DNA of 64,000 nucleotides, taken from the NCBI GenBank assembly GCA_963666115.2, contig CAXXET010000006.1, positions 520,574 through 584,573 of the forward strand, written 5' to 3'. This DNA is from Dehalococcoidia bacterium. GTDB taxonomy: Bacteria > Chloroflexota > Dehalococcoidia > UBA6926. Every line of letters begins with the position of its first letter. Positions within the stretch are counted from its first letter, which is position 1. Shown here in pieces: positions 1-64,000 of this stretch. The notes beneath the pieces are model-generated. The model was not told where the DNA came from. It worked only from the letters and a program-made list of their open reading frames with translations, and ran no database searches. A program made the position numbers and the translations under genes.

Positions 1-1
1 G

Positions 2-436
2 ATCGCAGAAGTCCGCGTAGACCCGGACACAGGACAGGTAACGCTCGAAAAATTCACCACGGCCCACGACGTGGGCACCATCATCAACCCGGTCTCGCAC
101 CAGGGCCAGTTGGAGGGCGGCGTCGTCCAGGCCATCGGCTTCACCCTGATGGAGGCCCTGGAAGTGGACGAAAGCGGCCGCGTAGCAAACCCGTCCCTCG
201 CGGAGTTCAAGATCCCAACGGCCAGCGATCTCCCCGAATTGCAAACCGTCCTCGTCGAAGCCCCAAGCGGCTCCGGCCCCTACAACATCAAATCCGCAGG
301 CGAAAGCTCAAACACCCCAACCGCCGCCGCAATAGCAAACGCCATAGAAGACGCCGCCGGCGCCCGCATCCGGAACCTCCCCATAACAGCAGAGGCGGTA
401 TACAGGGCGCTGCGCCCTTCGACAGGCTCAGGGTGA
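2..436 (+). CDS. Xanthine dehydrogenase/CoxL-family molybdopterin-binding subunit, C-terminal part (5' truncated by window)
   Basis: Frame open from base 2: AEVRVDPDTGQV..AHDVGTIINP..GQLEGGVVQAIG..KSAGES..AIANAIEDA..LPITAE, typical of the MoCo large-subunit C-terminus. Confidence 0.9.
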   Translation: MAEVRVDPDTGQVTLEKFTTAHDVGTIINPVSHQGQLEGGVVQAIGFTLMEALEVDESGRVANPSLAEFKIPTASDLPELQTVLVEAPSGSGPYNIKSAGESSNTPTAAAIANAIEDAAGARIRNLPITAEAVYRALRPSTGSG

Positions 437-456
437 GCGGAATGGTGTCAGGGTGA
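415..456 (+). repeat. Dispersed repeat family A (CCCTTCGACAGGCTCAGGGTGA-n-CGGAATGGTGTC..AGGGTGA), copy 1
   Basis: Near-identical to 863-905; core also present inverted at 13448-13473. Confidence 0.9.
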
Positions 457-831
457 AGCCAGCCGCTCAGCTTCCGTTACGTAGTCCGCAGTCTCGCGGA
501 CCAGGCGGCTAATATCCTCCGGGTCATAATGATCGTGGTAGAAACAGTCGCCGTGCAGTGCTTCCTGCCGGTCAAAGTAGCGGAGGCGGAGTTCCGACAC
601 TGACTGGTCCTTCACGGATAGCATCCGAAGCCGGCGGCCGGCGTCGGTGGACTTTCCCGGCTCCTCCCCCGTGCGGGCAAGAACCAGCGCCTCCGTCGCG
701 CGCATGGTGGCGCACCACGCCTTCTCCGCCGCGTCCCGGATATCGCCGGCGGCCATGCGCTCAAAGGCGGCGTCCCGCATTAGGCGGGCATCCGCGAATA
801 TGCTTGCCGCGTCGGCCTCAATTGTTGCCAT
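448..831 (-). CDS. PaREP1/HEPN-like protein
   Basis: GDIRDAAEKAWCA and EALHGDCFY resemble the PaREP1/HEPN pattern (Q/D-A-x-E-K-x-W ... LH-x-x-FY). Confidence 0.7.
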   Translation of the reverse strand: MATIEADAASIFADARLMRDAAFERMAAGDIRDAAEKAWCATMRATEALVLARTGEEPGKSTDAGRRLRMLSVKDQSVSELRLRYFDRQEALHGDCFYHDHYDPEDISRLVRETADYVTEAERLASP

Positions 832-862
832 GGGTTACTCCAAAAGCACTATACCACGCCAC

Positions 863-905
863 CCCTTCGACAGGCTCAGGGTGACCGGAATGGTGTCCAG
901 GGTGA
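863..905 (+). repeat. Dispersed repeat family A, copy 2
   Basis: CCCTTCGACAGGCTCAGGGTGACCGGAATGGTGTCCAGGGTGA; direct repeat of 415-456. Confidence 0.9.
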
Positions 906-918
906 GCGGGAGTGTGCG

Positions 919-2244
919 CTATTCAGGCGTGCCCTCGTCCGCTCCCCGCCGCCGCATGATCAGGTACGCCCCCGCTCCCAGCAGGGCCAGCACGACCAGC
1001 CCGCCTACTATCGCGCCCGCGCCCAGTACGCCGTCGCCAGGCTCAGGCGTGGCGGTGGGCGGCGGCGGGGGCGTTGCCGTCGGGGCAGGAGTCGGCGTAT
1101 TCGTCGGCTCCGGTGTTGCCGTCGGCTCCGGTGTGGGCGTCGGCGTATTCGTGGGCACCGGCGGCGGCGGTGTTGCCGTGGGCCGTGGTGTCGCTGTGGG
1201 CGTCGCCGTGGGCCGTGGTATCGCCGTGGCCTCCGGCGTCGGTGTTGCCGTCGGCTCGAATACCGGGATAACCGTGATCCGCAAAGTCTGCTTCGCCGTG
1301 TGCAGGACGCCGTCGATCACGCCGCTCGCGGTCACCGTGATAGTCGTGTTGCCTTCGCTCCTGGCGATGATGCGCAGCCGTGTTGCTCCCTGGAGACGCA
1401 CTTCGGCAATCGCAGGACGGGCCGACACTGCGTCGTATGTCGCCTTCGCACCGGCCGGTTCCACCGTGAACCCCTGGTCGATGTTGTCAACGAACCGGAG
1501 GCCTCCCACTTCCAGTGTTCCCACGCGGGGATTCCAGTCGCTGTTCGCGGTGATGCTGCTCACCGGCACGTCCACGGGCCCCGGGCTCGGGAGGGCGGGC
1601 AAACTGAAGCTGACGCTGCTCAGCGCGGTTCCGTCACAGTTCGTGCCCAGCCACCAGGAGAATGTGTAATCGTAGCCCGGCGTCAGATCGGTGAGCGGCG
1701 CGCGGTCCGCGTTATAGACCGTCGTGCAGGACCCCGCGCCAGGCGCCGTTTGGCGATACGACCAATCGGTGGCAGTGCTGGTGATGCCCAATGTCGCCGT
1801 GGTTTCTTCGATATCGAAGGCGGTCAGCCTGTACGTGGTGAAGGTAATGATGTCGTTTATGGGGCCGCAATCGCTGTGGGCGTATATCGTGTAGGTGTAG
1901 GTGGTTCCCGGCGTCAAGCCCGTGAGATGCGCCGCGGGATTCGTGAAGCCGGTGCGGATGGTTGTGCAGGCAGTGTCCGGTCCCTTGTCGGCCGCGTACC
2001 ACCACTCGAAGATGTTCGGCTGGTCGGTGATACGCAGTGTTGCGGTGGTTTCCGTGATGTCTTCCACGACAACGGGGTCTTGTTGCGCCTCTGTGGGCGC
2101 GGCGCCGAGGGCCTGGATGCTGAGGAAAGCGGCAAGGACGGCGATCAACCAAAAGATGGCGTATCGTCCGCCGGGCCGGGATAAAGCAAACCGGCCCCTA
2201 CCCGAACCGCGTGGTAAACCCCGGTGGTCAGATCGATTTTTCAT
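919..2244 (-). CDS. Cell-surface protein: signal peptide, two Fn3-like repeats, Ig-like domain, Pro/Thr linker, C-terminal TM anchor
   Basis: Repeats DITETTATL..LTGLTPGTTYTY; PTATP repeats; GVLGAGAIVGGLVVLALLGAGAYLIMRRRG. Confidence 0.8.
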   Translation of the reverse strand: MKNRSDHRGLPRGSGRGRFALSRPGGRYAIFWLIAVLAAFLSIQALGAAPTEAQQDPVVVEDITETTATLRITDQPNIFEWWYAADKGPDTACTTIRTGFTNPAAHLTGLTPGTTYTYTIYAHSDCGPINDIITFTTYRLTAFDIEETTATLGITSTATDWSYRQTAPGAGSCTTVYNADRAPLTDLTPGYDYTFSWWLGTNCDGTALSSVSFSLPALPSPGPVDVPVSSITANSDWNPRVGTLEVGGLRFVDNIDQGFTVEPAGAKATYDAVSARPAIAEVRLQGATRLRIIARSEGNTTITVTASGVIDGVLHTAKQTLRITVIPVFEPTATPTPEATAIPRPTATPTATPRPTATPPPPVPTNTPTPTPEPTATPEPTNTPTPAPTATPPPPPTATPEPGDGVLGAGAIVGGLVVLALLGAGAYLIMRRRGADEGTPE

Positions 2245-2310
2245 GCACGCTATTCAACTTTCCCGCAGCCGCGCTCTGCGTATTAAGTCTAGCAGAGGGG
2301 GCAACGGGGC
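2245..2310 (-). promoter_or_regulatory. Conserved leader/promoter with extended -10 (TGCTAGACT), shared with the paralog
   Basis: Aligns with 3650-3727 (GCTATTCAACT, GCAGCCGCGCTCTGCG, GAGGGGGCAACGGGGC). Confidence 0.55.
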
Positions 2311-2362
2311 TTTTTCAGAGGGCTGGCTCCCGCTTTCACGGGAAAAACGCAGGGCGGCGGCG

Positions 2363-3649
2363 CTATTCGGGCGTGCCGGCTTCTGTGCCGCGCCGCCGCA
2401 TGATCAGGTACGCCCCCGCTCCCAGGATGGCCAGGATGACCAGCCCGCCGATGATCGCGCCCGCGCCTATCCCGCCCTCAGGCTCGGGCGTGGCGGTGGG
2501 CGGCGGCGGGGGTGTTGCCGTCGCGGTGGCCGTCGGCTCCGGCATCGGCGTCGGGGTGGCCGTCGGCTCCGGCATCGGTGTCGGCGTATTCGTGGGCACC
2601 GGCGGCGGCGGGGTTGCCGTGGGCCGCGGCGTCGCCGTGGGCGTCGCTGTCGGCGCCGGGATTGCCGTGGCCTCAGGCGTCGGCTCAGGTGTCGGCTCGA
2701 CGTCCGATGGCGCCACGCGAACCGTAAACATCTGCGTATCGGTATGCAGGACGCCGTCGATCACGGCCGTCGCGGTCACAGTAATGGTCGTTCTGCCCTC
2801 GCCCACAGGCCGCACGCGCAGCGTCGTTGCGCCCATGAGCATGACACTGGCGACGTTAGACTGGGCTGACGCAACCTCGTATGTCGCCTTCGCTCCGGCA
2901 GGTTCAACAATGAAACCGTCGTCGATATTCTCAAGGAAGAACGCCGAACTGCCCTCCTGGCGATAAGGCACGTTAGGACTCCAGTCGCTGTTCGCCGTCA
3001 GGCTGCTCGGCGGAACATCCACCGGTGTTGGCGCCGCCGGAACGCCGGACGTCGTGAAGCTGACGCTGCTCAGGGTGCTGTCGGTGCATCCCTTGCCCAG
3101 CCACCATGAGTAGTTGTAGTCGGTGGCAGCAGACAGGCCGGTGAGCGTCGTGCGGTCATTGTTGAAGACCGTCGTGCAGGTCGTTGACCCGGGCGCGGTC
3201 TCCCGGTACGACCAATCGGTCGCGGCGCCCGTGATGCCCAGCTTGGCCGTTTTGTCTCCAATCTCAAAGGCGGTGAGCTTGTACGTCGTGAACGTTACCG
3301 GGTCTTCGATTATCCCTGCGCAGCCTTCGGAGACGAATACCGAATACGTGTAGGTGACTCCGGGCGTCAGGCCGGTGAGCTTCGCCGGCGGGTTCATGTC
3401 GCCGGTGCGGGCGCTCACACAACTCGTGTGCGGGCCCTTGTTGGCGCTGTACGACCATACCGCGCTCGCGTGGTTGTCCAGGCGAAGTGTCGCCGTCGTT
3501 TCCGCAATGTCTTCGATGATTATTTGCGTGCCCTGTGCGCTGGCAGGCGCTGCGGTGAGGGCCTGGATGCTGAGGATGGCGGCAAGGACGGCGGCGAGGC
3601 CAACGATGATAAAAAGTGACAAAACCGGGGGGTGACGCTGATTATTCAT
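2363..3649 (-). CDS. Cell-surface Fn3-like protein, tandem paralog of 919-2244
   Basis: Same architecture; shared segments (SLTANSDW, VEPAGAKATY, LGAGAYLIMRRRG). Confidence 0.8.
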   Translation of the reverse strand: MNNQRHPPVLSLFIIVGLAAVLAAILSIQALTAAPASAQGTQIIIEDIAETTATLRLDNHASAVWSYSANKGPHTSCVSARTGDMNPPAKLTGLTPGVTYTYSVFVSEGCAGIIEDPVTFTTYKLTAFEIGDKTAKLGITGAATDWSYRETAPGSTTCTTVFNNDRTTLTGLSAATDYNYSWWLGKGCTDSTLSSVSFTTSGVPAAPTPVDVPPSSLTANSDWSPNVPYRQEGSSAFFLENIDDGFIVEPAGAKATYEVASAQSNVASVMLMGATTLRVRPVGEGRTTITVTATAVIDGVLHTDTQMFTVRVAPSDVEPTPEPTPEATAIPAPTATPTATPRPTATPPPPVPTNTPTPMPEPTATPTPMPEPTATATATPPPPPTATPEPEGGIGAGAIIGGLVILAILGAGAYLIMRRRGTEAGTPE

Positions 3650-3727
3650 GGGCGCTATTCAACTCTCTTCTGCAGCCGCGCTCTGCGTTTCATGCGTGTT
3701 AAGTGTACCAGAGGGGGGCAACGGGGC
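3650..3727 (-). promoter_or_regulatory. Conserved leader/promoter with extended -10 (TGGTACACT)
   Basis: Duplicate of 2245-2310. Confidence 0.55.
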
Positions 3728-3735
3728 AGAAAGAA

Positions 3736-3764
3736 CGAGGGGGTGCGCGTCGCGCACCCCCTCG
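3736..3764 (-). terminator. Intrinsic terminator after 3787-4947
   Basis: CGAGGGGGTGCGCG-T-CGCGCACCCCCTCG hairpin followed by TTCTTTCT on the minus strand. Confidence 0.75.
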
Positions 3765-3786
3765 CTGGTGTCGGGTTTAAGCCGGG

Positions 3787-4947
3787 TTAGCGGAGGTTTT
3801 GGTCTCCGTTTGTTGCGTCATCGTCACCGTCGCCGCCCTCGGTATCATCGACGCCGTCATCGTCCCCGGCGTCATCGCCTGCGGGCGAATCGTCCAGGCT
3901 GTTTGCGGGGGCGCCGTCCGGGCCGTTCCCGCCGCCTCCGCGCCGCTGTAGCAGGAAGTACGCGCCTGCGCCGATGATGGCCAGGATGATGAGTCCGATG
4001 ATGATCGCGCTGAGGCCGATCCCGCCTACTTCAGGCTCAGTGGGCGTCGCCGTCGGCGGCACGGGTGTCGCGGTTGGCACAGGTGTCGCGGTCGGCGGCA
4101 CGGGTGTTGCGGTCGGCGGCACGGGTGTTGCCGTGGGGACTTCAGGTGTCGGGGTTGGCGGCACGGGCGTCGGGGTTGGCGGCACGGGCGTCGCGGTTGG
4201 CGGGATAGGCGTGGCCGTCGGCGGGACGGGTGTGGCCGTTGGAGGGACGTACTCGCCGGAAACGCGAACCTTGACGGTGCTCATTGCCGACGCGCCGCGA
4301 TCCGGGTCTGCCGTGATCGTCAGTGTGGTCTTACCCTCGTCGGCGCCGACAAGCCTGGCATTCGAGCCGGTGATAACCGGCCTGGCGACGACCTGTTGAT
4401 TGCCGACCGTGACAGTGTAGGTAACTGCCGTATCTGAATCATGGATGGAGAAGTACTGTGAGAGGTCTATGTTCCTGGCGCTGTCGGCGCCGAGGGCGAT
4501 ATCCCGCGGCATCGCGGCGGCGGTTACGTTCGCCTTCGCCATTACCTCAATCGTGGCGGTATCGGAGTCGCCGACGCCGATGGTGAGCGTGTAGGTTGTG
4601 CCGCCCATCAACTCCTTGCCTGCCGCAAGAGTGAGATTGCGAGAGCCTATGTCGTCTGTGTCTCCCAGGGCGAACGTTCCCGCATCGTCCCCTGTCAATG
4701 TTGCGCCAAGCGGCATGCCCTGCGCCTTGGGAGTCAGAATCGCGATGGTGCTGCCCGCGCCGGTGTTGTCCAGGACGGAGACTTTGCAGGTCCCGTCGGC
4801 TTCTATCGAGCACGGTGTCGGTGTCCCGTGCGTTGCCGCTGCGGATGGCGTGGCGGCTGGGGCCTGGAAGGCAAAGAATGCGGCGGCGAGGGCCGCGAAA
4901 GCGAGGATGAGATAGCGGGTGGCCGGGTGTTTGAGTTCAATCTTCAT
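3787..4947 (-). CDS. Cell-surface protein with cadherin/Ig-like domains, PPTATPV repeats, TM anchor and acidic tail
   Basis: Signal peptide from MKIELK; [11 protein letters not shown] and [14 protein letters not shown]; [30 protein letters not shown]. Confidence 0.75.
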
Positions 4948-5130
4948 GGACGCTGTATATTCCTTTCCGCAGCCGCGTTGTGTGGTCTTGGTTGGCAGGA
5001 CGTGGCCTGACAACTCGCCTCCCCCGCGTGCGGGGCGCGCAAGCGCCCACGCGCGGTCATGCAGGGATTGCATGACCCTTGTCCGTAGGATTGTAGCAAG
5101 TATGGGCGGCGCTAGCAATAGCGGGGTGCG

Positions 5131-5973
5131 TTACAGCGCCTGCCAGTGGCGCTTGTTGTTCACGCGGATGACGCGCCCGATGTTGGAGCCGACGGGCATG
5201 TGGCCCGATGCGACGATGAGCCCCTCATCCTCAAGACGCTGAACAAGCGATGCCCGCGTCTGCGCGGCGAGCGGCTTGTCAACGTCAAACCCGACGTTCC
5301 ATGACGTTTCCGTTAACTGCGCGGCGGTGTGGAAGGCGTCGCCGATGATAATTGCCTTCTCGCCGCCGGAGCTGATGAGGAAGCACTGGTGGCCGGGCGT
5401 GTGGCCCGGCGTCACGAGCGTGGTGATCTCGTCCGTGATCGCCTCGCCGTCGCCGACGATCTCCAGCGCGTTGAAGTCCTGGAGGGGGATGATGTTGTTC
5501 TCCACGTGGGGGGAGTTGGGGAGGACGTCCGCAGAGGTAAAATAGTCCCAGTCGCCCTGCGGGATGCTGTAGGCGGCGTTGGGGAACGTGGGGCGGGGAG
5601 TGTCGCCGTCCCACGTGACGTTCCAGCCGACGTGGTCGCCGTGCAAGTGGGTAATGAGGACGCGCGAGATGTCGTCCGCGTCGATGCCCGCGCCGTTGAG
5701 CTGGTCCATGAGTTGGCCGCCGATGCCGCCCATCGCCTCATGGGGCCCGCGCCCAAGGCCCGTATCGACGAGCATCGTCTGCCCGCGTGAGCGCAGCGCG
5801 AAAAATCCCATCTGGAAAGGAAGCTGCCCATAAGGCGTCAGCGTATCCTTATAAGCGTCCCACGCCGAGGCAGGAACATCAGGAAACACCATCCCAGTAT
5901 CCCGAGGCGCCGGCCCAATATCAACAAACGCAAGAATTTGGACGTTGCCGATAGAAATCGTCGTGGACGTCAT
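5131..5973 (-). CDS. MBL-fold metallo-hydrolase
   Basis: THLHGDHVG, TPGHTPGH and GDAFH motifs. Confidence 0.9.
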   Translation of the reverse strand: MTSTTISIGNVQILAFVDIGPAPRDTGMVFPDVPASAWDAYKDTLTPYGQLPFQMGFFALRSRGQTMLVDTGLGRGPHEAMGGIGGQLMDQLNGAGIDADDISRVLITHLHGDHVGWNVTWDGDTPRPTFPNAAYSIPQGDWDYFTSADVLPNSPHVENNIIPLQDFNALEIVGDGEAITDEITTLVTPGHTPGHQCFLISSGGEKAIIIGDAFHTAAQLTETSWNVGFDVDKPLAAQTRASLVQRLEDEGLIVASGHMPVGSNIGRVIRVNNKRHWQAL

Positions 5974-6003
5974 GATGCCTTCTTCCCGATGCGCCCTCAT
6001 GAG

Positions 6004-6216
6004 CTAGGCGTAATAGAGGCGGTCGCCCTTCGGTTGGGGCACCTCCGCCCCGTCCTCACGCGCGGTATCGATCCAGAACTCCATGGCCTCGGTGATGCTC
6101 TTGAGCGCCTCCTCATAGGTATCGCCGTGTGCCATGCAGCCGGGTAGTTCCGGCACGTCGGCGATATAGACCTCGTCCACGTTGCTCCAGTAGATGATGA
6201 TCTCATATTGCAGCAC
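6004..6216 (-). CDS. hicB: HicB-family antitoxin
   Basis: YIADVPELPGCMAHGDTYEEAL. Confidence 0.9.
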   Translation of the reverse strand: MLQYEIIIYWSNVDEVYIADVPELPGCMAHGDTYEEALKSITEAMEFWIDTAREDGAEVPQPKGDRLYYA

Positions 6217-6473
6217 TACTCACCTCCAAACAGGCCGCTCTCTATGATAGCGTCCCTAACCTGGCGCACCTGGTACCCTTTCGCTTGCCCACCCAATCGC
6301 TGGATATTGATCCGACCGGCGAAGTCGCTTCTTGTGAATATGTGGTGACTCCCCCTGATTCGCTCTCTGAATCCGTGGCGGCGCAGGAACGTGCGGAGGT
6401 CATCGAACCGCATGTTGTTGTCGGATCGCCCACTGAGAATCCTACGCCCTATCCTGTCGTCTCCGTTCACCAC
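6216..6473 (-). CDS. hicA: HicA-family toxin
   Basis: GFRERIRGSHHIF..AKGYQVRQV; upstream of hicB. Confidence 0.85.
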   Translation of the reverse strand: MVNGDDRIGRRILSGRSDNNMRFDDLRTFLRRHGFRERIRGSHHIFTRSDFAGRINIQRLGGQAKGYQVRQVRDAIIESGLFGGE

Positions 6474-6553
6474 TGTATGGTAGCGCGTTAAGAGGTGGGG
6501 TGTAAGGGCGTCCTCGGTGCTATACTTGCGGACATGATGCGGGTGTGGACCGG

Positions 6554-7336
6554 ATGATGCGCCAAGTGTATGTGGGCTCTGTTGAGCCTCGTGTTGGGAA
6601 GACTGTCATCGCGTCTGCCCTTGCGCGCCTTGGCGTGGACGCGGCGGAGGTTGACGCCGGGGCTTCGGATGCCGAGGTTCTCCTCGTATTGTGGTATGAC
6701 GAGCATTCAATGGGGGAGGGCGACGCGTCCGCCATCCGCGCGGCGGCGGAACGATTCGGCGACCGAATCTCCCACATCATCATCAACGCCGTGCCGGAAC
6801 TGCGGATGCGCTATGTGGAAACGTCGCTCCTGCCCGCCGTCGCGGACGCCGGGCTTCCTCCCGTTGCCGCCTTAAAGCAGGATCGGCTGCTCAGCGCGCC
6901 GACGATGCGCGAGATCGTGGAGCATCTTGACGCGGACGTGGTGGCGCACCCGGAGGGGCTGGACGTTCTTGTGCCTCGCGTGATGCTCGGCGCGCTCGCG
7001 CTCGACGGCGGCATCTACTACTACGGGCAGACCGACCGGAAGATCGTGGTAACGCGGTGGGACCGCCCCGACCTCCAGATGCCCGCCATGGCGACGGGCT
7101 GCCAGGGGCTCATTCTGACGGGCGGGCAGGGGCCGATTCCGTATGTGCAGAATCGCGTCGATGAGCTGCGGATACCCGTGGCTGTCGTGCCCGGCGGCAC
7201 GGTCGCCACGGCCACACGCCTGAGCGACGGCGCGCTCGGCGGGCGCGGCCGGATGCACCCGGACAAGGTCGCCGTGATGGCGGGCCACTTAAAGGACACC
7301 CCGCTCGCGCAGGACCTCCTGGCGGTCTCCGCATGA
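6554..7336 (+). CDS. DRTGG-domain protein (Pta N-terminal-like)
   Basis: GKTVIA P-loop-like start; VVTRWDRPDLQ..LILTGG. Confidence 0.75.
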   Translation: MMRQVYVGSVEPRVGKTVIASALARLGVDAAEVDAGASDAEVLLVLWYDEHSMGEGDASAIRAAAERFGDRISHIIINAVPELRMRYVETSLLPAVADAGLPPVAALKQDRLLSAPTMREIVEHLDADVVAHPEGLDVLVPRVMLGALALDGGIYYYGQTDRKIVVTRWDRPDLQMPAMATGCQGLILTGGQGPIPYVQNRVDELRIPVAVVPGGTVATATRLSDGALGGRGRMHPDKVAVMAGHLKDTPLAQDLLAVSA

Positions 7337-7863
7337 CGGAGGCCGACGAGGCGCACATCCTCGGCCCTGCCGACCAGTTCGACATCGAGGCCGTGGGGCA
7401 GCCGGGCGACCGTCGATTCAGAATCCTCGTGCAGGGCCCGGGCGGCGATGCCACCATCTGGCTTGAAAAAGAGGACATGAGCCGCCTCGCGCTGTCCATC
7501 GAGCGCCTCCTCCAGATGGTTCAACGAAGCGTCGAGGAGGCCTCGTCGCGGCGGGTCAACATGGAGGAGCTGCCCCGGGAATCGCCCTCGCGTTCTTTCG
7601 AGTTCCAGTCCGGCTCATGGGCCGTCGGCTACCTGGAATCGGCGCACGTGATCGAGTTCCAGGCGCACGACATCGAGGACGAGGAGGATTCCCAGCCGCG
7701 CCTCCGCTTCTGGACGACGATGGCGCAGTGCCGCGATTGGTCGGCCAGCGCGCTGGAGGCCTACTCCGCCGGGCGCCCCCGATGCCCGCTGTGCCACGGC
7801 CCCCTGAACCCCGGAATGAATCACGTGTGCCCGATGGCGAACGGCCACCATGCAGCGTCCTGA
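7333..7863 (+). CDS. DUF3090-family protein
   Basis: AVGQPGDRRF..LEKE..GRPRCPLCHGPLNP..HVCP..NGH. Confidence 0.85.
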   Translation: MTEADEAHILGPADQFDIEAVGQPGDRRFRILVQGPGGDATIWLEKEDMSRLALSIERLLQMVQRSVEEASSRRVNMEELPRESPSRSFEFQSGSWAVGYLESAHVIEFQAHDIEDEEDSQPRLRFWTTMAQCRDWSASALEAYSAGRPRCPLCHGPLNPGMNHVCPMANGHHAAS

Positions 7864-8593
7864 AGGCTGCGACTACGCGAATCCCGCGCCGGATATCGTT
7901 GCGGCGATCACCGGCGGGGATTTCGTGGACATGCGCCCGCATCCGTACGGCTCGAACGCGGTTTTCACGGGGCTGATCGAAGGGCCGGCGGGGCGAGCGA
8001 GGGTCATCTACAAGCCGCAGCGGGGTGAAGCGCCGCTGTGGGATTTCCCGCCGGGCACGCTGTATTTAAGGGAGTGCGCGGCGTTTGAACTGAGCCGCGC
8101 GCTGGGCTGGCGCATGGTTCCGTTCACCATCGCGCGGGACGGGCCGTACGGCATCGGCGCGGTGCAGATTTTCGTCGAGCACAACCCGGCGGAAACGTAT
8201 TTCACGCTCCGGAATGAGCGCTGGGACGATCTGCGGCGGATGGCGCTGTTCGACGCGCTGGCGAACAACGCGGACCGCAAGGGAAGCCATTGCCTGCGTG
8301 ATGAAGCCGGGAGTTTGTGGGGCATCGACCATGGCCTGATGTTCAACGAGGACTACAAGCTGCGGACGGTGATCTGGGATTTTGAGGGGGAGCAGATACC
8401 GGACGGCCTGCTGGACGATCTCCGGGATTTGCGCCCGCGTTTGGAGGAGGGCGGGGATTGCGCCGCGCTGATGGGCGGGTTCCTTTCACGGTATGAGGTG
8501 GAGGCGCTGCGAGAGCGTCTGGAGGTCTTGGTGGAGGAGGGCATATTCCCCGTGGCTGGCCTAGGCCGCAACGTCCCCTGGCCCCCGCTCTAA
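7850..8593 (+). CDS. SCO1664-family PI3/PI4-kinase-like protein
   Basis: GSN..YKPQRGEAPLWDFP..RECAA..NNADRKGSH..IDHG..KLRTVIW..PWPP. Confidence 0.85.
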   Translation: MQRPEGCDYANPAPDIVAAITGGDFVDMRPHPYGSNAVFTGLIEGPAGRARVIYKPQRGEAPLWDFPPGTLYLRECAAFELSRALGWRMVPFTIARDGPYGIGAVQIFVEHNPAETYFTLRNERWDDLRRMALFDALANNADRKGSHCLRDEAGSLWGIDHGLMFNEDYKLRTVIWDFEGEQIPDGLLDDLRDLRPRLEEGGDCAALMGGFLSRYEVEALRERLEVLVEEGIFPVAGLGRNVPWPPL

Positions 8594-9504
8594 CGCCGCC
8601 GTTCCGCCCACCACCGCCTGAGCCGGAGAATATACCGCGAGCGCAGGTGAACCCGTTCCCCCGCGTGCGCCGCCACCTCCGCGCCGCCCGCCAATATGGC
8701 CCCCCGCCACCCATGCAGGTCATCCAGGGACACGCCCTCGTCTCCGAAAGAGGCGAACTCCGACCACGGCCCGCGCCACGCCTGCTTTTCAAGCACCCGC
8801 CCGCCCGCCTCCTCCACGAGGAGCACGCCGGCGGCCACGTCCCATATCTTGGGCTGGGCAAAGAGGACTAGCTGCATTGATCCCCGCGCAACCAGCGTCA
8901 TCTCATAGGCGACAGAGCCGAGAGACCGGACCTCCCCCAGTCGCATTCGCAGGCCGTCCTTGAACCCCCACGTGCGCCAGTACCAGGACGGCATTCCGGT
9001 GAGCCGCCCGCGCTCCGGCTCCGCGTTGGGGGTGACGGCGATGGGCCTGCCGTCCTGGAACGCCCCTGCTCCCCGCCGCGCGTGGATGACGGAGCCGCCG
9101 TCCGGGCCGGGGACGAAGATTGCTGCCACGGCAGGACGGCCCCTGTGCAGGACGCCGATGGATGACGCGAAGACGGGGAAGCCGTTCAGGAAATTCGTCG
9201 TGCCGTCGAGCGGATCAAGCACCCACACGAATTCGGCGGAGCCGTGCTCCGAGTTGGCGTTCTCCTCGCCGACGATGCCGTGATCGGGGAACGCCGTGGC
9301 AATTGCCGACCGCAGCCAGTCCTCGGACGCGCGGTCGGCCTGCGTCACGGGGTCGCGTCGTCCCTCGGTCTTGTACTCGATCTCCAGCGGCTTGCGAAAG
9401 TGGTCGAGGAGGATGTCGCCGGCGCCCCGCGCAAACTCAACGGCGCGGCGCTCGATCTCCTCGAGTTGGGCCGCGTGTCCTGTAGCATCATCGGAATCCG
9501 TCAC
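8590..9504 (-). CDS. Inositol monophosphatase family protein
   Basis: WVLDPLDGTTNF and WDVAAG motifs. Confidence 0.9.
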   Translation of the reverse strand: MTDSDDATGHAAQLEEIERRAVEFARGAGDILLDHFRKPLEIEYKTEGRRDPVTQADRASEDWLRSAIATAFPDHGIVGEENANSEHGSAEFVWVLDPLDGTTNFLNGFPVFASSIGVLHRGRPAVAAIFVPGPDGGSVIHARRGAGAFQDGRPIAVTPNAEPERGRLTGMPSWYWRTWGFKDGLRMRLGEVRSLGSVAYEMTLVARGSMQLVLFAQPKIWDVAAGVLLVEEAGGRVLEKQAWRGPWSEFASFGDEGVSLDDLHGWRGAILAGGAEVAAHAGERVHLRSRYILRLRRWWAERRR

Positions 9505-9549
9505 GCGCCCACCATAGCCACGCGCCCATCACCCCGTCAAACACCCCCC

Positions 9550-10365
9550 CTAAATCACCCGCCTCTTATACGCCGCCGCAAGCGCAAACACACCCGTCGC
9601 AACGAGCGCCATCGCCGGGCCGGACGGCAGATTCACGTAATAGGAGAGGTACAGCCCCGCGATGGCGGAGAGCGAGCCGATGACCGCGCCGACGACCATG
9701 CCGCCAACGAACCGGCGCGCGAGCAGGTGGCCGGCGGCGGCGGGCGTGACGAGCATGGCCATGACCAGAACGATGCCGGCGGCCTGGATGCCGATCACGA
9801 TGACCAGGGCGAGCAGCGTGAGCAGGGCGTAATCCAGGAGCCCGACGCGTATGCCCACGACCTCCGCGCTGACGGGGTCAAACGTGGCGTAGACGGCGAG
9901 GCGGTGAATTGCGTAGAGGCCGGCGACGACCAGGGCGGCCAGCGCAAGCGAGACGTAGACGTCTGCCGTGGAGACGCCCAGAACCTGCCCGAGCAGCAAG
10001 TCCTCCACGTTAATGGTGAGTCCCTCCGCCGAACCCAACATGATGAGCCCCAGCGCGAACATTCCGGCGAAGACAATGCCGATCGCGGTGTCCTCGCCGA
10101 TGCCGGTCTTGCGGCTGATGAAGCCCATCGTGGCAGCGACGCCAACGCCCGCCGGCACCGCCGCGATCAGCGGGCTGAATCCCAGCATGAAGGCGACGAC
10201 CATGCCGGGGAGGACGGCGTGCGCGAGCGCGTCGCCCATGAAGGAGCGCCCCCGCGCGATGACGTATGCGCCGATGATGGGGCACATCGCGCCGACGAGC
10301 ACGGACACGATGAGCGCCCGGATCATGAAGCTGTATTGGAAGGGATCGAGGATGAACTCAGTCAT
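9550..10365 (-). CDS. Metal (Zn/Mn) ABC transporter permease
   Basis: FMGDALAHAVLPG, EDTAIGIVF, LLLGQVLG. Confidence 0.9.
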   Translation of the reverse strand: MTEFILDPFQYSFMIRALIVSVLVGAMCPIIGAYVIARGRSFMGDALAHAVLPGMVVAFMLGFSPLIAAVPAGVGVAATMGFISRKTGIGEDTAIGIVFAGMFALGLIMLGSAEGLTINVEDLLLGQVLGVSTADVYVSLALAALVVAGLYAIHRLAVYATFDPVSAEVVGIRVGLLDYALLTLLALVIVIGIQAAGIVLVMAMLVTPAAAGHLLARRFVGGMVVGAVIGSLSAIAGLYLSYYVNLPSGPAMALVATGVFALAAAYKRRVI

Positions 10366-11200
10366 GGCCGCCGTGCGCGACTTCGTGCCTCTCCTCGATT
10401 GTGGTGCGCCGCGGCCCTTCTTCGTGGCTGTGCGTTTGGCCGTCGCTGGTGGCAAAGACGACGCCGTGGGAGCCGTACAACTCTTCCAGCACCTGCGGGG
10501 TGAACGCCTCCTCGGGCGGCCCGCACGCGCAGACGTGCCTGTTGATGCAGAGGCAGATGTCGAATCGCTCCACGAGATTCGTGAGGTCGTGGGTGGCGAG
10601 CAGAATGATCTTGCCCTCGTCGCGCAGGCCGCGCAGCACCTGGACGATGTCCTCCTGCGCGCCAACGTCGACGCCGCTGAACGACTCGTCCAACAGCAGA
10701 ACGGAGGCCTCCTGGCAGAGCGCCCGGGCGATGAACGCGCGCTGGCGCTGGCCGCCGGACAGCTCCGTCATGAGCGCGGAGCGCCGGTCCCAGAGGTTGA
10801 CGCGCTCAAGGCTCAACTGGCACAGCTCCTTGTCCTCCCGGGTGTAGCGCCGCAGGAAGCCCTTCTTGCTGGTGCGGCCCATCATCACGACGTCCTCGAC
10901 GGTGACGGGGATTCGCCAGTTGATGCTGTCGCGCTGGGGGACATATGCCACGCCGCCCTTGTTGAGGGGCCGCTCCGCGCGAATCTCGGCGGTGCCGTGG
11001 TGAATGGGGATGCGCCCGGAGATCGCCTCGAAGAGCGTGCTCTTGCCCGCGCCGTTCGGCCCGACGACCCCGACGAGCGTGCCGGGGCCGAATTCAAAGG
11101 AAACGTCCGTCAGGATGCGCATGCCGGCCCGCTCAACGGTCAGATCAGTGACGATAATACATGGCTCAGCGTCCTTAAAATCGTTTAGCGATGTCAACAT
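10358..11200 (-). CDS. Metal ABC transporter ATP-binding protein
   Basis: GPNGAGKST, YVPQ, LSGGQRQR, LLLDE; His-rich tail. Confidence 0.9.
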   Translation of the reverse strand: MLTSLNDFKDAEPCIIVTDLTVERAGMRILTDVSFEFGPGTLVGVVGPNGAGKSTLFEAISGRIPIHHGTAEIRAERPLNKGGVAYVPQRDSINWRIPVTVEDVVMMGRTSKKGFLRRYTREDKELCQLSLERVNLWDRRSALMTELSGGQRQRAFIARALCQEASVLLLDESFSGVDVGAQEDIVQVLRGLRDEGKIILLATHDLTNLVERFDICLCINRHVCACGPPEEAFTPQVLEELYGSHGVVFATSDGQTHSHEEGPRRTTIEERHEVAHGGHD

Positions 11201-11267
11201 TGTGAATTTTTTCCTCGCCGTTTTGATACGAGACAACGCGCGTTTTGGATACAAAAAGTCGTCACGC

Positions 11268-11729
11268 TCAGGATACACGCAAGTGACCGATGGACGGAAC
11301 AGGCCGGTTTTCTCGCGCGCACGTCGCGCAACTAATATACAGTTCAATCCGATGCCCAATGATAGCGCCGCCAACCTCATTGCCGATGAGGCGCAGAAGC
11401 CTCTCAATGGTGCCCGCGTGGAATTCGCCAATTGCGCCGCACGTCACGCAGACGGTGTGATGGTGGTGTTCTGCGTGGGCCATGGAGTAGCGCGGCTCCC
11501 CATTGAGCAAGCTCAATTTGCAGATGATGCCCGATTCCATCAGGAGTTTGATGGTGCGGAAGACGGTGGCGCGGCCAATGTGCGGCAGGTCGCGCACGAG
11601 GTCTTCGGCGGTGAAACCGTCACTCCTCTTCTCAAGGTTCTCAACGATTTCCCTGCGCGGCAGGGTGGAGCGGTAGCCCTGGTTCTCCAGGGCGGCGAGA
11701 ATGTTTGCGCCTTTAATCTCGGTAGTCAT
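11268..11729 (-). CDS. Fur-family regulator (Zur-like)
   Basis: GYRSTLPR, IGRATVFRT, HHHHTVCVTCG, C-terminal CxxC; next to metal ABC genes. Confidence 0.88.
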   Translation of the reverse strand: MTTEIKGANILAALENQGYRSTLPRREIVENLEKRSDGFTAEDLVRDLPHIGRATVFRTIKLLMESGIICKLSLLNGEPRYSMAHAEHHHHTVCVTCGAIGEFHAGTIERLLRLIGNEVGGAIIGHRIELYISCATCARENRPVPSIGHLRVS

Positions 11730-11784
11730 GATACCCGGTCTTGCTTCCCTCAGTGCGGCTGCTGCTTTCGATGTGCATAATACA

Positions 11785-11813
11785 AAGATACCTTGTCTCA
11801 ATAGATGCGTCAA
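11785..11813 (-). promoter_or_regulatory. Sigma70 promoter TTGACG-17-TATCTT overlapping an imperfect Fur/Zur-type palindrome
   Basis: Minus strand TTGACGcatctatTGAGACAAGGTATCTT. Confidence 0.5.
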
Positions 11814-11835
11814 CATCTTGCCCGACGCGGCGGGT

Positions 11836-12663
11836 CTAGTTCCTGATGAGAAGCCCCGGTTGGCACGTCATGCAGTAGTCCGTGATGCGCCGGTTGGCGC
11901 TGAGACGGCTGATCCGCCCGCCGCAGCGCGGGCATTCCTGGTTCGCCTTGCCGTGAACTGACAGCCATTCGCGCCGCTCCAGGTGGATGTCCTCGCCGAT
12001 GAGCTCGCGCAGGACGACGACGGCGCGGCGGGGAATGGCGTAGACGGCTGCGTGGAGGCGGGCGACCTCGGCGTCTGAAAGGTCCGCGCGGCGGCGGAAC
12101 GGGGAGATGCCGGCCTCCCACGCGATTTCGTCCGCGTAGGCGTTGCCGATGCCCGCCACAAGCGAGCCCCGCGTCAGGATTCCCTTGATCTCGCCCGTGA
12201 ACCGCCGCAGCCGCGCGGAGAAATCATCGAGGCTCAATGGTTCGTCGAGAACGTCCGGCCCGGTCTCCTCCAGCTGCGGAATCTCGGTAAGCCGATCCAC
12301 CGGCGCGTAGTACACCATGCCCATCTGGCGGTCGTCCAGATAGCGCAGATCGATGCCGTTGGACAGGGTAAAGGTGAGGCTGACGGTCTTGGTGATCCGG
12401 TCCTTGGGAGACGCGAGCCGCAGACGCCCGGTCAGCATCGGAAAGATGACGAGCGCCATTCCGTCGGAGAGGGTCAGGGTGACGCTCTTGCCGTAGCGGG
12501 ATACGTCCGTGAACGTCCGCGCCTCGATATCCGCCGCAACGTCTATTTCAGACAGGGTTCGGAGGACGGTAGGACGAATGACGCGGGCGGATTTCACCGT
12601 CGCGTCAACGACGCGGCGATCCAGAACCTCGCGGACGATGGTGAGTTCCGGCGCTTCGGGCAT
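11836..12663 (-). CDS. Fpg/Nei DNA glycosylase
   Basis: N-terminal MPE, GIGNAYADE, C-terminal zinc finger CPRCG..YCMTCQP. Confidence 0.92.
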   Translation of the reverse strand: MPEAPELTIVREVLDRRVVDATVKSARVIRPTVLRTLSEIDVAADIEARTFTDVSRYGKSVTLTLSDGMALVIFPMLTGRLRLASPKDRITKTVSLTFTLSNGIDLRYLDDRQMGMVYYAPVDRLTEIPQLEETGPDVLDEPLSLDDFSARLRRFTGEIKGILTRGSLVAGIGNAYADEIAWEAGISPFRRRADLSDAEVARLHAAVYAIPRRAVVVLRELIGEDIHLERREWLSVHGKANQECPRCGGRISRLSANRRITDYCMTCQPGLLIRN

Positions 12664-12707
12664 CGTGCTGCTCCCTCTCCGAGTCTACCGTAGCGGGGCG
12701 CGCGGCT

Positions 12708-12736
12708 TTGACAGAGAGGGGGCGTCAAATTAAGCT
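12708..12736 (+). promoter_or_regulatory. tRNA operon promoter TTGACA-17-TAAGCT
   Basis: Consensus -35 with 17-bp spacer just upstream of tRNA-Phe. Confidence 0.6.
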
Positions 12737-12757
12737 GTATCGCACGTGTCGCACCGA

Positions 12758-12830
12758 GCCGAGGTAGCTCAGGTGGTAGAGCACGCGACTGAAAATCGCG
12801 GTGTCGGCAGTTCAACTCTGCCCCTCGGCA
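12758..12830 (+). tRNA. tRNA-Phe(GAA)
   Basis: GCCGAGG acceptor pairs with CCTCGGC; anticodon loop CT-GAA-AA; TTCAA T-loop. Confidence 0.95.
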
Positions 12831-12851
12831 TATGCGAACGGGTTTAGACAG

Positions 12852-12926
12852 GCGGAAGTGGCGCAGTGGTAGCGCGTCTCCTTGCCAAGGAGAAGGTCGC
12901 GGGTTCAAATCCCGTCTTCCGCTCCA
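12852..12926 (+). tRNA. tRNA-Gly(GCC)
   Basis: GCGGAAG..CTTCCGC-TCCA; anticodon loop TT-GCC-AA; encoded CCA. Confidence 0.95.
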
Positions 12927-12951
12927 GCCTCCACTATCATTCTGAACTAGC

Positions 12952-12977
12952 GTCATTCTGAGCGCAGCGAAGAATCT
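12952..12977 (+). repeat. Dispersed repeat family B (GTCATTCTGAGCGCAGCGAAGAATCT)
   Basis: Reverse complement of the copies at 36205, 45303 and 46501. Confidence 0.9.
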
Positions 12978-12985
12978 AACCGCTC

Positions 12986-13414
12986 TTACTCCAGTCGGAA
13001 TACTGGCAGGGTGATGGTGTCGTTGGCTTGTTCGAATTCTATTTGGCCTTTATCACCGATGCTTACGGCGTCCGGGGTTGGCTCTACGCCGACGATGCGC
13101 GTGGGGAGGATTGGGCCTTCGTCCAACTTGATGAGCGCGGTGATGAAGGGGACCTCCTCGGCGAAGGCGGGCGCGGGCGGGCGGTGGACGACGGCGTAGG
13201 CATACACTTCGCCGCGCCCGCTGGCCTGCTCCCACGTTGTATCGCGGGAGTGGCATATCGGGCAGATGTCTCGCGGGTAGAAGTACCGCTCGTCACAGGT
13301 ATTGCAGGAGCGAAGCCACAACTCATTTTCGTGGGTCTTCTCCCAGTAGAAGTCGTTTTCCTGGGTGGGGGTGGGCAGGGGTCTGGGGGGCGCTTGCCGC
13401 TGTTGGTTCGTCAT
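12986..13414 (-). CDS. Zn-ribbon/OB-fold (DUF35, ChsH2 C-terminal-like) protein
   Basis: CNTC..YPRDICPIC..GRGEVYAY..KLDEG. Confidence 0.9.
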   Translation of the reverse strand: MTNQQRQAPPRPLPTPTQENDFYWEKTHENELWLRSCNTCDERYFYPRDICPICHSRDTTWEQASGRGEVYAYAVVHRPPAPAFAEEVPFITALIKLDEGPILPTRIVGVEPTPDAVSIGDKGQIEFEQANDTITLPVFRLE

Positions 13415-13447
13415 CGTTTGCCTCTCTTGTCGATAGGAGTTTCTTGT

Positions 13448-13473
13448 CCGTTCACCCTGAGCTTGTCGAAGGG
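13448..13473 (-). repeat. Dispersed repeat family A, inverted copy
   Basis: Reverse complement CCCTTCGACAAGCTCAGGGTGAACGG. Confidence 0.85.
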
Positions 13474-13475
13474 CG

Positions 13476-14651
13476 TTAGGAGTTGCCGAGAACCAGTGTT
13501 GCGGTGGAGGAGAGTTCGCCGCCGGTGCCGTGCACCAATGAGAGGTTGCAGTCCTCGACCTGCCGGTCTCCGCCTTCGCCGCGCAGCTGCCTCGTCGCCT
13601 CGATGAGCAGGAACATGCCGTACATGCCGGTGTGGGCGTAGGAGAGGCCGCCGCCGCTGGTGTTCATCGGGAAATCGCCGCCAGGGCCGGTTCGCAGATT
13701 CGCCACGAAGTCCGGCGCTTCGCCCGGCCCGCAGAAACCGAGGCTCTCCAGCGTCGTCAGCACCGTGTAGGTGAACGAGTCGTAGATCATGGCGAGGTCG
13801 ATGTCATCGTGCGTGACGCCGGCCATCTGCATGGCGCGGGGCCCGGTCTCGTGGGCGATGGTGCGGGTCAGGTCCGGCATCTGGCTGATGATCTGGTGAT
13901 CGTGGCCCTCCGCGGAGCCGAGGATCCACGCGGGCTTCTTCTTCGCGTTGCGGGCAACGTCCGCCGATGCGACGACAGTCGCGCCGCCGCCGTCCGTGAC
14001 CAGGCAGCAGTCCATGATGTGGAACGGCCACGCGATCCAGCGCGACTCATGGTAGTCCTCATAGCCCACGTCCGCAGGGCCGATCCAGGTGGGGTGGTTC
14101 ACGAACGACTTGGGGTTCTTGAGCGCCCACTTGCGCGTGGCGATGGACACGTCCGCCATGCCCTGCCGCACGCGCTCTTCGCCGTACATGTGCATGTAGC
14201 GGCTGCAGGCCATGGCATAGGCGACGGGCGCGCCAATCATGCCGTACGGAGCTTCGTACTGGGAGCCGGCGGCCGTTGGATCACGACCTGTTCGCGCGCG
14301 GCTGGAGCGCCCCGCCTCGCCGTGCGTGATGAGGGCGACATCGATGAGGCCCGCGTTGATGGCCGCGACAGCGTGCTCCACGTGCGCGAGGAATGAGGAG
14401 CCACCAATGGACGTGGTGTCCGTGTACTTGGGCACGATGCCGAGGTATTCGGCGACGGATACGGTTCCGACGCCCGCGCAAAAGAGCGCATCGACGTCAT
14501 CAAAGGTCAGGCCGGCGTCGCGGAGGGCGTTGTCCGCCGCCTCGGCGTGGTGCTGCATCGATGATTTGTGCGGCACGTGTCCCATCTCGTCGGACTCATC
14601 GACGCCGATGATTGCCGCCGCGCGCGACAGGCTGCTTGCGTTGGTCGTCAT
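13476..14651 (-). CDS. SCP2-type thiolase / Ltp2-like lipid-transfer protein
   Basis: DCCLVTDGG, IYDSFT, NTSGGGLS..H. Confidence 0.9.
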   Translation of the reverse strand: MTTNASSLSRAAAIIGVDESDEMGHVPHKSSMQHHAEAADNALRDAGLTFDDVDALFCAGVGTVSVAEYLGIVPKYTDTTSIGGSSFLAHVEHAVAAINAGLIDVALITHGEAGRSSRARTGRDPTAAGSQYEAPYGMIGAPVAYAMACSRYMHMYGEERVRQGMADVSIATRKWALKNPKSFVNHPTWIGPADVGYEDYHESRWIAWPFHIMDCCLVTDGGGATVVASADVARNAKKKPAWILGSAEGHDHQIISQMPDLTRTIAHETGPRAMQMAGVTHDDIDLAMIYDSFTYTVLTTLESLGFCGPGEAPDFVANLRTGPGGDFPMNTSGGGLSYAHTGMYGMFLLIEATRQLRGEGGDRQVEDCNLSLVHGTGGELSSTATLVLGNS

Positions 14652-14699
14652 GCCTCACACCTCCGGTCTCCCCCGTGGAGCGCGCCCAATCGCGCCCGC

Positions 14700-14740
14700 T
14701 GCCGACACAGTGACACAAGCGGGGCAGGGTTGTCACGCGG
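14700..14740. promoter_or_regulatory. Shared upstream motif with GTGACA-N15-TGTCAC inverted repeat
   Basis: Duplicated at 15792-15831. Confidence 0.6.
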
Positions 14741-14789
14741 TCGGTGTCATATTGGACGGATGATTGGCTTAGCCGCCAGCGGTGTTCGC

Positions 14790-15215
14790 CTACTCCCGGC
14801 TCGGCAGGGCCACTGTGGCGTTGCCGGGGGTGACGGTTTCGCCGCGCTGGTTGGTGATGGCCAGGTCTACGTCTACGAGGCGGCGGCCGTTTTCCTCGCG
14901 CTTGGCGGTCACGCGGCCCGAAACTGTGAGCGTGTCGCCCTTGTAGTTGATGCCGCGGTATTGCGCGTTGATGAACACGATGTCGCCGTCGTCGCCGATC
15001 CAGTCGCGCAGGGCGCTGTGCAGGTAGGAATAGCGCAGCGGCCCCTCGCCGAACGCCGCCTGCTGGCCGTTGGCGCGGGCATCATCGTCGTCCATGTGCA
15101 TCGGCACGAACTCATCGTTCACGGATGCCCACCGATTCCAGTTCATCAGCGTCGTCGTGCGGGAGAACTGCGGAATCTCCGCGCCCTCGTCAACGTCTTG
15201 CCAGTAGAGTGTCAT
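14790..15215 (-). CDS. MaoC-like dehydratase
   Basis: DEFVPMHMDDD..A; GDTLTVSGRVTAK..NQRGE. Confidence 0.85.
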   Translation of the reverse strand: MTLYWQDVDEGAEIPQFSRTTTLMNWNRWASVNDEFVPMHMDDDDARANGQQAAFGEGPLRYSYLHSALRDWIGDDGDIVFINAQYRGINYKGDTLTVSGRVTAKREENGRRLVDVDLAITNQRGETVTPGNATVALPSRE

Positions 15216-15233
15216 TGTCTTACTCCATCATTC

Positions 15234-15767
15234 CTAGTACAGGATGTTGTTCGTCCTGAATACGCGGACCAGTTCGCCGTCCTGGTTGGTCATGCGCTCC
15301 TCGACGACGTAGAAGAGCATCAGGCCGAGCCCGCCGCGCCGCTCGTACACCTCTTTAAAGGTGAGGACGGACGTGATGACGTCGCCGGGGCGGATGGGAG
15401 CGTGGTACTCGGACGATGATCCGGCGTAGAGGTAGCGTTCCGGCGCGCCGGGCGGACGCAAGTTGCGCGCCTCCTCCAGTTGTCCCTGCGCCTCGTCGAT
15501 ATGCGTCGGCTGCGGGCCGATGTGCGCCCGTCCGACCATCCAGCCGAACGGATTGAACTCGTCCGGCGCGATGATGCCGCCGAAGCGCGTGGTCTGGGCA
15601 TACTCCGCGTCCCAGAAGCGGCGCGGCGGCACCTCCGGCCAATAGGCGGCGATGGCGAAGCGTCGTATCTCGCTTTCGGACACGGGAGGCGAGACAAGCG
15701 GCGGACTCTCCGTGCCGATATAGGCCTGAACTTCGGGCGTGATGTAGGTTTCGGGTTCTGTGGTCAT
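15234..15767 (-). CDS. MaoC/FAS1-like dehydratase (N-terminal type)
   Basis: IRRFAIA..YAQTTRFGGIIAP..PIRPGD..TNQDGELV. Confidence 0.85.
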   Translation of the reverse strand: MTTEPETYITPEVQAYIGTESPPLVSPPVSESEIRRFAIAAYWPEVPPRRFWDAEYAQTTRFGGIIAPDEFNPFGWMVGRAHIGPQPTHIDEAQGQLEEARNLRPPGAPERYLYAGSSSEYHAPIRPGDVITSVLTFKEVYERRGGLGLMLFYVVEERMTNQDGELVRVFRTNNILY

Positions 15768-15791
15768 GGCTCACCTGTGCATCGTCCTTGT

Positions 15792-15831
15792 TGCCGACAC
15801 AGTGACATAAGGAGCGTGGGTTGTCACGCGG
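15792..15831. promoter_or_regulatory. Shared upstream motif with GTGACA-N14-TGTCAC inverted repeat
   Basis: TGCCGACACAGTGACA...GGGTTGTCACGCGG, as at 14700. Confidence 0.6.
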
Positions 15832-15849
15832 AGGTGGGTCGACCGAAGG

Positions 15850-16587
15850 TTATTCTTCCTCAATCATCGCGCCTGTCTTGTATGCCCTCAACCAAATGCT
15901 AGAGCCTAAGGCTGCACCTAGAACTACGGGCGGCAGCAAGAGCAGATTATCTTCAATACCCATATAGGCGAGTACGAAGAATGTTACTATCGCGGCGCCG
16001 ATCGCCAGACCGACACAGCCTCCCACAACCTTCTCGCGCCTTGAAATGAAGCGTGTCCTCCTAAACTCCCTCACGGTGTCAGATTGGCTCGTGCGCTGAG
16101 TCGCCGCTTTGAACTCATCCTGGGATATGCGGCGCCGCGGGGCAGTCAAGCGTCTCTTGGGAACAAGACTTGAATATCGATCCCTGAACTCTTCGTCTGT
16201 TTGCAAGCCCTTCCGTTGGTTGCACTGACCACAGATGACCTGGAGGTTCGACTTGTCGTTAGAACCGCCCCGGACAACCGGAACAATGTGGTCAATTTCG
16301 AGTGTGCGGGCTGTGCGACGGTGACCGCAATAGACACAAGTGTTGTTCTGTCGTCGCATCAGTTCTTGTTTGAGCCCCTTAGGCCAAGCCACTCGTTCGG
16401 TCGGTCGGATTCGGCGCTCATCAGTGCGGGTGCGGAGCATCACCCAGATCAATTGATCCGCTACCCATAGTGAAGCGATGACTATCCAGGCCATAACTAC
16501 CTGGAGGATATTCTTAGCGCGTTGCTTTGCCGTGACCGTCTCCGATTCTGCCTCGGGCGCGGTGCGAATTTCAGGCTCGTTTGTCAT
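15850..16587 (-). CDS. HNH endonuclease with flanking hydrophobic segments
   Basis: CVYCG..EIDHIVP..GG..SNLQVICGQCN..K; hydrophobic stretches at both termini. Confidence 0.85.
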   Translation of the reverse strand: MTNEPEIRTAPEAESETVTAKQRAKNILQVVMAWIVIASLWVADQLIWVMLRTRTDERRIRPTERVAWPKGLKQELMRRQNNTCVYCGHRRTARTLEIDHIVPVVRGGSNDKSNLQVICGQCNQRKGLQTDEEFRDRYSSLVPKRRLTAPRRRISQDEFKAATQRTSQSDTVREFRRTRFISRREKVVGGCVGLAIGAAIVTFFVLAYMGIEDNLLLLPPVVLGAALGSSIWLRAYKTGAMIEEE

Positions 16588-16626
16588 GGCGGTTTGGCCT
16601 TTCGAGTTGCCGTGAGAGATCACATC

Positions 16627-16965
16627 CTATCTCGCACCTGCTGGGACGGCAACATCAATGTCAACCATCACGACGGTTGTCGATATCGTTGCGGGCCCGT
16701 CGGAAAATGTTCGGCTCAGCTCTGTAGCGTTTTCGGCCAACGTGTTGCTGTGGAACGTAAGCGCGTCCTGAACGGACATTTGCGGCATGGGAACCGGTTC
16801 ACCCTTCTCAGTGAGCTCTTCAATGTATAGAGCAACGGCATCCCGCATGATCTGCCGGACCTCCGTCCACGTCGCAGCTGTGCCGACGCAGCCCGGCAGG
16901 TCAGGAGAATAGGCGCTGTAATTGTTCGGCGTCTGCTCGAATACAACGGCGTAAGCAAGTTTCAT
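16627..16965 (-). CDS. hicB: HicB-family antitoxin
   Basis: YSAYSPDLPGCVGTAAT..DAVALYIE. Confidence 0.88.
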   Translation of the reverse strand: MKLAYAVVFEQTPNNYSAYSPDLPGCVGTAATWTEVRQIMRDAVALYIEELTEKGEPVPMPQMSVQDALTFHSNTLAENATELSRTFSDGPATISTTVVMVDIDVAVPAGAR

Positions 16966-17162
16966 CGTTCTCTCCCTCGCAGCCCCGCCTGTCGAAGAAT
17001 ACTCAACCACGTGCCCTGATCGATATCTTCACTAGGTTTGCCGGCTATCACGACGATTCCTTTCTTGGTTGCATGGTGAAAAATACGGTGACTGCCTCTC
17101 ATGCGAACAAAATACCAGCCATCTGCCTCAACGATGCGAATCGCCTCCCGGATCTTTGGCAT
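16962..17162 (-). CDS. hicA: HicA-family toxin
   Basis: DGWYFVRMRGSHRIFHH..GTWLSILRQAGL. Confidence 0.9.
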   Translation of the reverse strand: MPKIREAIRIVEADGWYFVRMRGSHRIFHHATKKGIVVIAGKPSEDIDQGTWLSILRQAGLRGRER

Positions 17163-17211
17163 ACCCTAACCATGCCACAACAGGACATAGGTAGTCGATC
17201 CAGACATTCCG

Positions 17212-18402
17212 CTACCTCGGCAGGCCCAGGCCGCGTTGGGCTATTATGTTGAGCTCTATCTCGCGGCCGCCGCCGGCGAAGCGGTTCATCCAGCTTAGGT
17301 AGGAGTTGACTTGCGGGTAGCCGTTCATCGGGGCGCGTGGGTCGCCGACGTTGAATATGCCGGACTCCCGCAGCAGCCGGTTCAGCGCGCCAAACACGTT
17401 CGGCGTCATCTCGTCGTGGAAGAGCTTGGAGAACGCTGACTCCATCGCCGGAACCTCGCCCTTGCTCTGGATCCACGCGACCTGGTAGGAGATCATCCTG
17501 CCGAGTTCGATCAGCACCCGCGCGTCCGCCAGCACGTGCCGCGCAAGGGGATCGTCGGTGATGCGGGAGCCGTCTTTCATCGGCGTCTCGCGGGCGTAGT
17601 CCAGGAAATTCTCAAGGTCGCGGAGGCGGTATGACGGGGCCTCGACGTTGGATCGCTCGAAGGACATGTTCGTCATGGCGGCGTACCAGCCGCGGTTGAG
17701 TTCACCAACAAGGTTGCGTGATGGCACTCGCGCGCCGTCGAGGAACACTTCGACCCAGCGCTGGCGGCCAAGCGCGTCGAACAGGGGGCGCAAGGTGATG
17801 CCGGGGTCGTGCATATCCACGACGAAGTAGGAGATGCCGCGGTGCTTGGGAGCCTGCGGGTCCGTGCGCACGAGGTAGTGGCCGATGTCCGCCATGTGGC
17901 CGCCGGTGTTCCATATCTTCTGGCCGGTGATGACCCAATCATCGCCGTCCTGCACGGCGCGTGTCTGGAGGCTGCCGAGGTCCGCGCCCGCGTTCGGCTC
18001 GCTGAACCCCTGGGAGAAGTTGATCAACTCGCCGCTCGCGATCTTGCCGAGGATTTCCTCCTTCTGCCAGTCCTGCCCGTAGTACATGAGGGTGTGGGCG
18101 AAGAAGGTGGGGGTGGTGACGGGGGAGCCCCGATAGGCGGCCTCCTCGCGGTACGCTAGCACGCGGCTCAGCGGCGCGTTCTGCCCGCCGAACTCCTCCG
18201 GCCAGTGCATGGTGTACCAGCCCCGGTCGGCCAGCTTCCGCGTGTACTCGTGGATGCGGCGGTCATCCTCCACGTGGTGGACGTCATAGGAGTAGACAGA
18301 GTTGCTGAACGAGTCGATGCCGTGGGCGTCCCACTCGCTTTCGACGAACGACCGCACCTCCTCGCGCAGTTGCTGATCCTCGGCAGTGAATCTGAAGTCC
18401 AT
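17212..18402 (-). CDS. Acyl-CoA dehydrogenase
   Basis: QGFSEPNAGADL, GQKIWN, FERS, NIIAQRGLGLPR. Confidence 0.92.
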   Translation of the reverse strand: MDFRFTAEDQQLREEVRSFVESEWDAHGIDSFSNSVYSYDVHHVEDDRRIHEYTRKLADRGWYTMHWPEEFGGQNAPLSRVLAYREEAAYRGSPVTTPTFFAHTLMYYGQDWQKEEILGKIASGELINFSQGFSEPNAGADLGSLQTRAVQDGDDWVITGQKIWNTGGHMADIGHYLVRTDPQAPKHRGISYFVVDMHDPGITLRPLFDALGRQRWVEVFLDGARVPSRNLVGELNRGWYAAMTNMSFERSNVEAPSYRLRDLENFLDYARETPMKDGSRITDDPLARHVLADARVLIELGRMISYQVAWIQSKGEVPAMESAFSKLFHDEMTPNVFGALNRLLRESGIFNVGDPRAPMNGYPQVNSYLSWMNRFAGGGREIELNIIAQRGLGLPR

Positions 18403-18523
18403 GACCGCCTCCCCCGATGATTCCCCTATCCGTCCGCCGCATTGTGCGCCGATGCGGGCGGGGGCGCAAGGCGGGAAGGCATGGGAGAGGCTTGTCCCCG
18501 TCTGCCCGCTGCGTCGAATACGT

Positions 18524-19309
18524 TCAGGTGTTCAGCGTGTCGCCCTGGGAGTCGATCCGGACGTCTATTTCTATGGGCAGCGCTTCAAGGGCAGGATTGT
18601 TGATCAGGGACGCGATGCACTCCGCCGTTCCGCCCACTAGCGTGGAGGTCATATCGATTTCCGTTGCGACACACCACGCGCGATCCTGCGGCCACCAGTA
18701 ATTTGGGGATTCGACCATCGATGGTATGATGTCCGGCCTGCTGGTGAAGAGCAGGTATTCGAGCGATCCGATTTCGACCGGGTCGGGGGTCCTGACCCAT
18801 TGACGGGCATCGCGCTCTTTATCAACTTGCTGGGGCACAGGGTTTCCCACCGGTCTCAGATAGGCGAAGGCTGCGCCGTACCCATGCCAGGCGCCCTCCC
18901 AGATGCAGAAGTAGTATACGTCCGGCGTGCGGGTGAATCGGGTCAGAGCATTGACTAGAATGTCGATCAGCGGGGAATCGAGAGAGCCGTAGTCCGGCCC
19001 GCTGCCCCACTCAGGCTTGGCTGACGAGTTGTCAGGATGGCCGAGTATGGAGTGGAACTGCATGGCGGGGTGAACGGTTCGGCCTGTCCATGACGCGACC
19101 TGATCCCAGCGCACGTCCTCATTCTCTTGTCGCTCAGGGAAGTAGCGGGAGGCCGGGTGGAAGACGCGGGCGTAGGCTTCGAAGCCCTGCGGGATGACGT
19201 TGCCGACCAGGTAGCCCTTTTCCCGTTGGAGAGGCAGCAAGCCGTCTCGTATCCACAGGGCCTCCGCATGATCATCCAGCGGGGTGATTCGCTCTGTGTC
19301 CCACCACAT
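18524..19309 (-). CDS. Conserved hypothetical protein
   Basis: GFEAYARVFHP..SPNYWWPQDRAWCVATEID pattern; coherent 261-aa ORF. Confidence 0.65.
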   Translation of the reverse strand: MWWDTERITPLDDHAEALWIRDGLLPLQREKGYLVGNVIPQGFEAYARVFHPASRYFPERQENEDVRWDQVASWTGRTVHPAMQFHSILGHPDNSSAKPEWGSGPDYGSLDSPLIDILVNALTRFTRTPDVYYFCIWEGAWHGYGAAFAYLRPVGNPVPQQVDKERDARQWVRTPDPVEIGSLEYLLFTSRPDIIPSMVESPNYWWPQDRAWCVATEIDMTSTLVGGTAECIASLINNPALEALPIEIDVRIDSQGDTLNT

Positions 19310-19323
19310 GTTAGGGTTCTCCG

Positions 19324-20178
19324 CTAGCCATGACCGTCTCGGGTACTCACGCTCAGCGTATAGTTGCTCGTTCGGTTGCCTTTGCCGGTGACCACAATAT
19401 AATACGCCTTGGAATCATGCGCAGTCCATACATAATTGGAGATAGGTTCGGCTTGCAAATAGAGGTTGATGTAGTCTTCCGTCCACTCCCGTGCTTGGAC
19501 AACGTCGACAAACAGGTTAGATGCATCGCCTTCCACTGCGAATTCGTATGTCCGCCCTTCGACTGCGTCGAAAGTGAACCAGTCCTGGTCGCCCGTGATT
19601 TCGATCGTTCCGTAAATTGACGAGTTGACGGCAACGGGCGTGGCGCCTTCCAGGATATTCTGGTAGTCATCATCATAGATAGTTCCGGTAAGTGCGTAGT
19701 TGCCTTCAGACACGAATATCAGGCCCTGGCCGCTGAGACCGTCAATCTCGAGATAGTGGGTGCCCGTCACTTGGGCGGTCCACGGAAATCTGCAGAGCGG
19801 AAAGGAACAGTCTCTGTCATACCAGGGACCTCGGGAAGGCACAGAGTTTCTCTCAGACAACGAAAACGAGAAATGGTCAGGAAACAAGAAATCGGTGCCT
19901 GGCACAGGTGATAAGTCAGGATCATAGACCTTGACCGCTCTCTGGAACAGTGCGCTTGACGTGAGCACGAACATATAGCTTTGGTTGGCTTGGGCAGCAA
20001 AAGCGAACCAGTCTGAGTCATACTCGTCGTCACGGGGACGGTGAACGATTTGTCCCTTCACGCTGTCTCCCATGCCAAGCTGCGTTGCTGTCCCCGGGTC
20101 ATCGCCATGGACATCGACCTTCGTACAGCCCACGGCAAGCAGCGCGAGAAGAAGTGTCGCCGACGCAGCCCACTTCAT
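19324..20178 (-). CDS. Lipoprotein with PPC (pre-peptidase C-terminal)-like domains
   Basis: Lipobox LAVGC; repeated D.DWF.F.A...Y and G.Y.L. Confidence 0.7.
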   Translation of the reverse strand: MKWAASATLLLALLAVGCTKVDVHGDDPGTATQLGMGDSVKGQIVHRPRDDEYDSDWFAFAAQANQSYMFVLTSSALFQRAVKVYDPDLSPVPGTDFLFPDHFSFSLSERNSVPSRGPWYDRDCSFPLCRFPWTAQVTGTHYLEIDGLSGQGLIFVSEGNYALTGTIYDDDYQNILEGATPVAVNSSIYGTIEITGDQDWFTFDAVEGRTYEFAVEGDASNLFVDVVQAREWTEDYINLYLQAEPISNYVWTAHDSKAYYIVVTGKGNRTSNYTLSVSTRDGHG

Positions 20179-20190
20179 GAGGTCAACTCT

Positions 20191-22602
20191 TCACACCAGC
20201 ACGCCCGCCTTTGTTAGTTCCTCTGCTTCGGCGGTTTTGATGCCGAGGACTCGCTCCAGGATTTGGGTGGTGTGTTGGCCGGTTAGGGGGGCGGGGAGGC
20301 GGACCTGGCCGGGGGTTTCTGTTAGGCGGACGGTCATGCCCGGGTGTTGGAGTTTGCCCGGCCAGGGGTGGTCGATTTCCACGACGTAGCCGCGTGAGCG
20401 CAGGTGTGGATCGTGGTACAGGTCTTCACCGGACGCGACGATTGCGGCCTTGACGCCGACTTTCTGGCAGGCCTGCATGATTTGCCCCGGCGTGCGGATT
20501 GATGTCCACTCACCGATGGCGGCGTCGAGTTCGTCGTGCAGTTCGTGGCGTGAGTCGTTTGTTGCCGTCTTGTCGCGGAGGTCAGCAGGCAGGGCGCCGC
20601 CCATCAGCCCGGCCAGCGCCTGCCACTCATCGTCTGTTTCGCAGGATATGGCCACCCACTTATCGACGCCTCTGCAGGCGTACACGCCCTGCGGCGCGGC
20701 GTGGGGGCTGCGGTTGCCGATGGGCTGCGGCGTCTCCCCGTTAATGGTGTGTTCGAGGATGGCCGTGCCCATCATCGCTGCGGCGGAGTCGATCTGGGTG
20801 AGTTCGATATGCTGGCCCTCGCCGGAATTCTCGCGCTCATGCAGCGCGGCCATGACGGCCAGCGCGAGGTGTCCCGCCGTCACGTAGTCCGTGTACGCCT
20901 GCTTGGGTCGTTCGTTCACCTCGGAGTCCGCATGGCCCCAGAGCGTTGAGATGCCCGCGAACGCGCCGATGCACCCGCCGTAGGCAAAGTAGTCGCGAAT
21001 CGGCCCCTCGTATCCGTAGCCGGGGGCGCTCAGCACGATGATGCGCGGGTTGACCTGCTTGAGGTCGTCGTACGCCATTCCCCAGCGGGGCAGGGTGGCG
21101 TAGTGAAAATTCTCCAGCACGATGTCGCTCTCCGCGACCAGCTTCCTGAAGATGTCCTTGCCCTCGTCCGAGTGGAGGTCAAGCGCGATTGAATACTTGT
21201 TGCGGTTGATTTCCGCGTACATGGTGTTGGAGCGGAGCCAGGCGTCATAATCGTCCTGTTCGAGGATGCGCCCCTCGGGGAACTTGGTGGACTCGATGCG
21301 AATGACCTCCGCGCCGAAATCGGCCAGGTAGCGCGCGCCGTACGGCCCGGCCCACGATTTCGTCAAATCGACGACGCGGATGCCTTCAAGCGGCAGCCTG
21401 GGCTCGTTGGCGGTTGCGGCGGGTGGCGCCACACGGCCGTTTTCATGGGGGCGGGCGGGGATGGCGGCCAGACCGTCGTTGTGCTGGCCGATGGTTGGGG
21501 CAGGGCCCTTGATCTCCCACGGCGTGCGGCTCAGCCGGAACGGCGCGCCCTGCGAGGCGTATGTTCCGATTACGGGGTCATTCATCTCTGTCATGACGTT
21601 GCGCGCGATGGTGTGGGGGTGGTTGATGAGCCCGACGATGTCATTGACCGGCCCGGCGGGGATGCGGCGCGGGATGGAGCCTTCAAGGAATTCCTGCACG
21701 GTCATCGACCGCGTGAACTCGGACATGCGCTCATCAAGGAACTCCACGGCGTCGGCGCGCACGGCGGAGTCCAGGAACATTTCGTCCATGATCAGCGGGT
21801 CTTCAGTCCATTCCGCGAACGCTTTCCACTGGTGCGGCAGGATGAGGGACATCAGAATCCAGCCGTCGGAGCAGGGGAAGTAGTTGGTGGGGCGTCCGCC
21901 GCTCAGCCCGCCGACGCGCTGGACGATCTCGCCGTAGGAGCCGTAGTAGACCAGGTTGAAATACTCGTGCGCCACGACGTCCTGCAAGGAGACATCCACC
22001 TCTTGCCCGCGCCCGCCGTTCCGCGCATGCCACCACGCGAGCAGGGTTCCGTATGCGGCGTGGAGCGCCGTCATCTGCACGGCCTGGTAGTGGGGCTGAG
22101 CGGCGGGGAGGCCGTCGCGTTTGCCCTCCATGAAGGTCATGCCGCCCGCCGCGCCGGCGGTGAAGTCGTTGCCCGCGAAGCCGGCGTGGACGCCTGCGCG
22201 GCCATACGGCGTGACGGTGGTGAGGATGATGTTGGGATTGACGGCGGCCAGGGAGGTGTAGTCGAGGCCGCGCGACTCCAATTCCTGTTGATTAAAGGAC
22301 GTCATCAGGACATCGGCGTTCGGCAGCAGCGAATCCCGGAGGACGGCCAGGCCCTCGTCCGTTTCGAGATCGAGGACGACGCTCCGCTTGCCGAGGTTGA
22401 ACCGGAGGAAGTAGAGGCTGCGCGGCTCGGTGGTGGGGCGAGTTGGTTGTGGCGCGATGCGGCGTGACGGGCTACCGCCCGGCGGCTCGATAAGTGTCAC
22501 GTCCGCGCCAAGATCAACAAGATGCCGCCCGACAGGCTCAATGAGTTCGCCCGCAATTTCCAACACGCGGAGTCCATTCAGCGGCGCAGTTTCCGTAGAC
22601 AT
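20191..22602 (-). CDS. CaiB/BaiF family III CoA-transferase, two fused domains
   Basis: PLNGLRVLE..LGADV..GKRSV and PLEGIRVVD..FGAEV..NRNKYS. Confidence 0.92.
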   Translation of the reverse strand: MSTETAPLNGLRVLEIAGELIEPVGRHLVDLGADVTLIEPPGGSPSRRIAPQPTRPTTEPRSLYFLRFNLGKRSVVLDLETDEGLAVLRDSLLPNADVLMTSFNQQELESRGLDYTSLAAVNPNIILTTVTPYGRAGVHAGFAGNDFTAGAAGGMTFMEGKRDGLPAAQPHYQAVQMTALHAAYGTLLAWWHARNGGRGQEVDVSLQDVVAHEYFNLVYYGSYGEIVQRVGGLSGGRPTNYFPCSDGWILMSLILPHQWKAFAEWTEDPLIMDEMFLDSAVRADAVEFLDERMSEFTRSMTVQEFLEGSIPRRIPAGPVNDIVGLINHPHTIARNVMTEMNDPVIGTYASQGAPFRLSRTPWEIKGPAPTIGQHNDGLAAIPARPHENGRVAPPAATANEPRLPLEGIRVVDLTKSWAGPYGARYLADFGAEVIRIESTKFPEGRILEQDDYDAWLRSNTMYAEINRNKYSIALDLHSDEGKDIFRKLVAESDIVLENFHYATLPRWGMAYDDLKQVNPRIIVLSAPGYGYEGPIRDYFAYGGCIGAFAGISTLWGHADSEVNERPKQAYTDYVTAGHLALAVMAALHERENSGEGQHIELTQIDSAAAMMGTAILEHTINGETPQPIGNRSPHAAPQGVYACRGVDKWVAISCETDDEWQALAGLMGGALPADLRDKTATNDSRHELHDELDAAIGEWTSIRTPGQIMQACQKVGVKAAIVASGEDLYHDPHLRSRGYVVEIDHPWPGKLQHPGMTVRLTETPGQVRLPAPLTGQHTTQILERVLGIKTAEAEELTKAGVLV

Positions 22603-22658
22603 GGCCTATCCTCCAATCGCCGCTACTATGCGCCCGTTGGTGTACGCCGCGCAAGCGG

Positions 22659-22686
22659 GTAGGGGCGGTTCGCGAACCGCCCCTAC
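22659..22686. repeat. GTAG-type REP palindrome
   Basis: GTAGGGGCGGTTCGCGAACCGCCCCTAC perfect palindrome. Confidence 0.85.
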
Positions 22687-22691
22687 AGGGG

Positions 22692-23642
22692 CTAGCTATC
22701 GTCCTCGATCATGGCGCCGGTCACCACTTTGAACTCCGCTCGCAGTTCATTCAGGCTGCGCCGATTACTGCCCATGAGCTTGTCCAAGACGTCGTCGATG
22801 TCCCAGACTTCCAGCATCGATTGTCGTGTCATGTAGAACCCGATTTTGCGAATCTTGTGCTCGTCTGAATAGTCAAGCAACGCGTAACCAAGCAGTTGCC
22901 AGAGCCATTCAGTCTTGATCTGTAGTTGGATGGAAGTCTTGATGTCGATGAGGGCGCCATCGACTATCAAGTCGCCATCTGCCCCACTGACGTCCGTGGA
23001 GCCTTCAAATGTCGGATTGAGCACGTGGCGTCGGGAGAATAGCGCACCGTGTTCGCTATAGAAGGAGCGACTCAGCATGCGGAGATCATCAATGCACATG
23101 GGACTCGCGAGCTCCAGGAGTTGCTCCGTATTCGCAAAGCGCCTGTCGAGCGGAGTTCCCGGGCGGAGGCCAGACCGAGCCACCTCGTCAAGCAGTGCAA
23201 GCACATAGCAGTACCTCAAGAACTCCCTTTCCTGTTCGTCCTTGAGCTTTAAGCCGGAAACCGGTGTTCTTCGTAGGAAGGAATCAAAGTCCTGGAAGAA
23301 GCGCAGAAACTCCTCGGAGATGCTCTGCTCATAATCGATATCCCTGCGCCCTGTCTCCGAATCAACGTCAACATGGATGTGTCCTTGGAGATTCAACGCT
23401 CCTTGGGCGGCGACCAATTCGTGCCACGGTGCTGCTGAGAAGTAGTACCGGATACGATAGTCGATCGCGCTTCCCACCGTATTCCAAGGATATGCACCTG
23501 AGGCAGGCGGCCTCAGTATGGACGAATTCTTTAGTCGCTTACGTGGCTCCACCAAGAAACCGCGCGCGCCAGCGCCAAAAGTGTCTGCCAGAAACCGACT
23601 TACAGGGCTGTTCTTGTTGGCGATTTCCCGTGTGAGCGACAT
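22692..23642 (-). CDS. PD-(D/E)XK nuclease-like protein
   Basis: ADGDLIVDGALIDIKT followed by QLLGY (QxxxY). Confidence 0.65.
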   Translation of the reverse strand: MSLTREIANKNSPVSRFLADTFGAGARGFLVEPRKRLKNSSILRPPASGAYPWNTVGSAIDYRIRYYFSAAPWHELVAAQGALNLQGHIHVDVDSETGRRDIDYEQSISEEFLRFFQDFDSFLRRTPVSGLKLKDEQEREFLRYCYVLALLDEVARSGLRPGTPLDRRFANTEQLLELASPMCIDDLRMLSRSFYSEHGALFSRRHVLNPTFEGSTDVSGADGDLIVDGALIDIKTSIQLQIKTEWLWQLLGYALLDYSDEHKIRKIGFYMTRQSMLEVWDIDDVLDKLMGSNRRSLNELRAEFKVVTGAMIEDDS

Positions 23643-23678
23643 GGGTTATTGAATCCCCTTTTTACGAATGGTTGGCAG

Positions 23679-24869
23679 TTACCTTGGCAGGCCGAGGCCG
23701 CGTTGGGCGATGATGTTTAGTTGGATTTCGCGGCCGCCGCCGGCGAAGCGGTTCATCCAGCTTAGGTACGCGTTGACGGCGGGGTATCCGCCGAGGGGGG
23801 CTCGCGGCTCGCCTACGGTTAGGGCGGCGTGTTGGCCTAGTATGCGGGCTATTGTTTCATAGACGCGGGGCGTCATCTCATCGTGGAAGAGCTTGGAGAA
23901 TGCTGCCTCCATCATCGGAACCTCGCCCTTGCTCTGGATCGACGCGACCTGCAGGGCGAGCATGCGCCCGGTCTCGATGAGGATGCGGGCCTCTGCCAGG
24001 AGGTGGCGCGTCCGCTTGCCGTCGATGAGCCGGCCGCCATCGATGCGCGCCTCGCGGGCGTAGTCGATGAACCGCTCAAGGTCGCGCAGCCGCCGTGCCG
24101 GGGCCTCGATCTGCGAGCGTTCAAAGGACAAGGTCGTCATGGCGGCGTACCAGCCGCGATTCTCCTCGCCGATGACGTTGCGGGAGGGCACGCGGACGTT
24201 GTCCAGGAAAATCTCGCTCCAGCGGCGGCGTCCCAGCGCGTCCATAAGCGGGCGCTTCACCACGCCCGGCGTGTTCATGTCGATGATCAGGTAGGAAATG
24301 CCCCGGTGTTTCGGCGCGTCCGGGTCCGTTCGCACGAGATAGTGGCCCCAATCGACCCAAGGGTGGTGGCCCTGGCTGTTCCATATCTTCTGGCCGGTCA
24401 CGATCCAGTCGTCGCCGTCGCGCACGGCGCGGGTCTGGAGGTTGGCGAGGTCTGCGCCCGCGTTCGGCTCGCTGAAACCCTGCGACCATGAGATGAGTTC
24501 ACCACTGGCAATCTTTGGCAGGAAGAAGTCCCGCTGCCAGGGCTGGCCGTGGAACATGAGCATGGGCGCTTCAAAGCCCGGCTGGGCGATAGGCGCGCCG
24601 CGATAGGCCATCTCCTCGCGGTAGGCGATCTGGGTGGTGAAGGGGACGGCCTGCCCGCCGTATTCGTGGGGCCAGTGCATGGTGTACCAGCCCTTCTCGG
24701 CCAGCTTTCGCGTGAACTCCTGGAACAGGACCTCGTCCTCGGGCGTATCGACGTCATAGGAATAGACGGAATTGATGTGTGATTCGTAGGGGGAGTTCCA
24801 GTTGGCCTCCACGAATTCGCGCACCTCCCGGCGCAGCGCGATGTCCTGTTCCGAATAACTGAAGTCCAT
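23679..24869 (-). CDS. Acyl-CoA dehydrogenase, paralog of 17212-18402
   Basis: Same motifs; near-identical C-terminus YLSWMNRFAGGGREI. Confidence 0.92.
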   Translation of the reverse strand: MDFSYSEQDIALRREVREFVEANWNSPYESHINSVYSYDVDTPEDEVLFQEFTRKLAEKGWYTMHWPHEYGGQAVPFTTQIAYREEMAYRGAPIAQPGFEAPMLMFHGQPWQRDFFLPKIASGELISWSQGFSEPNAGADLANLQTRAVRDGDDWIVTGQKIWNSQGHHPWVDWGHYLVRTDPDAPKHRGISYLIIDMNTPGVVKRPLMDALGRRRWSEIFLDNVRVPSRNVIGEENRGWYAAMTTLSFERSQIEAPARRLRDLERFIDYAREARIDGGRLIDGKRTRHLLAEARILIETGRMLALQVASIQSKGEVPMMEAAFSKLFHDEMTPRVYETIARILGQHAALTVGEPRAPLGGYPAVNAYLSWMNRFAGGGREIQLNIIAQRGLGLPR

Positions 24870-24984
24870 GTCCGACACCGTCCTTTCCCCGTCCGTGCGC
24901 CGCTACTATGCCCCTGTTCTTGTGGCGCAAGCAAGCCGCCGCGACACGCGCGAGAGCAAAATGGAACAAATCATCCAAAAGGGG

Positions 24985-25013
24985 TTGACAAGCGAACGCG
25001 CGTTCGGTAGAGT
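24985..25013 (+). promoter_or_regulatory. Promoter TTGACA-17-TAGAGT with LexA-type box CGAAC-GCGC-GTTCG (24993-25006) in the spacer
   Basis: Read directly; GAAC-N4-GTTC is the LexA motif known from Gram-positives and Chloroflexi. Confidence 0.75.
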
Positions 25014-25019
25014 GGGTTC

Positions 25020-25145
25020 ACTCCTCCTTCTCCCAGACCATCTCCCCGCGCAAAAGGATGGATGGGAGAACGGCGCTTCCCGAGGGTAGGGGAACAGCGC
25101 CACAGCGATGCGGCGGGGCGGGCAACCGCCCCGCCGCGTTCTTTA
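25020..25145 (+). ncRNA. Putative small RNA (two hairpins plus terminator)
   Basis: Own promoter, stems TTCTCCCA/TGGGAGAA and GGCGCT/AGCGCC, terminator; no convincing ORF. Confidence 0.55.
25110..25145 (+). terminator. Intrinsic terminator
   Basis: GCGGCGGGGCGG-GCAA-CCGCCCCGCCGC then GTTCTTT. Confidence 0.75.
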
Positions 25146-25238
25146 TCCGCCATGCACTCCTGCCGCCTGTTGCCTAGCCGCGAATGCCGCCCGTATAATG
25201 GCGCTTGCGCCAAAATCTTGATGTGGGGGAAGGTGAGA

Positions 25239-25646
25239 TTGAATGCTCTAGGGACACACGTGCTGGTGGAACTCCGCGATTGTGACGCTACTGCGCTCAA
25301 TGATCTGCGAATCGTTGAATCCGCGCTCATCGACGCAGCGAGACGCATCAGCGCAACGATCATCGGACACGCTTTCCACCAGTTCAGCCCCCAGGGCGTC
25401 ACCGGCGTCGTCATCATTGCCGAATCCCACATCTGCATCCACACGTGGCCGGAGCACGGCTACGCCGCCGTTGACATCTTTACGTGCGGCGATACGTCGG
25501 GCCTTGAAGATGCCACCGAGCATATTGCCAGGGCCTTCGGTTCGCAGGACCGGTCGGTCGTCACACTCCACCGCGGGCAATTCGATCCGGCCGTGAGCGC
25601 TGCGGCGCGCGCGGCGCCGGATTTGGCCGGTGTCGCAGGCGCCTGA
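25239..25646 (+). CDS. speD: S-adenosylmethionine decarboxylase proenzyme (class 1B)
   Basis: HQFSPQGVTGVVIIAESHICIHTWPEHGYAAVDIFTCG; TTG start after a G/A-rich SD; TTGCCT-18-TATAAT upstream. Confidence 0.9.
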   Translation: MNALGTHVLVELRDCDATALNDLRIVESALIDAARRISATIIGHAFHQFSPQGVTGVVIIAESHICIHTWPEHGYAAVDIFTCGDTSGLEDATEHIARAFGSQDRSVVTLHRGQFDPAVSAAARAAPDLAGVAGA

Positions 25647-26661
25647 TCAACCGGCTTCGGGGAACGCCCCGGAGAGCCGCGACACGCTCCCATACTCCGG
25701 CGCGGAGTGGATGACAGAGGCGGTTACGCCCGGCATTCATCAACTGAACCGCATCAACAGCGTCGTCTATTCGGGCCGCACGCCATACCAGCAGGTCGAG
25801 ATTGTCGACACGGAGCCTTTTGGCCGCGTCCTGCGCCTCGACGGCAAGATCCAGTCCGGCCAGTCGGATGAGTACGTCTACCATGAGGCGCTCGCTCATC
25901 CGGTGATGCTCCATCATCCCGCGCCGCAGCGCGTGTTCATCGGCGGCGGCGGCGAGGGCGCGACATTAAGGGAGGCGCTGCGGCACCGCTCCGTCGAAAG
26001 CGTCGTGATGGTGGATCTGGACGAGGAAGTCGTGAACCTCTGCAAGGAGTATCTGCCCACGTGGCACCAAGGCGCGTTTGACGACCCGCGGGTCGAGTTG
26101 CGGCATGAGGACGCGCACGCCTACCTACAGAGCGTCGATGAGCCGTTCGACGTGATGATCCTCGACCTCGTGGACCCGATGGAGGCGGGGCCGGCCTACC
26201 GCCTCTATACGCAGGAGTTCTATCGCATGGCGAGCGATCGACTGACGGACAACGGGGCGCTGGTGGTGCAGTCAGGCCCGGCAATTGCGGGCATGACTGC
26301 GGGGCCGGCGACGGACGCGAACAGCCGTGAACCGGAGGCGCTGACTGATCTCGTGCGCGGCTTCACGGCCTTGCATCACACTTTGGACTCCGTCTTTCCG
26401 GTCGTTGCCGGTTACAGCCCGGTGGTTATGAGCTTCGGCAGCGCGTGGAGTTTCGTCCTGGCGTCGAAGGGGGGGGAGGACCCAGCGGGGCTGGCGCCGG
26501 AGCGGGTTGACGCGCTCATCGCGGATCGAATCACCGCGAGCCTCGGCTTCTACGACGGCATGACGCACCGCCGCATCTTCTCGCTGCCAAAGCCGCTGCG
26601 GGATGCGCTGGCGGCGGAGACGTGGATCGTCACTGAGGAGCATCCGCTCCTCGTTCCTTAA
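25630..26661 (+). CDS. speE: Polyamine aminopropyltransferase (spermidine synthase family)
   Basis: DEYVYHEALAHP, IGGGGEGATLRE, MVDLDEEVV, LYTQEFY; start position uncertain. Confidence 0.9.
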   Translation: MSQAPDQPASGNAPESRDTLPYSGAEWMTEAVTPGIHQLNRINSVVYSGRTPYQQVEIVDTEPFGRVLRLDGKIQSGQSDEYVYHEALAHPVMLHHPAPQRVFIGGGGEGATLREALRHRSVESVVMVDLDEEVVNLCKEYLPTWHQGAFDDPRVELRHEDAHAYLQSVDEPFDVMILDLVDPMEAGPAYRLYTQEFYRMASDRLTDNGALVVQSGPAIAGMTAGPATDANSREPEALTDLVRGFTALHHTLDSVFPVVAGYSPVVMSFGSAWSFVLASKGGEDPAGLAPERVDALIADRITASLGFYDGMTHRRIFSLPKPLRDALAAETWIVTEEHPLLVP

Positions 26662-26747
26662 TCGGGTACACGCCGACAGCCGATGTGCGTCATAATGGCA
26701 CGCAGGATCACTGTGACGCCGAGAGGCGGACGGGAGGAGGGCGGATC

Positions 26748-28409
26748 ATGCCGCGTCTAACCGGAGGGCAGGCCCTGGTGCAAGCGCTGAAGCGCGAGGG
26801 CGTTGAGGTTGTCTTTGGGCTGCCGGGCGTGCAGTTGGACTGGGCGTTTGACGCCCTCTATGACGAGCAGGACTCGATCCGCGTGATACACACGCGCCAT
26901 GAGCAGGGAACGTCATACATGGCGGACGGCTATGCCCGCTCAACCGGCAAGATTGGCGTCTGCCTCGTCGTGCCGGGCCCGGGACTGCTGAACGCGGCGG
27001 CGGGGTTGTCAACCGCCTACGCCACCAACTCCCCCGTGCTGTGCATTGCCGGGCAGATACCAACGCATCACCTGGGCAAGGGCAGGGGCGCGCTGCATGA
27101 GATCAAGAACCAGCTTGAGACCATTGACGCCGTCACCAAGTGGGCGGGCCGCGCGATGGACGCGGCGGACGTGCCCGGCCTTGTCAGCGAGGCGTTCCAT
27201 CAACTCAAGTCCGGCCGGCCCCGCCCCGTCGAAATAGAGGTGCCGGTGGACGTGCTGATGAACGAGGCCGACGTCGAGTTCTATGAGCCGGGCGCGCCGC
27301 AGGCGGTCGAGGGCGACCCGGATCTGCTGGAAAAGGCGTCGCAGGCGCTCGGCAACTCGGAGAGGCCGCTCATCTTCGTGGGCAGCGGCATTATCACGAG
27401 CGAGGCTACTGCGGAGTTGCAGGAATTGGCGGAGATGCTGGGCGCGCCCGTGATCATCTCACAGAACGGGCGCGGGGCGCTGTCCGATCGTCACCCGCTT
27501 GCGCTGCCGTCCATCGCCGCCTATGACCTGCTGCCCAACGCGGACGTCGTTCTGGCCGTCGGCACGCGCTTCGTGATGCCCGGCCCCAATCCGTATCCAA
27601 GGGACGAGGATCAGACGGTCATTCACGTCGATATCGATGAGACGGAGCTTGACCGCAATATCGCGCCGGACATCGGCATCGTCGCCGACGCCAAGACCGC
27701 GCTCGCCGATCTCATCCGGCGCGTGCCGCGCCACAACAGGTCGCGCGGATCACGCGACGAGGAGATGGCCGCCGCACGCGCCACGGTGCAGGAAAAGCTG
27801 GCCGCGATGTCGCCCGTCACAGAGTTCGCAGGCGCCATCCGCGCCGCGCTGCCGGAGGAGGGCATCTTCGTCACGGAAGTTACGCAAGTGGGCTACTTCT
27901 CCAACCAGGGGTTCCCGGTGTATTCGCCGCGCAGCTACATCGGCGCGGGCTACCAGGGCACGCTCGGCTACGGCTTCAACACCGCGCTCGGTGTCAAGGT
28001 TGGCAACCCTAACCAGCCCGTCGTGGCGATCTCCGGCGACGGCGGTTTCATGTACGGCTCGCAAGAGCTTTCCACCGCCGTGCGCTATGGCATCAACCTG
28101 GTGACGGTGGTGTTCAACGATAGCGCGTACGGCAACGTGCGCCGCACCCAGGACACCGCCTTCAACCACCGCATCATCGCGTCCGACCTGCACAACCCGG
28201 ACTTCGTCAAGTTCGCGGAGTCGTTCGGCGCGCAGGGCAGGCGGGCGGAGACGCCGGAGCAGTTGACGACGCAGGTCACGGAGGCGTTGAACGCGGAGTC
28301 GCCGGCGCTCATCGAGGTGCCGCTGGGGGTCATGCCGAACCCGTTCCAGATGTTCGCGCCGCCGCCGGACATGATGGAACGCGCGATGGAGTTGGCCAAG
28401 CAGGGCTAG
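26748..28409 (+). CDS. TPP-dependent enzyme (acetolactate synthase-like family)
   Basis: FGLPG, RHEQG..MADGYAR, GDGGF..N. Confidence 0.9.
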   Translation: MPRLTGGQALVQALKREGVEVVFGLPGVQLDWAFDALYDEQDSIRVIHTRHEQGTSYMADGYARSTGKIGVCLVVPGPGLLNAAAGLSTAYATNSPVLCIAGQIPTHHLGKGRGALHEIKNQLETIDAVTKWAGRAMDAADVPGLVSEAFHQLKSGRPRPVEIEVPVDVLMNEADVEFYEPGAPQAVEGDPDLLEKASQALGNSERPLIFVGSGIITSEATAELQELAEMLGAPVIISQNGRGALSDRHPLALPSIAAYDLLPNADVVLAVGTRFVMPGPNPYPRDEDQTVIHVDIDETELDRNIAPDIGIVADAKTALADLIRRVPRHNRSRGSRDEEMAAARATVQEKLAAMSPVTEFAGAIRAALPEEGIFVTEVTQVGYFSNQGFPVYSPRSYIGAGYQGTLGYGFNTALGVKVGNPNQPVVAISGDGGFMYGSQELSTAVRYGINLVTVVFNDSAYGNVRRTQDTAFNHRIIASDLHNPDFVKFAESFGAQGRRAETPEQLTTQVTEALNAESPALIEVPLGVMPNPFQMFAPPPDMMERAMELAKQG

Positions 28410-28422
28410 CGCCGCTTCTCCC

Positions 28423-30636
28423 ATGACCACCGAAGCCGCGCGGGATATCCTCCGGAACCTCAATGAGGATCAGCGCCGCGCCGTGGAGGCCGTTGGCGGC
28501 CCCGTCCTGATCATCGCCGGGCCCGGCTCCGGCAAGACGCGCGTCATCACGCACCGCATCGCCTATCTCGTGCGGACGCTCCAGGTCAATCCGCGGCGCA
28601 TCCTTGCGGTCACGTTCACGAACAGGGCGGCGCGGGAGATGCGCTCACGCGTTGAGGGAATCATCGGCGACCGCGCGGGACAGTTGACGATGGGGACGTT
28701 TCACGCTTTTGGGGCGCGGATTTTGCGGCAATACGGGGAGGAGATACACGTTCCCGACGATTTTGTCATCTACGACCAGGATGATCAGACAAGCCTGATG
28801 AAGCGCGCCGCCGAAGCGGAGGGGCTTGATACGAAGACGTACCGGCCCGCCTCGCTGCTCGATGCCGTCAGCGGGGCGAAGAACAGGATGCAGACCGTAG
28901 GCGAATACTCGGCGCAGGCCGGAAACCGCTACGAGAGAATCGTGGCCTCGTGCTATGACAGGTATGAGCAGCTCCTGCAGGCCGCCCACGCGGTGGACTT
29001 CGACGACCTGCTGATGAAGCCCGTCCTGCTGCTGCGCTCGAATCCCGAGATACTGGACAAGCTGCAAAACCGCTATGACCACGTGATGGTTGACGAGTGG
29101 CAGGACACGAATCGCGCGCAATATGAACTTACGCGCTTTGTCGCCGGCAAGCATCGCAATTTGTGCGTCGTCGGCGACCCGGACCAGTCCATCTACTCGT
29201 GGAGACACGCCGATATTGAGAACATCCTGCGCTTTGAGCGCGACTTCCCGGAGACGCAGACGATTCCTCTCGGACGCAATTACCGCTCCACGTCCACCAT
29301 CGTCGATGCCGCCCACGCCCTCGTGAAAGCCAACACGGAGCGCAAGGAAATCGAGTTGACGGCGGCGAAGGGCAGCGGCAGGCCGGTCACGATCGAGCCG
29401 ACCGATGATGAGGAATACGAGGCGCTGTACGTTGCGGAGGAGATCGAGCGGCTGGTGACTGAGGAATCCGGCCGGTACGGCGACTGCGCGATCATGTACC
29501 GCACGAACGCCCAGTCGCGCGCGTTTGAGGACGCGTTCAACCGCGCGGGGATTCGCTACCGCATCATCGGCGGGCTGCGCTTCTGGGAGCGGCGTGAGAT
29601 CAGGGACGTTGTCGCGTACCTCCGCGTCCTGCGCAACCCGTTCGACGACATCAGCCTGTTGCGCATCGTCAATGTTCCAACGCGCGGCATCGGGCGGCGG
29701 TCGCTGGACCTCCTCCAGCAGTGGGCGGATGCCAACGGCGTGCCGCTGTACGCGGCCATGCAGGTTGCGGCGGACGGGCAGGAGGGGAACGCGCCGAGCC
29801 TGCCAACGCAGTCGTTGGGCGCAATCCGGGCGTTCGTCCAGATGATGACCGAACTGCTCGAGGCGCTGCGGGGCGAGGACATTCTTGAGTTCTTCGACCG
29901 GGTTCTGAACAGGACGGGCTACCGGGCATTCCTGGAGGAGGACGAGAACGCAGAGGATCGGCTGGACAACGTGGAGGAGCTGCGGAATGTGGCGGCGACG
30001 TACCGGGCGCTCGCGCCTGAGGAAGCGTTCGGCGCTTTCCTGGACCAGATCGCGCTGTCCACAGACCTTGACGCCGCCATCCGCGACGAGAGTTCGGAGC
30101 GGCAGGACGCCGTGACGCTCATCACCCTGCACCAGGCCAAAGGGCTGGAGTTCCCCGCCGCGTTCATCGTCGGGTGCGAGGAGGAGCTGCTGCCGCATAT
30201 CCGCTCTATCGAGTCGGGCGATTCGGGGGAGATGGAGGAGGAGCGCCGCCTGTGCTACGTGGGCATGACGCGGGCGATGGAGCGGCTGTATATGACGTAC
30301 GCGCTGCGGCGCAACACGCGGGGGCAGTACGGCCCGCGCAAGGCGTCGCGCTTCCTCCAGAGCCTGCCCGACAACCTGGTCAAGCGGCGGATGCCGGCTC
30401 TCTTCGGCTTCTCCGGGCTGCGGGAGCCGATGCCGGAGCCGGAGTTGGACGTGCCAAAGCCGCCCGCGCCGTTCAGGCCCGGCGACCACGTGGGGCACGC
30501 GCGGTTCGGGCAGGGTGTTGTGGTAGCGTGTCTTGAAACGCCGACGCGGGATGATTTCGAGGTAACGGTCGCGTTCAAGGGCCAGGGCGTGAAGCGCCTG
30601 CTGGCCGGACTGGCGGGATTGGAGAAGCTGAACTGA
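28423..30636 (+). CDS. pcrA: UvrD/PcrA DNA helicase
   Basis: AGPGSGKT, VDEWQD, VGDPDQSIYSWR, TLHQAKGLEF, EERRLCYVGMTRA, C-terminal Tudor-like domain. Confidence 0.93.
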   Translation: MTTEAARDILRNLNEDQRRAVEAVGGPVLIIAGPGSGKTRVITHRIAYLVRTLQVNPRRILAVTFTNRAAREMRSRVEGIIGDRAGQLTMGTFHAFGARILRQYGEEIHVPDDFVIYDQDDQTSLMKRAAEAEGLDTKTYRPASLLDAVSGAKNRMQTVGEYSAQAGNRYERIVASCYDRYEQLLQAAHAVDFDDLLMKPVLLLRSNPEILDKLQNRYDHVMVDEWQDTNRAQYELTRFVAGKHRNLCVVGDPDQSIYSWRHADIENILRFERDFPETQTIPLGRNYRSTSTIVDAAHALVKANTERKEIELTAAKGSGRPVTIEPTDDEEYEALYVAEEIERLVTEESGRYGDCAIMYRTNAQSRAFEDAFNRAGIRYRIIGGLRFWERREIRDVVAYLRVLRNPFDDISLLRIVNVPTRGIGRRSLDLLQQWADANGVPLYAAMQVAADGQEGNAPSLPTQSLGAIRAFVQMMTELLEALRGEDILEFFDRVLNRTGYRAFLEEDENAEDRLDNVEELRNVAATYRALAPEEAFGAFLDQIALSTDLDAAIRDESSERQDAVTLITLHQAKGLEFPAAFIVGCEEELLPHIRSIESGDSGEMEEERRLCYVGMTRAMERLYMTYALRRNTRGQYGPRKASRFLQSLPDNLVKRRMPALFGFSGLREPMPEPELDVPKPPAPFRPGDHVGHARFGQGVVVACLETPTRDDFEVTVAFKGQGVKRLLAGLAGLEKLN

Positions 30637-30659
30637 CCTGGAGCAACCGCCCCGCGCGG

Positions 30660-31808
30660 GTGGAGATGATCACGGACGCCGGCGGCCTTGCCGCGCTGGT
30701 TGAGCGGCTGTCCCGCGAGCAGTGCATCGTCGTCGATACGGAGTCCAACGGCTTCCACCGCTTTCCGGACCGCGTCTGCCTTGTGCAGATAGGGGCGGGC
30801 GGCAGGGCGTGGGTCATCGACCCGCTTGAAATGACGGCGGAGGACGTCGCGCCGCTGGGCGGGCTGATGGCCGATCCGGCTACTGAAAAGGTCATCCACG
30901 CCGCGTCCAATGACATCCGCGTGCTGGACAAGGAGTGGTCGTTCCGCGCCGCCAACGTCTTCGATACGAGCATCGCGGCGCAGTTTTGTGGGATGCGGCG
31001 CATCGGGCTGGACACCGTTCTCCAGGAGGCGCTGGGCGTCGTTATCGTCAAGACCAAGAGCCTCCAGCGGGCGGACTGGACCCTGCGCCCGCTCTCCGAC
31101 GAGGCGCTGCACTACGCCGTGGATGACGTGCTGCACCTGCAGGCATTGAGGAACGAACTGGGGCGGCGGCTCACGGAGTTGGGGCGCGCGGAGTGGGCGG
31201 AGGAGGAGTTTCGGCGTTTGGAGGACATCCGATACCGGGCTCCCGATCCGCCCGACGTGGCGTTCCTGAACGCGAAGGGCAGCCGGGCATTGGGGCCGCA
31301 GGAGCTGGCCGTGCTGCGCGAGTTGTACGTCTTCCGGCACAACGAGGGTGTGCGGCGCGACACGCCGCCGTTCAAGATCCTGAGCGATGCGGTTCTGACG
31401 ACCATCGCGGCTGCGGGTCGTGACGATCTTGCGGAGATCGAGGGGATACCGGCGGGCCCGCTGCGGCGGTACGGCAAGCGGCTGCAACAGGCGCGGGAGC
31501 GGGGCCTCGCCTCGCCGCCCGTGACGCGCCCGCGCAACGGCAACCAGAACTCCAACGGCCTAGAGGGACGGCCCACGAGAGAGCAGATCCACCGGCTGCG
31601 AGAGTTGAAGGCGTGGCGGAGCGAACGGGGCGAGGAACTGGACCTCGACCCGGCGCTGATCTGGCCGATGCAGAGCCTTGAGCGGCTGGCGCGCGACCCG
31701 TCGTTGCTGGATGATGAGACGGGAGAGGGCGCGCTGTTCGTGAGACGGTGGCAGGTGAAGGAGTTTGGACAATCGCTCACAGAGCAATTGGGGAAATTGG
31801 AGGGCTGA
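30660..31808 (+). CDS. rnd: Ribonuclease D with HRDC domain
   Basis: VDTE, CLVQI, FDTSIAA, ADWTLRPL..YAVDDV. Confidence 0.88.
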   Translation: MEMITDAGGLAALVERLSREQCIVVDTESNGFHRFPDRVCLVQIGAGGRAWVIDPLEMTAEDVAPLGGLMADPATEKVIHAASNDIRVLDKEWSFRAANVFDTSIAAQFCGMRRIGLDTVLQEALGVVIVKTKSLQRADWTLRPLSDEALHYAVDDVLHLQALRNELGRRLTELGRAEWAEEEFRRLEDIRYRAPDPPDVAFLNAKGSRALGPQELAVLRELYVFRHNEGVRRDTPPFKILSDAVLTTIAAAGRDDLAEIEGIPAGPLRRYGKRLQQARERGLASPPVTRPRNGNQNSNGLEGRPTREQIHRLRELKAWRSERGEELDLDPALIWPMQSLERLARDPSLLDDETGEGALFVRRWQVKEFGQSLTEQLGKLEG

Positions 31809-31809
31809 C

Positions 31810-32193
31810 ATGAGCATCGAACGTATACAACCGGACGGGCTGAGCAAGCCGGCGGCGTACACGCAGGTCGTGAAGGTCGGCAATTATATCCACATCGCCG
31901 GGCAGACATCCCAGAATGCGGCCGGCGAGATTGTGGGCGCCGGGAATATCGACGAGCAGGCGGAGCAGGTGTTCAGCAACCTCGAGACCGGGCTGGCGTC
32001 CGTCGGCGCGACGTGGGCAAACGTCGTGAAGATCACGACGTTTCTCACGCGGCGGGAGGACATCGAGGGGTATCGGGCGGCGCGGCAGCGTCATATTCCG
32101 AACGACCCGCCGGCGAGCACGCTTCTGTTCATCAGCGGTTTGGCGCATCCGGATTACTTGATCGAGGTGGAGGCGACGGCGGTTTTGGGGTAG
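31810..32193 (+). CDS. RidA/YjgF family protein
   Basis: IAGQ..QAEQVFSNL..VVKITTF..PASTL..IEVEATA. Confidence 0.9.
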   Translation: MSIERIQPDGLSKPAAYTQVVKVGNYIHIAGQTSQNAAGEIVGAGNIDEQAEQVFSNLETGLASVGATWANVVKITTFLTRREDIEGYRAARQRHIPNDPPASTLLFISGLAHPDYLIEVEATAVLG

Positions 32194-32266
32194 GTGCGCC
32201 GCCCATTGGGGCAGGCTTGTACAATGGGCGCATGGAGATACGCGATCAGAGGATGGGCGGCGTGAG

Positions 32267-33697
32267 ATGACAACGGTTAGCGTGAGGGATTTGGGCCCGA
32301 TCGGGCGGGCCTCGGTGGACATCAAGCCGTTGACTGTGTTCGTCGGCCCGAACAACTCGGGCAAGTCGTACATGGCTCTGGCTATCTATTGTCTGTCCAG
32401 GACGCTTGCCGGAAGGGGACTTGCTGGCAGGATGCCATGGCGGCAATTCGAACCAAATCTCGACGACTCTATAGACCCCGAACTCCTTCTAAGGGCCGAG
32501 GAAGATATCGAGAAGATCTTCCCAGATGGTCGTTCGATCAGAGGAGGCCAGCTTCCTGACAATCCGAAGATTGGACAACTGCCACAGAGCATCCAGGCCC
32601 TCTTTGAAGGAGGGTCCCAAATGTTTGCTGTGGGTTTAGCGCAATTGCTCGAATCTGCAATCAAGCGGGTTTACGGTACTGACATAGCGAGGATTCGACG
32701 GCGCGACATTAGGGAGCAGCCTTCAAAGCTAACTATCGAAATTGAGCAGCACGCCAGCGCGTTCAAATGGGAGACGAGGGCGGCGGGTGGCGATCTCGGC
32801 ACGGAAATCTGGCAGAACAGCCTCGCGGATCAGGCATTTAACTCATACTTGCCTCAATTCGAAGACACTTCCGAGAACCCTTTGTTGGGCATGTTATTCT
32901 CCAACTTGGGGATATTCCGCCCCCCCAAAGTCTTGGAGGATGCGTACTATATGCCAGCGAGCAGGTCCGGCATTCTGCTTGGGCACAAGACTTTCTCCAG
33001 CCTCATCGTTGGTCAAGCCTCACAGGCATGGATACGCTCGTTGGAGATTCCGCGCCTTCCCGGCTTCGTGACGGATCTGATCCAGGACCTCTTGTTGATG
33101 ACTTCGGACGAACCTCATGGAACTCAACTGGACGGGATCATCGACTATCTTGAAGGCGAGATGGCTCACGGCTCAGTCAGGCTGGATGATTCTTCTGAGT
33201 ACCCATCCGTCTATTTTGAAGGCGACGCGGGCAGACTCCAGCTCCATGAGGCCTCGTCGATGGTTTCCGAAATCGCGCCCATCGTCTTGTATTTGAAGCA
33301 CATGGTTGAGCCTGGGGATATGTTCATTATCGAGGAACCGGAATCGCATGTCGATGCCGGCAACCAGCGGCGGCTTGCGCGGGCGATTGCCATGCTTGTC
33401 AACGCGGGCGTGAAAGTGCTGATTACAACGCACAGCGATTTCCTCGTCTCGCAGTTGGGCAACCTTGTCATGCTCAGCGGCATTTCGAAGCGGCGACGGG
33501 CGGCCAGACGCTACAAGGCCGAGGAAGTCCTTCAGCCAGACGACGTCGGGGTGTACATGTTTGAGCCTGGCCCGGACGGGTCTGTCGCGCGTCCGCTGGC
33601 GGTGGACGCGGAGCGCGGAATCCCGGTGGATTCGTTCACGGACGTGCATACCGGAATCTACGACGAGGCGATAGACCTGGAATACGCTGGGCGGTAG
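32267..33697 (+). CDS. ABC/AAA_15-type ATPase (defence-associated class)
   Basis: FVGPNNSGKS, PASRSG, ASSMVSE, IEEPESH, ITTHSD. Confidence 0.85.
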   Translation: MTTVSVRDLGPIGRASVDIKPLTVFVGPNNSGKSYMALAIYCLSRTLAGRGLAGRMPWRQFEPNLDDSIDPELLLRAEEDIEKIFPDGRSIRGGQLPDNPKIGQLPQSIQALFEGGSQMFAVGLAQLLESAIKRVYGTDIARIRRRDIREQPSKLTIEIEQHASAFKWETRAAGGDLGTEIWQNSLADQAFNSYLPQFEDTSENPLLGMLFSNLGIFRPPKVLEDAYYMPASRSGILLGHKTFSSLIVGQASQAWIRSLEIPRLPGFVTDLIQDLLLMTSDEPHGTQLDGIIDYLEGEMAHGSVRLDDSSEYPSVYFEGDAGRLQLHEASSMVSEIAPIVLYLKHMVEPGDMFIIEEPESHVDAGNQRRLARAIAMLVNAGVKVLITTHSDFLVSQLGNLVMLSGISKRRRAARRYKAEEVLQPDDVGVYMFEPGPDGSVARPLAVDAERGIPVDSFTDVHTGIYDEAIDLEYAGR

Positions 33698-33699
33698 AG

Positions 33700-34140
33700 G
33701 TGGACGTTCCCGCGAGACTGAACAACTGCCTGACTGATAGGTGCGAAGAAGAGGGTTGCAGTCTCAGCCTGCGTGGGATGCAGGATTCGATCAGCGTTCT
33801 GTCGATGAACTGTGTGAGGAGAACGCTGAGGGCTAAGGGGCGGACAGCCGATTTTGCCGTGCTGTCCAACAGTAGCCGGTGGGTAGCAATGATCGAACTC
33901 AAGGGCGGGCAGAACTTGAAAATCGGACAAATCGTAGAGCAGATTCAGAACGGCCTAGATATGCTCGTCAACGGGTTGGGTGATCAGATAGTCGATGAGT
34001 TCTTTCCCATTCTTGTGCATCACAGTGACCGGGATCCACGCAGAACGCTCAGCGGACGAATGATAACGTTGAGGGGCACCCAGCGGAGGATAATCGTTGC
34101 GGAATGCGGCGACAGGCTGGCACCACTTATTCGGGCCTAG
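33700..34140 (+). CDS. Small partner protein, PD-(D/E)XK-like
   Basis: ADFAVL..MIELKGG..EQI; starts 2 bp after the ATPase stop. Confidence 0.55.
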   Translation: MDVPARLNNCLTDRCEEEGCSLSLRGMQDSISVLSMNCVRRTLRAKGRTADFAVLSNSSRWVAMIELKGGQNLKIGQIVEQIQNGLDMLVNGLGDQIVDEFFPILVHHSDRDPRRTLSGRMITLRGTQRRIIVAECGDRLAPLIRA

Positions 34141-34178
34141 AATAGCGCCCCATTTTGATTGTGAATTCTCATATGGCC

Positions 34179-35657
34179 TTACCGCGCCATATAGCCGCGC
34201 TTCGCGTTCTCCCTGCGGAGGCCGGACAAGGTGTAGATGTTTGATTTCAGCATGTTGCACGGCCCGCAGAGCAGCACTCGATTCGTGATGTGATTGATTC
34301 CGCCGTCTGCGCGGGGGGTGTTGTGATCCAGTTGGAGGTAGCGCGGATCGTCGAAAGCGCGGTCACAGCCCTGGCAGCGCTGGCCGTTCTGCGCGATGAG
34401 ATGGTCGAACATCTCTTGCCGCGTCATGCGAGGGCCGGCAGGCTCCTTGAACCGCTCGGTCACCTGCAAGAAGGGTACTGCCTCCTCCGCATCGTCAGTC
34501 CGCTCCGGCGGCTCCGTGATGAAGTTGATCTGCGGATTCGGCTCCCTGAGCAGTTGCCGATTGTCCTCCATCCTCTGCTTGACGACTTCCAGCGCTCCGT
34601 CCCAAATATCCGCTCCGACCCACTGCCGACCAAGCCGCTCAGCCGCAATCGGCGTCGTGGCGCACCCCGCGAACGGATCAAGCACAACATCGCCCTCGTT
34701 GCTGCTCGCGCTTATGATGCGCTCATACAAGGCAAGCGGCTTCTGGGTGGGATAGCCGACTCGCTCTCGCTTCGATCCGCCCATTGTCTGAAGAGCATAG
34801 ACATCGTCAACAATGTCTTGAAGTGGGAGCCCCTTGGCCTCTTCGTGGTACCGCTTTAGCTTGGGCCATGCCCCTTTTGTCTTTGGCCAATAGATTCTTC
34901 CGTCACTGTCCAACTCATCCAGAACCCTGGGCGGGTTCATCCAGTGCCGCCCTTTCTCGGTCGGATTGAAGCCTCTCCAAGGAGTTCCTGTTTCGCCCTG
35001 CCTTATGCCCGAGCCAGTCAAGTCGCCCGTCCAATAGCGACCTCTCCCGTCTCCATCGTCAAACTTGAAGTACCTCTCGACGTAATCTGAATCGTAATCG
35101 CGGCGCGGATCTGTCCAGACATAGCGGTGAGACTTCGAATAGAAGAGGATAATGTCGTGAATGGGCCCAAACCGCTTCGCACTGCTGTGGGCGTGACTAC
35201 GCTTCCAAACGATCTCGTTCCGAAAGTGCTCCTGGCCGAAGATTGCGTCCATCAGGGCCTTCAGATAGTGGCTCGCTGTCGGATCGCAGTGGAGATAGAT
35301 GCTGCCGTCGCTGCGCAGAACGCGATGCATCTCGATGAGTCGGACGGCCATGAAGCAGAGAAACGCGGCGAGACCCTCGCCGTAGCCCTCTTTCACACCG
35401 TTGATGACGTTCATCACCTTCGGCCAGTCATCAGTGATCTGATCGACCCACTCGCCCTGCACATCATCGTCCCACTTCCAGCGGTCCTGGAACTTTGCGC
35501 CGCGCGCGAGGCTGTCCGGCGTTGCGTGGAAGTCGCGTCCCTTGTTGAACGGCGGGTCCGTCGCGATTAGGTGGACCGACTCGCTGTTCAACCCGCGCAG
35601 GAACGGCAGGTTGTCGCCGTGGAAGAGGGTGCGGTTGGGGACGTTTAGGTCAGTCAT
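34179..35657 (-). CDS. N6/N4 DNA methyltransferase with C-terminal HNH domain
   Basis: DPPF, YPTQKP, VLDPFAGCAT; C-terminal CQGC..LDHNTP..GG..LCGPCN..K. Confidence 0.9.
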   Translation of the reverse strand: MTDLNVPNRTLFHGDNLPFLRGLNSESVHLIATDPPFNKGRDFHATPDSLARGAKFQDRWKWDDDVQGEWVDQITDDWPKVMNVINGVKEGYGEGLAAFLCFMAVRLIEMHRVLRSDGSIYLHCDPTASHYLKALMDAIFGQEHFRNEIVWKRSHAHSSAKRFGPIHDIILFYSKSHRYVWTDPRRDYDSDYVERYFKFDDGDGRGRYWTGDLTGSGIRQGETGTPWRGFNPTEKGRHWMNPPRVLDELDSDGRIYWPKTKGAWPKLKRYHEEAKGLPLQDIVDDVYALQTMGGSKRERVGYPTQKPLALYERIISASSNEGDVVLDPFAGCATTPIAAERLGRQWVGADIWDGALEVVKQRMEDNRQLLREPNPQINFITEPPERTDDAEEAVPFLQVTERFKEPAGPRMTRQEMFDHLIAQNGQRCQGCDRAFDDPRYLQLDHNTPRADGGINHITNRVLLCGPCNMLKSNIYTLSGLRRENAKRGYMAR

Positions 35658-35920
35658 TTTCGTAGCTCCCGATATGCATGGATGATCAGACCTAAGAGGA
35701 CTCCAAGCAATATGCCGCGTCCTGCGCTCATTATCGCAGACGCGCTTAGTTCTTCAAGCGGAATCTGTCCAGCTAACCAAAGGGCAACAGCGAAAATCGC
35801 CGCGACCACAAGCCCTCGCATCCACGAATCCAAGCATGCTACGCAGCCTATCACCACCGCCGCAGTGAAGACTGCTAGGTCGAACTGGGCGAACCCAAGG
35901 ATAGGGTCACCGTCTAGCAT
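35654..35920 (-). CDS. Small membrane protein
   Basis: Three hydrophobic segments; 4-bp overlap with the MTase start. Confidence 0.55.
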   Translation of the reverse strand: MLDGDPILGFAQFDLAVFTAAVVIGCVACLDSWMRGLVVAAIFAVALWLAGQIPLEELSASAIMSAGRGILLGVLLGLIIHAYRELRK

Positions 35921-36204
35921 CGTCGTTCTCCCCGTTCCACCCCTGTACCTTTCTGTGCGTCGCCTGCTAGTCCCTACAGGTTACGCTACCGTTCACTTCC
36001 ATGATAGCACAAAAGTTTTGAGCTCGCTCGCCCCTTGACCTTCCGCTCAATCGGAGTCTGTTCGCCTTTCTGCGGCCCCCAAGTCTCCTCACGCTCAGAG
36101 GGGGGTGCCCCCGCCTGCGCGGGGGATTCGGTGGGTGGGTGGGTTTCGCCCTTCGGCGGGGCTTGGGGTGAACGGGGGGTGTTCGGTTGCAACATTGGGG
36201 CTTT

Positions 36205-36265
36205 GGATTCTTCGCTGCGCTCAGAATGACAGTCCCGATGGATTCCGGCTTTCGCCGGAATGACA
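36205..36265. repeat. Repeat family B copy plus adjacent GGATTCCGGCTTTCGCCGGAATGAC palindromic repeat
   Basis: GGATTCTTCGCTGCGCTCAGAATGACA at 36205-36231; second element 36239-36265 shares the GGATTC..GAATGACA ends. Confidence 0.85.
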
Positions 36266-36269
36266 GGCC

Positions 36270-36839
36270 TTACTCCGCTTTGGCGGCTTCGTTCGGCTGC
36301 ATTTGTTGCCAGGCTTCTCGTTTTATGTCCATTAGCATGAAGCGGTAGCGGCCTCTGTCGGTGAAGCCTGTTTGGGTGAAGCCTGCTTTTGCGAAGGCTC
36401 TTTGGGCTCGGACGTTCCAGTCCAGGGTTTTCAGGTAGACGCGGTTTAGTTCCAGCTTGTTGAACATCCAGCTTGTTAGGAGCTTGACGGCATCCGTGCC
36501 GTAGCCGCCGTTCCAGTAGGCGCGGTCGCCGATCATGATGCCAAGCTCAGCCTCTTTGGCGCGGCGGTCAAGATCGTAGTACATGCAGTTGCCGATGTGC
36601 TTGCCCTCCGAGAGTTCGACGATGGCGAAGCGGTGGCTGCGCTTTGAGATGTAGTTGAGGTCGTCCTTGTGGATGGGCGCGTACTGCTCATAGGTCATCT
36701 TGAGGGGGTAGGCGGCGTCCAGCTCGGCAAGCTCATCGTCGGAGCGCCACAGGTAATCGTTCCACGAGTCCATCTCGGCCTTGTCTCTCAGGCCGACGCG
36801 TTCGCCTGTGACGATAAGCGGCTTAGCTATGGTCGCCAT
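36270..36839 (-). CDS. RimJ/RimL GNAT acetyltransferase
   Basis: ELGIMIGDRAYWNGGYGTDA..NVRAQRAFAKAGF. Confidence 0.88.
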   Translation of the reverse strand: MATIAKPLIVTGERVGLRDKAEMDSWNDYLWRSDDELAELDAAYPLKMTYEQYAPIHKDDLNYISKRSHRFAIVELSEGKHIGNCMYYDLDRRAKEAELGIMIGDRAYWNGGYGTDAVKLLTSWMFNKLELNRVYLKTLDWNVRAQRAFAKAGFTQTGFTDRGRYRFMLMDIKREAWQQMQPNEAAKAE

Positions 36840-37308
36840 GGGCGCTGTCCGCGTTCTCGGCCATCGCGCGAATGGCCCTGTTAAGAATTTCCACATCGGT
36901 ATCGTACGTCATCCTGCCAAGCGTGGCGGCGTCAAGCGGCATCCACTCCACACTTTCAAACTCCCCGTCGTGGTCGTCAAGGCTGCCGCCCAACGGCTCC
37001 ATGAGATAGTGATAAACCACCTTGTCGTGCAGAACGTCCTCCCGCGTGAATTGGTAGCGAACGCTGCCCAGGTCCGCCAGGATGGCCACCTCAAGGCCGG
37101 TTTCCTCCTGAACCTCGCGGCGCGCCGTTTCCTCTCGCGTTTCACCCGGCTCCGGCGTGCCTTTCGGCAATGCCCACAGCCCGGTGGTGTCGCGGCGGCA
37201 GATGACGACTTCCAGCCGCGCGTCCGGCGTGCATCGGACGATCACGCCGCCTGCGGACACATCGTGCTGCACGCCGCCGCTGCCAGGTTGTTCGTTGGTC
37301 TCCGTCAT
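36823..37308 (-). CDS. NUDIX hydrolase
   Basis: WALPKG..GETREETARREVQEETG. Confidence 0.92.
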   Translation of the reverse strand: MTETNEQPGSGGVQHDVSAGGVIVRCTPDARLEVVICRRDTTGLWALPKGTPEPGETREETARREVQEETGLEVAILADLGSVRYQFTREDVLHDKVVYHYLMEPLGGSLDDHDGEFESVEWMPLDAATLGRMTYDTDVEILNRAIRAMAENADSAHGDHS

Positions 37309-37316
37309 GTTCGCGC

Positions 37317-38387
37317 CTACCACTCTTCCTCGTAATCGTCATCGTAGTCGTCGTCGAGGTCTTCATTGATGCCGAGGTCATCATCGAAATTCTCAAAGAC
37401 GTCATCGTCTGAGCCGTCGATGAGCGGGGAAACGGCGTCCGCCGCGCTGCCGGCGGACTTGCGCAGGATCTCCGCGTTGGCCTCAAAGCTCTGCATGCTT
37501 TCGAGGGCGTCCAAGGCGAGTTCGCGAAAGCTCTCATCGGCGTGCTGTAGGAAACGGCGGAGGACGCGCTGGGCCGTGGGACCGCCGATGGCGCTGAGGG
37601 CCGTGACGACGGCGCCCTGGATTTCCGTGTTGTCCTCCATACCCATGCGCGCGAGGGCGGGGATGAGGCGCTCATCGCCGATGCGCCCGGCGGCGCCGGC
37701 GGCCTCGAACCGGACCTCCTCGGACTCGCTTTCCAACTCCTCGCGGATGTAGGTCAGCCAGAACGTGTCCGCGTTCTGCCCCATGGCGTAGAGGGCGGAC
37801 GCGCGGAGGGTTTCGCTGGCGCTGTCATAGGTCTCCAGGATAAGTTCCCGCACCTCTTCAGAGTTGAAGGCAGAGACGGCCTCGATCACGCGGCGGCGCA
37901 CCTGAAAGGACGGCTCCTGCTCGTTGCGAATCACATTGAGCAGTCCCTCACGGACGCGGTTCGCATCACGTTCAAGCAGGTCGCCAAGCTCTGCCATGAC
38001 GGCAAAACGGCCGAGCGATTGGGCGGCGACGGCCCGGACGCGCTCAGTTTCGTCAAGGAGCAGGCGCGTGAACAGCGGCTCGATCAGCGCGCGGTTCTCG
38101 CTCTCCCACAGCCCCATGATCGCGGCTTCCCTGACCTCCTCATCCTCATCCTCCATCAGGGTCATGAAGATGCGGTCAAAGCTGTAGTCGACGTTCTCCT
38201 CCGCGAGGTCCACCAACTGGCTGACGATGGAGCGGCGGTATTCGAAGTCAATGTCACGGAGCGTTTCGATGACGTGCCCCAACTCGTCGCGGTCGGGGTC
38301 GGATAGCTCGGCCAGCGCGGCAGCCGTCACGTTGCCGGGGTCCTGGCGTATTGTGCTAATGACGCTCTCGATGCCGTCCGACTGCAT
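37317..38387 (-). CDS. HEAT-repeat protein with acidic C-terminal tail
   Basis: Repeated EEVR.AA..L motifs. Confidence 0.85.
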   Translation of the reverse strand: MQSDGIESVISTIRQDPGNVTAAALAELSDPDRDELGHVIETLRDIDFEYRRSIVSQLVDLAEENVDYSFDRIFMTLMEDEDEEVREAAIMGLWESENRALIEPLFTRLLLDETERVRAVAAQSLGRFAVMAELGDLLERDANRVREGLLNVIRNEQEPSFQVRRRVIEAVSAFNSEEVRELILETYDSASETLRASALYAMGQNADTFWLTYIREELESESEEVRFEAAGAAGRIGDERLIPALARMGMEDNTEIQGAVVTALSAIGGPTAQRVLRRFLQHADESFRELALDALESMQSFEANAEILRKSAGSAADAVSPLIDGSDDDVFENFDDDLGINEDLDDDYDDDYEEEW

Positions 38388-38411
38388 CGCATCGTCCTCC
38401 GCTGCGTGTTC

Positions 38412-39758
38412 TCAGTCAGACTTGGGGGCGATGGAAACGCCGGCGCAGAGGATGGCAGGCGTGGACAGCGATCCGCCCAACTCTGTCGTTTCGGCCCCGA
38501 TGGACATGATGTCCTTGAGGATGTCATAGATATTGCAGTGGAGCATGGTGTCCTTGACGCGGCCAATGACCTCTCCGCCTTGCACGCGGTAGCCGAGCAG
38601 GATGTTGCCGCCCGCGTCGCCGCCCAGCACGTTGCCTTGCCCCATGCCAATGAGCCGCTCAACTATGACGCCATCATTCATCGTGCGGAGCATGTCATCA
38701 AACACGGCGTCGCCGGGCGCGATGCTGAGGTGGGTTGTGCCTGCGCCGGGCATCGCGCCGAGTCCGCGCGAGGCGCTGCTCGTCGGCTCGACGCCCGCCT
38801 TAGACGCCGACTGGAGTTCGTACAGGATTGTGCGGAGCACGCCATCCTCGACGAGGAATTGGCGGCGGCTGGGCACGCCCTCATCGTCGTAGGAGCGGGA
38901 TGGCGGCTTGAGGGGCAGGGTAGGGTCGTCGATGATGGACAGCCGCGCGTCAAAGACCTGCTCGCCGATGCGGCCTCCCAGCGGCGATGAGCCTTGCAGC
39001 ACCGTCTTGCCGTTGATGCCGGAGAGGAAGGGGCCGAGCAGGACGGATGAGACGGCGCGGGGCATGAAGAGGACGGGCATGCGACCGGCGGGCGTGGGGG
39101 CGATGTCCTTGCCCCATTCGATCTGCTGGCGCATGCCGTTGATGTGCCGCTGCATACCCCAATCCGGGCTGCATCCGCGGTCGCCCTCACCGATGAAGAA
39201 CATATCCGTGCCGCGAATGAGCGTGCCGGAGACGTACAAGCCAAAGCCGCTCTTGCTGTGGCCGAAACCGACGCCGTTGGAGTTGAGGAACGCGAAGCTG
39301 CTTGTGCTGCGCGTCAGGCTCGCGCCGTACAGCGCCTCCGGCTCCAGCGGCTTGGCCTCGTCCAACAGCCGCCGCCCCGCGTCCACCATCGCCTCCGTCG
39401 TGACCTCCTCGATGGCGGGGTCGTAGGTTTCGATGGCGGGCGTGTCCGGCGACGGGCTGGGCAGGGCAAGTTCGGATTCGGGGCCGTAGCGGGCGAGTTC
39501 AATGGCGCGGTCGACAAGCTCCTCCGCCTTGTCGGGATCGTTTGTTGATGAGACACCCATGCGCCCATCGACGAAGACGCGAATGCCGAGTCCCCACGAC
39601 TGGCGTGTTGAGATTTCCTTGAGTTTTTCCGCTTCGAAGCTGACGGGCGTGGATTCGCCCTCACCGACCATGACCTCGGCGGCGGTGGTCTTGCCGCGCG
39701 CGTAGGCGAGCGTTCGCTCAAGCAGCGCGAGGTCAGCGTCTCGTGGCGCTCCGGTCAT
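38412..39758 (-). CDS. pmbA: PmbA/TldE family protein
   Basis: YDDEGVP..LVEDGVL, no HExxxH; follows tldD. Confidence 0.88.
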   Translation of the reverse strand: MTGAPRDADLALLERTLAYARGKTTAAEVMVGEGESTPVSFEAEKLKEISTRQSWGLGIRVFVDGRMGVSSTNDPDKAEELVDRAIELARYGPESELALPSPSPDTPAIETYDPAIEEVTTEAMVDAGRRLLDEAKPLEPEALYGASLTRSTSSFAFLNSNGVGFGHSKSGFGLYVSGTLIRGTDMFFIGEGDRGCSPDWGMQRHINGMRQQIEWGKDIAPTPAGRMPVLFMPRAVSSVLLGPFLSGINGKTVLQGSSPLGGRIGEQVFDARLSIIDDPTLPLKPPSRSYDDEGVPSRRQFLVEDGVLRTILYELQSASKAGVEPTSSASRGLGAMPGAGTTHLSIAPGDAVFDDMLRTMNDGVIVERLIGMGQGNVLGGDAGGNILLGYRVQGGEVIGRVKDTMLHCNIYDILKDIMSIGAETTELGGSLSTPAILCAGVSIAPKSD

Positions 39759-39761
39759 CGT

Positions 39762-41129
39762 CTACGCGCCCCCGACGAGGCAGTTCTGGATGCGGATGTG
39801 GGGGCTGCCGTTGGAGACGGGCAGGGGGGACTGCCCGGCCTTGCCGCATCCGCCGCCCTGGTTCATATCGAGATCGTTGGCGACGGCGTCCAGGTTCTCC
39901 AGCGTGGTGAAGACGTTGCCGGAGAGCACGACGGGGCGCAGCAGCTCCTCGATGCGCCCGTTGCGGATGCGGTACGCCTCGCCTGCGGAGAAGGTGAACA
40001 TCTCCATGGACGTCATGCCGCCGTACCAGTTCTTGCAGTAGACACCGTCCTTGACTTCTGAAATCAGTTCCTCAGCGGTGGCCGCGCCCGGCTCGATGAA
40101 CGTGTTGGTCATGCGGACGATGGGCGCGAATCGATAGTCCATGGCGCGGGCGTTGCCCGTCACGCCCTCGCCCATCTTGCCCGCTGTCTCCCGCGAGTGC
40201 AGCCGCCCCACCAGCACGCCCTCGCGGATCAGGTCCGACCGCTGTCCGGGTATGCCCTCGTCGTCGTAGTCATACGAGCCGCGGAGGCCGGGGACGGAGG
40301 CGCCGTCCACGATGTTCAGGTGCTGGCCGCCGAATCGCCGCCCCAGCACCATGATTTCCTTCATTTGGTCGTTCTCATAGACGAAGTCCGACTCCGAGAG
40401 GTGGCCGAACGCCTCATGCGCGAACACGCCGCCCAGGATGGGGTCGCAGATGACCGTGTACTCGCGCCCCTCAACCTGTGGCGCGTCAAGCAGCGCGACA
40501 GCCTTTTCCGCGATCTCGCGCATCTCATCGTGCCGGCCCTCGAGAACGGCGTAGTCGCCCAGGCTGCCGACGCTGACGCCGTACTGCTGGACGTCCGCGT
40601 CCCTGCGGGCCACGGCGCGGGCGTTAAAGGTGACGTCCACGCGCTCCTGGCGGATGTATGAGCCCTCCGAGTTGGCGAAGTGGGTTACGCGGCGGCGGTT
40701 GCCGGAGGCGATGAACGTGCTCTGGATGTCCGGCACGGCCCACATGGCCTCGACGTATTCCTGCAAGAGGCCGACCTTGCGGTCAAGCGGCACGAGGAAC
40801 GGGTCATTGTCCAGGACGGGGGCGGGTTCGGCGATGACCGGCTCGCTGCGGACAAGCTCGCCGCCCTCGCCGGATGCAAGGCGCGCTTGCCGCACCGCCG
40901 TCGCGACGCGCTCGCGGAGGTCGTCCGACCGGGTGAACGTGACGAAACCCCAGCCGCCGTTGACGTATGCGCGCGCCGCCCCGCCCCTGCTGGTCGAGCC
41001 GCCGATGTCGTCGATCTCATGGCCGCGCATGGAGATGTGGTTCGTGTCCAGCTCCTCCAGCCGCAGCTCGATGTAATCCGCGACGTGGCCGCTGAGGGCC
41101 TGCGCCATTTCGTCACGCATGGGCGTCAT
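39762..41129 (-). CDS. tldD: TldD metalloprotease
   Basis: HEAFGH, RMTNT, GCGK.GQ..PVS.GSP. Confidence 0.9.
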   Translation of the reverse strand: MTPMRDEMAQALSGHVADYIELRLEELDTNHISMRGHEIDDIGGSTSRGGAARAYVNGGWGFVTFTRSDDLRERVATAVRQARLASGEGGELVRSEPVIAEPAPVLDNDPFLVPLDRKVGLLQEYVEAMWAVPDIQSTFIASGNRRRVTHFANSEGSYIRQERVDVTFNARAVARRDADVQQYGVSVGSLGDYAVLEGRHDEMREIAEKAVALLDAPQVEGREYTVICDPILGGVFAHEAFGHLSESDFVYENDQMKEIMVLGRRFGGQHLNIVDGASVPGLRGSYDYDDEGIPGQRSDLIREGVLVGRLHSRETAGKMGEGVTGNARAMDYRFAPIVRMTNTFIEPGAATAEELISEVKDGVYCKNWYGGMTSMEMFTFSAGEAYRIRNGRIEELLRPVVLSGNVFTTLENLDAVANDLDMNQGGGCGKAGQSPLPVSNGSPHIRIQNCLVGGA

Positions 41130-41176
41130 CCATGCCTAGAATGAACGGGAAGGTCATGGAGAAAGTCTAGCATGCG

Positions 41177-41896
41177 ATGACGACGAGACGCCGCCGCCCG
41201 ACCGTCCGCGCCAGGAGGACGCAGGATGTCTACGCGCTGCTGCATGAGCAGAACGGCGAGCGGCCATGGTCCAGGCGCGCGGCGCCGATGGACGAGCTGA
41301 TCTACACGGTACTCTCACAGCACACGTCCGACCTGAATACCGACCGCACATTCGCGGACCTGCGCGCCGCGTTTCCGACGTGGCGGGAAATCGTCGATGC
41401 GCCGACGGAGGCCGTGCAGGAGGCGATCAGGCGAGGCGGGCTGTCACGGATCAAGGCGCCGCGCATCCAGGCCATCCTGCGCGAGATCGAGCGGCAGCGC
41501 GGGGAGTTCAGCATCGACTTTTTGGCGGAGATGCCGTTCGATGAGGCGCGCGCGTGGCTGCTGAGCCTGCCGGGGGTGGGGGAGAAGACGGCGGCGTGCG
41601 TGCTGCTGTTCAGCCTGGGCTTGCCCGCGCTGCCCGTCGATACGCACGTCCACCGCGTCTCAGGCCGCCTCGGACTGATCCCCAAGAAAATGAACGCGGA
41701 CAAGGCGCACTACGCCCTGGAGTCCATGCTGGACGATTCGCAGGTGTACCAGTTCCACGTCGATCTAATAGAGCACGGGCGTAAAGTCTGCCACGCCAGG
41801 CTCCCTACCTGCGGGGGTTGCGCCCTTTCGGCGCTGTGCCCAAGCAGCCTGGACCGGCGCGGGAGGGTCTTCCAGGGCGGAGATGCGCCGGATTAG
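41177..41896 (+). CDS. nth: Endonuclease III (HhH-GPD, Fe-S cluster)
   Basis: LSQHTSD, LPGVGEKTA, PVDTHVHR, C-x6-C-x2-C-x5-C. Confidence 0.9.
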   Translation: MTTRRRRPTVRARRTQDVYALLHEQNGERPWSRRAAPMDELIYTVLSQHTSDLNTDRTFADLRAAFPTWREIVDAPTEAVQEAIRRGGLSRIKAPRIQAILREIERQRGEFSIDFLAEMPFDEARAWLLSLPGVGEKTAACVLLFSLGLPALPVDTHVHRVSGRLGLIPKKMNADKAHYALESMLDDSQVYQFHVDLIEHGRKVCHARLPTCGGCALSALCPSSLDRRGRVFQGGDAPD

Positions 41897-42136
41897 GGCG
41901 TCCAGCCGGCGACCGAAGAAGTGGATTTCGGCCTTGGTCCTGCGGCGGCGGGTGTGTTTCGCGATGGTGCGGGCAATCTCCAGGCCGGTGGGGAGCCTTC
42001 TGCCGTGGTTTACGCCGCGGGTGGCGACGACGTCTTTCATGACGTCGATGGCGACCAGGCACTTAGCACCGCGATTGGTGCGGGCGATTACGGAGCGCTG
42101 GTAGTGGAGTCTGCGGGCCTGGCTGCCACGGCTCAT
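41765..42136 (-). CDS. Hypothetical Arg/Lys-rich small protein (123 aa), overlaps the nth 3' end
   Basis: AAAGGAG-7nt-ATG at 42136; strongly C/G-ending codons; MSRGSQARRLHYQRSVIARTNRG.. Confidence 0.55.
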   Translation of the reverse strand: MSRGSQARRLHYQRSVIARTNRGAKCLVAIDVMKDVVATRGVNHGRRLPTGLEIARTIAKHTRRRRTKAEIHFFGRRLDALIRRISALEDPPAPVQAAWAQRRKGATPAGREPGVADFTPVLY

Positions 42137-42202
42137 TTGGGTTCTCCTTTCGTGGTGTCCCTTGTGGTCTCCTTTCGGTTCGTTCCGGTTTGGCGGGTCT
42201 TG

Positions 42203-42485
42203 GGGGTGCATCGGCGCCGGACTCCAGTCATTTAGTTGAACCGTCATCGGTTCGGCGCAGTGGGAGCTTCGTTCCATCGCGCCGGCCACCGTTTTAGGCC
42301 GCGCTCCGGTCTCCAGATATTCGCGCCAGAAGCTACCCTGACGCCGGACGACTCTCGCTGCGCCGCGATTGCCGCCCCCCTATACGCCCCGTCAGCCCAC
42401 CGTCACTGGCCGCCCGTGGCCACGAGCAAACCCGTCGTGGTTTCCTGGCCGGGAAACCAGAATCCATTTGGCGCCGATGCACCCC
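42203..42485 (-). ncRNA. Putative large structured RNA closed by a 16-bp terminal stem
   Basis: GGGGTGCATCGGCGCC (42203-42218) is the exact reverse complement of 42470-42485; several internal hairpins. Confidence 0.55.
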
Positions 42486-42747
42486 TGCAGGGAACGCCCT
42501 CCTTTTTCGCGCCCCCAGGGATTGTTGTGACGGCTCGGGTGTCGACTTTACCCTCGCCGCCGTCTGGATGGCCTCGTTCGATGGGGTGAGGTTAGTACAG
42601 GGGTTTTGTTTGGGGCAAGGGGTGGTGTCACATGGGGGGGGCACGTTTGCCCTGAGTCTCTTCGGCCTGGGCCTGTTGAAGGGCATGATCGGAGGGTATA
42701 CTTGGGCGCGGGCGGCGAAGAGTCGCTGTGAAGGGAGACAATAAGGT

Positions 42748-43101
42748 ATGGGCGCGTTTCGCGTTGGAATTACGGTATCGAATCGAGAGGGAACCCGCTC
42801 TCGCGACGTGCAGGCTCTCGTTGACACAGGCGCGTTCTACAGCCTCATGCCGTCGAGCACCCTGGCCGAACTCGGCATCGAGCCGACACGGACGAGAACG
42901 TTCAACGTCGCCGACGGGCGCAGCATTGACATGCCTGTCGGCGAGGCCATGGTTGAGTATGGGGGCGATCAGGTGTCGACCTATGTCGTCTTCGGCCCGG
43001 AGAACGCCAGGCCGCTCCTGGGCGCGTACACGCTGGAGGCGCTTGCCCTGCAGGTAAATCCCCTCAAGGGGGAACTCATCCAGGCCGAGTTGACTTTGTA
43101 A
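42748..43101 (+). CDS. Clan AA (retropepsin-like) aspartyl protease
   Basis: ALVDTGA..LLGAYTLEAL. Confidence 0.85.
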   Translation: MGAFRVGITVSNREGTRSRDVQALVDTGAFYSLMPSSTLAELGIEPTRTRTFNVADGRSIDMPVGEAMVEYGGDQVSTYVVFGPENARPLLGAYTLEALALQVNPLKGELIQAELTL

Positions 43102-43356
43102 GGCAGGGCAACTGCCCTGCGAGAGTTGGGGATTGTGCCGACGCGCACGACGGAGTTCGAGTTGGTGAGCGGGGAGACGACACGGTATGAGCGCGGGGAG
43201 GCCGTCGTTCGGATAAACGGCTTTGCCCAGGTGACGCCGGTCGTCTTTGCCGAGGATGAGGCCGAGCCGCTCATCGGTGTCGTGACGCTGGAGCAGTTGG
43301 AGCTTGCGGTGGATTCTGTGGCGGGGGAGTTGATAGCGGCGCGGCCGCGGTTGTGA
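43102..43356 (+). pseudogene. N-terminally truncated aspartyl protease paralog (no DTG)
   Basis: LRELGIVPTR..PLIGVVTLEQL aligns with the upstream gene; in frame after its TAA. Confidence 0.65.
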
Positions 43357-43365
43357 CGGAAACGA

Positions 43366-45240
43366 TTACTCTTGCTTGGGCGGCCACTTCTTGGCGAAGC
43401 GCAGGATCAGTTCGAAGATGCTGGGGGTAGACTCAGTGCCAAGCACGACGTCTTGAACTTGATGCGGTAGCGCCGTGATAGGGGCGTAGTGAGCACCAGG
43501 GCGCCGTTGCCTGTTAACAGTCCCCAAAGATTGCGCCAGTTCAACCGCTACTTCCCAATTGAAGCGGCCATCCGGTGCGTTTGAACGGGCAATACTTCTG
43601 TTTATATATTCAATCCATTTCCCGATGCGATTTCTCTCATTAGGATTAAATCTCTTCGGGGCCTTCAAATGTTGCGCGATGAATGCTTCAACCGCATTAG
43701 AGTAGAATAATACTATCTGTGCTGGCCGCGTGTCTCGCCGGGGAAAAGCGACCCCTGCTAGGAGCAAGTATTCTAGGGTATCTTCACTGAGGTATACCAC
43801 AACGTCACCAAGCCGTTCGCTTAGGAAATTCCTGGCGTTTTCTTCTCTGCGAACATTAGCGATCTCCGCCAGTTCCAACAAAGTAGCACCAATCTGAGCT
43901 GGACTGCCTATCAGAAGGGCATTACTCCCCGCTTCTTGAGGTATTGGCAATTCGTGCGAATCATCAGGCACCAATTCAGTCACCGCCGTCGCCTCATTTT
44001 GTCGGCTTCTCCTGAGTGCTCTGGTTCCATCCAAATAACCCAGTTGGGACAGCCAATAAAGTGGAAGATCGGTTATACGATTGCTAAAAGCGGCTGGCCC
44101 GACGCCAAACAAATCATTGGTTTTCTGGGAACCTAGGGTTGCCAGAACCCCCAGCCGCAAATATTCTCCGTCGCCACTATCGGCATCCAAATGTGGGGCG
44201 ATGAATGACAGTGCTGTTACTCCATTCGGCCATCCCGAAAACAAGTCTACCCATTCACTTTCCAGGGTATTTTTGTCCAGAGTTTCCCACAGTGCCGCAA
44301 TACGACCAAACTCCCATGCCCAATGTTCCTTCGAACCTATAGGTAGATGGAGGTGGGTGCTTGTATTCTCGGATGTGGCTTCTTCTTCGAGGGCATCATC
44401 TTCGAGAAAGTCGGATTCTTCAATAAGCCACGCGCACATGTCAAGCATATTGGTCCAGTCATCCCAATTCAATTCTGCAGGGGCTGCGATGGCTCCCCTG
44501 ATGAGCGCGGTCACGAAATGGCGATGCCAGTTGCTCAAAGGGTTCCAAGCATCAAACATTACCCAGTGGTTACAGAACGCTGCTAAGGTACGCTGGTACG
44601 TGCTTTGGGTGTCACTCTTATAAGAACCGCCCTGTTGAGTAACCTGCCAATCTGGTCCAATGCCGCTCGTACCCGGCTGAAACAGATTAGTTACGAAAAA
44701 ACCTTCGGGCATCGATTCCCCGACTATAGCACGCGAAACATAGTCGACAGAAACATTGTAGCCTTCCATGTGCAATTGTACCCACTCAACTGCATGAAGC
44801 GGTGAGTTGGAGTCGAGAAATCTCTTGTAGTGCGGGCCATTGTCCGGATCATTCAGAATTCCAGGGTTTTCTTGAGTTTTTCGATATAGGATCTTCCTAA
44901 TATCCTTTAGCCATTTCGGTTCATAGTCGGAAAGCAGATCGGGGCAACGATTCAGCGCATCCGCTATCAGCGAGTGCAGAGCCTCCATCTTTTCCGTCCA
45001 GTCAGGCTCGTCGGGATAGGGGAGATGAACGCGGTCAAACATGAATTTGGCATGAGCGATTGCAATCATATGTATCGCTGTTTCTGGGCCAGCATCACCA
45101 TCCTTGATTGTCTCAATCGTCTCCTTAATGTATTCGGAAGATTGGTTGATGTATTCGATCCCCGTGCTCTTTAGAACGTGCCTTACATAGTCATCGAAGA
45201 CATCCTGGTTGGTTTCCGGCGTGCGGTCATCGGTGGTCAT
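43366..45240 (-). CDS. Large hypothetical protein with possible C-terminal HEPN (Rx4H) domain
   Basis: 624-aa ORF, visibly more AT-rich than its flanks; NRQRRPGAH near the C-terminus. Confidence 0.6.
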   Translation of the reverse strand: MTTDDRTPETNQDVFDDYVRHVLKSTGIEYINQSSEYIKETIETIKDGDAGPETAIHMIAIAHAKFMFDRVHLPYPDEPDWTEKMEALHSLIADALNRCPDLLSDYEPKWLKDIRKILYRKTQENPGILNDPDNGPHYKRFLDSNSPLHAVEWVQLHMEGYNVSVDYVSRAIVGESMPEGFFVTNLFQPGTSGIGPDWQVTQQGGSYKSDTQSTYQRTLAAFCNHWVMFDAWNPLSNWHRHFVTALIRGAIAAPAELNWDDWTNMLDMCAWLIEESDFLEDDALEEEATSENTSTHLHLPIGSKEHWAWEFGRIAALWETLDKNTLESEWVDLFSGWPNGVTALSFIAPHLDADSGDGEYLRLGVLATLGSQKTNDLFGVGPAAFSNRITDLPLYWLSQLGYLDGTRALRRSRQNEATAVTELVPDDSHELPIPQEAGSNALLIGSPAQIGATLLELAEIANVRREENARNFLSERLGDVVVYLSEDTLEYLLLAGVAFPRRDTRPAQIVLFYSNAVEAFIAQHLKAPKRFNPNERNRIGKWIEYINRSIARSNAPDGRFNWEVAVELAQSLGTVNRQRRPGAHYAPITALPHQVQDVVLGTESTPSIFELILRFAKKWPPKQE

Positions 45241-45302
45241 GGCTCAACTCCCTGCGTTTTGTTCATTGTGGCACATTTGGCGGGATTACGGAATGGGCGG
45301 AT

Positions 45303-45328
45303 AGATTCTTCGCTGCGCTCAGAATGAC
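45303..45328 (-). repeat. Repeat family B copy
   Basis: AGATTCTTCGCTGCGCTCAGAATGAC. Confidence 0.9.
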
Positions 45329-45358
45329 GGCGGTGGGCTGCTTTGACAGGGGCGCACC

Positions 45359-46486
45359 TTACTCATCGCACCAGAGCGGTTCACCATCGCTATCTTCGTT
45401 TCCCTCCGAAACCCTGATGGAGCCGCGTTCCTCCAGATGGCGGAGGCCGGCGGGCACACACCCCGTCAGTTCATTGCGTCTAAGGGACAAGAGGCCTAAG
45501 TATTGTAGGTTGCCAAGCTCGGGTGGGATGCTACCAGAAAGCCGGTTGTCGCTCAGATCCAAGCCTTGCAGATGGGGGAGGTTGCCAAGCTCGGTTGGGA
45601 TGCTACCGGAAAGCGAATTGTCGTTGAGGAGAAGTTCCTCAAGCTCAGTGGCTCGACCGAATTCAGGGGGTACAGGGCCGGATAAATTATTGTTGCTAAG
45701 GTCAAGCCTGTTGAGTTTTCTCAGATTTCCGAGGGTTGCCGGTATCGATCCGGTTAGTTCATTCCTACTCAATCCGAGCGATCTCAACTCTGCGAGATTC
45801 CCTAGTTCATCAGGGATACTGCCGGCCAGCCGGTTTTCCTCTGCCCAAAACACCTGTAGATTCTCCAAGCTGCCGAGCGCCTCAGGGATTTCGCCAACCA
45901 AGCGGTTCTGCAATACAATGAGACCCTCAAGCTGCGTCAGGCTGCCCAACTCCGCCGGCAGTTCCCCTGCCAGCCGATTGTTACCCAGGCTAAGCCATGT
46001 CACGCGGCCAGCGCTGTTTGCTACCACACCTACCCATTCATCAAGCGGTTCGTCGCTCAACCAATGCTCATTGTTCTTCCAGTTGTCGCCGTCTGTGGCG
46101 TGGTAGAGGGCGATTAGGGCTTGGCGGTCATTATCGGGGGGCGGGTCCGGGGTGGGCTTTGGCGTTGGCGGGGGGACGGGTGTTGGCTCTTGCGTGGGTT
46201 CGGGAGCGGCGGTGGGGACGGGCGTGGCTGTGGGGGGCGGGGTGGGGGAGGGCGTCGGGGCAGCGGCGGCGAGTTGTTCCGCGACGATGGTGGCGGCCAG
46301 GGTCTCGGCGGTGGCGTGGATATCGGGGGTTGCGGTGGGGCTTATGGATGGGGTGGGGGTGGGGGCATTGGCGGGGGAGGCGGGGCTATTGGAGGGCGGC
46401 TGGTCTTGTTGGGGTGATTCGACGGGGGTGCAGGCGACGAGGGTTAGGGCGGTTAGGGCTAGGGCGGCTATTCGTAGGCTAGTCAT
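45359..46486 (-). CDS. Leucine-rich-repeat lipoprotein (plant-receptor-type LRR) with Pro/Thr linker
   Basis: Lipobox LVAC; DRQALIALYHATDG..W; 24-aa LxxLxLxxNxLxGxIPxELG repeats. Confidence 0.9.
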   Translation of the reverse strand: MTSLRIAALALTALTLVACTPVESPQQDQPPSNSPASPANAPTPTPSISPTATPDIHATAETLAATIVAEQLAAAAPTPSPTPPPTATPVPTAAPEPTQEPTPVPPPTPKPTPDPPPDNDRQALIALYHATDGDNWKNNEHWLSDEPLDEWVGVVANSAGRVTWLSLGNNRLAGELPAELGSLTQLEGLIVLQNRLVGEIPEALGSLENLQVFWAEENRLAGSIPDELGNLAELRSLGLSRNELTGSIPATLGNLRKLNRLDLSNNNLSGPVPPEFGRATELEELLLNDNSLSGSIPTELGNLPHLQGLDLSDNRLSGSIPPELGNLQYLGLLSLRRNELTGCVPAGLRHLEERGSIRVSEGNEDSDGEPLWCDE

Positions 46487-46500
46487 GTTTTAAGGATAGC

Positions 46501-46527
46501 GGATTCTTCGCTGCGCTCAGAATGACA
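46501..46527 (-). repeat. Repeat family B copy
   Basis: GGATTCTTCGCTGCGCTCAGAATGACA. Confidence 0.9.
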
Positions 46528-46559
46528 GATGGTTGACGTGTTGGCGGCGGGGGGGGGCA

Positions 46560-46877
46560 TTAGCGGACGGCGTGGACCTCCAGGTGGACGCCCTCGTGCT
46601 CCTGGAGGCATCCGATCACGTCGAAGAGGTTGCGGGCATTAGGGTTTCCCTGTGGGCCGAGCATGCGCATGAGGCTCTTGGGCGGCTTGTCGACGCGGGA
46701 TGCCAACTCGTCGAAACCAATCGTCGCGTTGATGTAGTCTCGCAGGATGATCTTGCCGGGTTCGACATCACCTGCCAGCAAACACTCAATGGCCTCCCTG
46801 AGCAGCCCATCACGAAAGGCAGGGTCTTGTTGCGCCCGCGCCTGAACCGTCTCCCTGAAACTCCTTGTAAGTGGCAT
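46560..46877 (-). CDS. Addiction-module antitoxin (HTH)
   Basis: LRDYINATIGF..LA..SLMRML..GNP..NLF. Confidence 0.85.
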   Translation of the reverse strand: MPLTRSFRETVQARAQQDPAFRDGLLREAIECLLAGDVEPGKIILRDYINATIGFDELASRVDKPPKSLMRMLGPQGNPNARNLFDVIGCLQEHEGVHLEVHAVR

Positions 46878-46879
46878 TC

Positions 46880-47209
46880 CTATTCCTCCTGCCGCTTTCG
46901 GCGTCGATACTCAGCCCACAACTCCTTTGCCGATTCTATGTCCCCCTGTTGCCGCGACTTCGTTCCGCCTGCTAGCAGGACGATTAGCATCTCCCCGTCT
47001 CTTCCAAAGTACACTCGGTAACCGGGTCCAAAATCGATACGGCATTCAAGGACTCCGCTTCCAACGCCTCGCACGTTTGAAAGGTTCCCTGCCTCCAAGC
47101 GGGCAAGCGCTGTTCCGACCCGGGCTCCGGCAATGGAATCAAGCCGATCAAACCATCGCCCGAACCGGCTTCGTCCTGACTCGTCGATGTATTCGCGCAG
47201 TTCAATCAC
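46880..47209 (-). CDS. RelE/ParE-family addiction-module toxin
   Basis: GVGSGVLECRIDFGPGYRVYFGRDG..LLAGGTK..Q..DI. Confidence 0.9.
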   Translation of the reverse strand: MIELREYIDESGRSRFGRWFDRLDSIAGARVGTALARLEAGNLSNVRGVGSGVLECRIDFGPGYRVYFGRDGEMLIVLLAGGTKSRQQGDIESAKELWAEYRRRKRQEE

Positions 47210-47218
47210 GGTCCTATA

Positions 47219-47234
47219 GTAACACGTGTGTTAC
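47219..47234. promoter_or_regulatory. Palindromic operator candidate for TA autoregulation
   Basis: GTAACAC-GT-GTGTTAC just upstream of the toxin start. Confidence 0.5.
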
Positions 47235-47349
47235 CGTTGGGCGCACTGCTGCTTTTGCCCGCCCGTATGAGCGCGTCCCTTCCTGATAAAATGGGTGTTC
47301 ACGCGATACACCAAGCAGCAACGCGACTGACCGACGAGGGACAAGCGCC

Positions 47350-48390
47350 ATGAGCATTCGGGCGGGGATTATCAATGTTACGGGGTATGCGGGGATGGAG
47401 CTTGCGCGGATTTTGCGCGGGCATTCCGACGTGGAGTTGACCGCCGTCACGGGCCGATCCGCCGCCGGCGAGCAGCTCGACGAGTACCTGCCGCACCTGG
47501 ACAAGATGGAGCTGCCCATCGTCGAGCAGGATGAGCTCGATGACGTGGACGTGGCGTTCTCCGCACTGCCGCACAAGGCGTCGGCGGAGGCGTGCGTGGC
47601 GATGCTGGGCAAGAATGCGCGCGTCGTCGATATCGCCGCCGATTTCCGGCTGCACAACGTGGAGGAGTACGAGGCGTGGTACCAGCCGCACCCCGCGCCC
47701 TCTTTCCTTGAAGAGGCGGTCTACGGCCTGCCGGAACTGCACCGCGACGCGATCAGAGAGGCGCGGCTTGTCGCCAACCCGGGCTGCTATCCGACGGGCG
47801 CGCTGCTCGGACTCGCGCCCCTTGTTAAGGAAAGGCTGATCGAGCCGAACGTGATCGTTGATTCAAAATCGGGCGTGTCCGGCGCGGGGCGGTCGCTCAG
47901 CCAGACCGTCCATTTCTCCGAGGTGAACGAGAACGTGTCCGCCTACGGGCTGTCCGGCCATCGCCACCTGCCGGAGATCACGCAGGAGCTGGCGGAGATC
48001 GACCCGTCGCAGAAGTGGAACGTCACGTTCACGCCGCACCTAATTCCGATGACGCGCGGCATCCTGAGCACCATCTACGTGACGCCATCGGACGACCGCC
48101 TGCCAGCGTCTCCTGAGGGGGCGCAGCGCCTGCGCGACCTCTTTGCGGACTACTACGCCGCCGAGCCGTTCGTGCGCGTGACGCAGAAGCCGCCGCAGAC
48201 CAAGCAGACGTCCGGCAGCAACTTCACACAGGTCTACCCGGTGATCGATCAGCGGACGGGGCGGATCATCATCGTGACGGCGCTGGACAACCTTGTTAAG
48301 GGGGCGGCGGGGCAGGCGATCCAGAACATGAACCTGATGTTTGGGGCCCCAGAGACAGAGGGGCTGGAGGAGTTCGCGCTGTTTCCCTAG
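47350..48390 (+). CDS. argC: N-acetyl-gamma-glutamyl-phosphate reductase
   Basis: TGYAG, ANPGCYPT, SGVSGAGR, HRHLPEI, DNLVKGAAGQAIQN. Confidence 0.95.
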   Translation: MSIRAGIINVTGYAGMELARILRGHSDVELTAVTGRSAAGEQLDEYLPHLDKMELPIVEQDELDDVDVAFSALPHKASAEACVAMLGKNARVVDIAADFRLHNVEEYEAWYQPHPAPSFLEEAVYGLPELHRDAIREARLVANPGCYPTGALLGLAPLVKERLIEPNVIVDSKSGVSGAGRSLSQTVHFSEVNENVSAYGLSGHRHLPEITQELAEIDPSQKWNVTFTPHLIPMTRGILSTIYVTPSDDRLPASPEGAQRLRDLFADYYAAEPFVRVTQKPPQTKQTSGSNFTQVYPVIDQRTGRIIIVTALDNLVKGAAGQAIQNMNLMFGAPETEGLEEFALFP

Positions 48391-49142
48391 AGCGCCGTTG
48401 CGATCCAGAGGTATTGGCTGATTGGGCCGTCTGCGACGGGGTAGTTGAGTCGTTCCACGCTGAAACCGGCTTCCTTGATTAGGCGCCGCCACGTGTCAAC
48501 GGGGAAGAGTCCCGTCGTGTGGTGGTCGAGCTCCATGCGGCGCTCGCCGTTTTCCGTGATGACGAACAGGAACGACGATTGCAGCAGGGACGGGTCGTTG
48601 ACGTCCGGCGACGAGTATTCGATATAGGTGAGTTCGCGGTCGTCGCGGCGGTGCGTGCGATGGTTGACATAGGGCCAGACGGGTCGGTCGATGTAGTGGT
48701 CCGGCATCGTGATGAACACGCCGCCCGGCTCAAGGTGCGCGCGGGCAGTGGCGAACGCGGCGGCCAGATCATCCTCTGACGTCATGTAGGCGATGGCGTC
48801 GTGGATCAGGACAACATCAAAGGTTTGTCCCAGGCGGATCGAGCGCATATCGCCGACGACGTGCTCAACGTCCGGGTTTAGGCGGCGGGCGTTTTCGAGC
48901 ATTGAGTCGGACAGGTCGACGGCGGTCACGTCCAGGATGTCCGTGAGGTGGGAGATGAAGTGGCCGCCGCCCGTGCCGAGTTCCAGGGCGCTTACAGGGC
49001 GATTGTGGATGCGCGTCAGGATCTGGTTGCGCCAGTGGGGCGCCTCGTCGGCGTACTCCTCCGGCGGGCTCATCAACGGCCAGAGATACGCGAGATCGCC
49101 GTAGAGGCGGTGGCTTTCCTCGCTGCCAAGGCGGTGTGTCAT
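48387..49142 (-). CDS. Class I SAM-dependent methyltransferase
   Basis: LELGTGGG, VDLS..ML, GDMR, FDVV. Confidence 0.88.
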   Translation of the reverse strand: MTHRLGSEESHRLYGDLAYLWPLMSPPEEYADEAPHWRNQILTRIHNRPVSALELGTGGGHFISHLTDILDVTAVDLSDSMLENARRLNPDVEHVVGDMRSIRLGQTFDVVLIHDAIAYMTSEDDLAAAFATARAHLEPGGVFITMPDHYIDRPVWPYVNHRTHRRDDRELTYIEYSSPDVNDPSLLQSSFLFVITENGERRMELDHHTTGLFPVDTWRRLIKEAGFSVERLNYPVADGPISQYLWIATAL

Positions 49143-49609
49143 TCTGCCGGCTGCGCGGCCAGGTAGTTGGCGAGCGCGCGGTAGTCCTTGCGGATGGAGC
49201 GGGCCATGAATCGCGCGGTGAGATGGCCAATGAACTCCATGACCTTGTTGAGGCCCGTGATTTCGCCGTGCATGGACATGCTCGTGCCGCCGGTGTCCTC
49301 GTCCTCCTCCAGGTGGTAGAAGAACGTGTACCGGCCGCTGCCGCTGCTGCCCTGCGAGCCGTCGACGGTCAGTTCCAGCATCTCCGGCGGCTCGAAGATG
49401 GTCACCTGGAAGCGCTCCGTGGCGTCGCGGAAGAACATGCGGCGGGTCTCCTCGAAAACCGTTCCCACCCCAAAGTCGCCCTCGGAGAGGACCTTGACCT
49501 CCTTGAGGTTAGGCATCCAGTCGATCAATGCGTTGACGTTGGTCAGGGCGTCAAAGACCTTTTGCGGGGGCGCGTCGAAATGGATTTCAATGTTGAACTC
49601 AATTGACAT
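49139..49609 (-). CDS. SRPBCC/polyketide cyclase family protein
   Basis: APPQKVFDAL..WMP..GVGTVF.ETR. Confidence 0.8.
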   Translation of the reverse strand: MSIEFNIEIHFDAPPQKVFDALTNVNALIDWMPNLKEVKVLSEGDFGVGTVFEETRRMFFRDATERFQVTIFEPPEMLELTVDGSQGSSGSGRYTFFYHLEEDEDTGGTSMSMHGEITGLNKVMEFIGHLTARFMARSIRKDYRALANYLAAQPAE

Positions 49610-49706
49610 GACGCCACTCCCGTCTCGTTTATGCCCACCCACGCTGCGGGCTCCGTTGTTATTGTAGTGGGGCGGGCAAGGAATTAAGAGGGATTAGGGG
49701 GAGACG

Positions 49707-50546
49707 ATGGCGGCGCAGATGATCACGGCAAACGGAATTGCACAATGCTACGAGACAGCGGGGCCGGAGGGGGCGCCGTGGGTGACGCTGGTTCACGGCT
49801 CCGGCGACAACCGCAACGGGTGGTGGCTCCAGGTTCCGGCGCTTGCGGAGTCGTTCCGCGTGCTCACGTATGACGTGCGCGGGCACGGCGACACCGAGAC
49901 GCCGGAATCCGATTCGCTGAGCCAGATGACGTTCGTGGAAGATCTCGCGGGGCTGCTGGACGGCCTCGGCATCGAGCGCACGGCGTTGATCGGTTACTCG
50001 ATGGGCGGCGGTATTGTGCGTAACTTTGCCGCGACGCACCCGAATCGTGTGTGGGGGGCGGTGATCTCCAACGGCGGCAGGCTCGACCCTCCGCCACCGG
50101 CGAACGAGGAGGAGGCAAGGGCGGCGCAGGCGATGCGGGATGAGCGGATTGCCGGGATTCGCGCGGGCGGCATGGACTTCGTGTTCGAGGGGTGGCGCGA
50201 GCAGGTGTACACGCCGGAGTTCCGTGAGGCGCGGCCGCAGATCGTGGATGCCCACTATGCGATCACGACGGCCAACGACCCTGAGAAGTACATCCGCGTG
50301 ATGGCCGGCATGGGCGGCCCGTCCGGGGTGGACGTGGCGAACATCACGTCGCCCACGCTGATCATCGTTGGGGCAGGGGACCAGTACACGGGGCCGGAGG
50401 CGGCGCGGGCGCTTGCTGCGGCGATGACGGGCACGCAGGCGGGCGTGGAGGTGTTTCCGACGCGGCACGGCACGCCGTTCGAGCGGCACGAGGAATATAA
50501 CCGGACGCTGCTCGCTTTTCTGAACGAGAACAAGCCGGCGAACTGA
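49707..50546 (+). CDS. Alpha/beta hydrolase
   Basis: LVHG, YDVRGHG, GYSMGG. Confidence 0.9.
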   Translation: MAAQMITANGIAQCYETAGPEGAPWVTLVHGSGDNRNGWWLQVPALAESFRVLTYDVRGHGDTETPESDSLSQMTFVEDLAGLLDGLGIERTALIGYSMGGGIVRNFAATHPNRVWGAVISNGGRLDPPPPANEEEARAAQAMRDERIAGIRAGGMDFVFEGWREQVYTPEFREARPQIVDAHYAITTANDPEKYIRVMAGMGGPSGVDVANITSPTLIIVGAGDQYTGPEAARALAAAMTGTQAGVEVFPTRHGTPFERHEEYNRTLLAFLNENKPAN

Positions 50547-50686
50547 CCGAGAGCAGCCAAGCGCCCACAGCCCTTGACCCTTGCAATCCGATGATTAGAC
50601 TGGCCTGAATATCCGGCGCGGTGACGGACGAAGCCGCGTTGGGGCGGTTATGCGCAGAGGTGAATCGCACGGGGAGGGCGTGAACC

Positions 50687-51646
50687 ATGTGGGCATACAT
50701 TGTGCGCCGGCTTTTGCTGGCAATACCGACGCTGTTGGGAGTCACGGTCGTTGTCTTTCTGATCATGCGGATTGCGCCGGGCGACCTGGCGCTGATGATC
50801 ATTTGCGGCACGGGCGAGAGCTGCGCTTTCGATGAGGCCGCGCTTGATCGCGTCCGCGAGGAGCTCGGTCTGAATAAGCCGCTCTACGTACAGTACTTCG
50901 ACTGGCTATTTGGCCTCGTGACGCTGGACTTCGGGCGGTCGTTCTTCTACAACGCGGAGATGTCAGAGCTGCTTGCGCGGAAGGCCCCGCTGAGCATTCA
51001 GGTTGGGCTGATGGGGTTGGTGTTCGGCAGCCTTTTGGGCATTGCGGGCGGTGTCATCGCGGCTCTCAAGCAGGACACGTTTACGGACTACTTCATTCGC
51101 GGCACGGCGATCCTGGGCATTTCCGTTCCTACATTCTGGAGCGGGATGATGCTGATCCTGATCTTCGTGCGGATGTTTGACTGGATTCCGCGGCAGGGCT
51201 ACGTCCCGATCTGGGAAGACCCGATTGCCAACCTGGCGCAACTAGTTTGGCCTGCGCTGATCATCGGCCTCGGCTTCCTCATGGGAGTGCCGCTCCGCAT
51301 GATGCGGGCAACGATGCTGGAGGTCATGCGCGAGGACTATGTGCGCACGGCGCGGTCCAAGGGACTCAAGGAGCGGGTGATCATCGTTCGCCATGCAATG
51401 CGCAACGCTCTCATTCCCGTGCTCACGTTGATTGGGATATTCCTGCCGATCACGGTGACGGGACTGGTGGTGACAGAGCAGGTGTTTGGCCTGCCCGGCG
51501 TGGGGCGCATGATGGTGGACGCCATCAACCAGCGGGACTACCCCGTCGTTCAACTGGTGGTCACCATGACGGGATTCGCGGTGGTGCTGGCGAACCTGGG
51601 CGTGGACATGCTGTACGGGTGGCTCGATCCGCGGATCCGGTACTAG
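50687..51646 (+). CDS. Opp/Dpp ABC permease (OppB-like), copy 1
   Basis: DYVRTARSKGL..HAMRNA..LDPRIRY. Confidence 0.92.
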   Translation: MWAYIVRRLLLAIPTLLGVTVVVFLIMRIAPGDLALMIICGTGESCAFDEAALDRVREELGLNKPLYVQYFDWLFGLVTLDFGRSFFYNAEMSELLARKAPLSIQVGLMGLVFGSLLGIAGGVIAALKQDTFTDYFIRGTAILGISVPTFWSGMMLILIFVRMFDWIPRQGYVPIWEDPIANLAQLVWPALIIGLGFLMGVPLRMMRATMLEVMREDYVRTARSKGLKERVIIVRHAMRNALIPVLTLIGIFLPITVTGLVVTEQVFGLPGVGRMMVDAINQRDYPVVQLVVTMTGFAVVLANLGVDMLYGWLDPRIRY

Positions 51647-51690
51647 GGCGGTAGAATGCGGCAAAACGGGCGCGGCGGGCGCGCAAATGC

Positions 51691-51719
51691 TTGACATGGG
51701 TAGGGGGCATCCATAGCAT
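51691..51719 (+). promoter_or_regulatory. Promoter TTGACA-17-TAGCAT for permease copy 2
   Basis: Consensus spacing in the intergenic region. Confidence 0.6.
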
Positions 51720-51814
51720 GGTGCGAAACGCGGGCAACGCGCCGGGGCGCAAGCAACGGCCCGAACGGCAATGACGCAGGCTGGCTTGTAGCCTACGGGG
51801 AGGGGCGAAAGCAG

Positions 51815-52774
51815 ATGTGGGCATATGTAATACGCCGCATATTATTGGCGGTGCCGACGATTCTTGGCGTGACCATCGTGGTCTTCCTGATCATGCGCAT
51901 CGCGCCTGGCGACGTGGCCATCATGATGCTTGGCGGCGGCGAAGGCGGCGGCGGAATCGATCCGGAGGCGCTGGAGAGAATCCGAACCGAGTTAGGCCTG
52001 AATAAACCGCTCTATGAGCAGTACCTGGGCTGGGTGTACGGGCTCCTCACCCTCGACTTTGGCAAGTCCTTCTTCTACAACGCCGACATGGATCGGCTGA
52101 TTGCGAGGAAGGCTCCCCTTAGCCTCCAGGTTGGCGTGATGGGCCTCATCATCGGCAGCACTCTTGGGATCGCCGGCGGAGTTGTCGCCGCGCTCAAGCA
52201 GGACACATTCTTCGATTACCTCATTCGCGGCATCGCGATTCTCGGCATCTCCGTCCCGACGTTCTGGAGCGGCATGATGCTGATTCTCATCTTTGTCCGG
52301 GTGTTTGACTGGATTCCCCGGCAAGGGTACATCCCGATCTGGGAGGATCCGATTGCCAACCTGGCGCAGTTGATTTGGCCGGCGCTGATCATCGGCCTTG
52401 GATTCCTGATGGGCGTGCCGCTGCGCATGATGCGCGCCACCATGCTTGAAGTCATGCGGGAGGACTACATCCGCACGGCGCGCGCGAAGGGCCTCAAGGA
52501 GCGGGTGATCATCGTGCGCCACGCCATGCGGAACGCCTTGATCCCGGTGCTTACCCTGATCGGCATCTTCTTGCCCATCACGGTGACCGGCCTCGTCGTG
52601 ACGGAGCAGGTCTTCGGCCTCCCGGGCATTGGGCGCATGATGGTGGACTCCATAAACCAGCGAGATTTCCCGGTCGTTCAGCTCGTTGTGACGCTCACCG
52701 GCTTTGCCGTCGTCGCCGCGAACCTGGGCGTGGACCTGCTGTACGGTTGGCTTGATCCACGGATCCGGTACTAG
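51815..52774 (+). CDS. Opp/Dpp ABC permease (OppB-like), copy 2
   Basis: Same length and highly similar to copy 1. Confidence 0.92.
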   Translation: MWAYVIRRILLAVPTILGVTIVVFLIMRIAPGDVAIMMLGGGEGGGGIDPEALERIRTELGLNKPLYEQYLGWVYGLLTLDFGKSFFYNADMDRLIARKAPLSLQVGVMGLIIGSTLGIAGGVVAALKQDTFFDYLIRGIAILGISVPTFWSGMMLILIFVRVFDWIPRQGYIPIWEDPIANLAQLIWPALIIGLGFLMGVPLRMMRATMLEVMREDYIRTARAKGLKERVIIVRHAMRNALIPVLTLIGIFLPITVTGLVVTEQVFGLPGIGRMMVDSINQRDFPVVQLVVTLTGFAVVAANLGVDLLYGWLDPRIRY

Positions 52775-52857
52775 GCCGTCCGGCAGGCGTGTGAGAAGAG
52801 AACCAGCCACGTTCGGGCTGACAATCGAGTAGACGGTACTCAAGGGGAGCGATAGAA

Positions 52858-53793
52858 ATGGCGGCACAGACTGAAGCGGTCGCAGAGATCATCGGTCAAC
52901 GGCGGCGGCGAAACATCCTGCAGCGCAACTGGCTGCTGTGGAAGAGTCGGCCACTTGGATTGGTGGGATTGGGATTGGTCTTCATCCTGATTCTCATGGC
53001 GGCCACGGCGTCGCTCTGGGAGATTGCAACATCCGCCGCCTCGAACTATGACGGTTTTATCGAGTACCGCTATGCGTCCCAGATATCGGCTCAATTGGTT
53101 CCGCCGAACGCGGAGCATTGGTTGGGCGGTGACCGTTATGGACGTGATCTGTTCACCAGGATTGTCTTCGGGGCGCAGATCTCCCTGTACGTTGGCTTCG
53201 CGGTCGCGATGGGAGCGGGAACCATTGCCGGCATCCTCGGAATCACGAGCGCGTATTTCGGCGGCTGGGTTGACCTGCTGGGCCAGCGCCTCGTTGACGT
53301 TCTCCAGGCGTTCCCGGGCCTGATCCTTGCGATGGCCATTGTCGCCATCCTCCAGACCTTCAGCATCGAGGTCACGATCATCGCGATTTCAATTCCGGCG
53401 CTGCCTGCCATGATTCGCGTTGTGCGCGGGCAGGCATTGTCCATAACGAAGACGGACTACGTGCTGGCAGGCCGAACCATCGGCGCCAGCCACCTCCGCC
53501 TCATCTTCCGGTACATCATGCCCAACTCGATGGCGCCCTGGATCATCGTTGTGACCGGCCGCCTGGGCTCTGCAATCACGACCGAGGCATCCCTGAGCTT
53601 CCTCGGCTTGGGAGTCCCTGAACCGCACCCGTCCTGGGGCGGCATGTTGAACGCCAGCGCGCTGGACTTTGCCGAGCTTGCTCCTCACATCATCGTGTTC
53701 CCCGGACTTGCTCTCAGCATGGCGGTCTTCGGGTTCAACGTGTTTGGCGACGCGCTGAGGGACGTGCTCGACCCGCGGCTGCGGGGACGCTGA
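52858..53793 (+). CDS. Opp/Dpp ABC permease (OppC-like)
   Basis: HWLG.D..GRD..R, EASLSFLGLG..PSWG, GDALRDVLDPR. Confidence 0.92.
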   Translation: MAAQTEAVAEIIGQRRRRNILQRNWLLWKSRPLGLVGLGLVFILILMAATASLWEIATSAASNYDGFIEYRYASQISAQLVPPNAEHWLGGDRYGRDLFTRIVFGAQISLYVGFAVAMGAGTIAGILGITSAYFGGWVDLLGQRLVDVLQAFPGLILAMAIVAILQTFSIEVTIIAISIPALPAMIRVVRGQALSITKTDYVLAGRTIGASHLRLIFRYIMPNSMAPWIIVVTGRLGSAITTEASLSFLGLGVPEPHPSWGGMLNASALDFAELAPHIIVFPGLALSMAVFGFNVFGDALRDVLDPRLRGR

Positions 53794-53803
53794 TTCCCGG
53801 GGG

Positions 53804-54811
53804 ATGTTCTGGCTTGACCCCATGAAATGGGCGGCAGTCCTCCTGGCGGTTGCCGCCGTGGGCATGGTCATCGTATCCGGTTGCGGCGGAGAGGTAACGT
53901 ACACGATTTACTTCCAGTCCGATCGCAACGGAAACTGGGACATCTACTCCGTCGAGCATGACGGCACAGGTGAGACGCAAGTCACCGACAACGTCCTCGA
54001 TGACATCTATCCCGCCGTCAGCCCGGACGGGTCCAAGCTGGCGTTCATCAGGCGTTCAGGCAATGCGACCGACATCATCCTGATGGACACGGACGGGGAT
54101 GACGAGCAGAACCTGACGAACGGCCTCGTGAGCGGGACGGTTGAGTCGTTGACGTGGTACCCGGACGGGGAGCGCCTGCTCGTGGCGTTGTGGAGCATCG
54201 AGGTCGCGTCCGGGCGCCCGCAGCTCTACTGGATGAGCGCGGATGGGATGGCTGCGGACGGGACGGGCATGAACCTGCTGGGACAGGACACCACGTATTC
54301 CTACCGGAATCCGCGCCTGAATATGGTCGGCGAGGAGATTGCGGTGTCGGCAAGCCTCTCACCCGACGCCGTTGACGTTCACGTGCTGGACAGCGACGGA
54401 CGATTCATCCGCATCATTCCCCAAGAGACATTCCTGAGGCCGACGGGAGAGTTCAGGGCGGCGAACGCGTCTGAGGATTACCCGGACTATGCCCCAAACG
54501 GCCGGGACGTCATCATGCAGTCGAACGCTTCTGCGGTTACGAATCCCAGCGACGCCATTCACCTCTGGTACGTTTCGTCACAGGGACGTCGGAGCGCGGA
54601 CCGCACGCCGGAAGTTCCCTCTAACAACATGCAACCGTCGTGGTCAACCGTGCTGGACGGGCAGACCATCGTGTTTGTGAGCGACCGCGACGGCAACGAG
54701 GAGATCTATCTGTGGAGCATGGCCGACGGGGCTGAGCCGGTTCGCCTGACGGACAATCCCGCCGACGACTCGCACCCCAGTTGGCTCAAGAACGATCCCG
54801 ACGCCGACTAG
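53804..54811 (+). CDS. TolB-like/PD40 beta-propeller lipoprotein
   Basis: Lipobox VSGC; SDRNGNWDIY, PAVSPDG, SDRDGNEEIY. Confidence 0.85.
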   Translation: MFWLDPMKWAAVLLAVAAVGMVIVSGCGGEVTYTIYFQSDRNGNWDIYSVEHDGTGETQVTDNVLDDIYPAVSPDGSKLAFIRRSGNATDIILMDTDGDDEQNLTNGLVSGTVESLTWYPDGERLLVALWSIEVASGRPQLYWMSADGMAADGTGMNLLGQDTTYSYRNPRLNMVGEEIAVSASLSPDAVDVHVLDSDGRFIRIIPQETFLRPTGEFRAANASEDYPDYAPNGRDVIMQSNASAVTNPSDAIHLWYVSSQGRRSADRTPEVPSNNMQPSWSTVLDGQTIVFVSDRDGNEEIYLWSMADGAEPVRLTDNPADDSHPSWLKNDPDAD

Positions 54812-54826
54812 CCCCTGGGGTAGATG

Positions 54827-55609
54827 CTAGCGGTCTTCGCGGTTCCAGCGCGTTAGGCGGCGTTCAATGCCGTCAACCGCGTAGTAGACGCCCAGCCCAA
54901 GCAGGGCCATGGCGATGACGCCCGCGTACATCTCCTCGTATGCCAGCCGTCCCCACGACTCGACGAGGATGTAGTAGCCCAGGCCCTGCCGCGTGCCGAA
55001 GCTCTCCACGAAGAACAGCACCGCTATGGAGACGCCGGTGCTGAGCCGCAGCGCCGTGAAGAGGCCGGGCAGAGACGCCGGCACGAACACGTAGCGCATG
55101 AGCTGGAGCCGGTTCGCGCCGAGGGAGCGAACCGAGAGAATCAGTTCCGGGCGCACCGTTCGCACTTCGTCGCGCACGAGGATCAGTATCTGGAAGAAGA
55201 GGATGAGCGCGATCATCGTCACCTTGCTCGCGTCGCCCAGCCCCAAAAAGAGCAGGATGATCGGCAGCAGAACGATCTTGGGGATCGGGTAGCCGAGGTA
55301 GATGATCGGTGCTGAAAGGGCGTAGAGCCTGTTGTTCGTGCCCAGGATCAGACCCAGCGGCGCGGCGATGGCGATGGAGATGGCGATGGCCATGACGACG
55401 CGGTAGGCGCTGACCGCCGCATGTTCAAGCAAGCCCTCGTCAAGCTGCTCGATGAACGCCGCGATGACCGGCAGCGGGCCGGGCATGATGTTCGTGTCCA
55501 CGAGCCATGACACAACCTGCCATATGAGCAGGCCTGCCAGGACGACCGACGCGCCCCCGCCGAGGGTCGCGACGCGCGCCCGCGCCCGGCCAAGCGCCGA
55601 TTCCTTCAT
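54827..55609 (-). CDS. NitT/TauT-type ABC permease
   Basis: YPIPKI.LLP..LG; RSLGA..P..LP. Confidence 0.88.
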   Translation of the reverse strand: MKESALGRARARVATLGGGASVVLAGLLIWQVVSWLVDTNIMPGPLPVIAAFIEQLDEGLLEHAAVSAYRVVMAIAISIAIAAPLGLILGTNNRLYALSAPIIYLGYPIPKIVLLPIILLFLGLGDASKVTMIALILFFQILILVRDEVRTVRPELILSVRSLGANRLQLMRYVFVPASLPGLFTALRLSTGVSIAVLFFVESFGTRQGLGYYILVESWGRLAYEEMYAGVIAMALLGLGVYYAVDGIERRLTRWNREDR

Positions 55610-56379
55610 ACGGCGGCCGCGGCTTCCGGGTTGGTGTTGAGCCGCGCCCTCACGCCTGCGGCCAAGCTATGGAACTCAGCCGAGCCGACGTAGCCCTCGC
55701 GGCCCGCGCCGGGATTATCGATAATCGTTGGCGGGTCGCCTGAGCCGCCCCCCATGATGAGGATGCGGTTGCCCAGAGTCACCGCCTCGTTGATGTCATG
55801 GGTGATCAGGATCGCGCTCCTCCCCCGCGCAATGCCAAGTTCCAGCGCGAGCATTTGGAGCGATTCCCGCGTCAGGGCGTCAAGCGCGCTGAATGGCTCA
55901 TCCATGAGCAGAAGGGTAGGCGAGACGGCGAGCGTGCGGGCAATGGCGACGCGCTGCTTCTGCCCGCCGGAGAGCTGCCCCGGATACCGCCGCGCCAGCT
56001 CTCCCAGCCGCAGGCGGTCCAGCCAGGATTGGGCCTCCGCTCGCCACTCTCGGCCCGCGACGCCGCGCAGCCGCAGCCCCATCCCCACGTTGTTCAGCGC
56101 CGTCTCCCACGGCAGCAGCCCGTGATCCTGCAAGATCAGGCCGATGTCGCGGCGCGGGCCGTCGATGCGCTCTCCGGCGACTGTGACCTCGCCGCTGTCG
56201 GGCAGGCGCAGTCCGGCCAGGATGTACAGCAGCGTCGTCTTGCCGCATCCGGACGGGCCGATGATTGCCCACGATTCACCGGCGGACATCTCCCATGAGA
56301 ATCCCCGGAGAACCGCAGCGCCCCCGGGGTACGCGAAGGTCACGTCCCCGAGGGCGGCAATCGGCTTCTGTTCAGACAT
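55606..56379 (-). CDS. NitT/TauT-type ABC ATP-binding protein
   Basis: GPSGCGKTT, LSGGQKQR, MDEPFSALD. Confidence 0.92.
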   Translation of the reverse strand: MSEQKPIAALGDVTFAYPGGAAVLRGFSWEMSAGESWAIIGPSGCGKTTLLYILAGLRLPDSGEVTVAGERIDGPRRDIGLILQDHGLLPWETALNNVGMGLRLRGVAGREWRAEAQSWLDRLRLGELARRYPGQLSGGQKQRVAIARTLAVSPTLLLMDEPFSALDALTRESLQMLALELGIARGRSAILITHDINEAVTLGNRILIMGGGSGDPPTIIDNPGAGREGYVGSAEFHSLAAGVRARLNTNPEAAAAV

Positions 56380-56411
56380 GTCAGGCCGCGGGCATCCGGG
56401 CCGGATCATCC

Positions 56412-57431
56412 CTACGGAATGAATCGCGGATGAACCCAGCTGCCGTACTCCCGCGCCGCGTCAATCAGTCCCTTTTCCAGGAGCCAGTCTGACGCCTGCT
56501 GCGTTTCAGCCGCAGTTGGGACATTGTTGCTGGGGAACGGGGGCACCTGGAAGATTCCAACCAGGAATTCCGGCAGGCGGGCCTTCTCCGGCAGGAGGTA
56601 CGCGTACTGGTCCGGGTTCGCGTTGATTCGCCGGACGGCCTCCTCATGGATTTCCAGGAACTTCTTCACGTTGGCCTCGTGATCCGCCAGGTAATCGACG
56701 TTGAACTCAAGCACGCTCATGCCGAGTCGGCTTTCGCGGTCGTCGAGGATGACCGTGCCACCTGCGTTCACGGCGAGCGTGATGAGCGGCTCAGGCAGGA
56801 CGGCGGCGTCAAGCTGCCCCTGCGACAGCAGTTCCATGCGGACGGGGATTGCCGCGACCTCCGTCTTTTCGACGGCATCGCGAGCCAGGCCGGCCTCGTC
56901 CAGGTACAGGTCGAGATGGTATTCGATGAGGGAGTTGGTGGAGATGCCGACGCTCCTGCCCTCCAGGTCGGCGGGCGTTTCGATGCCGCTGTCCGCGCCT
57001 GCCACCAGCGCGATCATCGCCACGTCGGCGGTGGCGCGGTACGTGGTCTTGACTATCGAGACCTTGTGCTCCTCGCCGTTGATCAACCCCGTTGCGATGA
57101 GGTCTGCGAGCTGGCCGTCGATGGCGCCTGATTCAAGCGCCACGTTGCGCTCCAGCGCGCTGGTGAACGTCTCAAACTGCACGTTCAGGCCGGCGGCCTC
57201 GAACAGGCCCTCCTCCTCGGCAAGGTAGAACGGCACGCTGTCGATGATGGGCAGCAGTCCCACGCGGATGGGCGTGTCATCTATCGCCGGTGTTGGCGTG
57301 GGCGGCACGGGCGTCGCCGTCGGCACAGGCGTTGGCGTGTCTTCGGCGAACGCGTCGCACGCCATGCTCATAACCGCGGCGGCCACAAGCACGAGGCCGG
57401 CCAGCATAAAACCAAGTCGAGCAATCTTCAC
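56412..57431 (-). CDS. ABC substrate-binding lipoprotein (SsuA/NMT1-like)
   Basis: Lipobox MAC, PT linker, PFYLAEEEGLF, AAVLPEP. Confidence 0.85.
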   Translation of the reverse strand: MKIARLGFMLAGLVLVAAAVMSMACDAFAEDTPTPVPTATPVPPTPTPAIDDTPIRVGLLPIIDSVPFYLAEEEGLFEAAGLNVQFETFTSALERNVALESGAIDGQLADLIATGLINGEEHKVSIVKTTYRATADVAMIALVAGADSGIETPADLEGRSVGISTNSLIEYHLDLYLDEAGLARDAVEKTEVAAIPVRMELLSQGQLDAAVLPEPLITLAVNAGGTVILDDRESRLGMSVLEFNVDYLADHEANVKKFLEIHEEAVRRINANPDQYAYLLPEKARLPEFLVGIFQVPPFPSNNVPTAAETQQASDWLLEKGLIDAAREYGSWVHPRFIP

Positions 57432-58108
57432 GATCTTTCCTCCTCGCTAAACGAGTCTTCTGCTTCTTCTCCTGCTGAATCGTCTGCCGCCCCGCTGCCC
57501 GGCATCCCCTCGTACAGGAGGCCCCCGGGGAGAGGGAAGGCTGTCGGATCAATGGCGTTGAGCGCCCGCGCCGCGAAGTAATCGACGATGTCATCGACGG
57601 TGCGCGGTTTCAGGTAGAAGGCGGGGGCGGGCATGAGAATCGTTGCGCCAACCGCCGCCAGCTGCTGCATGTTTTCCAGGTGGATGGCGGACAGGGGCGA
57701 TTCACGGGGAATGAGAACCAGGGGGCGCCGCTCCTTGATAGTGACGTCCGCCGCGCGGCGCAGGAGGTTGTCGCCGAGGCCATGAGAGATGGCCGCCGCC
57801 GTTGCCATGCTGCACGCCGCCACGATCATGCCGCGCGTCGGGATTCCGCCGCTGGCTACCGGCGCGCCAAGCTGGTTGGACGTGTAGTAGGAAAAACATT
57901 CATTGGCCGACCACGCATCCAGCGCCCGTGAGAACGGCTCGTCCATCTCCTGCGCCCACACCTGCCGTCCGCCGGAGGTGATGGTGCAGACCACCGGCAC
58001 GTTGCGCTCCAGCAGGGTGTCGATAATGCGCTTTGCGATGGCTGCGCCGCTGCCGCCGGAGATGCCGACGATGACGGGCGGTTGGCCTTGCTGCGGTCTA
58101 TGCTGCAT
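57428..58108 (-). CDS. ubiX: Flavin prenyltransferase UbiX
   Basis: GISGGSG, ACSM, RAADVTIKERR..PRE.P, PAFY.KP. Confidence 0.92.
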   Translation of the reverse strand: MQHRPQQGQPPVIVGISGGSGAAIAKRIIDTLLERNVPVVCTITSGGRQVWAQEMDEPFSRALDAWSANECFSYYTSNQLGAPVASGGIPTRGMIVAACSMATAAAISHGLGDNLLRRAADVTIKERRPLVLIPRESPLSAIHLENMQQLAAVGATILMPAPAFYLKPRTVDDIVDYFAARALNAIDPTAFPLPGGLLYEGMPGSGAADDSAGEEAEDSFSEEERS

Positions 58109-59015
58109 ATCCGCTTCCCGGCCCTATCAGGACGGCAGCCGCCGTGAAGACGAATACGATGATGGCGATGACGCCGTTGATGTTGAAAAAGGCGATAGTG
58201 ACCCGGGAAAAATCGTCGGCCTTGACGAGCGAGTGTTCCCATGCAAGGAGGGCGGCTGCGATGGCAACGCCGATGTAGTAGGGCCACGCGAGACTCATCA
58301 TGACGCCAAGCACCACCAGGCAGACGATTGTCAGCAGGTGCGTGACGCGCGCCCACCGCAATGACGCGGCGATGCCCCACTTGACGGGGATGGTGTGAAT
58401 GTTGCGCGGGATGTCAAAGTCGCGATCCATGCACTGGTAGATGAGATCGAATCCGGCCACCCACGTCGTGACGGCCATCGCAAGAATTACAGCTTCGAGC
58501 GGCAGTTCGCCAGCGACACCGATCCAGCCGCCCGCCGGCGCGATGCCGTCCGCGAATCCAAGCCAATAATGCCCCGTCCAGGTGAATCGCTTGGCGTAGG
58601 AGTACGTGATGACAATGATGGCGGCGACGGGGGCGAGCATCAGCGCGAGCGTGTTCAGCATTGCGGCGGCAACGAAGAAGATGACCAGGCTGACGATCAA
58701 CATGCCAAGCATGTCCGACGGGCGGAGGAGCCTCTGGGGCAGCGCGCGCATGGCCGTTCGCGGGTTCTCCGCGTCCATCTCACGGTCGATGAGGCGGTTT
58801 GCGCTCATGGCGACGGTTCGCGCGGCGACCATTGCGACGGTGATCCAGATGAACTGTGAGAGCGTCGGCCAGCCGCCTGCCGCGAGAATCATGCCGAGGT
58901 AGGCGAACGGCAAGGCGAAGACGGAATGCTCGAACCGGATGGAATCGAGCATGATGCCGAGCCGTCCCATGTACGACCAGGGGCGGGGCAGGGGCGGTCG
59001 TCCAATGGAATCCAT
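58098..59015 (-). CDS. UbiA-family prenyltransferase (MqnP-like)
   Basis: IRFEHSVFALPF, NRLIDREMD.NPRT..R, GFDLIY..D. Confidence 0.9.
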   Translation of the reverse strand: MDSIGRPPLPRPWSYMGRLGIMLDSIRFEHSVFALPFAYLGMILAAGGWPTLSQFIWITVAMVAARTVAMSANRLIDREMDAENPRTAMRALPQRLLRPSDMLGMLIVSLVIFFVAAAMLNTLALMLAPVAAIIVITYSYAKRFTWTGHYWLGFADGIAPAGGWIGVAGELPLEAVILAMAVTTWVAGFDLIYQCMDRDFDIPRNIHTIPVKWGIAASLRWARVTHLLTIVCLVVLGVMMSLAWPYYIGVAIAAALLAWEHSLVKADDFSRVTIAFFNINGVIAIIVFVFTAAAVLIGPGSGYAA

Positions 59016-60496
59016 CAGATGCCGTATTCCTTCCAGCGCCGTGTTACCTGATCAACCATGGCCGGATCCATGGTGATGTCCGGCATCCATTGGCGCTCGC
59101 CCATCTCGCCCTCGCCGGACTTGCGCGTGGCATCGATGCCGATCTTGCTGCCGACGCGCGCCGTGGGTGAGGCAACGTCGAGATCGTCGATTGGGCCGTC
59201 GGCGAAGAAGATGTCACGCCGCGGGTCGACGTTGTTGGAGAGCCGCCAGACGATCTCGGACGGGTCGTGGATGTCCACGTCATCGTCGAAGACTGCGATG
59301 GCGCGCGGCCAACGACATCAGGCCGAGGCCCCCACATGCCGCTCACCGTCTTCTGCACGTGGCCGGGGTACTCCTTCTTGATTGAGACGAGCACGAGGTT
59401 GTGGAAGACGCCCTCGGCGGGCATGTGCACGTCCACGATCTCCGGCAGCATCAACCGCATCAAGGGGAGGAACAGGCGCTCCGTCGCGACGCCCATCCAA
59501 TAGTCCTCCTGCGGCGGGCGCCCCACGACGATGGTGGGGTAGATGGGGTTTGCGGCGGCGCGTTATGGCCGTGACGTGAAAGACGGGGTATTCATCCTGG
59601 ATGGAGTAGTAGCCGGTGTGGTCGCCGAACGGGCCTTCGGGGCGGCGCTCTGCGGGATCAACGTAGCCCTCCAGGATGTACTCGGCGTTCGCGGGCACGT
59701 CCAGATCGACGGTGACGCCCTTGACGACGGGCACGGGCGTGCCGCGCAGGAATCCGGCCAGCACGTACTCGCTGACGTCCGCAGGCAGCGGAGCTGACCC
59801 GGCCCAGATGAGGGTCGGATCGCCGCCGAGCGCCACCGCGACCTCCATGCGTTCCGCGCCGCGCTCCGCCGACGCCCGCTCATGCTGCGTGCCCAACCTT
59901 GTGCGTCTGCCAGTGCATGCCGGTTGTGTTCCTGTCGTAGACCTGCATCCGGTACATGCCAAGGTTGTGGACGCCGGTGTCGGGGGTCTTTCGTGATGAC
60001 GAGGGGCAGGGTGATGTAGCGGCCTGCGTCCTGCGGCCAGGTCTTGAGGATAGGCAGCGAGAGGAGATCGACCGTCGTCGCCCTCCATCACGACCTCCTG
60101 CGCCGGGGCGTCCTCGCGATCCACGCGGCGCGGGCCGATGCGGCCAAGCTTGACGAGGTCGCCCAGCATACGGAGCTTGCCCATCAGGCCTTCGGGCGGG
60201 CCGCCCTGCGCCATCGCCATCATCTTCTCGATGCTGGCGGGCAGCTCGTCCAGGCTCTCCACGCCGAGCGCCCACGCAACCCGCTGCTCAGTGCCGTACA
60301 GGTTGATCAGCGCCGGCGCGCCCTCGTACCCCTCCACGTTCTCGAACAGCAGGGCGGGGCCGCCCTCACGCAGGACGCGCTGGGTGATCTCCGTGATCTC
60401 CAGGTCCCACGTGACGGGCGCGGTGACGCGCCTGAGTTCGCCGCGCCCCTCCAGGAACGTGATGAACTCGCCGAGGTCTCGATAGTTCTGCGCCAT
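59015..60496 (-). pseudogene. UbiD-family decarboxylase (MqnL-like), split by several frameshifts
   Basis: Fragments: LEITEI..GPALLFE; NLGMYRMQVYD; EGPFGDHTGYY; GRPPQED; GSKIGIDATRK. Confidence 0.85.
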
Positions 60497-60499
60497 GGT

Positions 60500-61138
60500 C
60501 CAGTTGGCCCTCACGCTTGAAAGCAGAATCGACTTCAACTGCGGGGCGGCGGACGCGAGCGGGGACGGCTCGCCCCGTGTACAGCCACCGCAGGATGATT
60601 TCATTGAGCGCCCCCATCCACGCGTAGGAGGCGAGCGTTGTATCGAGCGGCGGTATGGAGCCGTCCGCGACGGCGGCGTCCAGCCGCTCGCGAATCAGGC
60701 CGGGCAAAGCGGTCCATGGAGCCGCAGCAGGGATTCATCGAACGCCGGGCCAAGCCCGACGCCGCTGGCCAGCAGCACCTTGGCGAGTTTCGCGTGGCCG
60801 GCGAACGTGTCCAGCGTCGATTCGATGACCGCGCCCGCCTTGTGCGCGCCGCTTTGCCTGCTTTCTATGGACTCGCGCGCATCGGACAGCAGCCTGTCCG
60901 CAAAGCGGTTGACGAGGGCGAAGAAGATCTCGCGCTTCCCGGGGAAATGGAAGTAGATTGCCGCCCTTGGAGCCGCCGGAGGCGGTGGCGATGTCATCGA
61001 CGCTCGCGCCGTGGTAGCCGGATTCGGCGAAGACCTGCGCCGCTGCCTCGAGGATGCGCTCCCGCGTGGCGGCCTTCGCGCCGCCGTTGCTGCCCGCGTC
61101 CTGCACGTGTTTGAGCGTTTGAGATTCTTGTCCTCCAT
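60500..61138 (-). pseudogene. TetR-family regulator, frameshifted (ends approximate)
   Basis: RERILEAAAQVFAESGYHGASVDDIA / IYFHFPGK / WMGALNEIILRWL in different frames. Confidence 0.75.
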
Positions 61139-61246
61139 GGGGAACCGACATGACCAGTCGGTCGGTGGCTGTTGCCAGTGTATGGGAGGGGGGGGTGGGG
61201 GGTCAATGGGGAGCGGGCTATGCGTCAGAGGGGCCGATTTCGTCGA

Positions 61247-61984
61247 TCAATTCAAGGGATTTCGCCGTATGTGCCTGGGCCGCCAATGAAATCCCATAGC
61301 TCCTGACCGATGAGAACCTGGCTTTTCATGTCCATCACCTGCTTGGTGACGGAATGGCCGTATCTCTCGCGTGTGAGATAAGGGTTGTAGGTGAGTCCCA
61401 GGAATGCTTGCGCGTTCCCAATCCCTCTCTCGCGCACGTATTGCTAGGTAGTAGAGGAGCTTTCTCTTCGACTCCGCCGCGATATCCAGGTTTGGCAAGG
61501 GTGTCTTTAGTTCCACGAAGAGCGGGCCTCCCGTAAAGTCACCGATGTGAAGGTCGGCGATGACGGAACGCCGGGATTGACCACCGCCGAGCGAGTTCAG
61601 AATTTCGCTCAGTTCCCTTTCATGATCGGGTCGTCTATCGACAGTTCGCTGGCGCGGGCCCGTCCTGAGGGTCGTTACGATCTCCTCAATCATGTTCACG
61701 GCGGCATCATTGATTGTTCCTGCGATTTCAAGCTCAAGATGGACGTCCGTGAACCTGTCGAGGGCGACTGCTTGAGCCAATTGTGGGTAAAGCACCGATC
61801 CCATCGCCGTTACAACGCTGCGTTCCGTGCGCGCTGCCCCCACCTGTGCCTCTGTGAAAAAGAGCCGATGAAACGGATATGCCAGCCGGATGTCGCCGAT
61901 TCCTTTCCGTGCAAGCTTTGTGTGTTGGTCGCTGATGAACGACCTGAACACTTCCCTTACCGCATCCTTGGTTTCAGAGCGCAT
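61247..61984 (-). CDS. Type II restriction endonuclease (TdeIII/MjaII-like), frameshift near 61440
   Basis: ADLHI..FVELKTPLPN; C-terminal YNPY..LIGQELWDFIGG..TY in an alternative frame (61252-61437). Confidence 0.7.
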   Translation of the reverse strand: MRSETKDAVREVFRSFISDQHTKLARKGIGDIRLAYPFHRLFFTEAQVGAARTERSVVTAMGSVLYPQLAQAVALDRFTDVHLELEIAGTINDAAVNMIEEIVTTLRTGPRQRTVDRRPDHERELSEILNSLGGGQSRRSVIADLHIGDFTGGPLFVELKTPLPNLDIAAESKRKLLYYLAIRARERDWERASIPGTHLQPLSHTREIRPFRHQAGDGHEKPGSHRSGAMGFHWRPRHIRRNPLN

Positions 61985-61988
61985 AGAA

Positions 61989-63218
61989 TTAGTCCCCGGC
62001 TTTCCACACTAGGATGCTTTCGAAGAAATCACCAGCGCGGCGGCCAGTTCGGCGGTTGACGTGCCGCTCAAGCCGGGTTTCCATTTCGAAGCCTGCTTGC
62101 TCTCGGATTGTGTCGTACAGGCCGAGCTTGTCGTTGACGACAACGACGACGCGCCCTCCCTTCGCCAGCCCCCGGCGAACGTTCGCAAATGACTGCGCCA
62201 TGTCGTTGACGTATGCCTCACGCGCCTTGATCGATGTGCCGGATGCTGCGGCGCCGATTTCCTTGTCTGCCTTCCATGGCAATCCGAGCAACTCGTATGA
62301 ATACCGGTGCTGCTCGTGATAATCGATCAGGCCGACGTATGGTGGGGACGTAATCACGAGGTCAAAGCGTGGGAACTCAACTGTGCGCGTGTCTCCCGTG
62401 ATGATGGACAGGGCCACATCCTTGCGCACGTCCGAAAACTCCCGGATGCGCCTGACTGTATCCAAGCTGTATCGCTGGAGGAACTGGGCGGCGTTCTGCG
62501 TGGGCGTGCAAATTCGCCCGTGCTTGTAGCAGTGGTACGGCTCAGTTTGGGGCTGCTTCGGGAAGTCAAGATCGAAGTGTGTCGTCAGTCTGGCCGAACG
62601 CGCGGCGCGCGACAATATGAGGCGCAGAGCATCGGAATAGCGATACTCGTGGATTAGGCGCTCGTAAGCCAGCAACGCCTTTAGCGCCTCTGGCGCGAAC
62701 CATGCCGTCAGGTAATCGCTGGGCTGGTATGGCGTGCGAGACTCGCTCAATTGAGGCTGGCTCGTATTCAATGATCGGTTCAGAATGTCATCGGTCTCGT
62801 ATTCCAGCACGTCCACGTCGTACTTGCCGGTCTTGACTGTTGTGACCAGGCTGTTGAACGACGATATATCGCACCCCACCGCGTTTATTCCGAGTGTTGC
62901 CGCCTCGACGAGAGTTGTACCGGAGCCGCTAAATGGGTCGCATACTGTTGTCGGCAGGAACTTCCGCAAGAAAATCTCGGCTATTTGAGGAACGAACTTG
63001 CCGAGGTAGGGGTGGAGGCTGTGGACGTGCTTGGTGCGGACGCGCTGGGGAAGGTCGCTCTCCGTCCAGTTGAGATTCAGCGCCGCCAGATCCGTGCCCT
63101 CAGCGATGGATTCAAAGTCTACGAACGGTCTCTCAACATATGTAGGGGAGTAGCCGAACGACGGCTTGGCCTCTATGGGCAAGCCCTCTTCCCTCGCCAA
63201 CTCCGTGACCACGTCCAT
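61989..63218 (-). CDS. N4-cytosine-type DNA methyltransferase
   Basis: HPYLGKF, DPFSGSGTT, TSPPY; adjacent to the REase. Confidence 0.88.
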   Translation of the reverse strand: MDVVTELAREEGLPIEAKPSFGYSPTYVERPFVDFESIAEGTDLAALNLNWTESDLPQRVRTKHVHSLHPYLGKFVPQIAEIFLRKFLPTTVCDPFSGSGTTLVEAATLGINAVGCDISSFNSLVTTVKTGKYDVDVLEYETDDILNRSLNTSQPQLSESRTPYQPSDYLTAWFAPEALKALLAYERLIHEYRYSDALRLILSRAARSARLTTHFDLDFPKQPQTEPYHCYKHGRICTPTQNAAQFLQRYSLDTVRRIREFSDVRKDVALSIITGDTRTVEFPRFDLVITSPPYVGLIDYHEQHRYSYELLGLPWKADKEIGAAASGTSIKAREAYVNDMAQSFANVRRGLAKGGRVVVVVNDKLGLYDTIREQAGFEMETRLERHVNRRTGRRAGDFFESILVWKAGD

Positions 63219-63293
63219 GTCTGACCGAACCCCCTCGCACTTCCCACGTGATGATAGAGTAACATAGTATCGACCTAACGTTCGGGGAACACA

Positions 63294-63581
63294 ATGACGA
63301 ACCGACGGAAAGGAGAATGTGTCGTGGATGTGGCCATGACGGACACCGAGCATTACAACTACGGACATGACCGGGGAAGCATCGCCGCGCATCTGAACGC
63401 GGCCATGTGGAACCTACAACGGGTCCAGGAGATACGTGAGTTCCTTGTGAACAGGATGGACGACGATGATACTCGGTACGATCACCCCGACCGGTTGGCC
63501 TTGGATGCCGTCGTTTCTGAGGTCAATGACGCGTTGCCCCTAATTCAAAAGGCGTATGACGCCAATCTGGAAGGCTACTAG
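63294..63581 (+). CDS. Hypothetical protein
   Basis: ORF with AAGGAG SD nearby; start uncertain. Confidence 0.5.
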   Translation: MTNRRKGECVVDVAMTDTEHYNYGHDRGSIAAHLNAAMWNLQRVQEIREFLVNRMDDDDTRYDHPDRLALDAVVSEVNDALPLIQKAYDANLEGY

Positions 63582-63619
63582 TCGCAGGGTTCTCACTTGC
63601 AACCGAACCGCCATTTGCC

Positions 63620-64000
63620 ATGACAACCAAGCGAAATTCCGAAGCCTCTCCGGAGGCCGTCATCAAGGCTACCGGCAAGGGGCCGGAGGAGTGGAACTCC
63701 GTTTTGGATGCGGCTGGGGCGCGAGAGATGACTCATAAGGAGATTGCGGCATTGCTCCGGGAGGAGCACGGCGTATCTCCGTGGTGGAGCCAGCACGTGA
63801 CTGTCGAGTATGAGCGGGCGCGCGGGATGCGGGAGCGGTATCAGACGACTCGCGGGTACCAGGTTAGCGTTAGCAAGACGGTGGCTGTGCCGCTCTCTGA
63901 ACTTTACGGCGCGTTCTCGGACATCGAACAGCGGGGGCGGTGGCTGGCGGAGGCGCCGATTACCGTTCGCAAGGACACGCCGGAGAAGACGACTCGCGCG
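63620..64000 (+). CDS. DUF4287-like protein (3' truncated by window)
   Basis: Manual translation MTTKRNSEASPEAVIKATGKGPEEW..HKEIA..HGVSPWWSQHVTVEYER.RG.R. Confidence 0.7.
   Translation, partial: MTTKRNSEASPEAVIKATGKGPEEWNSVLDAAGAREMTHKEIAALLREEHGVSPWWSQHVTVEYERARGMRERYQTTRGYQVSVSKTVAVPLSELYGAFSDIEQRGRWLAEAPITVRKDTPEKTTRA

Follow-up and report, generated by a model that had tools for sequence, protein, structure and literature searches.

A probable DNA-damage-induced small RNA of a new family behind a candidate LexA box in uncultured Dehalococcoidia

Introduction

To our knowledge, stand-alone small RNAs (sRNAs) that are gated directly by LexA are rare, and almost nothing is known about the small regulatory RNAs of the Chloroflexota, a large and mostly uncultured phylum. 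The 6C RNA of Corynebacterium glutamicum has a LexA operator that was demonstrated by EMSA, and its level is described as rising about three-fold without LexA (PMC5014011). DinR of Klebsiella pneumoniae is reported to be cut from the LexA-controlled dinI mRNA and to block the ribosome-binding site of ftsZ during the SOS response (PMC10907235). The istR/tisB and agrB/dinQ systems of E. coli involve antisense RNAs of SOS type I toxin-antitoxin loci (PMC5014011, PMC10907235). In M. tuberculosis, ChIP peaks of LexA, whose binding sites there are of the Gram-positive type, were located at the sRNA genes MTS1082 and MTS2823; in the data described there neither gene responded to mitomycin C, and one of the two peaks is without a recognisable box (PMC3381160). 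A literature search on sRNAs in Dehalococcoid- organisms returned no sRNA of such a kind for the Chloroflexota. The only item that it listed, a survey of 50 genomes, mentions in its passages an rdhA motif but nothing about speD, LexA or SOS.

Here we analyse a short unit upstream of speD in a 64-kb stretch of DNA from a Dehalococcoidia bacterium (the window, numbered from its first letter), which a first-pass annotation had put forward as a LexA-controlled sRNA gene. The unit probably encodes a regulatory RNA that is induced by DNA damage and belongs to a new family. Like 6C, this RNA is predicted to be stand-alone and highly structured with C-rich single-stranded parts, and the lineage of 6C has an SOS system of the GAAC-N4-GTTC type. 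Unlike 6C, it belongs to the Chloroflexota rather than the Actinobacteria, and the two match neither in sequence nor in structure (the Rfam model of 6C was not matched even at E values up to 10). The operator of 6C lies upstream of the -35 element and partially represses an abundant RNA (PMC5014011), whereas in the present locus a perfect box fills the promoter spacer, an arrangement that predicts tight on/off control, unlike that of 6C. With DinR the unit shares the gating of an sRNA by a LexA box, here a candidate one, but it comes with a promoter and a terminator of its own and is not cut from a host mRNA, and both the type of LexA motif and the phylum differ. The RNAs of istR/tisB and agrB/dinQ act on the mRNA of an adjacent small toxin, whereas here neither strand carries a conserved small ORF, so that there is no toxin partner for the sRNA. 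Compared with MTS1082 and MTS2823, the box in the window is perfect and placed so as to occlude the promoter, and it is known from sequence alone. Overall, the sRNA follows the same logic as the known LexA-linked RNAs but resembles none of them in sequence, structure or architecture.

Results

The window has a G+C content of 62.7%, and the relatives closest to it in the databases are MAGs that carry the label Dehalococcoidia/Chloroflexi. The sRNA unit occupies a 360-bp gap between two diverging genes, an acyl-CoA dehydrogenase gene (acd, 23679-24878, - strand) and speD (+ strand, start TTG at 25239). An N-terminal extension of speD was considered and rejected. On the + strand speD is followed by speE, a TPP enzyme, a PcrA/UvrD helicase and RNase D, and the neighbouring genes on the - strand encode acyl-CoA dehydrogenases, a family III CoA-transferase and a thiolase. 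Neither lexA nor recA, uvr or other SOS genes were found among the 71 window ORFs scanned. A blastn search of phage and plasmid collections gave no match and no sign of an origin from a mobile element.

Relatives of the locus were collected through speD. A protein search returned 5546 relatives of SpeD, with at least 28 at 70% identity or more among the 120 listed, nearly all of them metagenomic. A scan of genome contigs with an alignment of the 32 best sequences plus that of the window as query confirmed 581 loci, the best 80 of which were analysed. Within these best 80 of 581, a single locus is close (L001, speD 75% identical); the next reaches 62%. L001 comprises 20 kb of the complete chromosome of a Dehalococcoidia MAG (OZ244736.1) and is syntenic with the window across most of this length at a DNA identity of 79-86%. 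Its counterpart of the sRNA unit adjoins the acyl-CoA dehydrogenase gene, as in the window.

The promoter described in the first-pass annotation, TTGACA-17-TAGAGT with a perfect CGAAC-N4-GTTCG in its spacer, is present on the + strand. The -35 hexamer TTGACA lies at 24985-24990, the -10 hexamer TAGAGT at 25008-25013, and the 17-nt spacer between them contains the whole of the 14-bp palindrome CGAACGCGCGTTCG (24993-25006), our candidate LexA box. L001 has the same arrangement, TTGACA-17-TAAAGT, with an identical -35 element at 8951-8956 and CGAACGCCCGTTCG in the spacer (box at 8959-8972). All ten bases of the box arms are kept there, and one of the four central bases is changed (centre 3/4; one of one orthologous locus). 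With a single ortholog, however, and with the entire promoter block conserved, it is not possible to tell whether the box is kept for its own sake or as part of the promoter. Identity between the two loci is low in the spacer towards acd (24879-24960; only 50/105) and climbs sharply at an A-rich block at 24956-24984 (+ strand), which is conserved in the alignment and may act as an UP-like element.

In a promoter scan of 701 bp, the sRNA promoter scored 10/12 and was one of two promoter-like sites, against 0.2 expected; the other site is the promoter of speD. The box itself is less exceptional. The window contains one copy of the 12-mer GAAC-N4-GTTC (1.02 expected; at least one in 65 of 100 shuffles) and likewise one of the 14-mer CGAAC-N4-GTTCG (0.17 expected; at least one in 15 of 100 shuffles, p~0.15). 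By itself the 12-mer core is not beyond chance, and the 14-mer is weakly so at best, i.e. marginal. The window holds 27 promoter-like sites on both strands, and simple arithmetic from these counts gives about 3e-4 expected cases per window of a 14-mer lying wholly within a promoter-like spacer. It is thus the placement of the box in the spacer, not its sequence, that is improbable, and this spacer-filling position is what a repressor needs. Across the 80 loci, GAAC-N4-GTTC has 15 matches besides the ortholog; six were inspected, and all six lie within long ORFs, so that these matches do not help to calibrate an SOS box.

The gap also holds a candidate promoter of acd, TTGCTT-18-CATAGT (24905-24934, - strand), which was read by eye and has a -10 element conserved in L001. 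Since this likely acd promoter is about 100 bp away from the box and the promoter scan showed no - strand promoter-like site at the box, we assign the box to the sRNA promoter. Occlusion of this promoter by a bound repressor is a prediction that we make with good, though not full, confidence.

Which repressor binds is less certain. In the Chloroflexi the LexA box is probably GAAC-N4-GTTC, and a paper of 2002 reportedly assigned this motif to the LexA of Dehalococcoides. For Firmicutes and Actinobacteria, to which the first-pass annotation had also ascribed this box, the motif printed for LexA is indeed GAAC-N4-GTTC (PMC3323433). Dehalococcoides mccartyi has an annotated lexA gene, DET0274 (PMC8203822). 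The LexA consensus of M. tuberculosis is given as TCGAAC(N4)GTTCGA, with sites of up to three mismatches being bound (PMC3381160); the box in the window fits 10 of the 12 specified bases of this consensus, which may differ from the motif of the host's own LexA. Because the palindrome is a perfect GAAC-N4-GTTC of the kind used by Gram-positive-type SOS systems, LexA is the most likely repressor, and on the basis of the motif we somewhat favour it.

A repressor other than LexA is less likely, but it is the most probable of the alternatives. The same sRNA could be controlled by, for example, an acyl-CoA-responsive protein of the TetR family, in which case a metabolic signal would take the place of DNA damage. 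The boxes of both the window and L001 also fit CNAACGNNCGTTNG, the consensus of the TetR-family regulator PaaR of Thermus thermophilus (PMC9493321, PMC6651687), and the sole base by which the two boxes differ falls in the free centre of CNAACGNNCGTTNG too. Acyl-CoA dehydrogenases, a CoA-transferase and a thiolase as - strand neighbours would suit such a regulator, as would the lack of SOS genes nearby. However, CNAACGNNCGTTNG was derived from only two promoters in the descriptions given, and in the PaaR consensus obtained by selection the half-sites abut, so that the box does not fit it (PMC9493321, PMC6651687). A TetR-family gene was not found by Pfam among the 71 window ORFs scanned, and the box, with its distance from the likely acd promoter, would occlude the sRNA promoter only. 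Moreover, a LexA of the Gram-positive type, if the organism has one, would bind a perfect box. We therefore give this alternative a markedly lower weight than control by LexA.

Downstream of the promoter, a transcript of about 120 nt is predicted, for which the first-pass annotation had listed a CU-rich 5' tract, two hairpins and a 12-bp, GCAA-capped terminator; folding confirmed each of them. The start is placed from the -10 element, and the RNA opens with an 8-nt CU-rich 5' tail, ACUCCUCC (25020-25027, + strand), which is unpaired in both the MFE and the centroid folds, is identical in L001 (8/8) and is complementary to Shine-Dalgarno-type GGAGG, so that it is a candidate seed. Hairpin 1 (25028-25070) has 8 + 6 pairs and a C-rich loop of 12 nt, CCCCGCGCAAAA; hairpin 2 (25072-25101) has 10 pairs and a loop of 8 nt, GAGGGUAG. 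The terminator-like hairpin (25107-25140; 25107-25146 with its tail) has 15 pairs, with a core of 12 perfect, G-C-rich ones, a GCAA loop and a short U-containing tail, CUUUAU. In the window this U tract is a weak one, and L001 lacks it on the + strand, so that some read-through is possible. The predicted fold has an MFE of -72.5 kcal/mol (z = -5.37), and none of 200 shuffled sequences was as stable.

Promoter and RNA together are identical at 145 of 158 positions (92%) between the window and L001, and hairpins 1 and 2 at 79 of 83. Four-fold third-codon sites are far less similar: identity there is 0.50 in acd (n=199), 0.61 in speD (n=57), 0.56 in speE (n=166) and 0.57 in the CoA-transferase gene (n=409). 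Even at the highest of these rates, 0.61, the binomial probability of at least 145 identities in 158 is 1.5e-18. Over alignment columns 1-127 of the RNA there are 11 differences, seven in unpaired and four in paired columns, and all four of the latter keep pairing (one compensatory pair and two wobble-compatible changes). In hairpin 1 the 14 pairs are invariant and the differences in L001 are confined to the internal bulge. Hairpin 2 of L001 has one G-C pair changed to G-U and one bulge base deleted, and its terminator hairpin has one compensatory change from G-C to C-G and one U-G changed to U-A. Thus, all 39 predicted pairs are intact in both RNAs, and the first-pass suggestion to look for box and hairpins in relatives is answered positively in the one ortholog available (1/1; box arms 10/10, pairs 39/39). 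In the single-stranded parts, which comprise the 8 nt of the 5' tail, the 12 nt of loop 1 and the 8 nt of loop 2, 28 of 28 positions are identical, which points to sequence-specific contacts. Covariation statistics are without power for a single ortholog, i.e. two sequences; the observed score is reached by 237 of 500 shuffles, and the helices of hairpins 1 and 2 never vary in this analysis. For this reason, support for the structure comes from its thermodynamics and from the lack of disruptive changes.

The same comparison bears on whether the unit has any function at all. It could be a chance arrangement or a decaying remnant, e.g. a 5' end left behind when an SOS gene was lost, and the frequency of the box core, which is that expected by chance, and the occurrence of the family in only two genomes would agree with this. 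Against it stand the identity of 92% over 158 nt versus 50-61% at neutral sites, the preservation of pairs by all substitutions in paired columns and the fold z score of -5.37. Recent transfer would not account for the similarity either, as the flanking non-coding DNA is less identical than the unit (50/105 in the spacer between acd and the unit). We regard a functionless unit as very improbable.

The first-pass annotation had taken the unit to be non-coding, and this holds. The bulges of hairpins 1 and 2 each contain a 1-nt indel between the window and L001; these two indels shift every reading frame, and the two ATG-initiated frames within the RNA specify peptides that are unrelated beyond 12 codons between the orthologs. 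A small-peptide gene is ruled out by these frame-breaking indels. No conserved small ORF, including hydrophobic ones of the type I toxin kind, was found on either strand when the window was compared with L001. A search for relatives of the + strand ORF translation of the sRNA region gave no candidate. The translation of a - strand ORF of L001 had four matches among 1.84 billion representatives (E 1.8e-6 to 7.2e-4). They are unrelated proteins of 617-1980 aa, all with several matched stretches, and we have taken these matches as compositional. Taken together, these results make us highly confident that we are dealing with a genuine non-coding RNA gene under selection.

With Rfam 15 at gathering thresholds, a scan of the whole window found nothing at the sRNA region, so that no known constitutive RNA was matched, an outcome that the first-pass annotation had asked about. 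A permissive scan of 24800-25350 gave nine sub-threshold matches (E 1.5-5.1, at most 20.1 bits), mostly to the terminator hairpin, and these are at chance level. We then built a covariance model from the sequences of the window and L001 and ran it over the window and the 80 speD loci (1,302,346 bases). Only the two training sequences match, with 164.2 and 161.7 bits; of the remaining matches, two are the reverse strand of the same hairpins and five others have E values of 0.098-2.4. No further homolog was thus detected in the other 79 speD loci (best 80 of 581), and since the model finds no copy there, the family is narrow as far as visible. The best explanation is a new family, so far represented in two related uncultured Dehalococcoidia (Chloroflexota) genomes.

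The position of the unit upstream of speD raises the question of whether it is a leader of that gene. As the first-pass annotation had indicated, speD has its own promoter, TTGCCT-18-TATAAT (25170-25199, + strand), which was found by the scan. Its -10 element is conserved in L001 and L002, and -10 element plus 5'UTR are identical at 64 of 79 positions in L001 and recognisable in L002. In L001, the stretch from the terminator hairpin of the sRNA to the speD promoter contains an ORF of 94 aa resembling RHH proteins and an ORF with a PIN domain (PF01850, E 1e-16). This pair is a VapBC-like toxin-antitoxin module whose genes take up 670 bp, within an insertion of 0.8 kb. That the junction between sRNA and speD tolerates such an insertion speaks for two separate transcription units and against a dedicated leader of speD.

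The first-pass annotation had offered, as its alternative, an attenuator feeding speDE. More generally, the gated promoter and a leaky hairpin could form a cis-acting leader with conditional (SOS) read-through into downstream genes, which would be speD-speE, the TPP enzyme, PcrA/UvrD and RNase D in the window and the toxin-antitoxin pair in L001. All genes from speD to RNase D are co-oriented, the PcrA/UvrD helicase among them, and the weak or missing U tract would permit passage of the polymerase. In addition, folding of truncated transcripts showed that in the window, as long as the 3' arm of the terminator has not yet been transcribed, its 5' arm is available for pairing with the 5' tail. 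This pairing is weak, however (-46.1 versus -72.5 kcal/mol, i.e. 26 kcal/mol weaker than the terminator fold), and no such antiterminator fold was reproduced in L001. The conserved promoter of speD and the toxin-antitoxin genes that part sRNA and speD in L001 likewise speak against a leader, no riboswitch family was matched in Rfam, and a plain attenuator would leave the invariant loops and 5' tail unexplained. The proposed attenuator is therefore disfavoured, because of the insertion in L001 and because no antiterminator fold is conserved, and we consider a leader quite improbable, whichever downstream genes it is supposed to serve. The sRNA unit is independent of speD.

For an independent sRNA, action on other transcripts can be assessed from its 5' end. 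The first 20 nt were paired in silico with ribosome-binding regions, against a background of -7.5 kcal/mol on average (sd 4.1). Pairing energies of -21.8 and -21.1 kcal/mol were obtained with the speD regions of the two genomes, -22.5 kcal/mol with that of the TPP enzyme and -22.0 kcal/mol with that of acd in L001. Among the strong ribosome-binding sites tested, the pairing energy of the 5' end thus hardly differs (-21 to -22.5 kcal/mol). A search of the 64 kb with these 20 nt yielded no specific mRNA target, the best other sites being inside coding regions. Any CU-rich sequence would pair in this generic way with a strong Shine-Dalgarno site; the result is compatible with occlusion of ribosome-binding sites and supports it as an idea. 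Of the corresponding first-pass proposal, the capacity to pair with strong sites stands, while a specific target did not emerge. That the RNA acts in trans on ribosome-binding sites is consequently a tentative assignment, to which we give somewhat less than even weight.

In CcsR RNAs the CU-rich motif is located in hairpin loops, unlike here, where it forms the 5' tail. The likeness to these CCUCCUCCC-motif sRNAs (CcsR1-4, Rfam RF02791) consists in a CU-rich presumed seed that is complementary to the Shine-Dalgarno sequence. The only correspondence to CcsR1 in the scan has 11.9 bits, against a gathering threshold of 65.3, and lies on the opposite strand over the terminator hairpin.

The invariant loops could also be contacts for a protein, so that the RNA would serve as a sponge or scaffold and not act by base pairing, with the CU-rich tail being incidental. 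Invariance of loops and tail across 28 nt, a very stable fold and the lack of a specific mRNA target in the 64 kb could be read in this way. Yet no known protein-binding RNA family was matched in Rfam, the loops show no GGA-type or other reiterated motifs in the predicted fold, and there is no positive sign of a protein partner. Such a role seems improbable to us, slightly more so than that of a leader.

Discussion

The reading that we prefer is that of an independent, repressor-gated, LexA/SOS-controlled sRNA acting in trans, and for this chain as a whole we estimate a probability of roughly 45%. A promoter of the sigma-70 type and close to consensus would drive the synthesis of a structured RNA of some 120 nt. 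A dimeric repressor bound to the palindrome in the spacer would exclude RNA polymerase, and because of this exclusion the RNA would be made only once the repressor leaves. The repressor is most likely LexA, in which case DNA damage would be the inducer via RecA-stimulated self-cleavage of LexA. The transcript, whose ends are predicted, would finish at a very stable GC hairpin. Action of the RNA in trans is most likely: the CU-rich 5' tail and both loops, which are invariant, may pair with purine-rich ribosome-binding regions and so lower the translation of the target mRNAs.

A more far-reaching possibility would agree with the generic pairing of the 5' tail. The RNA could be an SOS-gated mimic of the anti-Shine-Dalgarno sequence. 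Upon cleavage of LexA, a burst of this very stable RNA would then titrate strong GGAGG-type ribosome-binding sites and reduce the initiation of translation throughout the cell, as a global translational brake during DNA repair. We regard this as a long shot. If true, it would have no described precedent in the Chloroflexota, either as a riboregulator or as an RNA arm of the SOS response.

Within 160 bp, the unit presented here brings together a promoter close to consensus, an operator that is perfect and an RNA that is both short and very stable, which makes it compact and testable. If the link to LexA is false, the locus would still represent a new sRNA family that is under selection and tightly controlled by a repressor. 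If the link is true, a third major lineage would be known to have an RNA arm in its SOS response.

The RNA and its neighbour speD

Within this clade, many of the SpeD proteins in the databases (P0001-P0009 and others) have an annotated length of 149 aa, which makes them 14 residues longer. The first of these extra codons is an ATG sharing bases with the -10 box (TATAAT) of the speD promoter, and the remainder runs across the 5' UTR (window 25194-25241). In the window, a 1-nt difference brings a stop codon into this frame, and we therefore reject the N-terminal extension as most likely an artefact of gene calling. The TTG at 25239 would be the true start of speD.

In L001, the orthologous 20-kb locus of a related uncultured Dehalococcoidia, the terminal hairpin of the RNA (9075-9104) was called by the terminator scan on the minus strand only, where it has a T-rich tail; on the plus strand the same scan found no U tract following the hairpin. 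A VapBC-like toxin-antitoxin pair (L001 9227-9897) that is missing from the window forms an insertion between the RNA and speD in this locus and is immediately preceded on its 5' side by an inverted repeat (palindrome near L001 9185-9205). The pair consists of an RHH-like ORF of 94 aa, whose NikA-like match (E 3e-5) stays below the cutoff, and a PIN-domain ORF of 129 aa (E 1e-16).

The window also carries a 316-aa ORF on the minus strand (22692-23642) between the genes for the CoA-transferase and the acyl-CoA dehydrogenase. By comparison of the two loci, this ORF is a strain-specific insertion relative to L001, because its flanking genes directly adjoin there. It matched no Pfam family and gave weak PADLOC matches to a PD-(D/E)XK nuclease model (RTasPDDEXK, E 4.8e-9).

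Other genes of the window

Two tRNA genes on the plus strand (12758-12830 and 12852-12923), 22 nt apart, were the sole Rfam matches at the gathering threshold in the whole window. Two neighbouring plus-strand ORFs for ABC permeases (50687-51646 and 51815-52774), each of 319 aa and with the same Pfam domain coordinates, possibly represent a tandem duplication.

On the minus strand, the stretches 6004-6473, 16627-17010 and 15850-16623 hold an HNH endonuclease ORF and two HicB-like antitoxin ORFs; after one of the latter comes an ORF of 85 aa that belongs to no family. A TdeIII-like type II restriction endonuclease with an adjoining DNA methylase (61247-63392) is located on the minus strand as well. 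A block at about 32190-36300, which is missing from the synteny with L001, encodes a 146-aa ORF without matches, a fusion of a DNA methyltransferase with an HNH nuclease, and an AAA ATPase with strong PADLOC matches (PD-T4-4_A, E 2e-45; also AriA- and GajA-like). In its gene content, this block looks like a small defence island.

Follow-up and report, generated by a model that had tools for sequence, protein, structure and literature searches.

What is the nature of an inverted-repeat element that lies upstream of the gene for a small, rare basic protein? This question is raised by positions 42137 to 42747 of the window, that is the whole stretch of 64 kb from an uncultured Dehalococcoidia genome that we analysed and to which all coordinates refer. 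A repeat search places the left arm, GGGGTGCATCGGCGCC, at 42203..42218 (it would be the 3' arm if an RNA were made from the minus strand) and the right arm at 42470..42485. As claimed in a preliminary description of the locus, the repeat is perfect, with 100% complementarity over 16 nt (16/16); the arms are separated by 251 nt and span 283 bp overall. The interior (42219..42469), delimited by folding and by alignment with a relative called P0007, contains several local hairpins. The inner hairpins proposed earlier can all be traced in the sequence and recur in its predicted fold, and the proposed extension of the minus-strand stem past a 4-nt bulge, with its G-U pairs, appears in the minimum-free-energy (MFE) fold. 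Conservation continues past the right arm into a flank at 42486..42525. Taken together, the conserved non-coding element extends over at least about 330 nt (42195-42525), and its core is the 251-nt segment closed by the 16-bp repeat.

The element occupies part of a 610-nt spacer that separates the basic-protein gene (minus strand) from a divergent retropepsin-like gene (plus strand, start at 42748). Between the repeat and the start codon of the basic-protein gene, a direct-repeat search and base composition define a leader (42137..42202, minus strand) without any U, in which two GGAG boxes (42172-42169 and 42147-42144, minus strand) are found within a 16-nt direct repeat whose copies are 25 nt apart. 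On the plus strand, 42136-42209 is the longest A-free run of the window (74 nt vs 63 nt for the next one), and the codons of P0007 over the leader region are likewise A-free at readable positions. Since the coding strand has no T in the 74 nt before the ATG, a standard -10 box is impossible there, and the promoter is expected in or beyond the element. The remainder of the spacer (42526..42747) contains the upstream hairpin and the weak promoter-like site of the preliminary description, and a run of eight G (G8, 42634-42641). The hairpin, GACGGC..GCCGTC, is indeed present as a pair in the sequence. The TTGCCC-18-TAACCT promoter (42618-42613 / 42594-42589, minus strand) fared less well: the letters are there, but they give only 7/12 matches and the site was reported by neither of two promoter scans. 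More generally, no sigma-70-like promoter was found in the spacer either by the standard scan or at a relaxed threshold of at least 8/12, in a lineage whose promoters are uncharacterised. A terminator scan found no minus-strand terminator-like site between the element and the basic-protein gene. Besides, the G8 run of the spacer and a G9 run at 46549-46557, at the start of ORF 46533-47021, are possible slipped-strand sites; runs of at least eight G occur only four times in the window.

The ORF downstream of the element had been described as an orphan basic ORF (41765-42136) of 123 residues. Homologues and a host-like GC3 support a real gene, but with a true length of about 91 aa. The core of the gene (41864..42136, minus strand, residues 1-91) was delimited by codon-position GC and by the homologues P0001-P0004; its GC content by codon position (0.64/0.52/0.82) is host-like, while that of residues 92-123 (41765..41863, minus strand) is not. 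The only three close homologues, with 99, 79 and 77% identity, are all 123 aa long, whereas the more distant P0004 (56% identity) has 91 aa and ends at residue 91. Moreover, the neighbouring nth gene ends at 41896, so that the ORF and nth overlap convergently by 132 nt (41765-41896), and the last 32 codons of the ORF are a read-through into nth antisense. Because of the end of P0004, the loss of host-like GC beyond residue 91 and the antisense overlap with nth, we take the basic-protein gene to be real and its product to be about 91 aa long; conservation of nth alone explains why P0001-P0003 retain the tail.

The family counts five known sequences, with conservative changes among its members. 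Beyond its own cluster, a profile search of 1.84 billion representatives added only P0004; two repeat proteins that it also returned match by chance. No family was found for the protein in Pfam, NCBIfam, PHROG or PADLOC, none of the five members has a Pfam match at E up to 10, and an Atlas search gave no usable match. Searching 185,579 species genomes with two peptide patterns, which would miss distant forms such as P0004, revealed no homologue. The AlphaFold model is all helical, with low confidence (pLDDT 52). Residues 58-91 show a weak local likeness to the end of the histone-fold chain CENP-S; given an E of 0.85 over 55 residues, which is chance level, and no backing from Pfam or the low-confidence model, we see no support for a histone-fold identity.

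To place the locus in its genomic context, we used a scan based on nth, which returned 29 loci, 13 of them from Dehalococcoidia genomes in which nth is 83-86% identical. The window is collinear with these relatives from about 36300 to 41848, and collinearity resumes at about 46561 (L002-L004) or at 47278-47350 (others). The sequence from 41849 to about 46560 or 47277 is thus an island of 4.7-5.4 kb that is absent between nth and argC in the 13 relatives, and these breakpoints place both the element and the basic-protein gene on it. The element is absent 3' of nth in 29/29 loci. We read the nth-argC spacer of eight relatives, and in seven of them argC begins 70-125 nt after the nth stop. In addition to the basic ORF and the repeat element, the island carries a retropepsin-like gene and its truncated paralogue, a 624-aa orphan ORF and a gene for a leucine-rich-repeat protein. 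The retropepsin-like aspartic protease gene (42748-43101) has a DTG motif, with PF13975 and TIGR03698 just under cut-off, and the paralogue (43126-43356) encodes 76 aa that are 45% identical to the C-terminal half of the full gene product. The orphan ORF (43366-45240, minus strand), without match in Pfam, NCBIfam, PHROG or PADLOC, has a GC content of about 0.50 vs 0.65 for the host and was probably acquired recently. No recombinase, invertase or transposase was found among the 52 large ORFs of the 64-kb window or among the island ORFs.

Several observations on the surroundings deserve mention in their own right. The nth-argC spacer is a hotspot for strain-specific islands: the related locus L001 carries there a different island of about 4.5 kb (L001 5672-10210) with membrane-protein paralogues, as well as a 225-nt duplicate of the nth 3' end (L001 6358-6582) that is 80% identical to 41624-41848 of the window. 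The C-terminal tail of nth has 15 residues after Ser224 in the window vs 3-4 in relatives. A REP-like dispersed hairpin repeat, the 28-mer GGATTCTTCGCTGCGCTCAGAATGACAG, has four copies in the window (12950-12977 on the minus strand, 36205-36232, 45303-45330 and 46501-46528) vs 0 expected, and is also found in L001 (6675-6744); two of the copies flank the leucine-rich-repeat gene, and similar hairpins of the GGAATC/GATTCC type follow nth in L007, L009 and L013. Elsewhere in the window, defence-like genes at 32267-35657 and 61247-63392 encode an AAA_15/AAA_21 ATPase, a DNA methylase fused to an HNH nuclease and a TdeIII-type restriction enzyme beside a methylase. Two adjacent ABC permease genes (50687-51646 and 51815-52774), both of 319 aa and with identical domain layout, are probably a tandem duplication.

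Could the element belong to a class already described? The earlier statement that it matches no standard RNA family was borne out against Rfam 15: no model matched at gathering score, the window yielding two tRNAs only, and within 42137-42747 none of 4227 models matched either strand at E up to 10. A protein-coding reading of 42137-42747 was rejected on three grounds: GC3 of the spacer ORFs is not coding-like (0.65-0.69 vs 0.83-0.90 in host genes), neither of the two long ORFs matches Pfam, and P0007 does not preserve the frame. The minus-strand ORF 42333-42827 gave no match as a protein query, and tblastn of P0007 against the element requires two frames. Retron, bridge-RNA and guide-RNA readings were also rejected, because the partner enzyme is missing: there is no reverse transcriptase domain among the ORFs scanned, the gene downstream of the element encoding the 91-aa protein without family, and no IS110-type recombinase or TnpB/IscB in the window.

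By its terminal inverted repeats and lack of coding capacity the element resembles a MITE, and by its inverted repeats flanking a short intergenic segment (251 bp, in a divergent spacer) it resembles an inverton. However, its flanks, TCTTG and TGCAG, have only the dinucleotide TG in common and form no target-site duplication, and a second copy was found neither in the 64-kb window nor in the 29 related loci (268 kb) nor in phage or plasmid collections. The preliminary description had considered many copies with target-site duplications as the mark of a MITE; since the sequence searched holds no extra copies, there is no sign of a multi-copy MITE.

By using the spurious plus-strand ORF 42236-42589 as a query in a protein search, we obtained P0007, a 141-aa entry from a 4135-nt contig with 49% identity over 92 residues. 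P0007 reads as a spurious protein, translated straight through a homologous element. The arms can be recognised in it as GVHRRR (left) and G-T-DAPL (right), 89 codons apart as in the window, and its middle matches the window only in another frame. We back-translated P0007 to IUPAC letters, which leaves about one third of the bases ambiguous, and aligned it to the window with a method that favours matches. With these reservations, P0007 aligns to 42119-42525 with a score of 287, compared to a mean of 1.1 and a maximum of 36 for 12 control segments, and is identical at 184/215 readable positions (86%). The left arm is identical at 9/9 readable positions and the right arm at 9/10, the exception being 42473 (G in the window, A in P0007). 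Identity is high at 42254-42304 (27/28), 42346-42392 (18/19), 42393-42455 (35/37) and in the flank 42486-42525 (19/21), where the P0007 reading frame ends; it is lower at 42219-42253 (15/20), 42305-42345 (14/18) and 42456-42469 (2/5), and reaches 32/38 in the leader (42137-42202). Mismatches therefore cluster, with 7/124 in conserved blocks vs 18/81 in variable blocks, the blocks having been chosen after seeing the data. Relative to the window, P0007 has indels of +1, +1, -2, -2, -1, -1, +3, +2 and +1, whose placement is uncertain; the segment has kept its orientation, and the arms their exact spacing. Because identity is high while the frame is broken by indels, the element behaves as conserved non-coding DNA. 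We conclude that it is conserved in a second lineage, as a non-coding and unevenly conserved sequence, as far as can be judged from a single relative known from a back-translated protein. No start of the basic-protein gene is readable in the antisense of the P0007 N-terminus, so that the link between element and gene is unproven in that relative.

How exceptional is such a repeat? Perfect 16-mer inverted pairs within 400 nt occur once in the window vs a mean of 0.05 in first-order Markov shuffles, only 2/60 of which contain any such pair, and no perfect 16-mer pair with a gap above 100 nt was found in the 268 kb from the 29 related loci. The repeat is thus unusual for a window of this size, yet about one such pair is expected by chance per 2-Mb genome. 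Folding energies are only moderately below those of shuffles and alike on both strands: the z-score is -3.86 (minus) and -3.51 (plus) for 42190-42500, and -2.47 (minus) and -1.90 (plus) for the interior 42219-42469. For the entire putative leader on the minus strand (42620-42100), it is -1.43, no better than shuffles, and the MFE structure of this transcript omits the closing helix.

The preliminary description had argued for a minus-strand RNA from the G-U pairs that extend the stem. This argument does not hold, as an equally good extension exists on the plus strand: there, the stem runs bulge-free to 21 pairs with four G-U (42201-42221 / 42467-42487), and a second, nested helix (42254-42274 / 42346-42364) has three more G-U pairs. 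The changes seen in P0007 point in both directions. In the minus-strand MFE structure, 14/99 pairs have a readable change, six being surely broken and none surely kept, while in the plus-strand structure 9/95 pairs are changed, one being broken and four kept by wobble. Among helices shared by the two strands, three of the hairpins proposed earlier have one-sided changes (42239, 42282 and 42425); these would be C-A mismatches in a minus-strand RNA but G-U pairs in a plus-strand RNA, and hence favour the plus strand. In contrast, the changes at 42407 and at 42473, in the arm, favour the minus strand; at 42473, where the partner codon is still Arg, the change from G to A would leave a G-U pair in a minus-strand RNA but a C-A mismatch in a plus-strand RNA. 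The lone compensatory candidate (42221/42467, A-T to C-G) hinges on the placement of a 1-nt gap, and an alignment one point lower gives G-G instead. A single degenerate homologue thus offers no secure compensatory change, which is too little for applying the test suggested earlier, whereby homologues without covariation would speak against an RNA.

Folding in context gave a similarly divided picture. The closing helix has a probability of 0.97-1.00 in seven of eight minus-strand contexts (0.46 in the eighth), and of 0.00-0.03 on plus-strand transcripts that reach 42620 or beyond. Once the ambiguous bases of the relative are filled by parsimony, 12-16 of the 16 closing pairs form on either strand, with a mean fold energy of -159.0 kcal/mol on the plus strand and -162.8 kcal/mol on the minus strand. 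Sense-strand purine bias was uninformative as a strand marker, with a mean of 0.503 over 36 genes. Perfect pairing over 16 bp, free of wobble, characterises DNA repeats no less than RNA stems. The P0007 changes break pairs on both strands.

The reading that we rank first, tentatively and at less than even chances, is that the element is a structured 5' leader of the basic-protein mRNA, made from the minus strand. Transcription would start upstream of the right arm, somewhere in 42486-42620, and the RNA is predicted to close into a multi-hairpin domain through the 16-bp helix. What would follow in the transcript is visible in the sequence: 66-74 nt that are rich in A and C, lack U and include two GGAG boxes, then the ATG. 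The domain may act in cis on the expression of the basic-protein gene, in the simplest versions as a feedback binding site for the basic protein or as a double-stranded processing or stability element. The layout fits a leader, with the element 5' of the gene, on the same strand and with no terminator between. Such a leader is suggested by a basic-protein gene that is real, a promoter that is forced into or beyond the element, and a non-coding sequence conserved in P0007. In the folding models, the arm change at 42473 and the probabilities of the closing helix would also fit the minus strand. Against it, there is no recognisable promoter, six minus-strand pairs are broken in P0007 and the z-score of the whole leader is -1.43, without the closing helix. 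A more specific proposal is an RNA-protein module, in which a structured RNA of about 285-330 nt with a closing helix of 16-21 bp would be encoded beside, and bound by, the new 91-aa basic helical family; a narrow group of uncultured Dehalococcoidia would carry this module on an island specific to the strain. We regard it as distinctly improbable. Of the preliminary interpretation as a whole, the lack of an Rfam match, of coding capacity and of further copies in the sequence searched is upheld, as is conservation, whereas the strand argument is not.

Alternatively, the element may work at the level of DNA, which we consider possible, if on the unlikely side. The arms would then be protein recognition sites, either for a recombinase that flips the 251-bp segment as a switch between the divergent genes, or for a DNA-binding protein, possibly the basic protein itself, that loops the spacer. 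Such a role is consistent with a perfect repeat whose outer boundary is sharp, located between two divergent genes at 66 nt from the start of one of them, and with arms that are conserved rather than covarying in P0007, at identical spacing. The inner-hairpin changes, which break pairs on either strand, are expected if RNA pairing is unselected, and the position of the basic-protein promoter, at or beyond 42210, would also suit a promoter within a flippable segment. Nevertheless, neither the 52 large ORFs of the window nor the island ORFs include a recombinase, invertase or transposase (a distant, globally acting enzyme being possible), and no promoter-like site is found inside the segment near either arm, its AT-richest inner end (42229-42247) being the least conserved part. 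Moreover, the window and P0007 share one orientation, the P0007 repeat has a mismatch at the DNA level, and long inner blocks are about 95% identical, which is more than a promoter needs. The other strand offers a further possibility, namely a plus-strand RNA. It could be a structured small RNA or an antisense RNA, beginning within the 5' part of the basic-protein gene and running over the ribosome-binding site of that gene, or else an extended leader for the retropepsin-like gene (42748). The bulge-free helix of 21 pairs, the nested helix, the four one-sided changes that stay paired vs one broken, and the comparable fold energies of the relative on both strands all agree with it. We nonetheless judge it rather unlikely: the 74 A-free nt exclude a -10 box, so its promoter would sit inside the basic-protein gene, the closing helix is practically lost once the transcript reaches 42620, the 42473 change breaks the helix on this strand, and no terminator-like site follows the right arm, a 4-bp stem with five T at about 42488-42507 being under the 5-pair minimum of the scan.

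The two remaining explanations do without a selected function of the element. Correia and ERIC elements are carried along and transcribed in bacteria, and ours might similarly be a MITE-like relic that landed in the leader of the basic-protein gene in a common ancestor and is perhaps transcribed, without a selected function of its own. Its length of 283 bp, terminal inverted repeats with a sharp outer edge, decaying inner ends and lack of coding capacity suit this idea, as does a strain-specific island with decaying genes such as the truncated second retropepsin copy and the low-GC orphan ORF. The absence of a second copy, of a target-site duplication and of a transposase in the sequences searched speaks against it, together with a conservation that goes on outside both arms and is uneven inside them, and we hold this explanation to be more doubtful still. 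Lastly, the repeat could have arisen by chance in a neutral spacer, its similarity to P0007 reflecting recent common descent only. The expectation of one such 16-mer pair per 2 Mb (0.05 per 64 kb) and the modest z-scores leave room for chance. Yet both arms were kept while P0007 differs at 31/215 readable positions and by at least nine indels, the mismatches cluster (in blocks defined post hoc), the arm spacing is exactly preserved, and a non-coding spacer of 610 nt is long for genomes in which nth and argC are mostly 70-125 nt apart. Of all explanations, this one seems to us very improbable.

If the element is an RNA, it would add a structured leader that is large and unclassified, as well as a new family of small basic proteins, to Chloroflexota, in which, to our knowledge, almost no regulatory RNA has been studied experimentally; a literature search on Dehalococcoidia noncoding RNA found nothing specific to the lineage. 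As a DNA switch, it would give a first indication that phase variation occurs in the group; a literature search found no report on invertons in Chloroflexota. So far, about five protein sequences out of billions and a single homologous element are known, and this tiny distribution limits the general impact until more copies are found. A methodological lesson is that a strand argument drawn from G-U pairs in a single sequence did not hold.

How does the element compare with known systems? In retrons, the RNA is closed by an inverted repeat and the reverse transcriptase gene lies directly downstream. Like retron msr-msd, IS110 bridge RNA and TnpB/IscB guide RNAs, the element is a structured non-coding region adjoining a gene on mobile or accessory DNA, but it has no partner enzyme in the window and its neighbour encodes a 91-aa protein. 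OLE, GOLLD, ROOL and HEARO are large orphan bacterial RNAs, all of them Rfam families. The element shares with them its size class, closure by a long-range helix and location on accessory DNA, and differs by matching 0/4227 Rfam models, by a very narrow distribution and by having no covariation support. Correia, ERIC and BOX are bacterial MITEs that reside in untranslated regions and fold in mRNA. Similarly, the element is repeat-bounded, non-coding and a few hundred bases long, and would form a long double-stranded stem if transcribed; unlike them, it is known as a single copy without target duplication, and its flanks and inner blocks are unevenly conserved. As in invertons, a short intergenic segment beside a gene start is enclosed by a perfect pair of inverted repeats, whereas there is no recombinase in the 64 kb, no promoter-like site inside and only one orientation in both known copies; one report notes that a promoter enclosed by inverted repeats is in many cases not an inverton (PMC11602134).

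The comparison that bears on our preferred reading, a minus-strand 5' leader, is with autoregulatory leaders. Ribosomal-protein leaders and other protein-binding autoregulatory leaders are structured 5' leaders that regulate the downstream gene. The element departs from them in matching no Rfam leader, in the size of its domain (283 nt), in a closing helix that is perfect and unusually long, in having no covariation support and in preceding the gene of a protein without known family. Like them, however, it would lie on the strand of the gene it precedes, here one for a small basic protein, after the probable promoter region and ahead of the ribosome-binding site, with no terminator in between; it is predicted to form a multi-hairpin domain with a long-range closing helix, and it is conserved in a relative.
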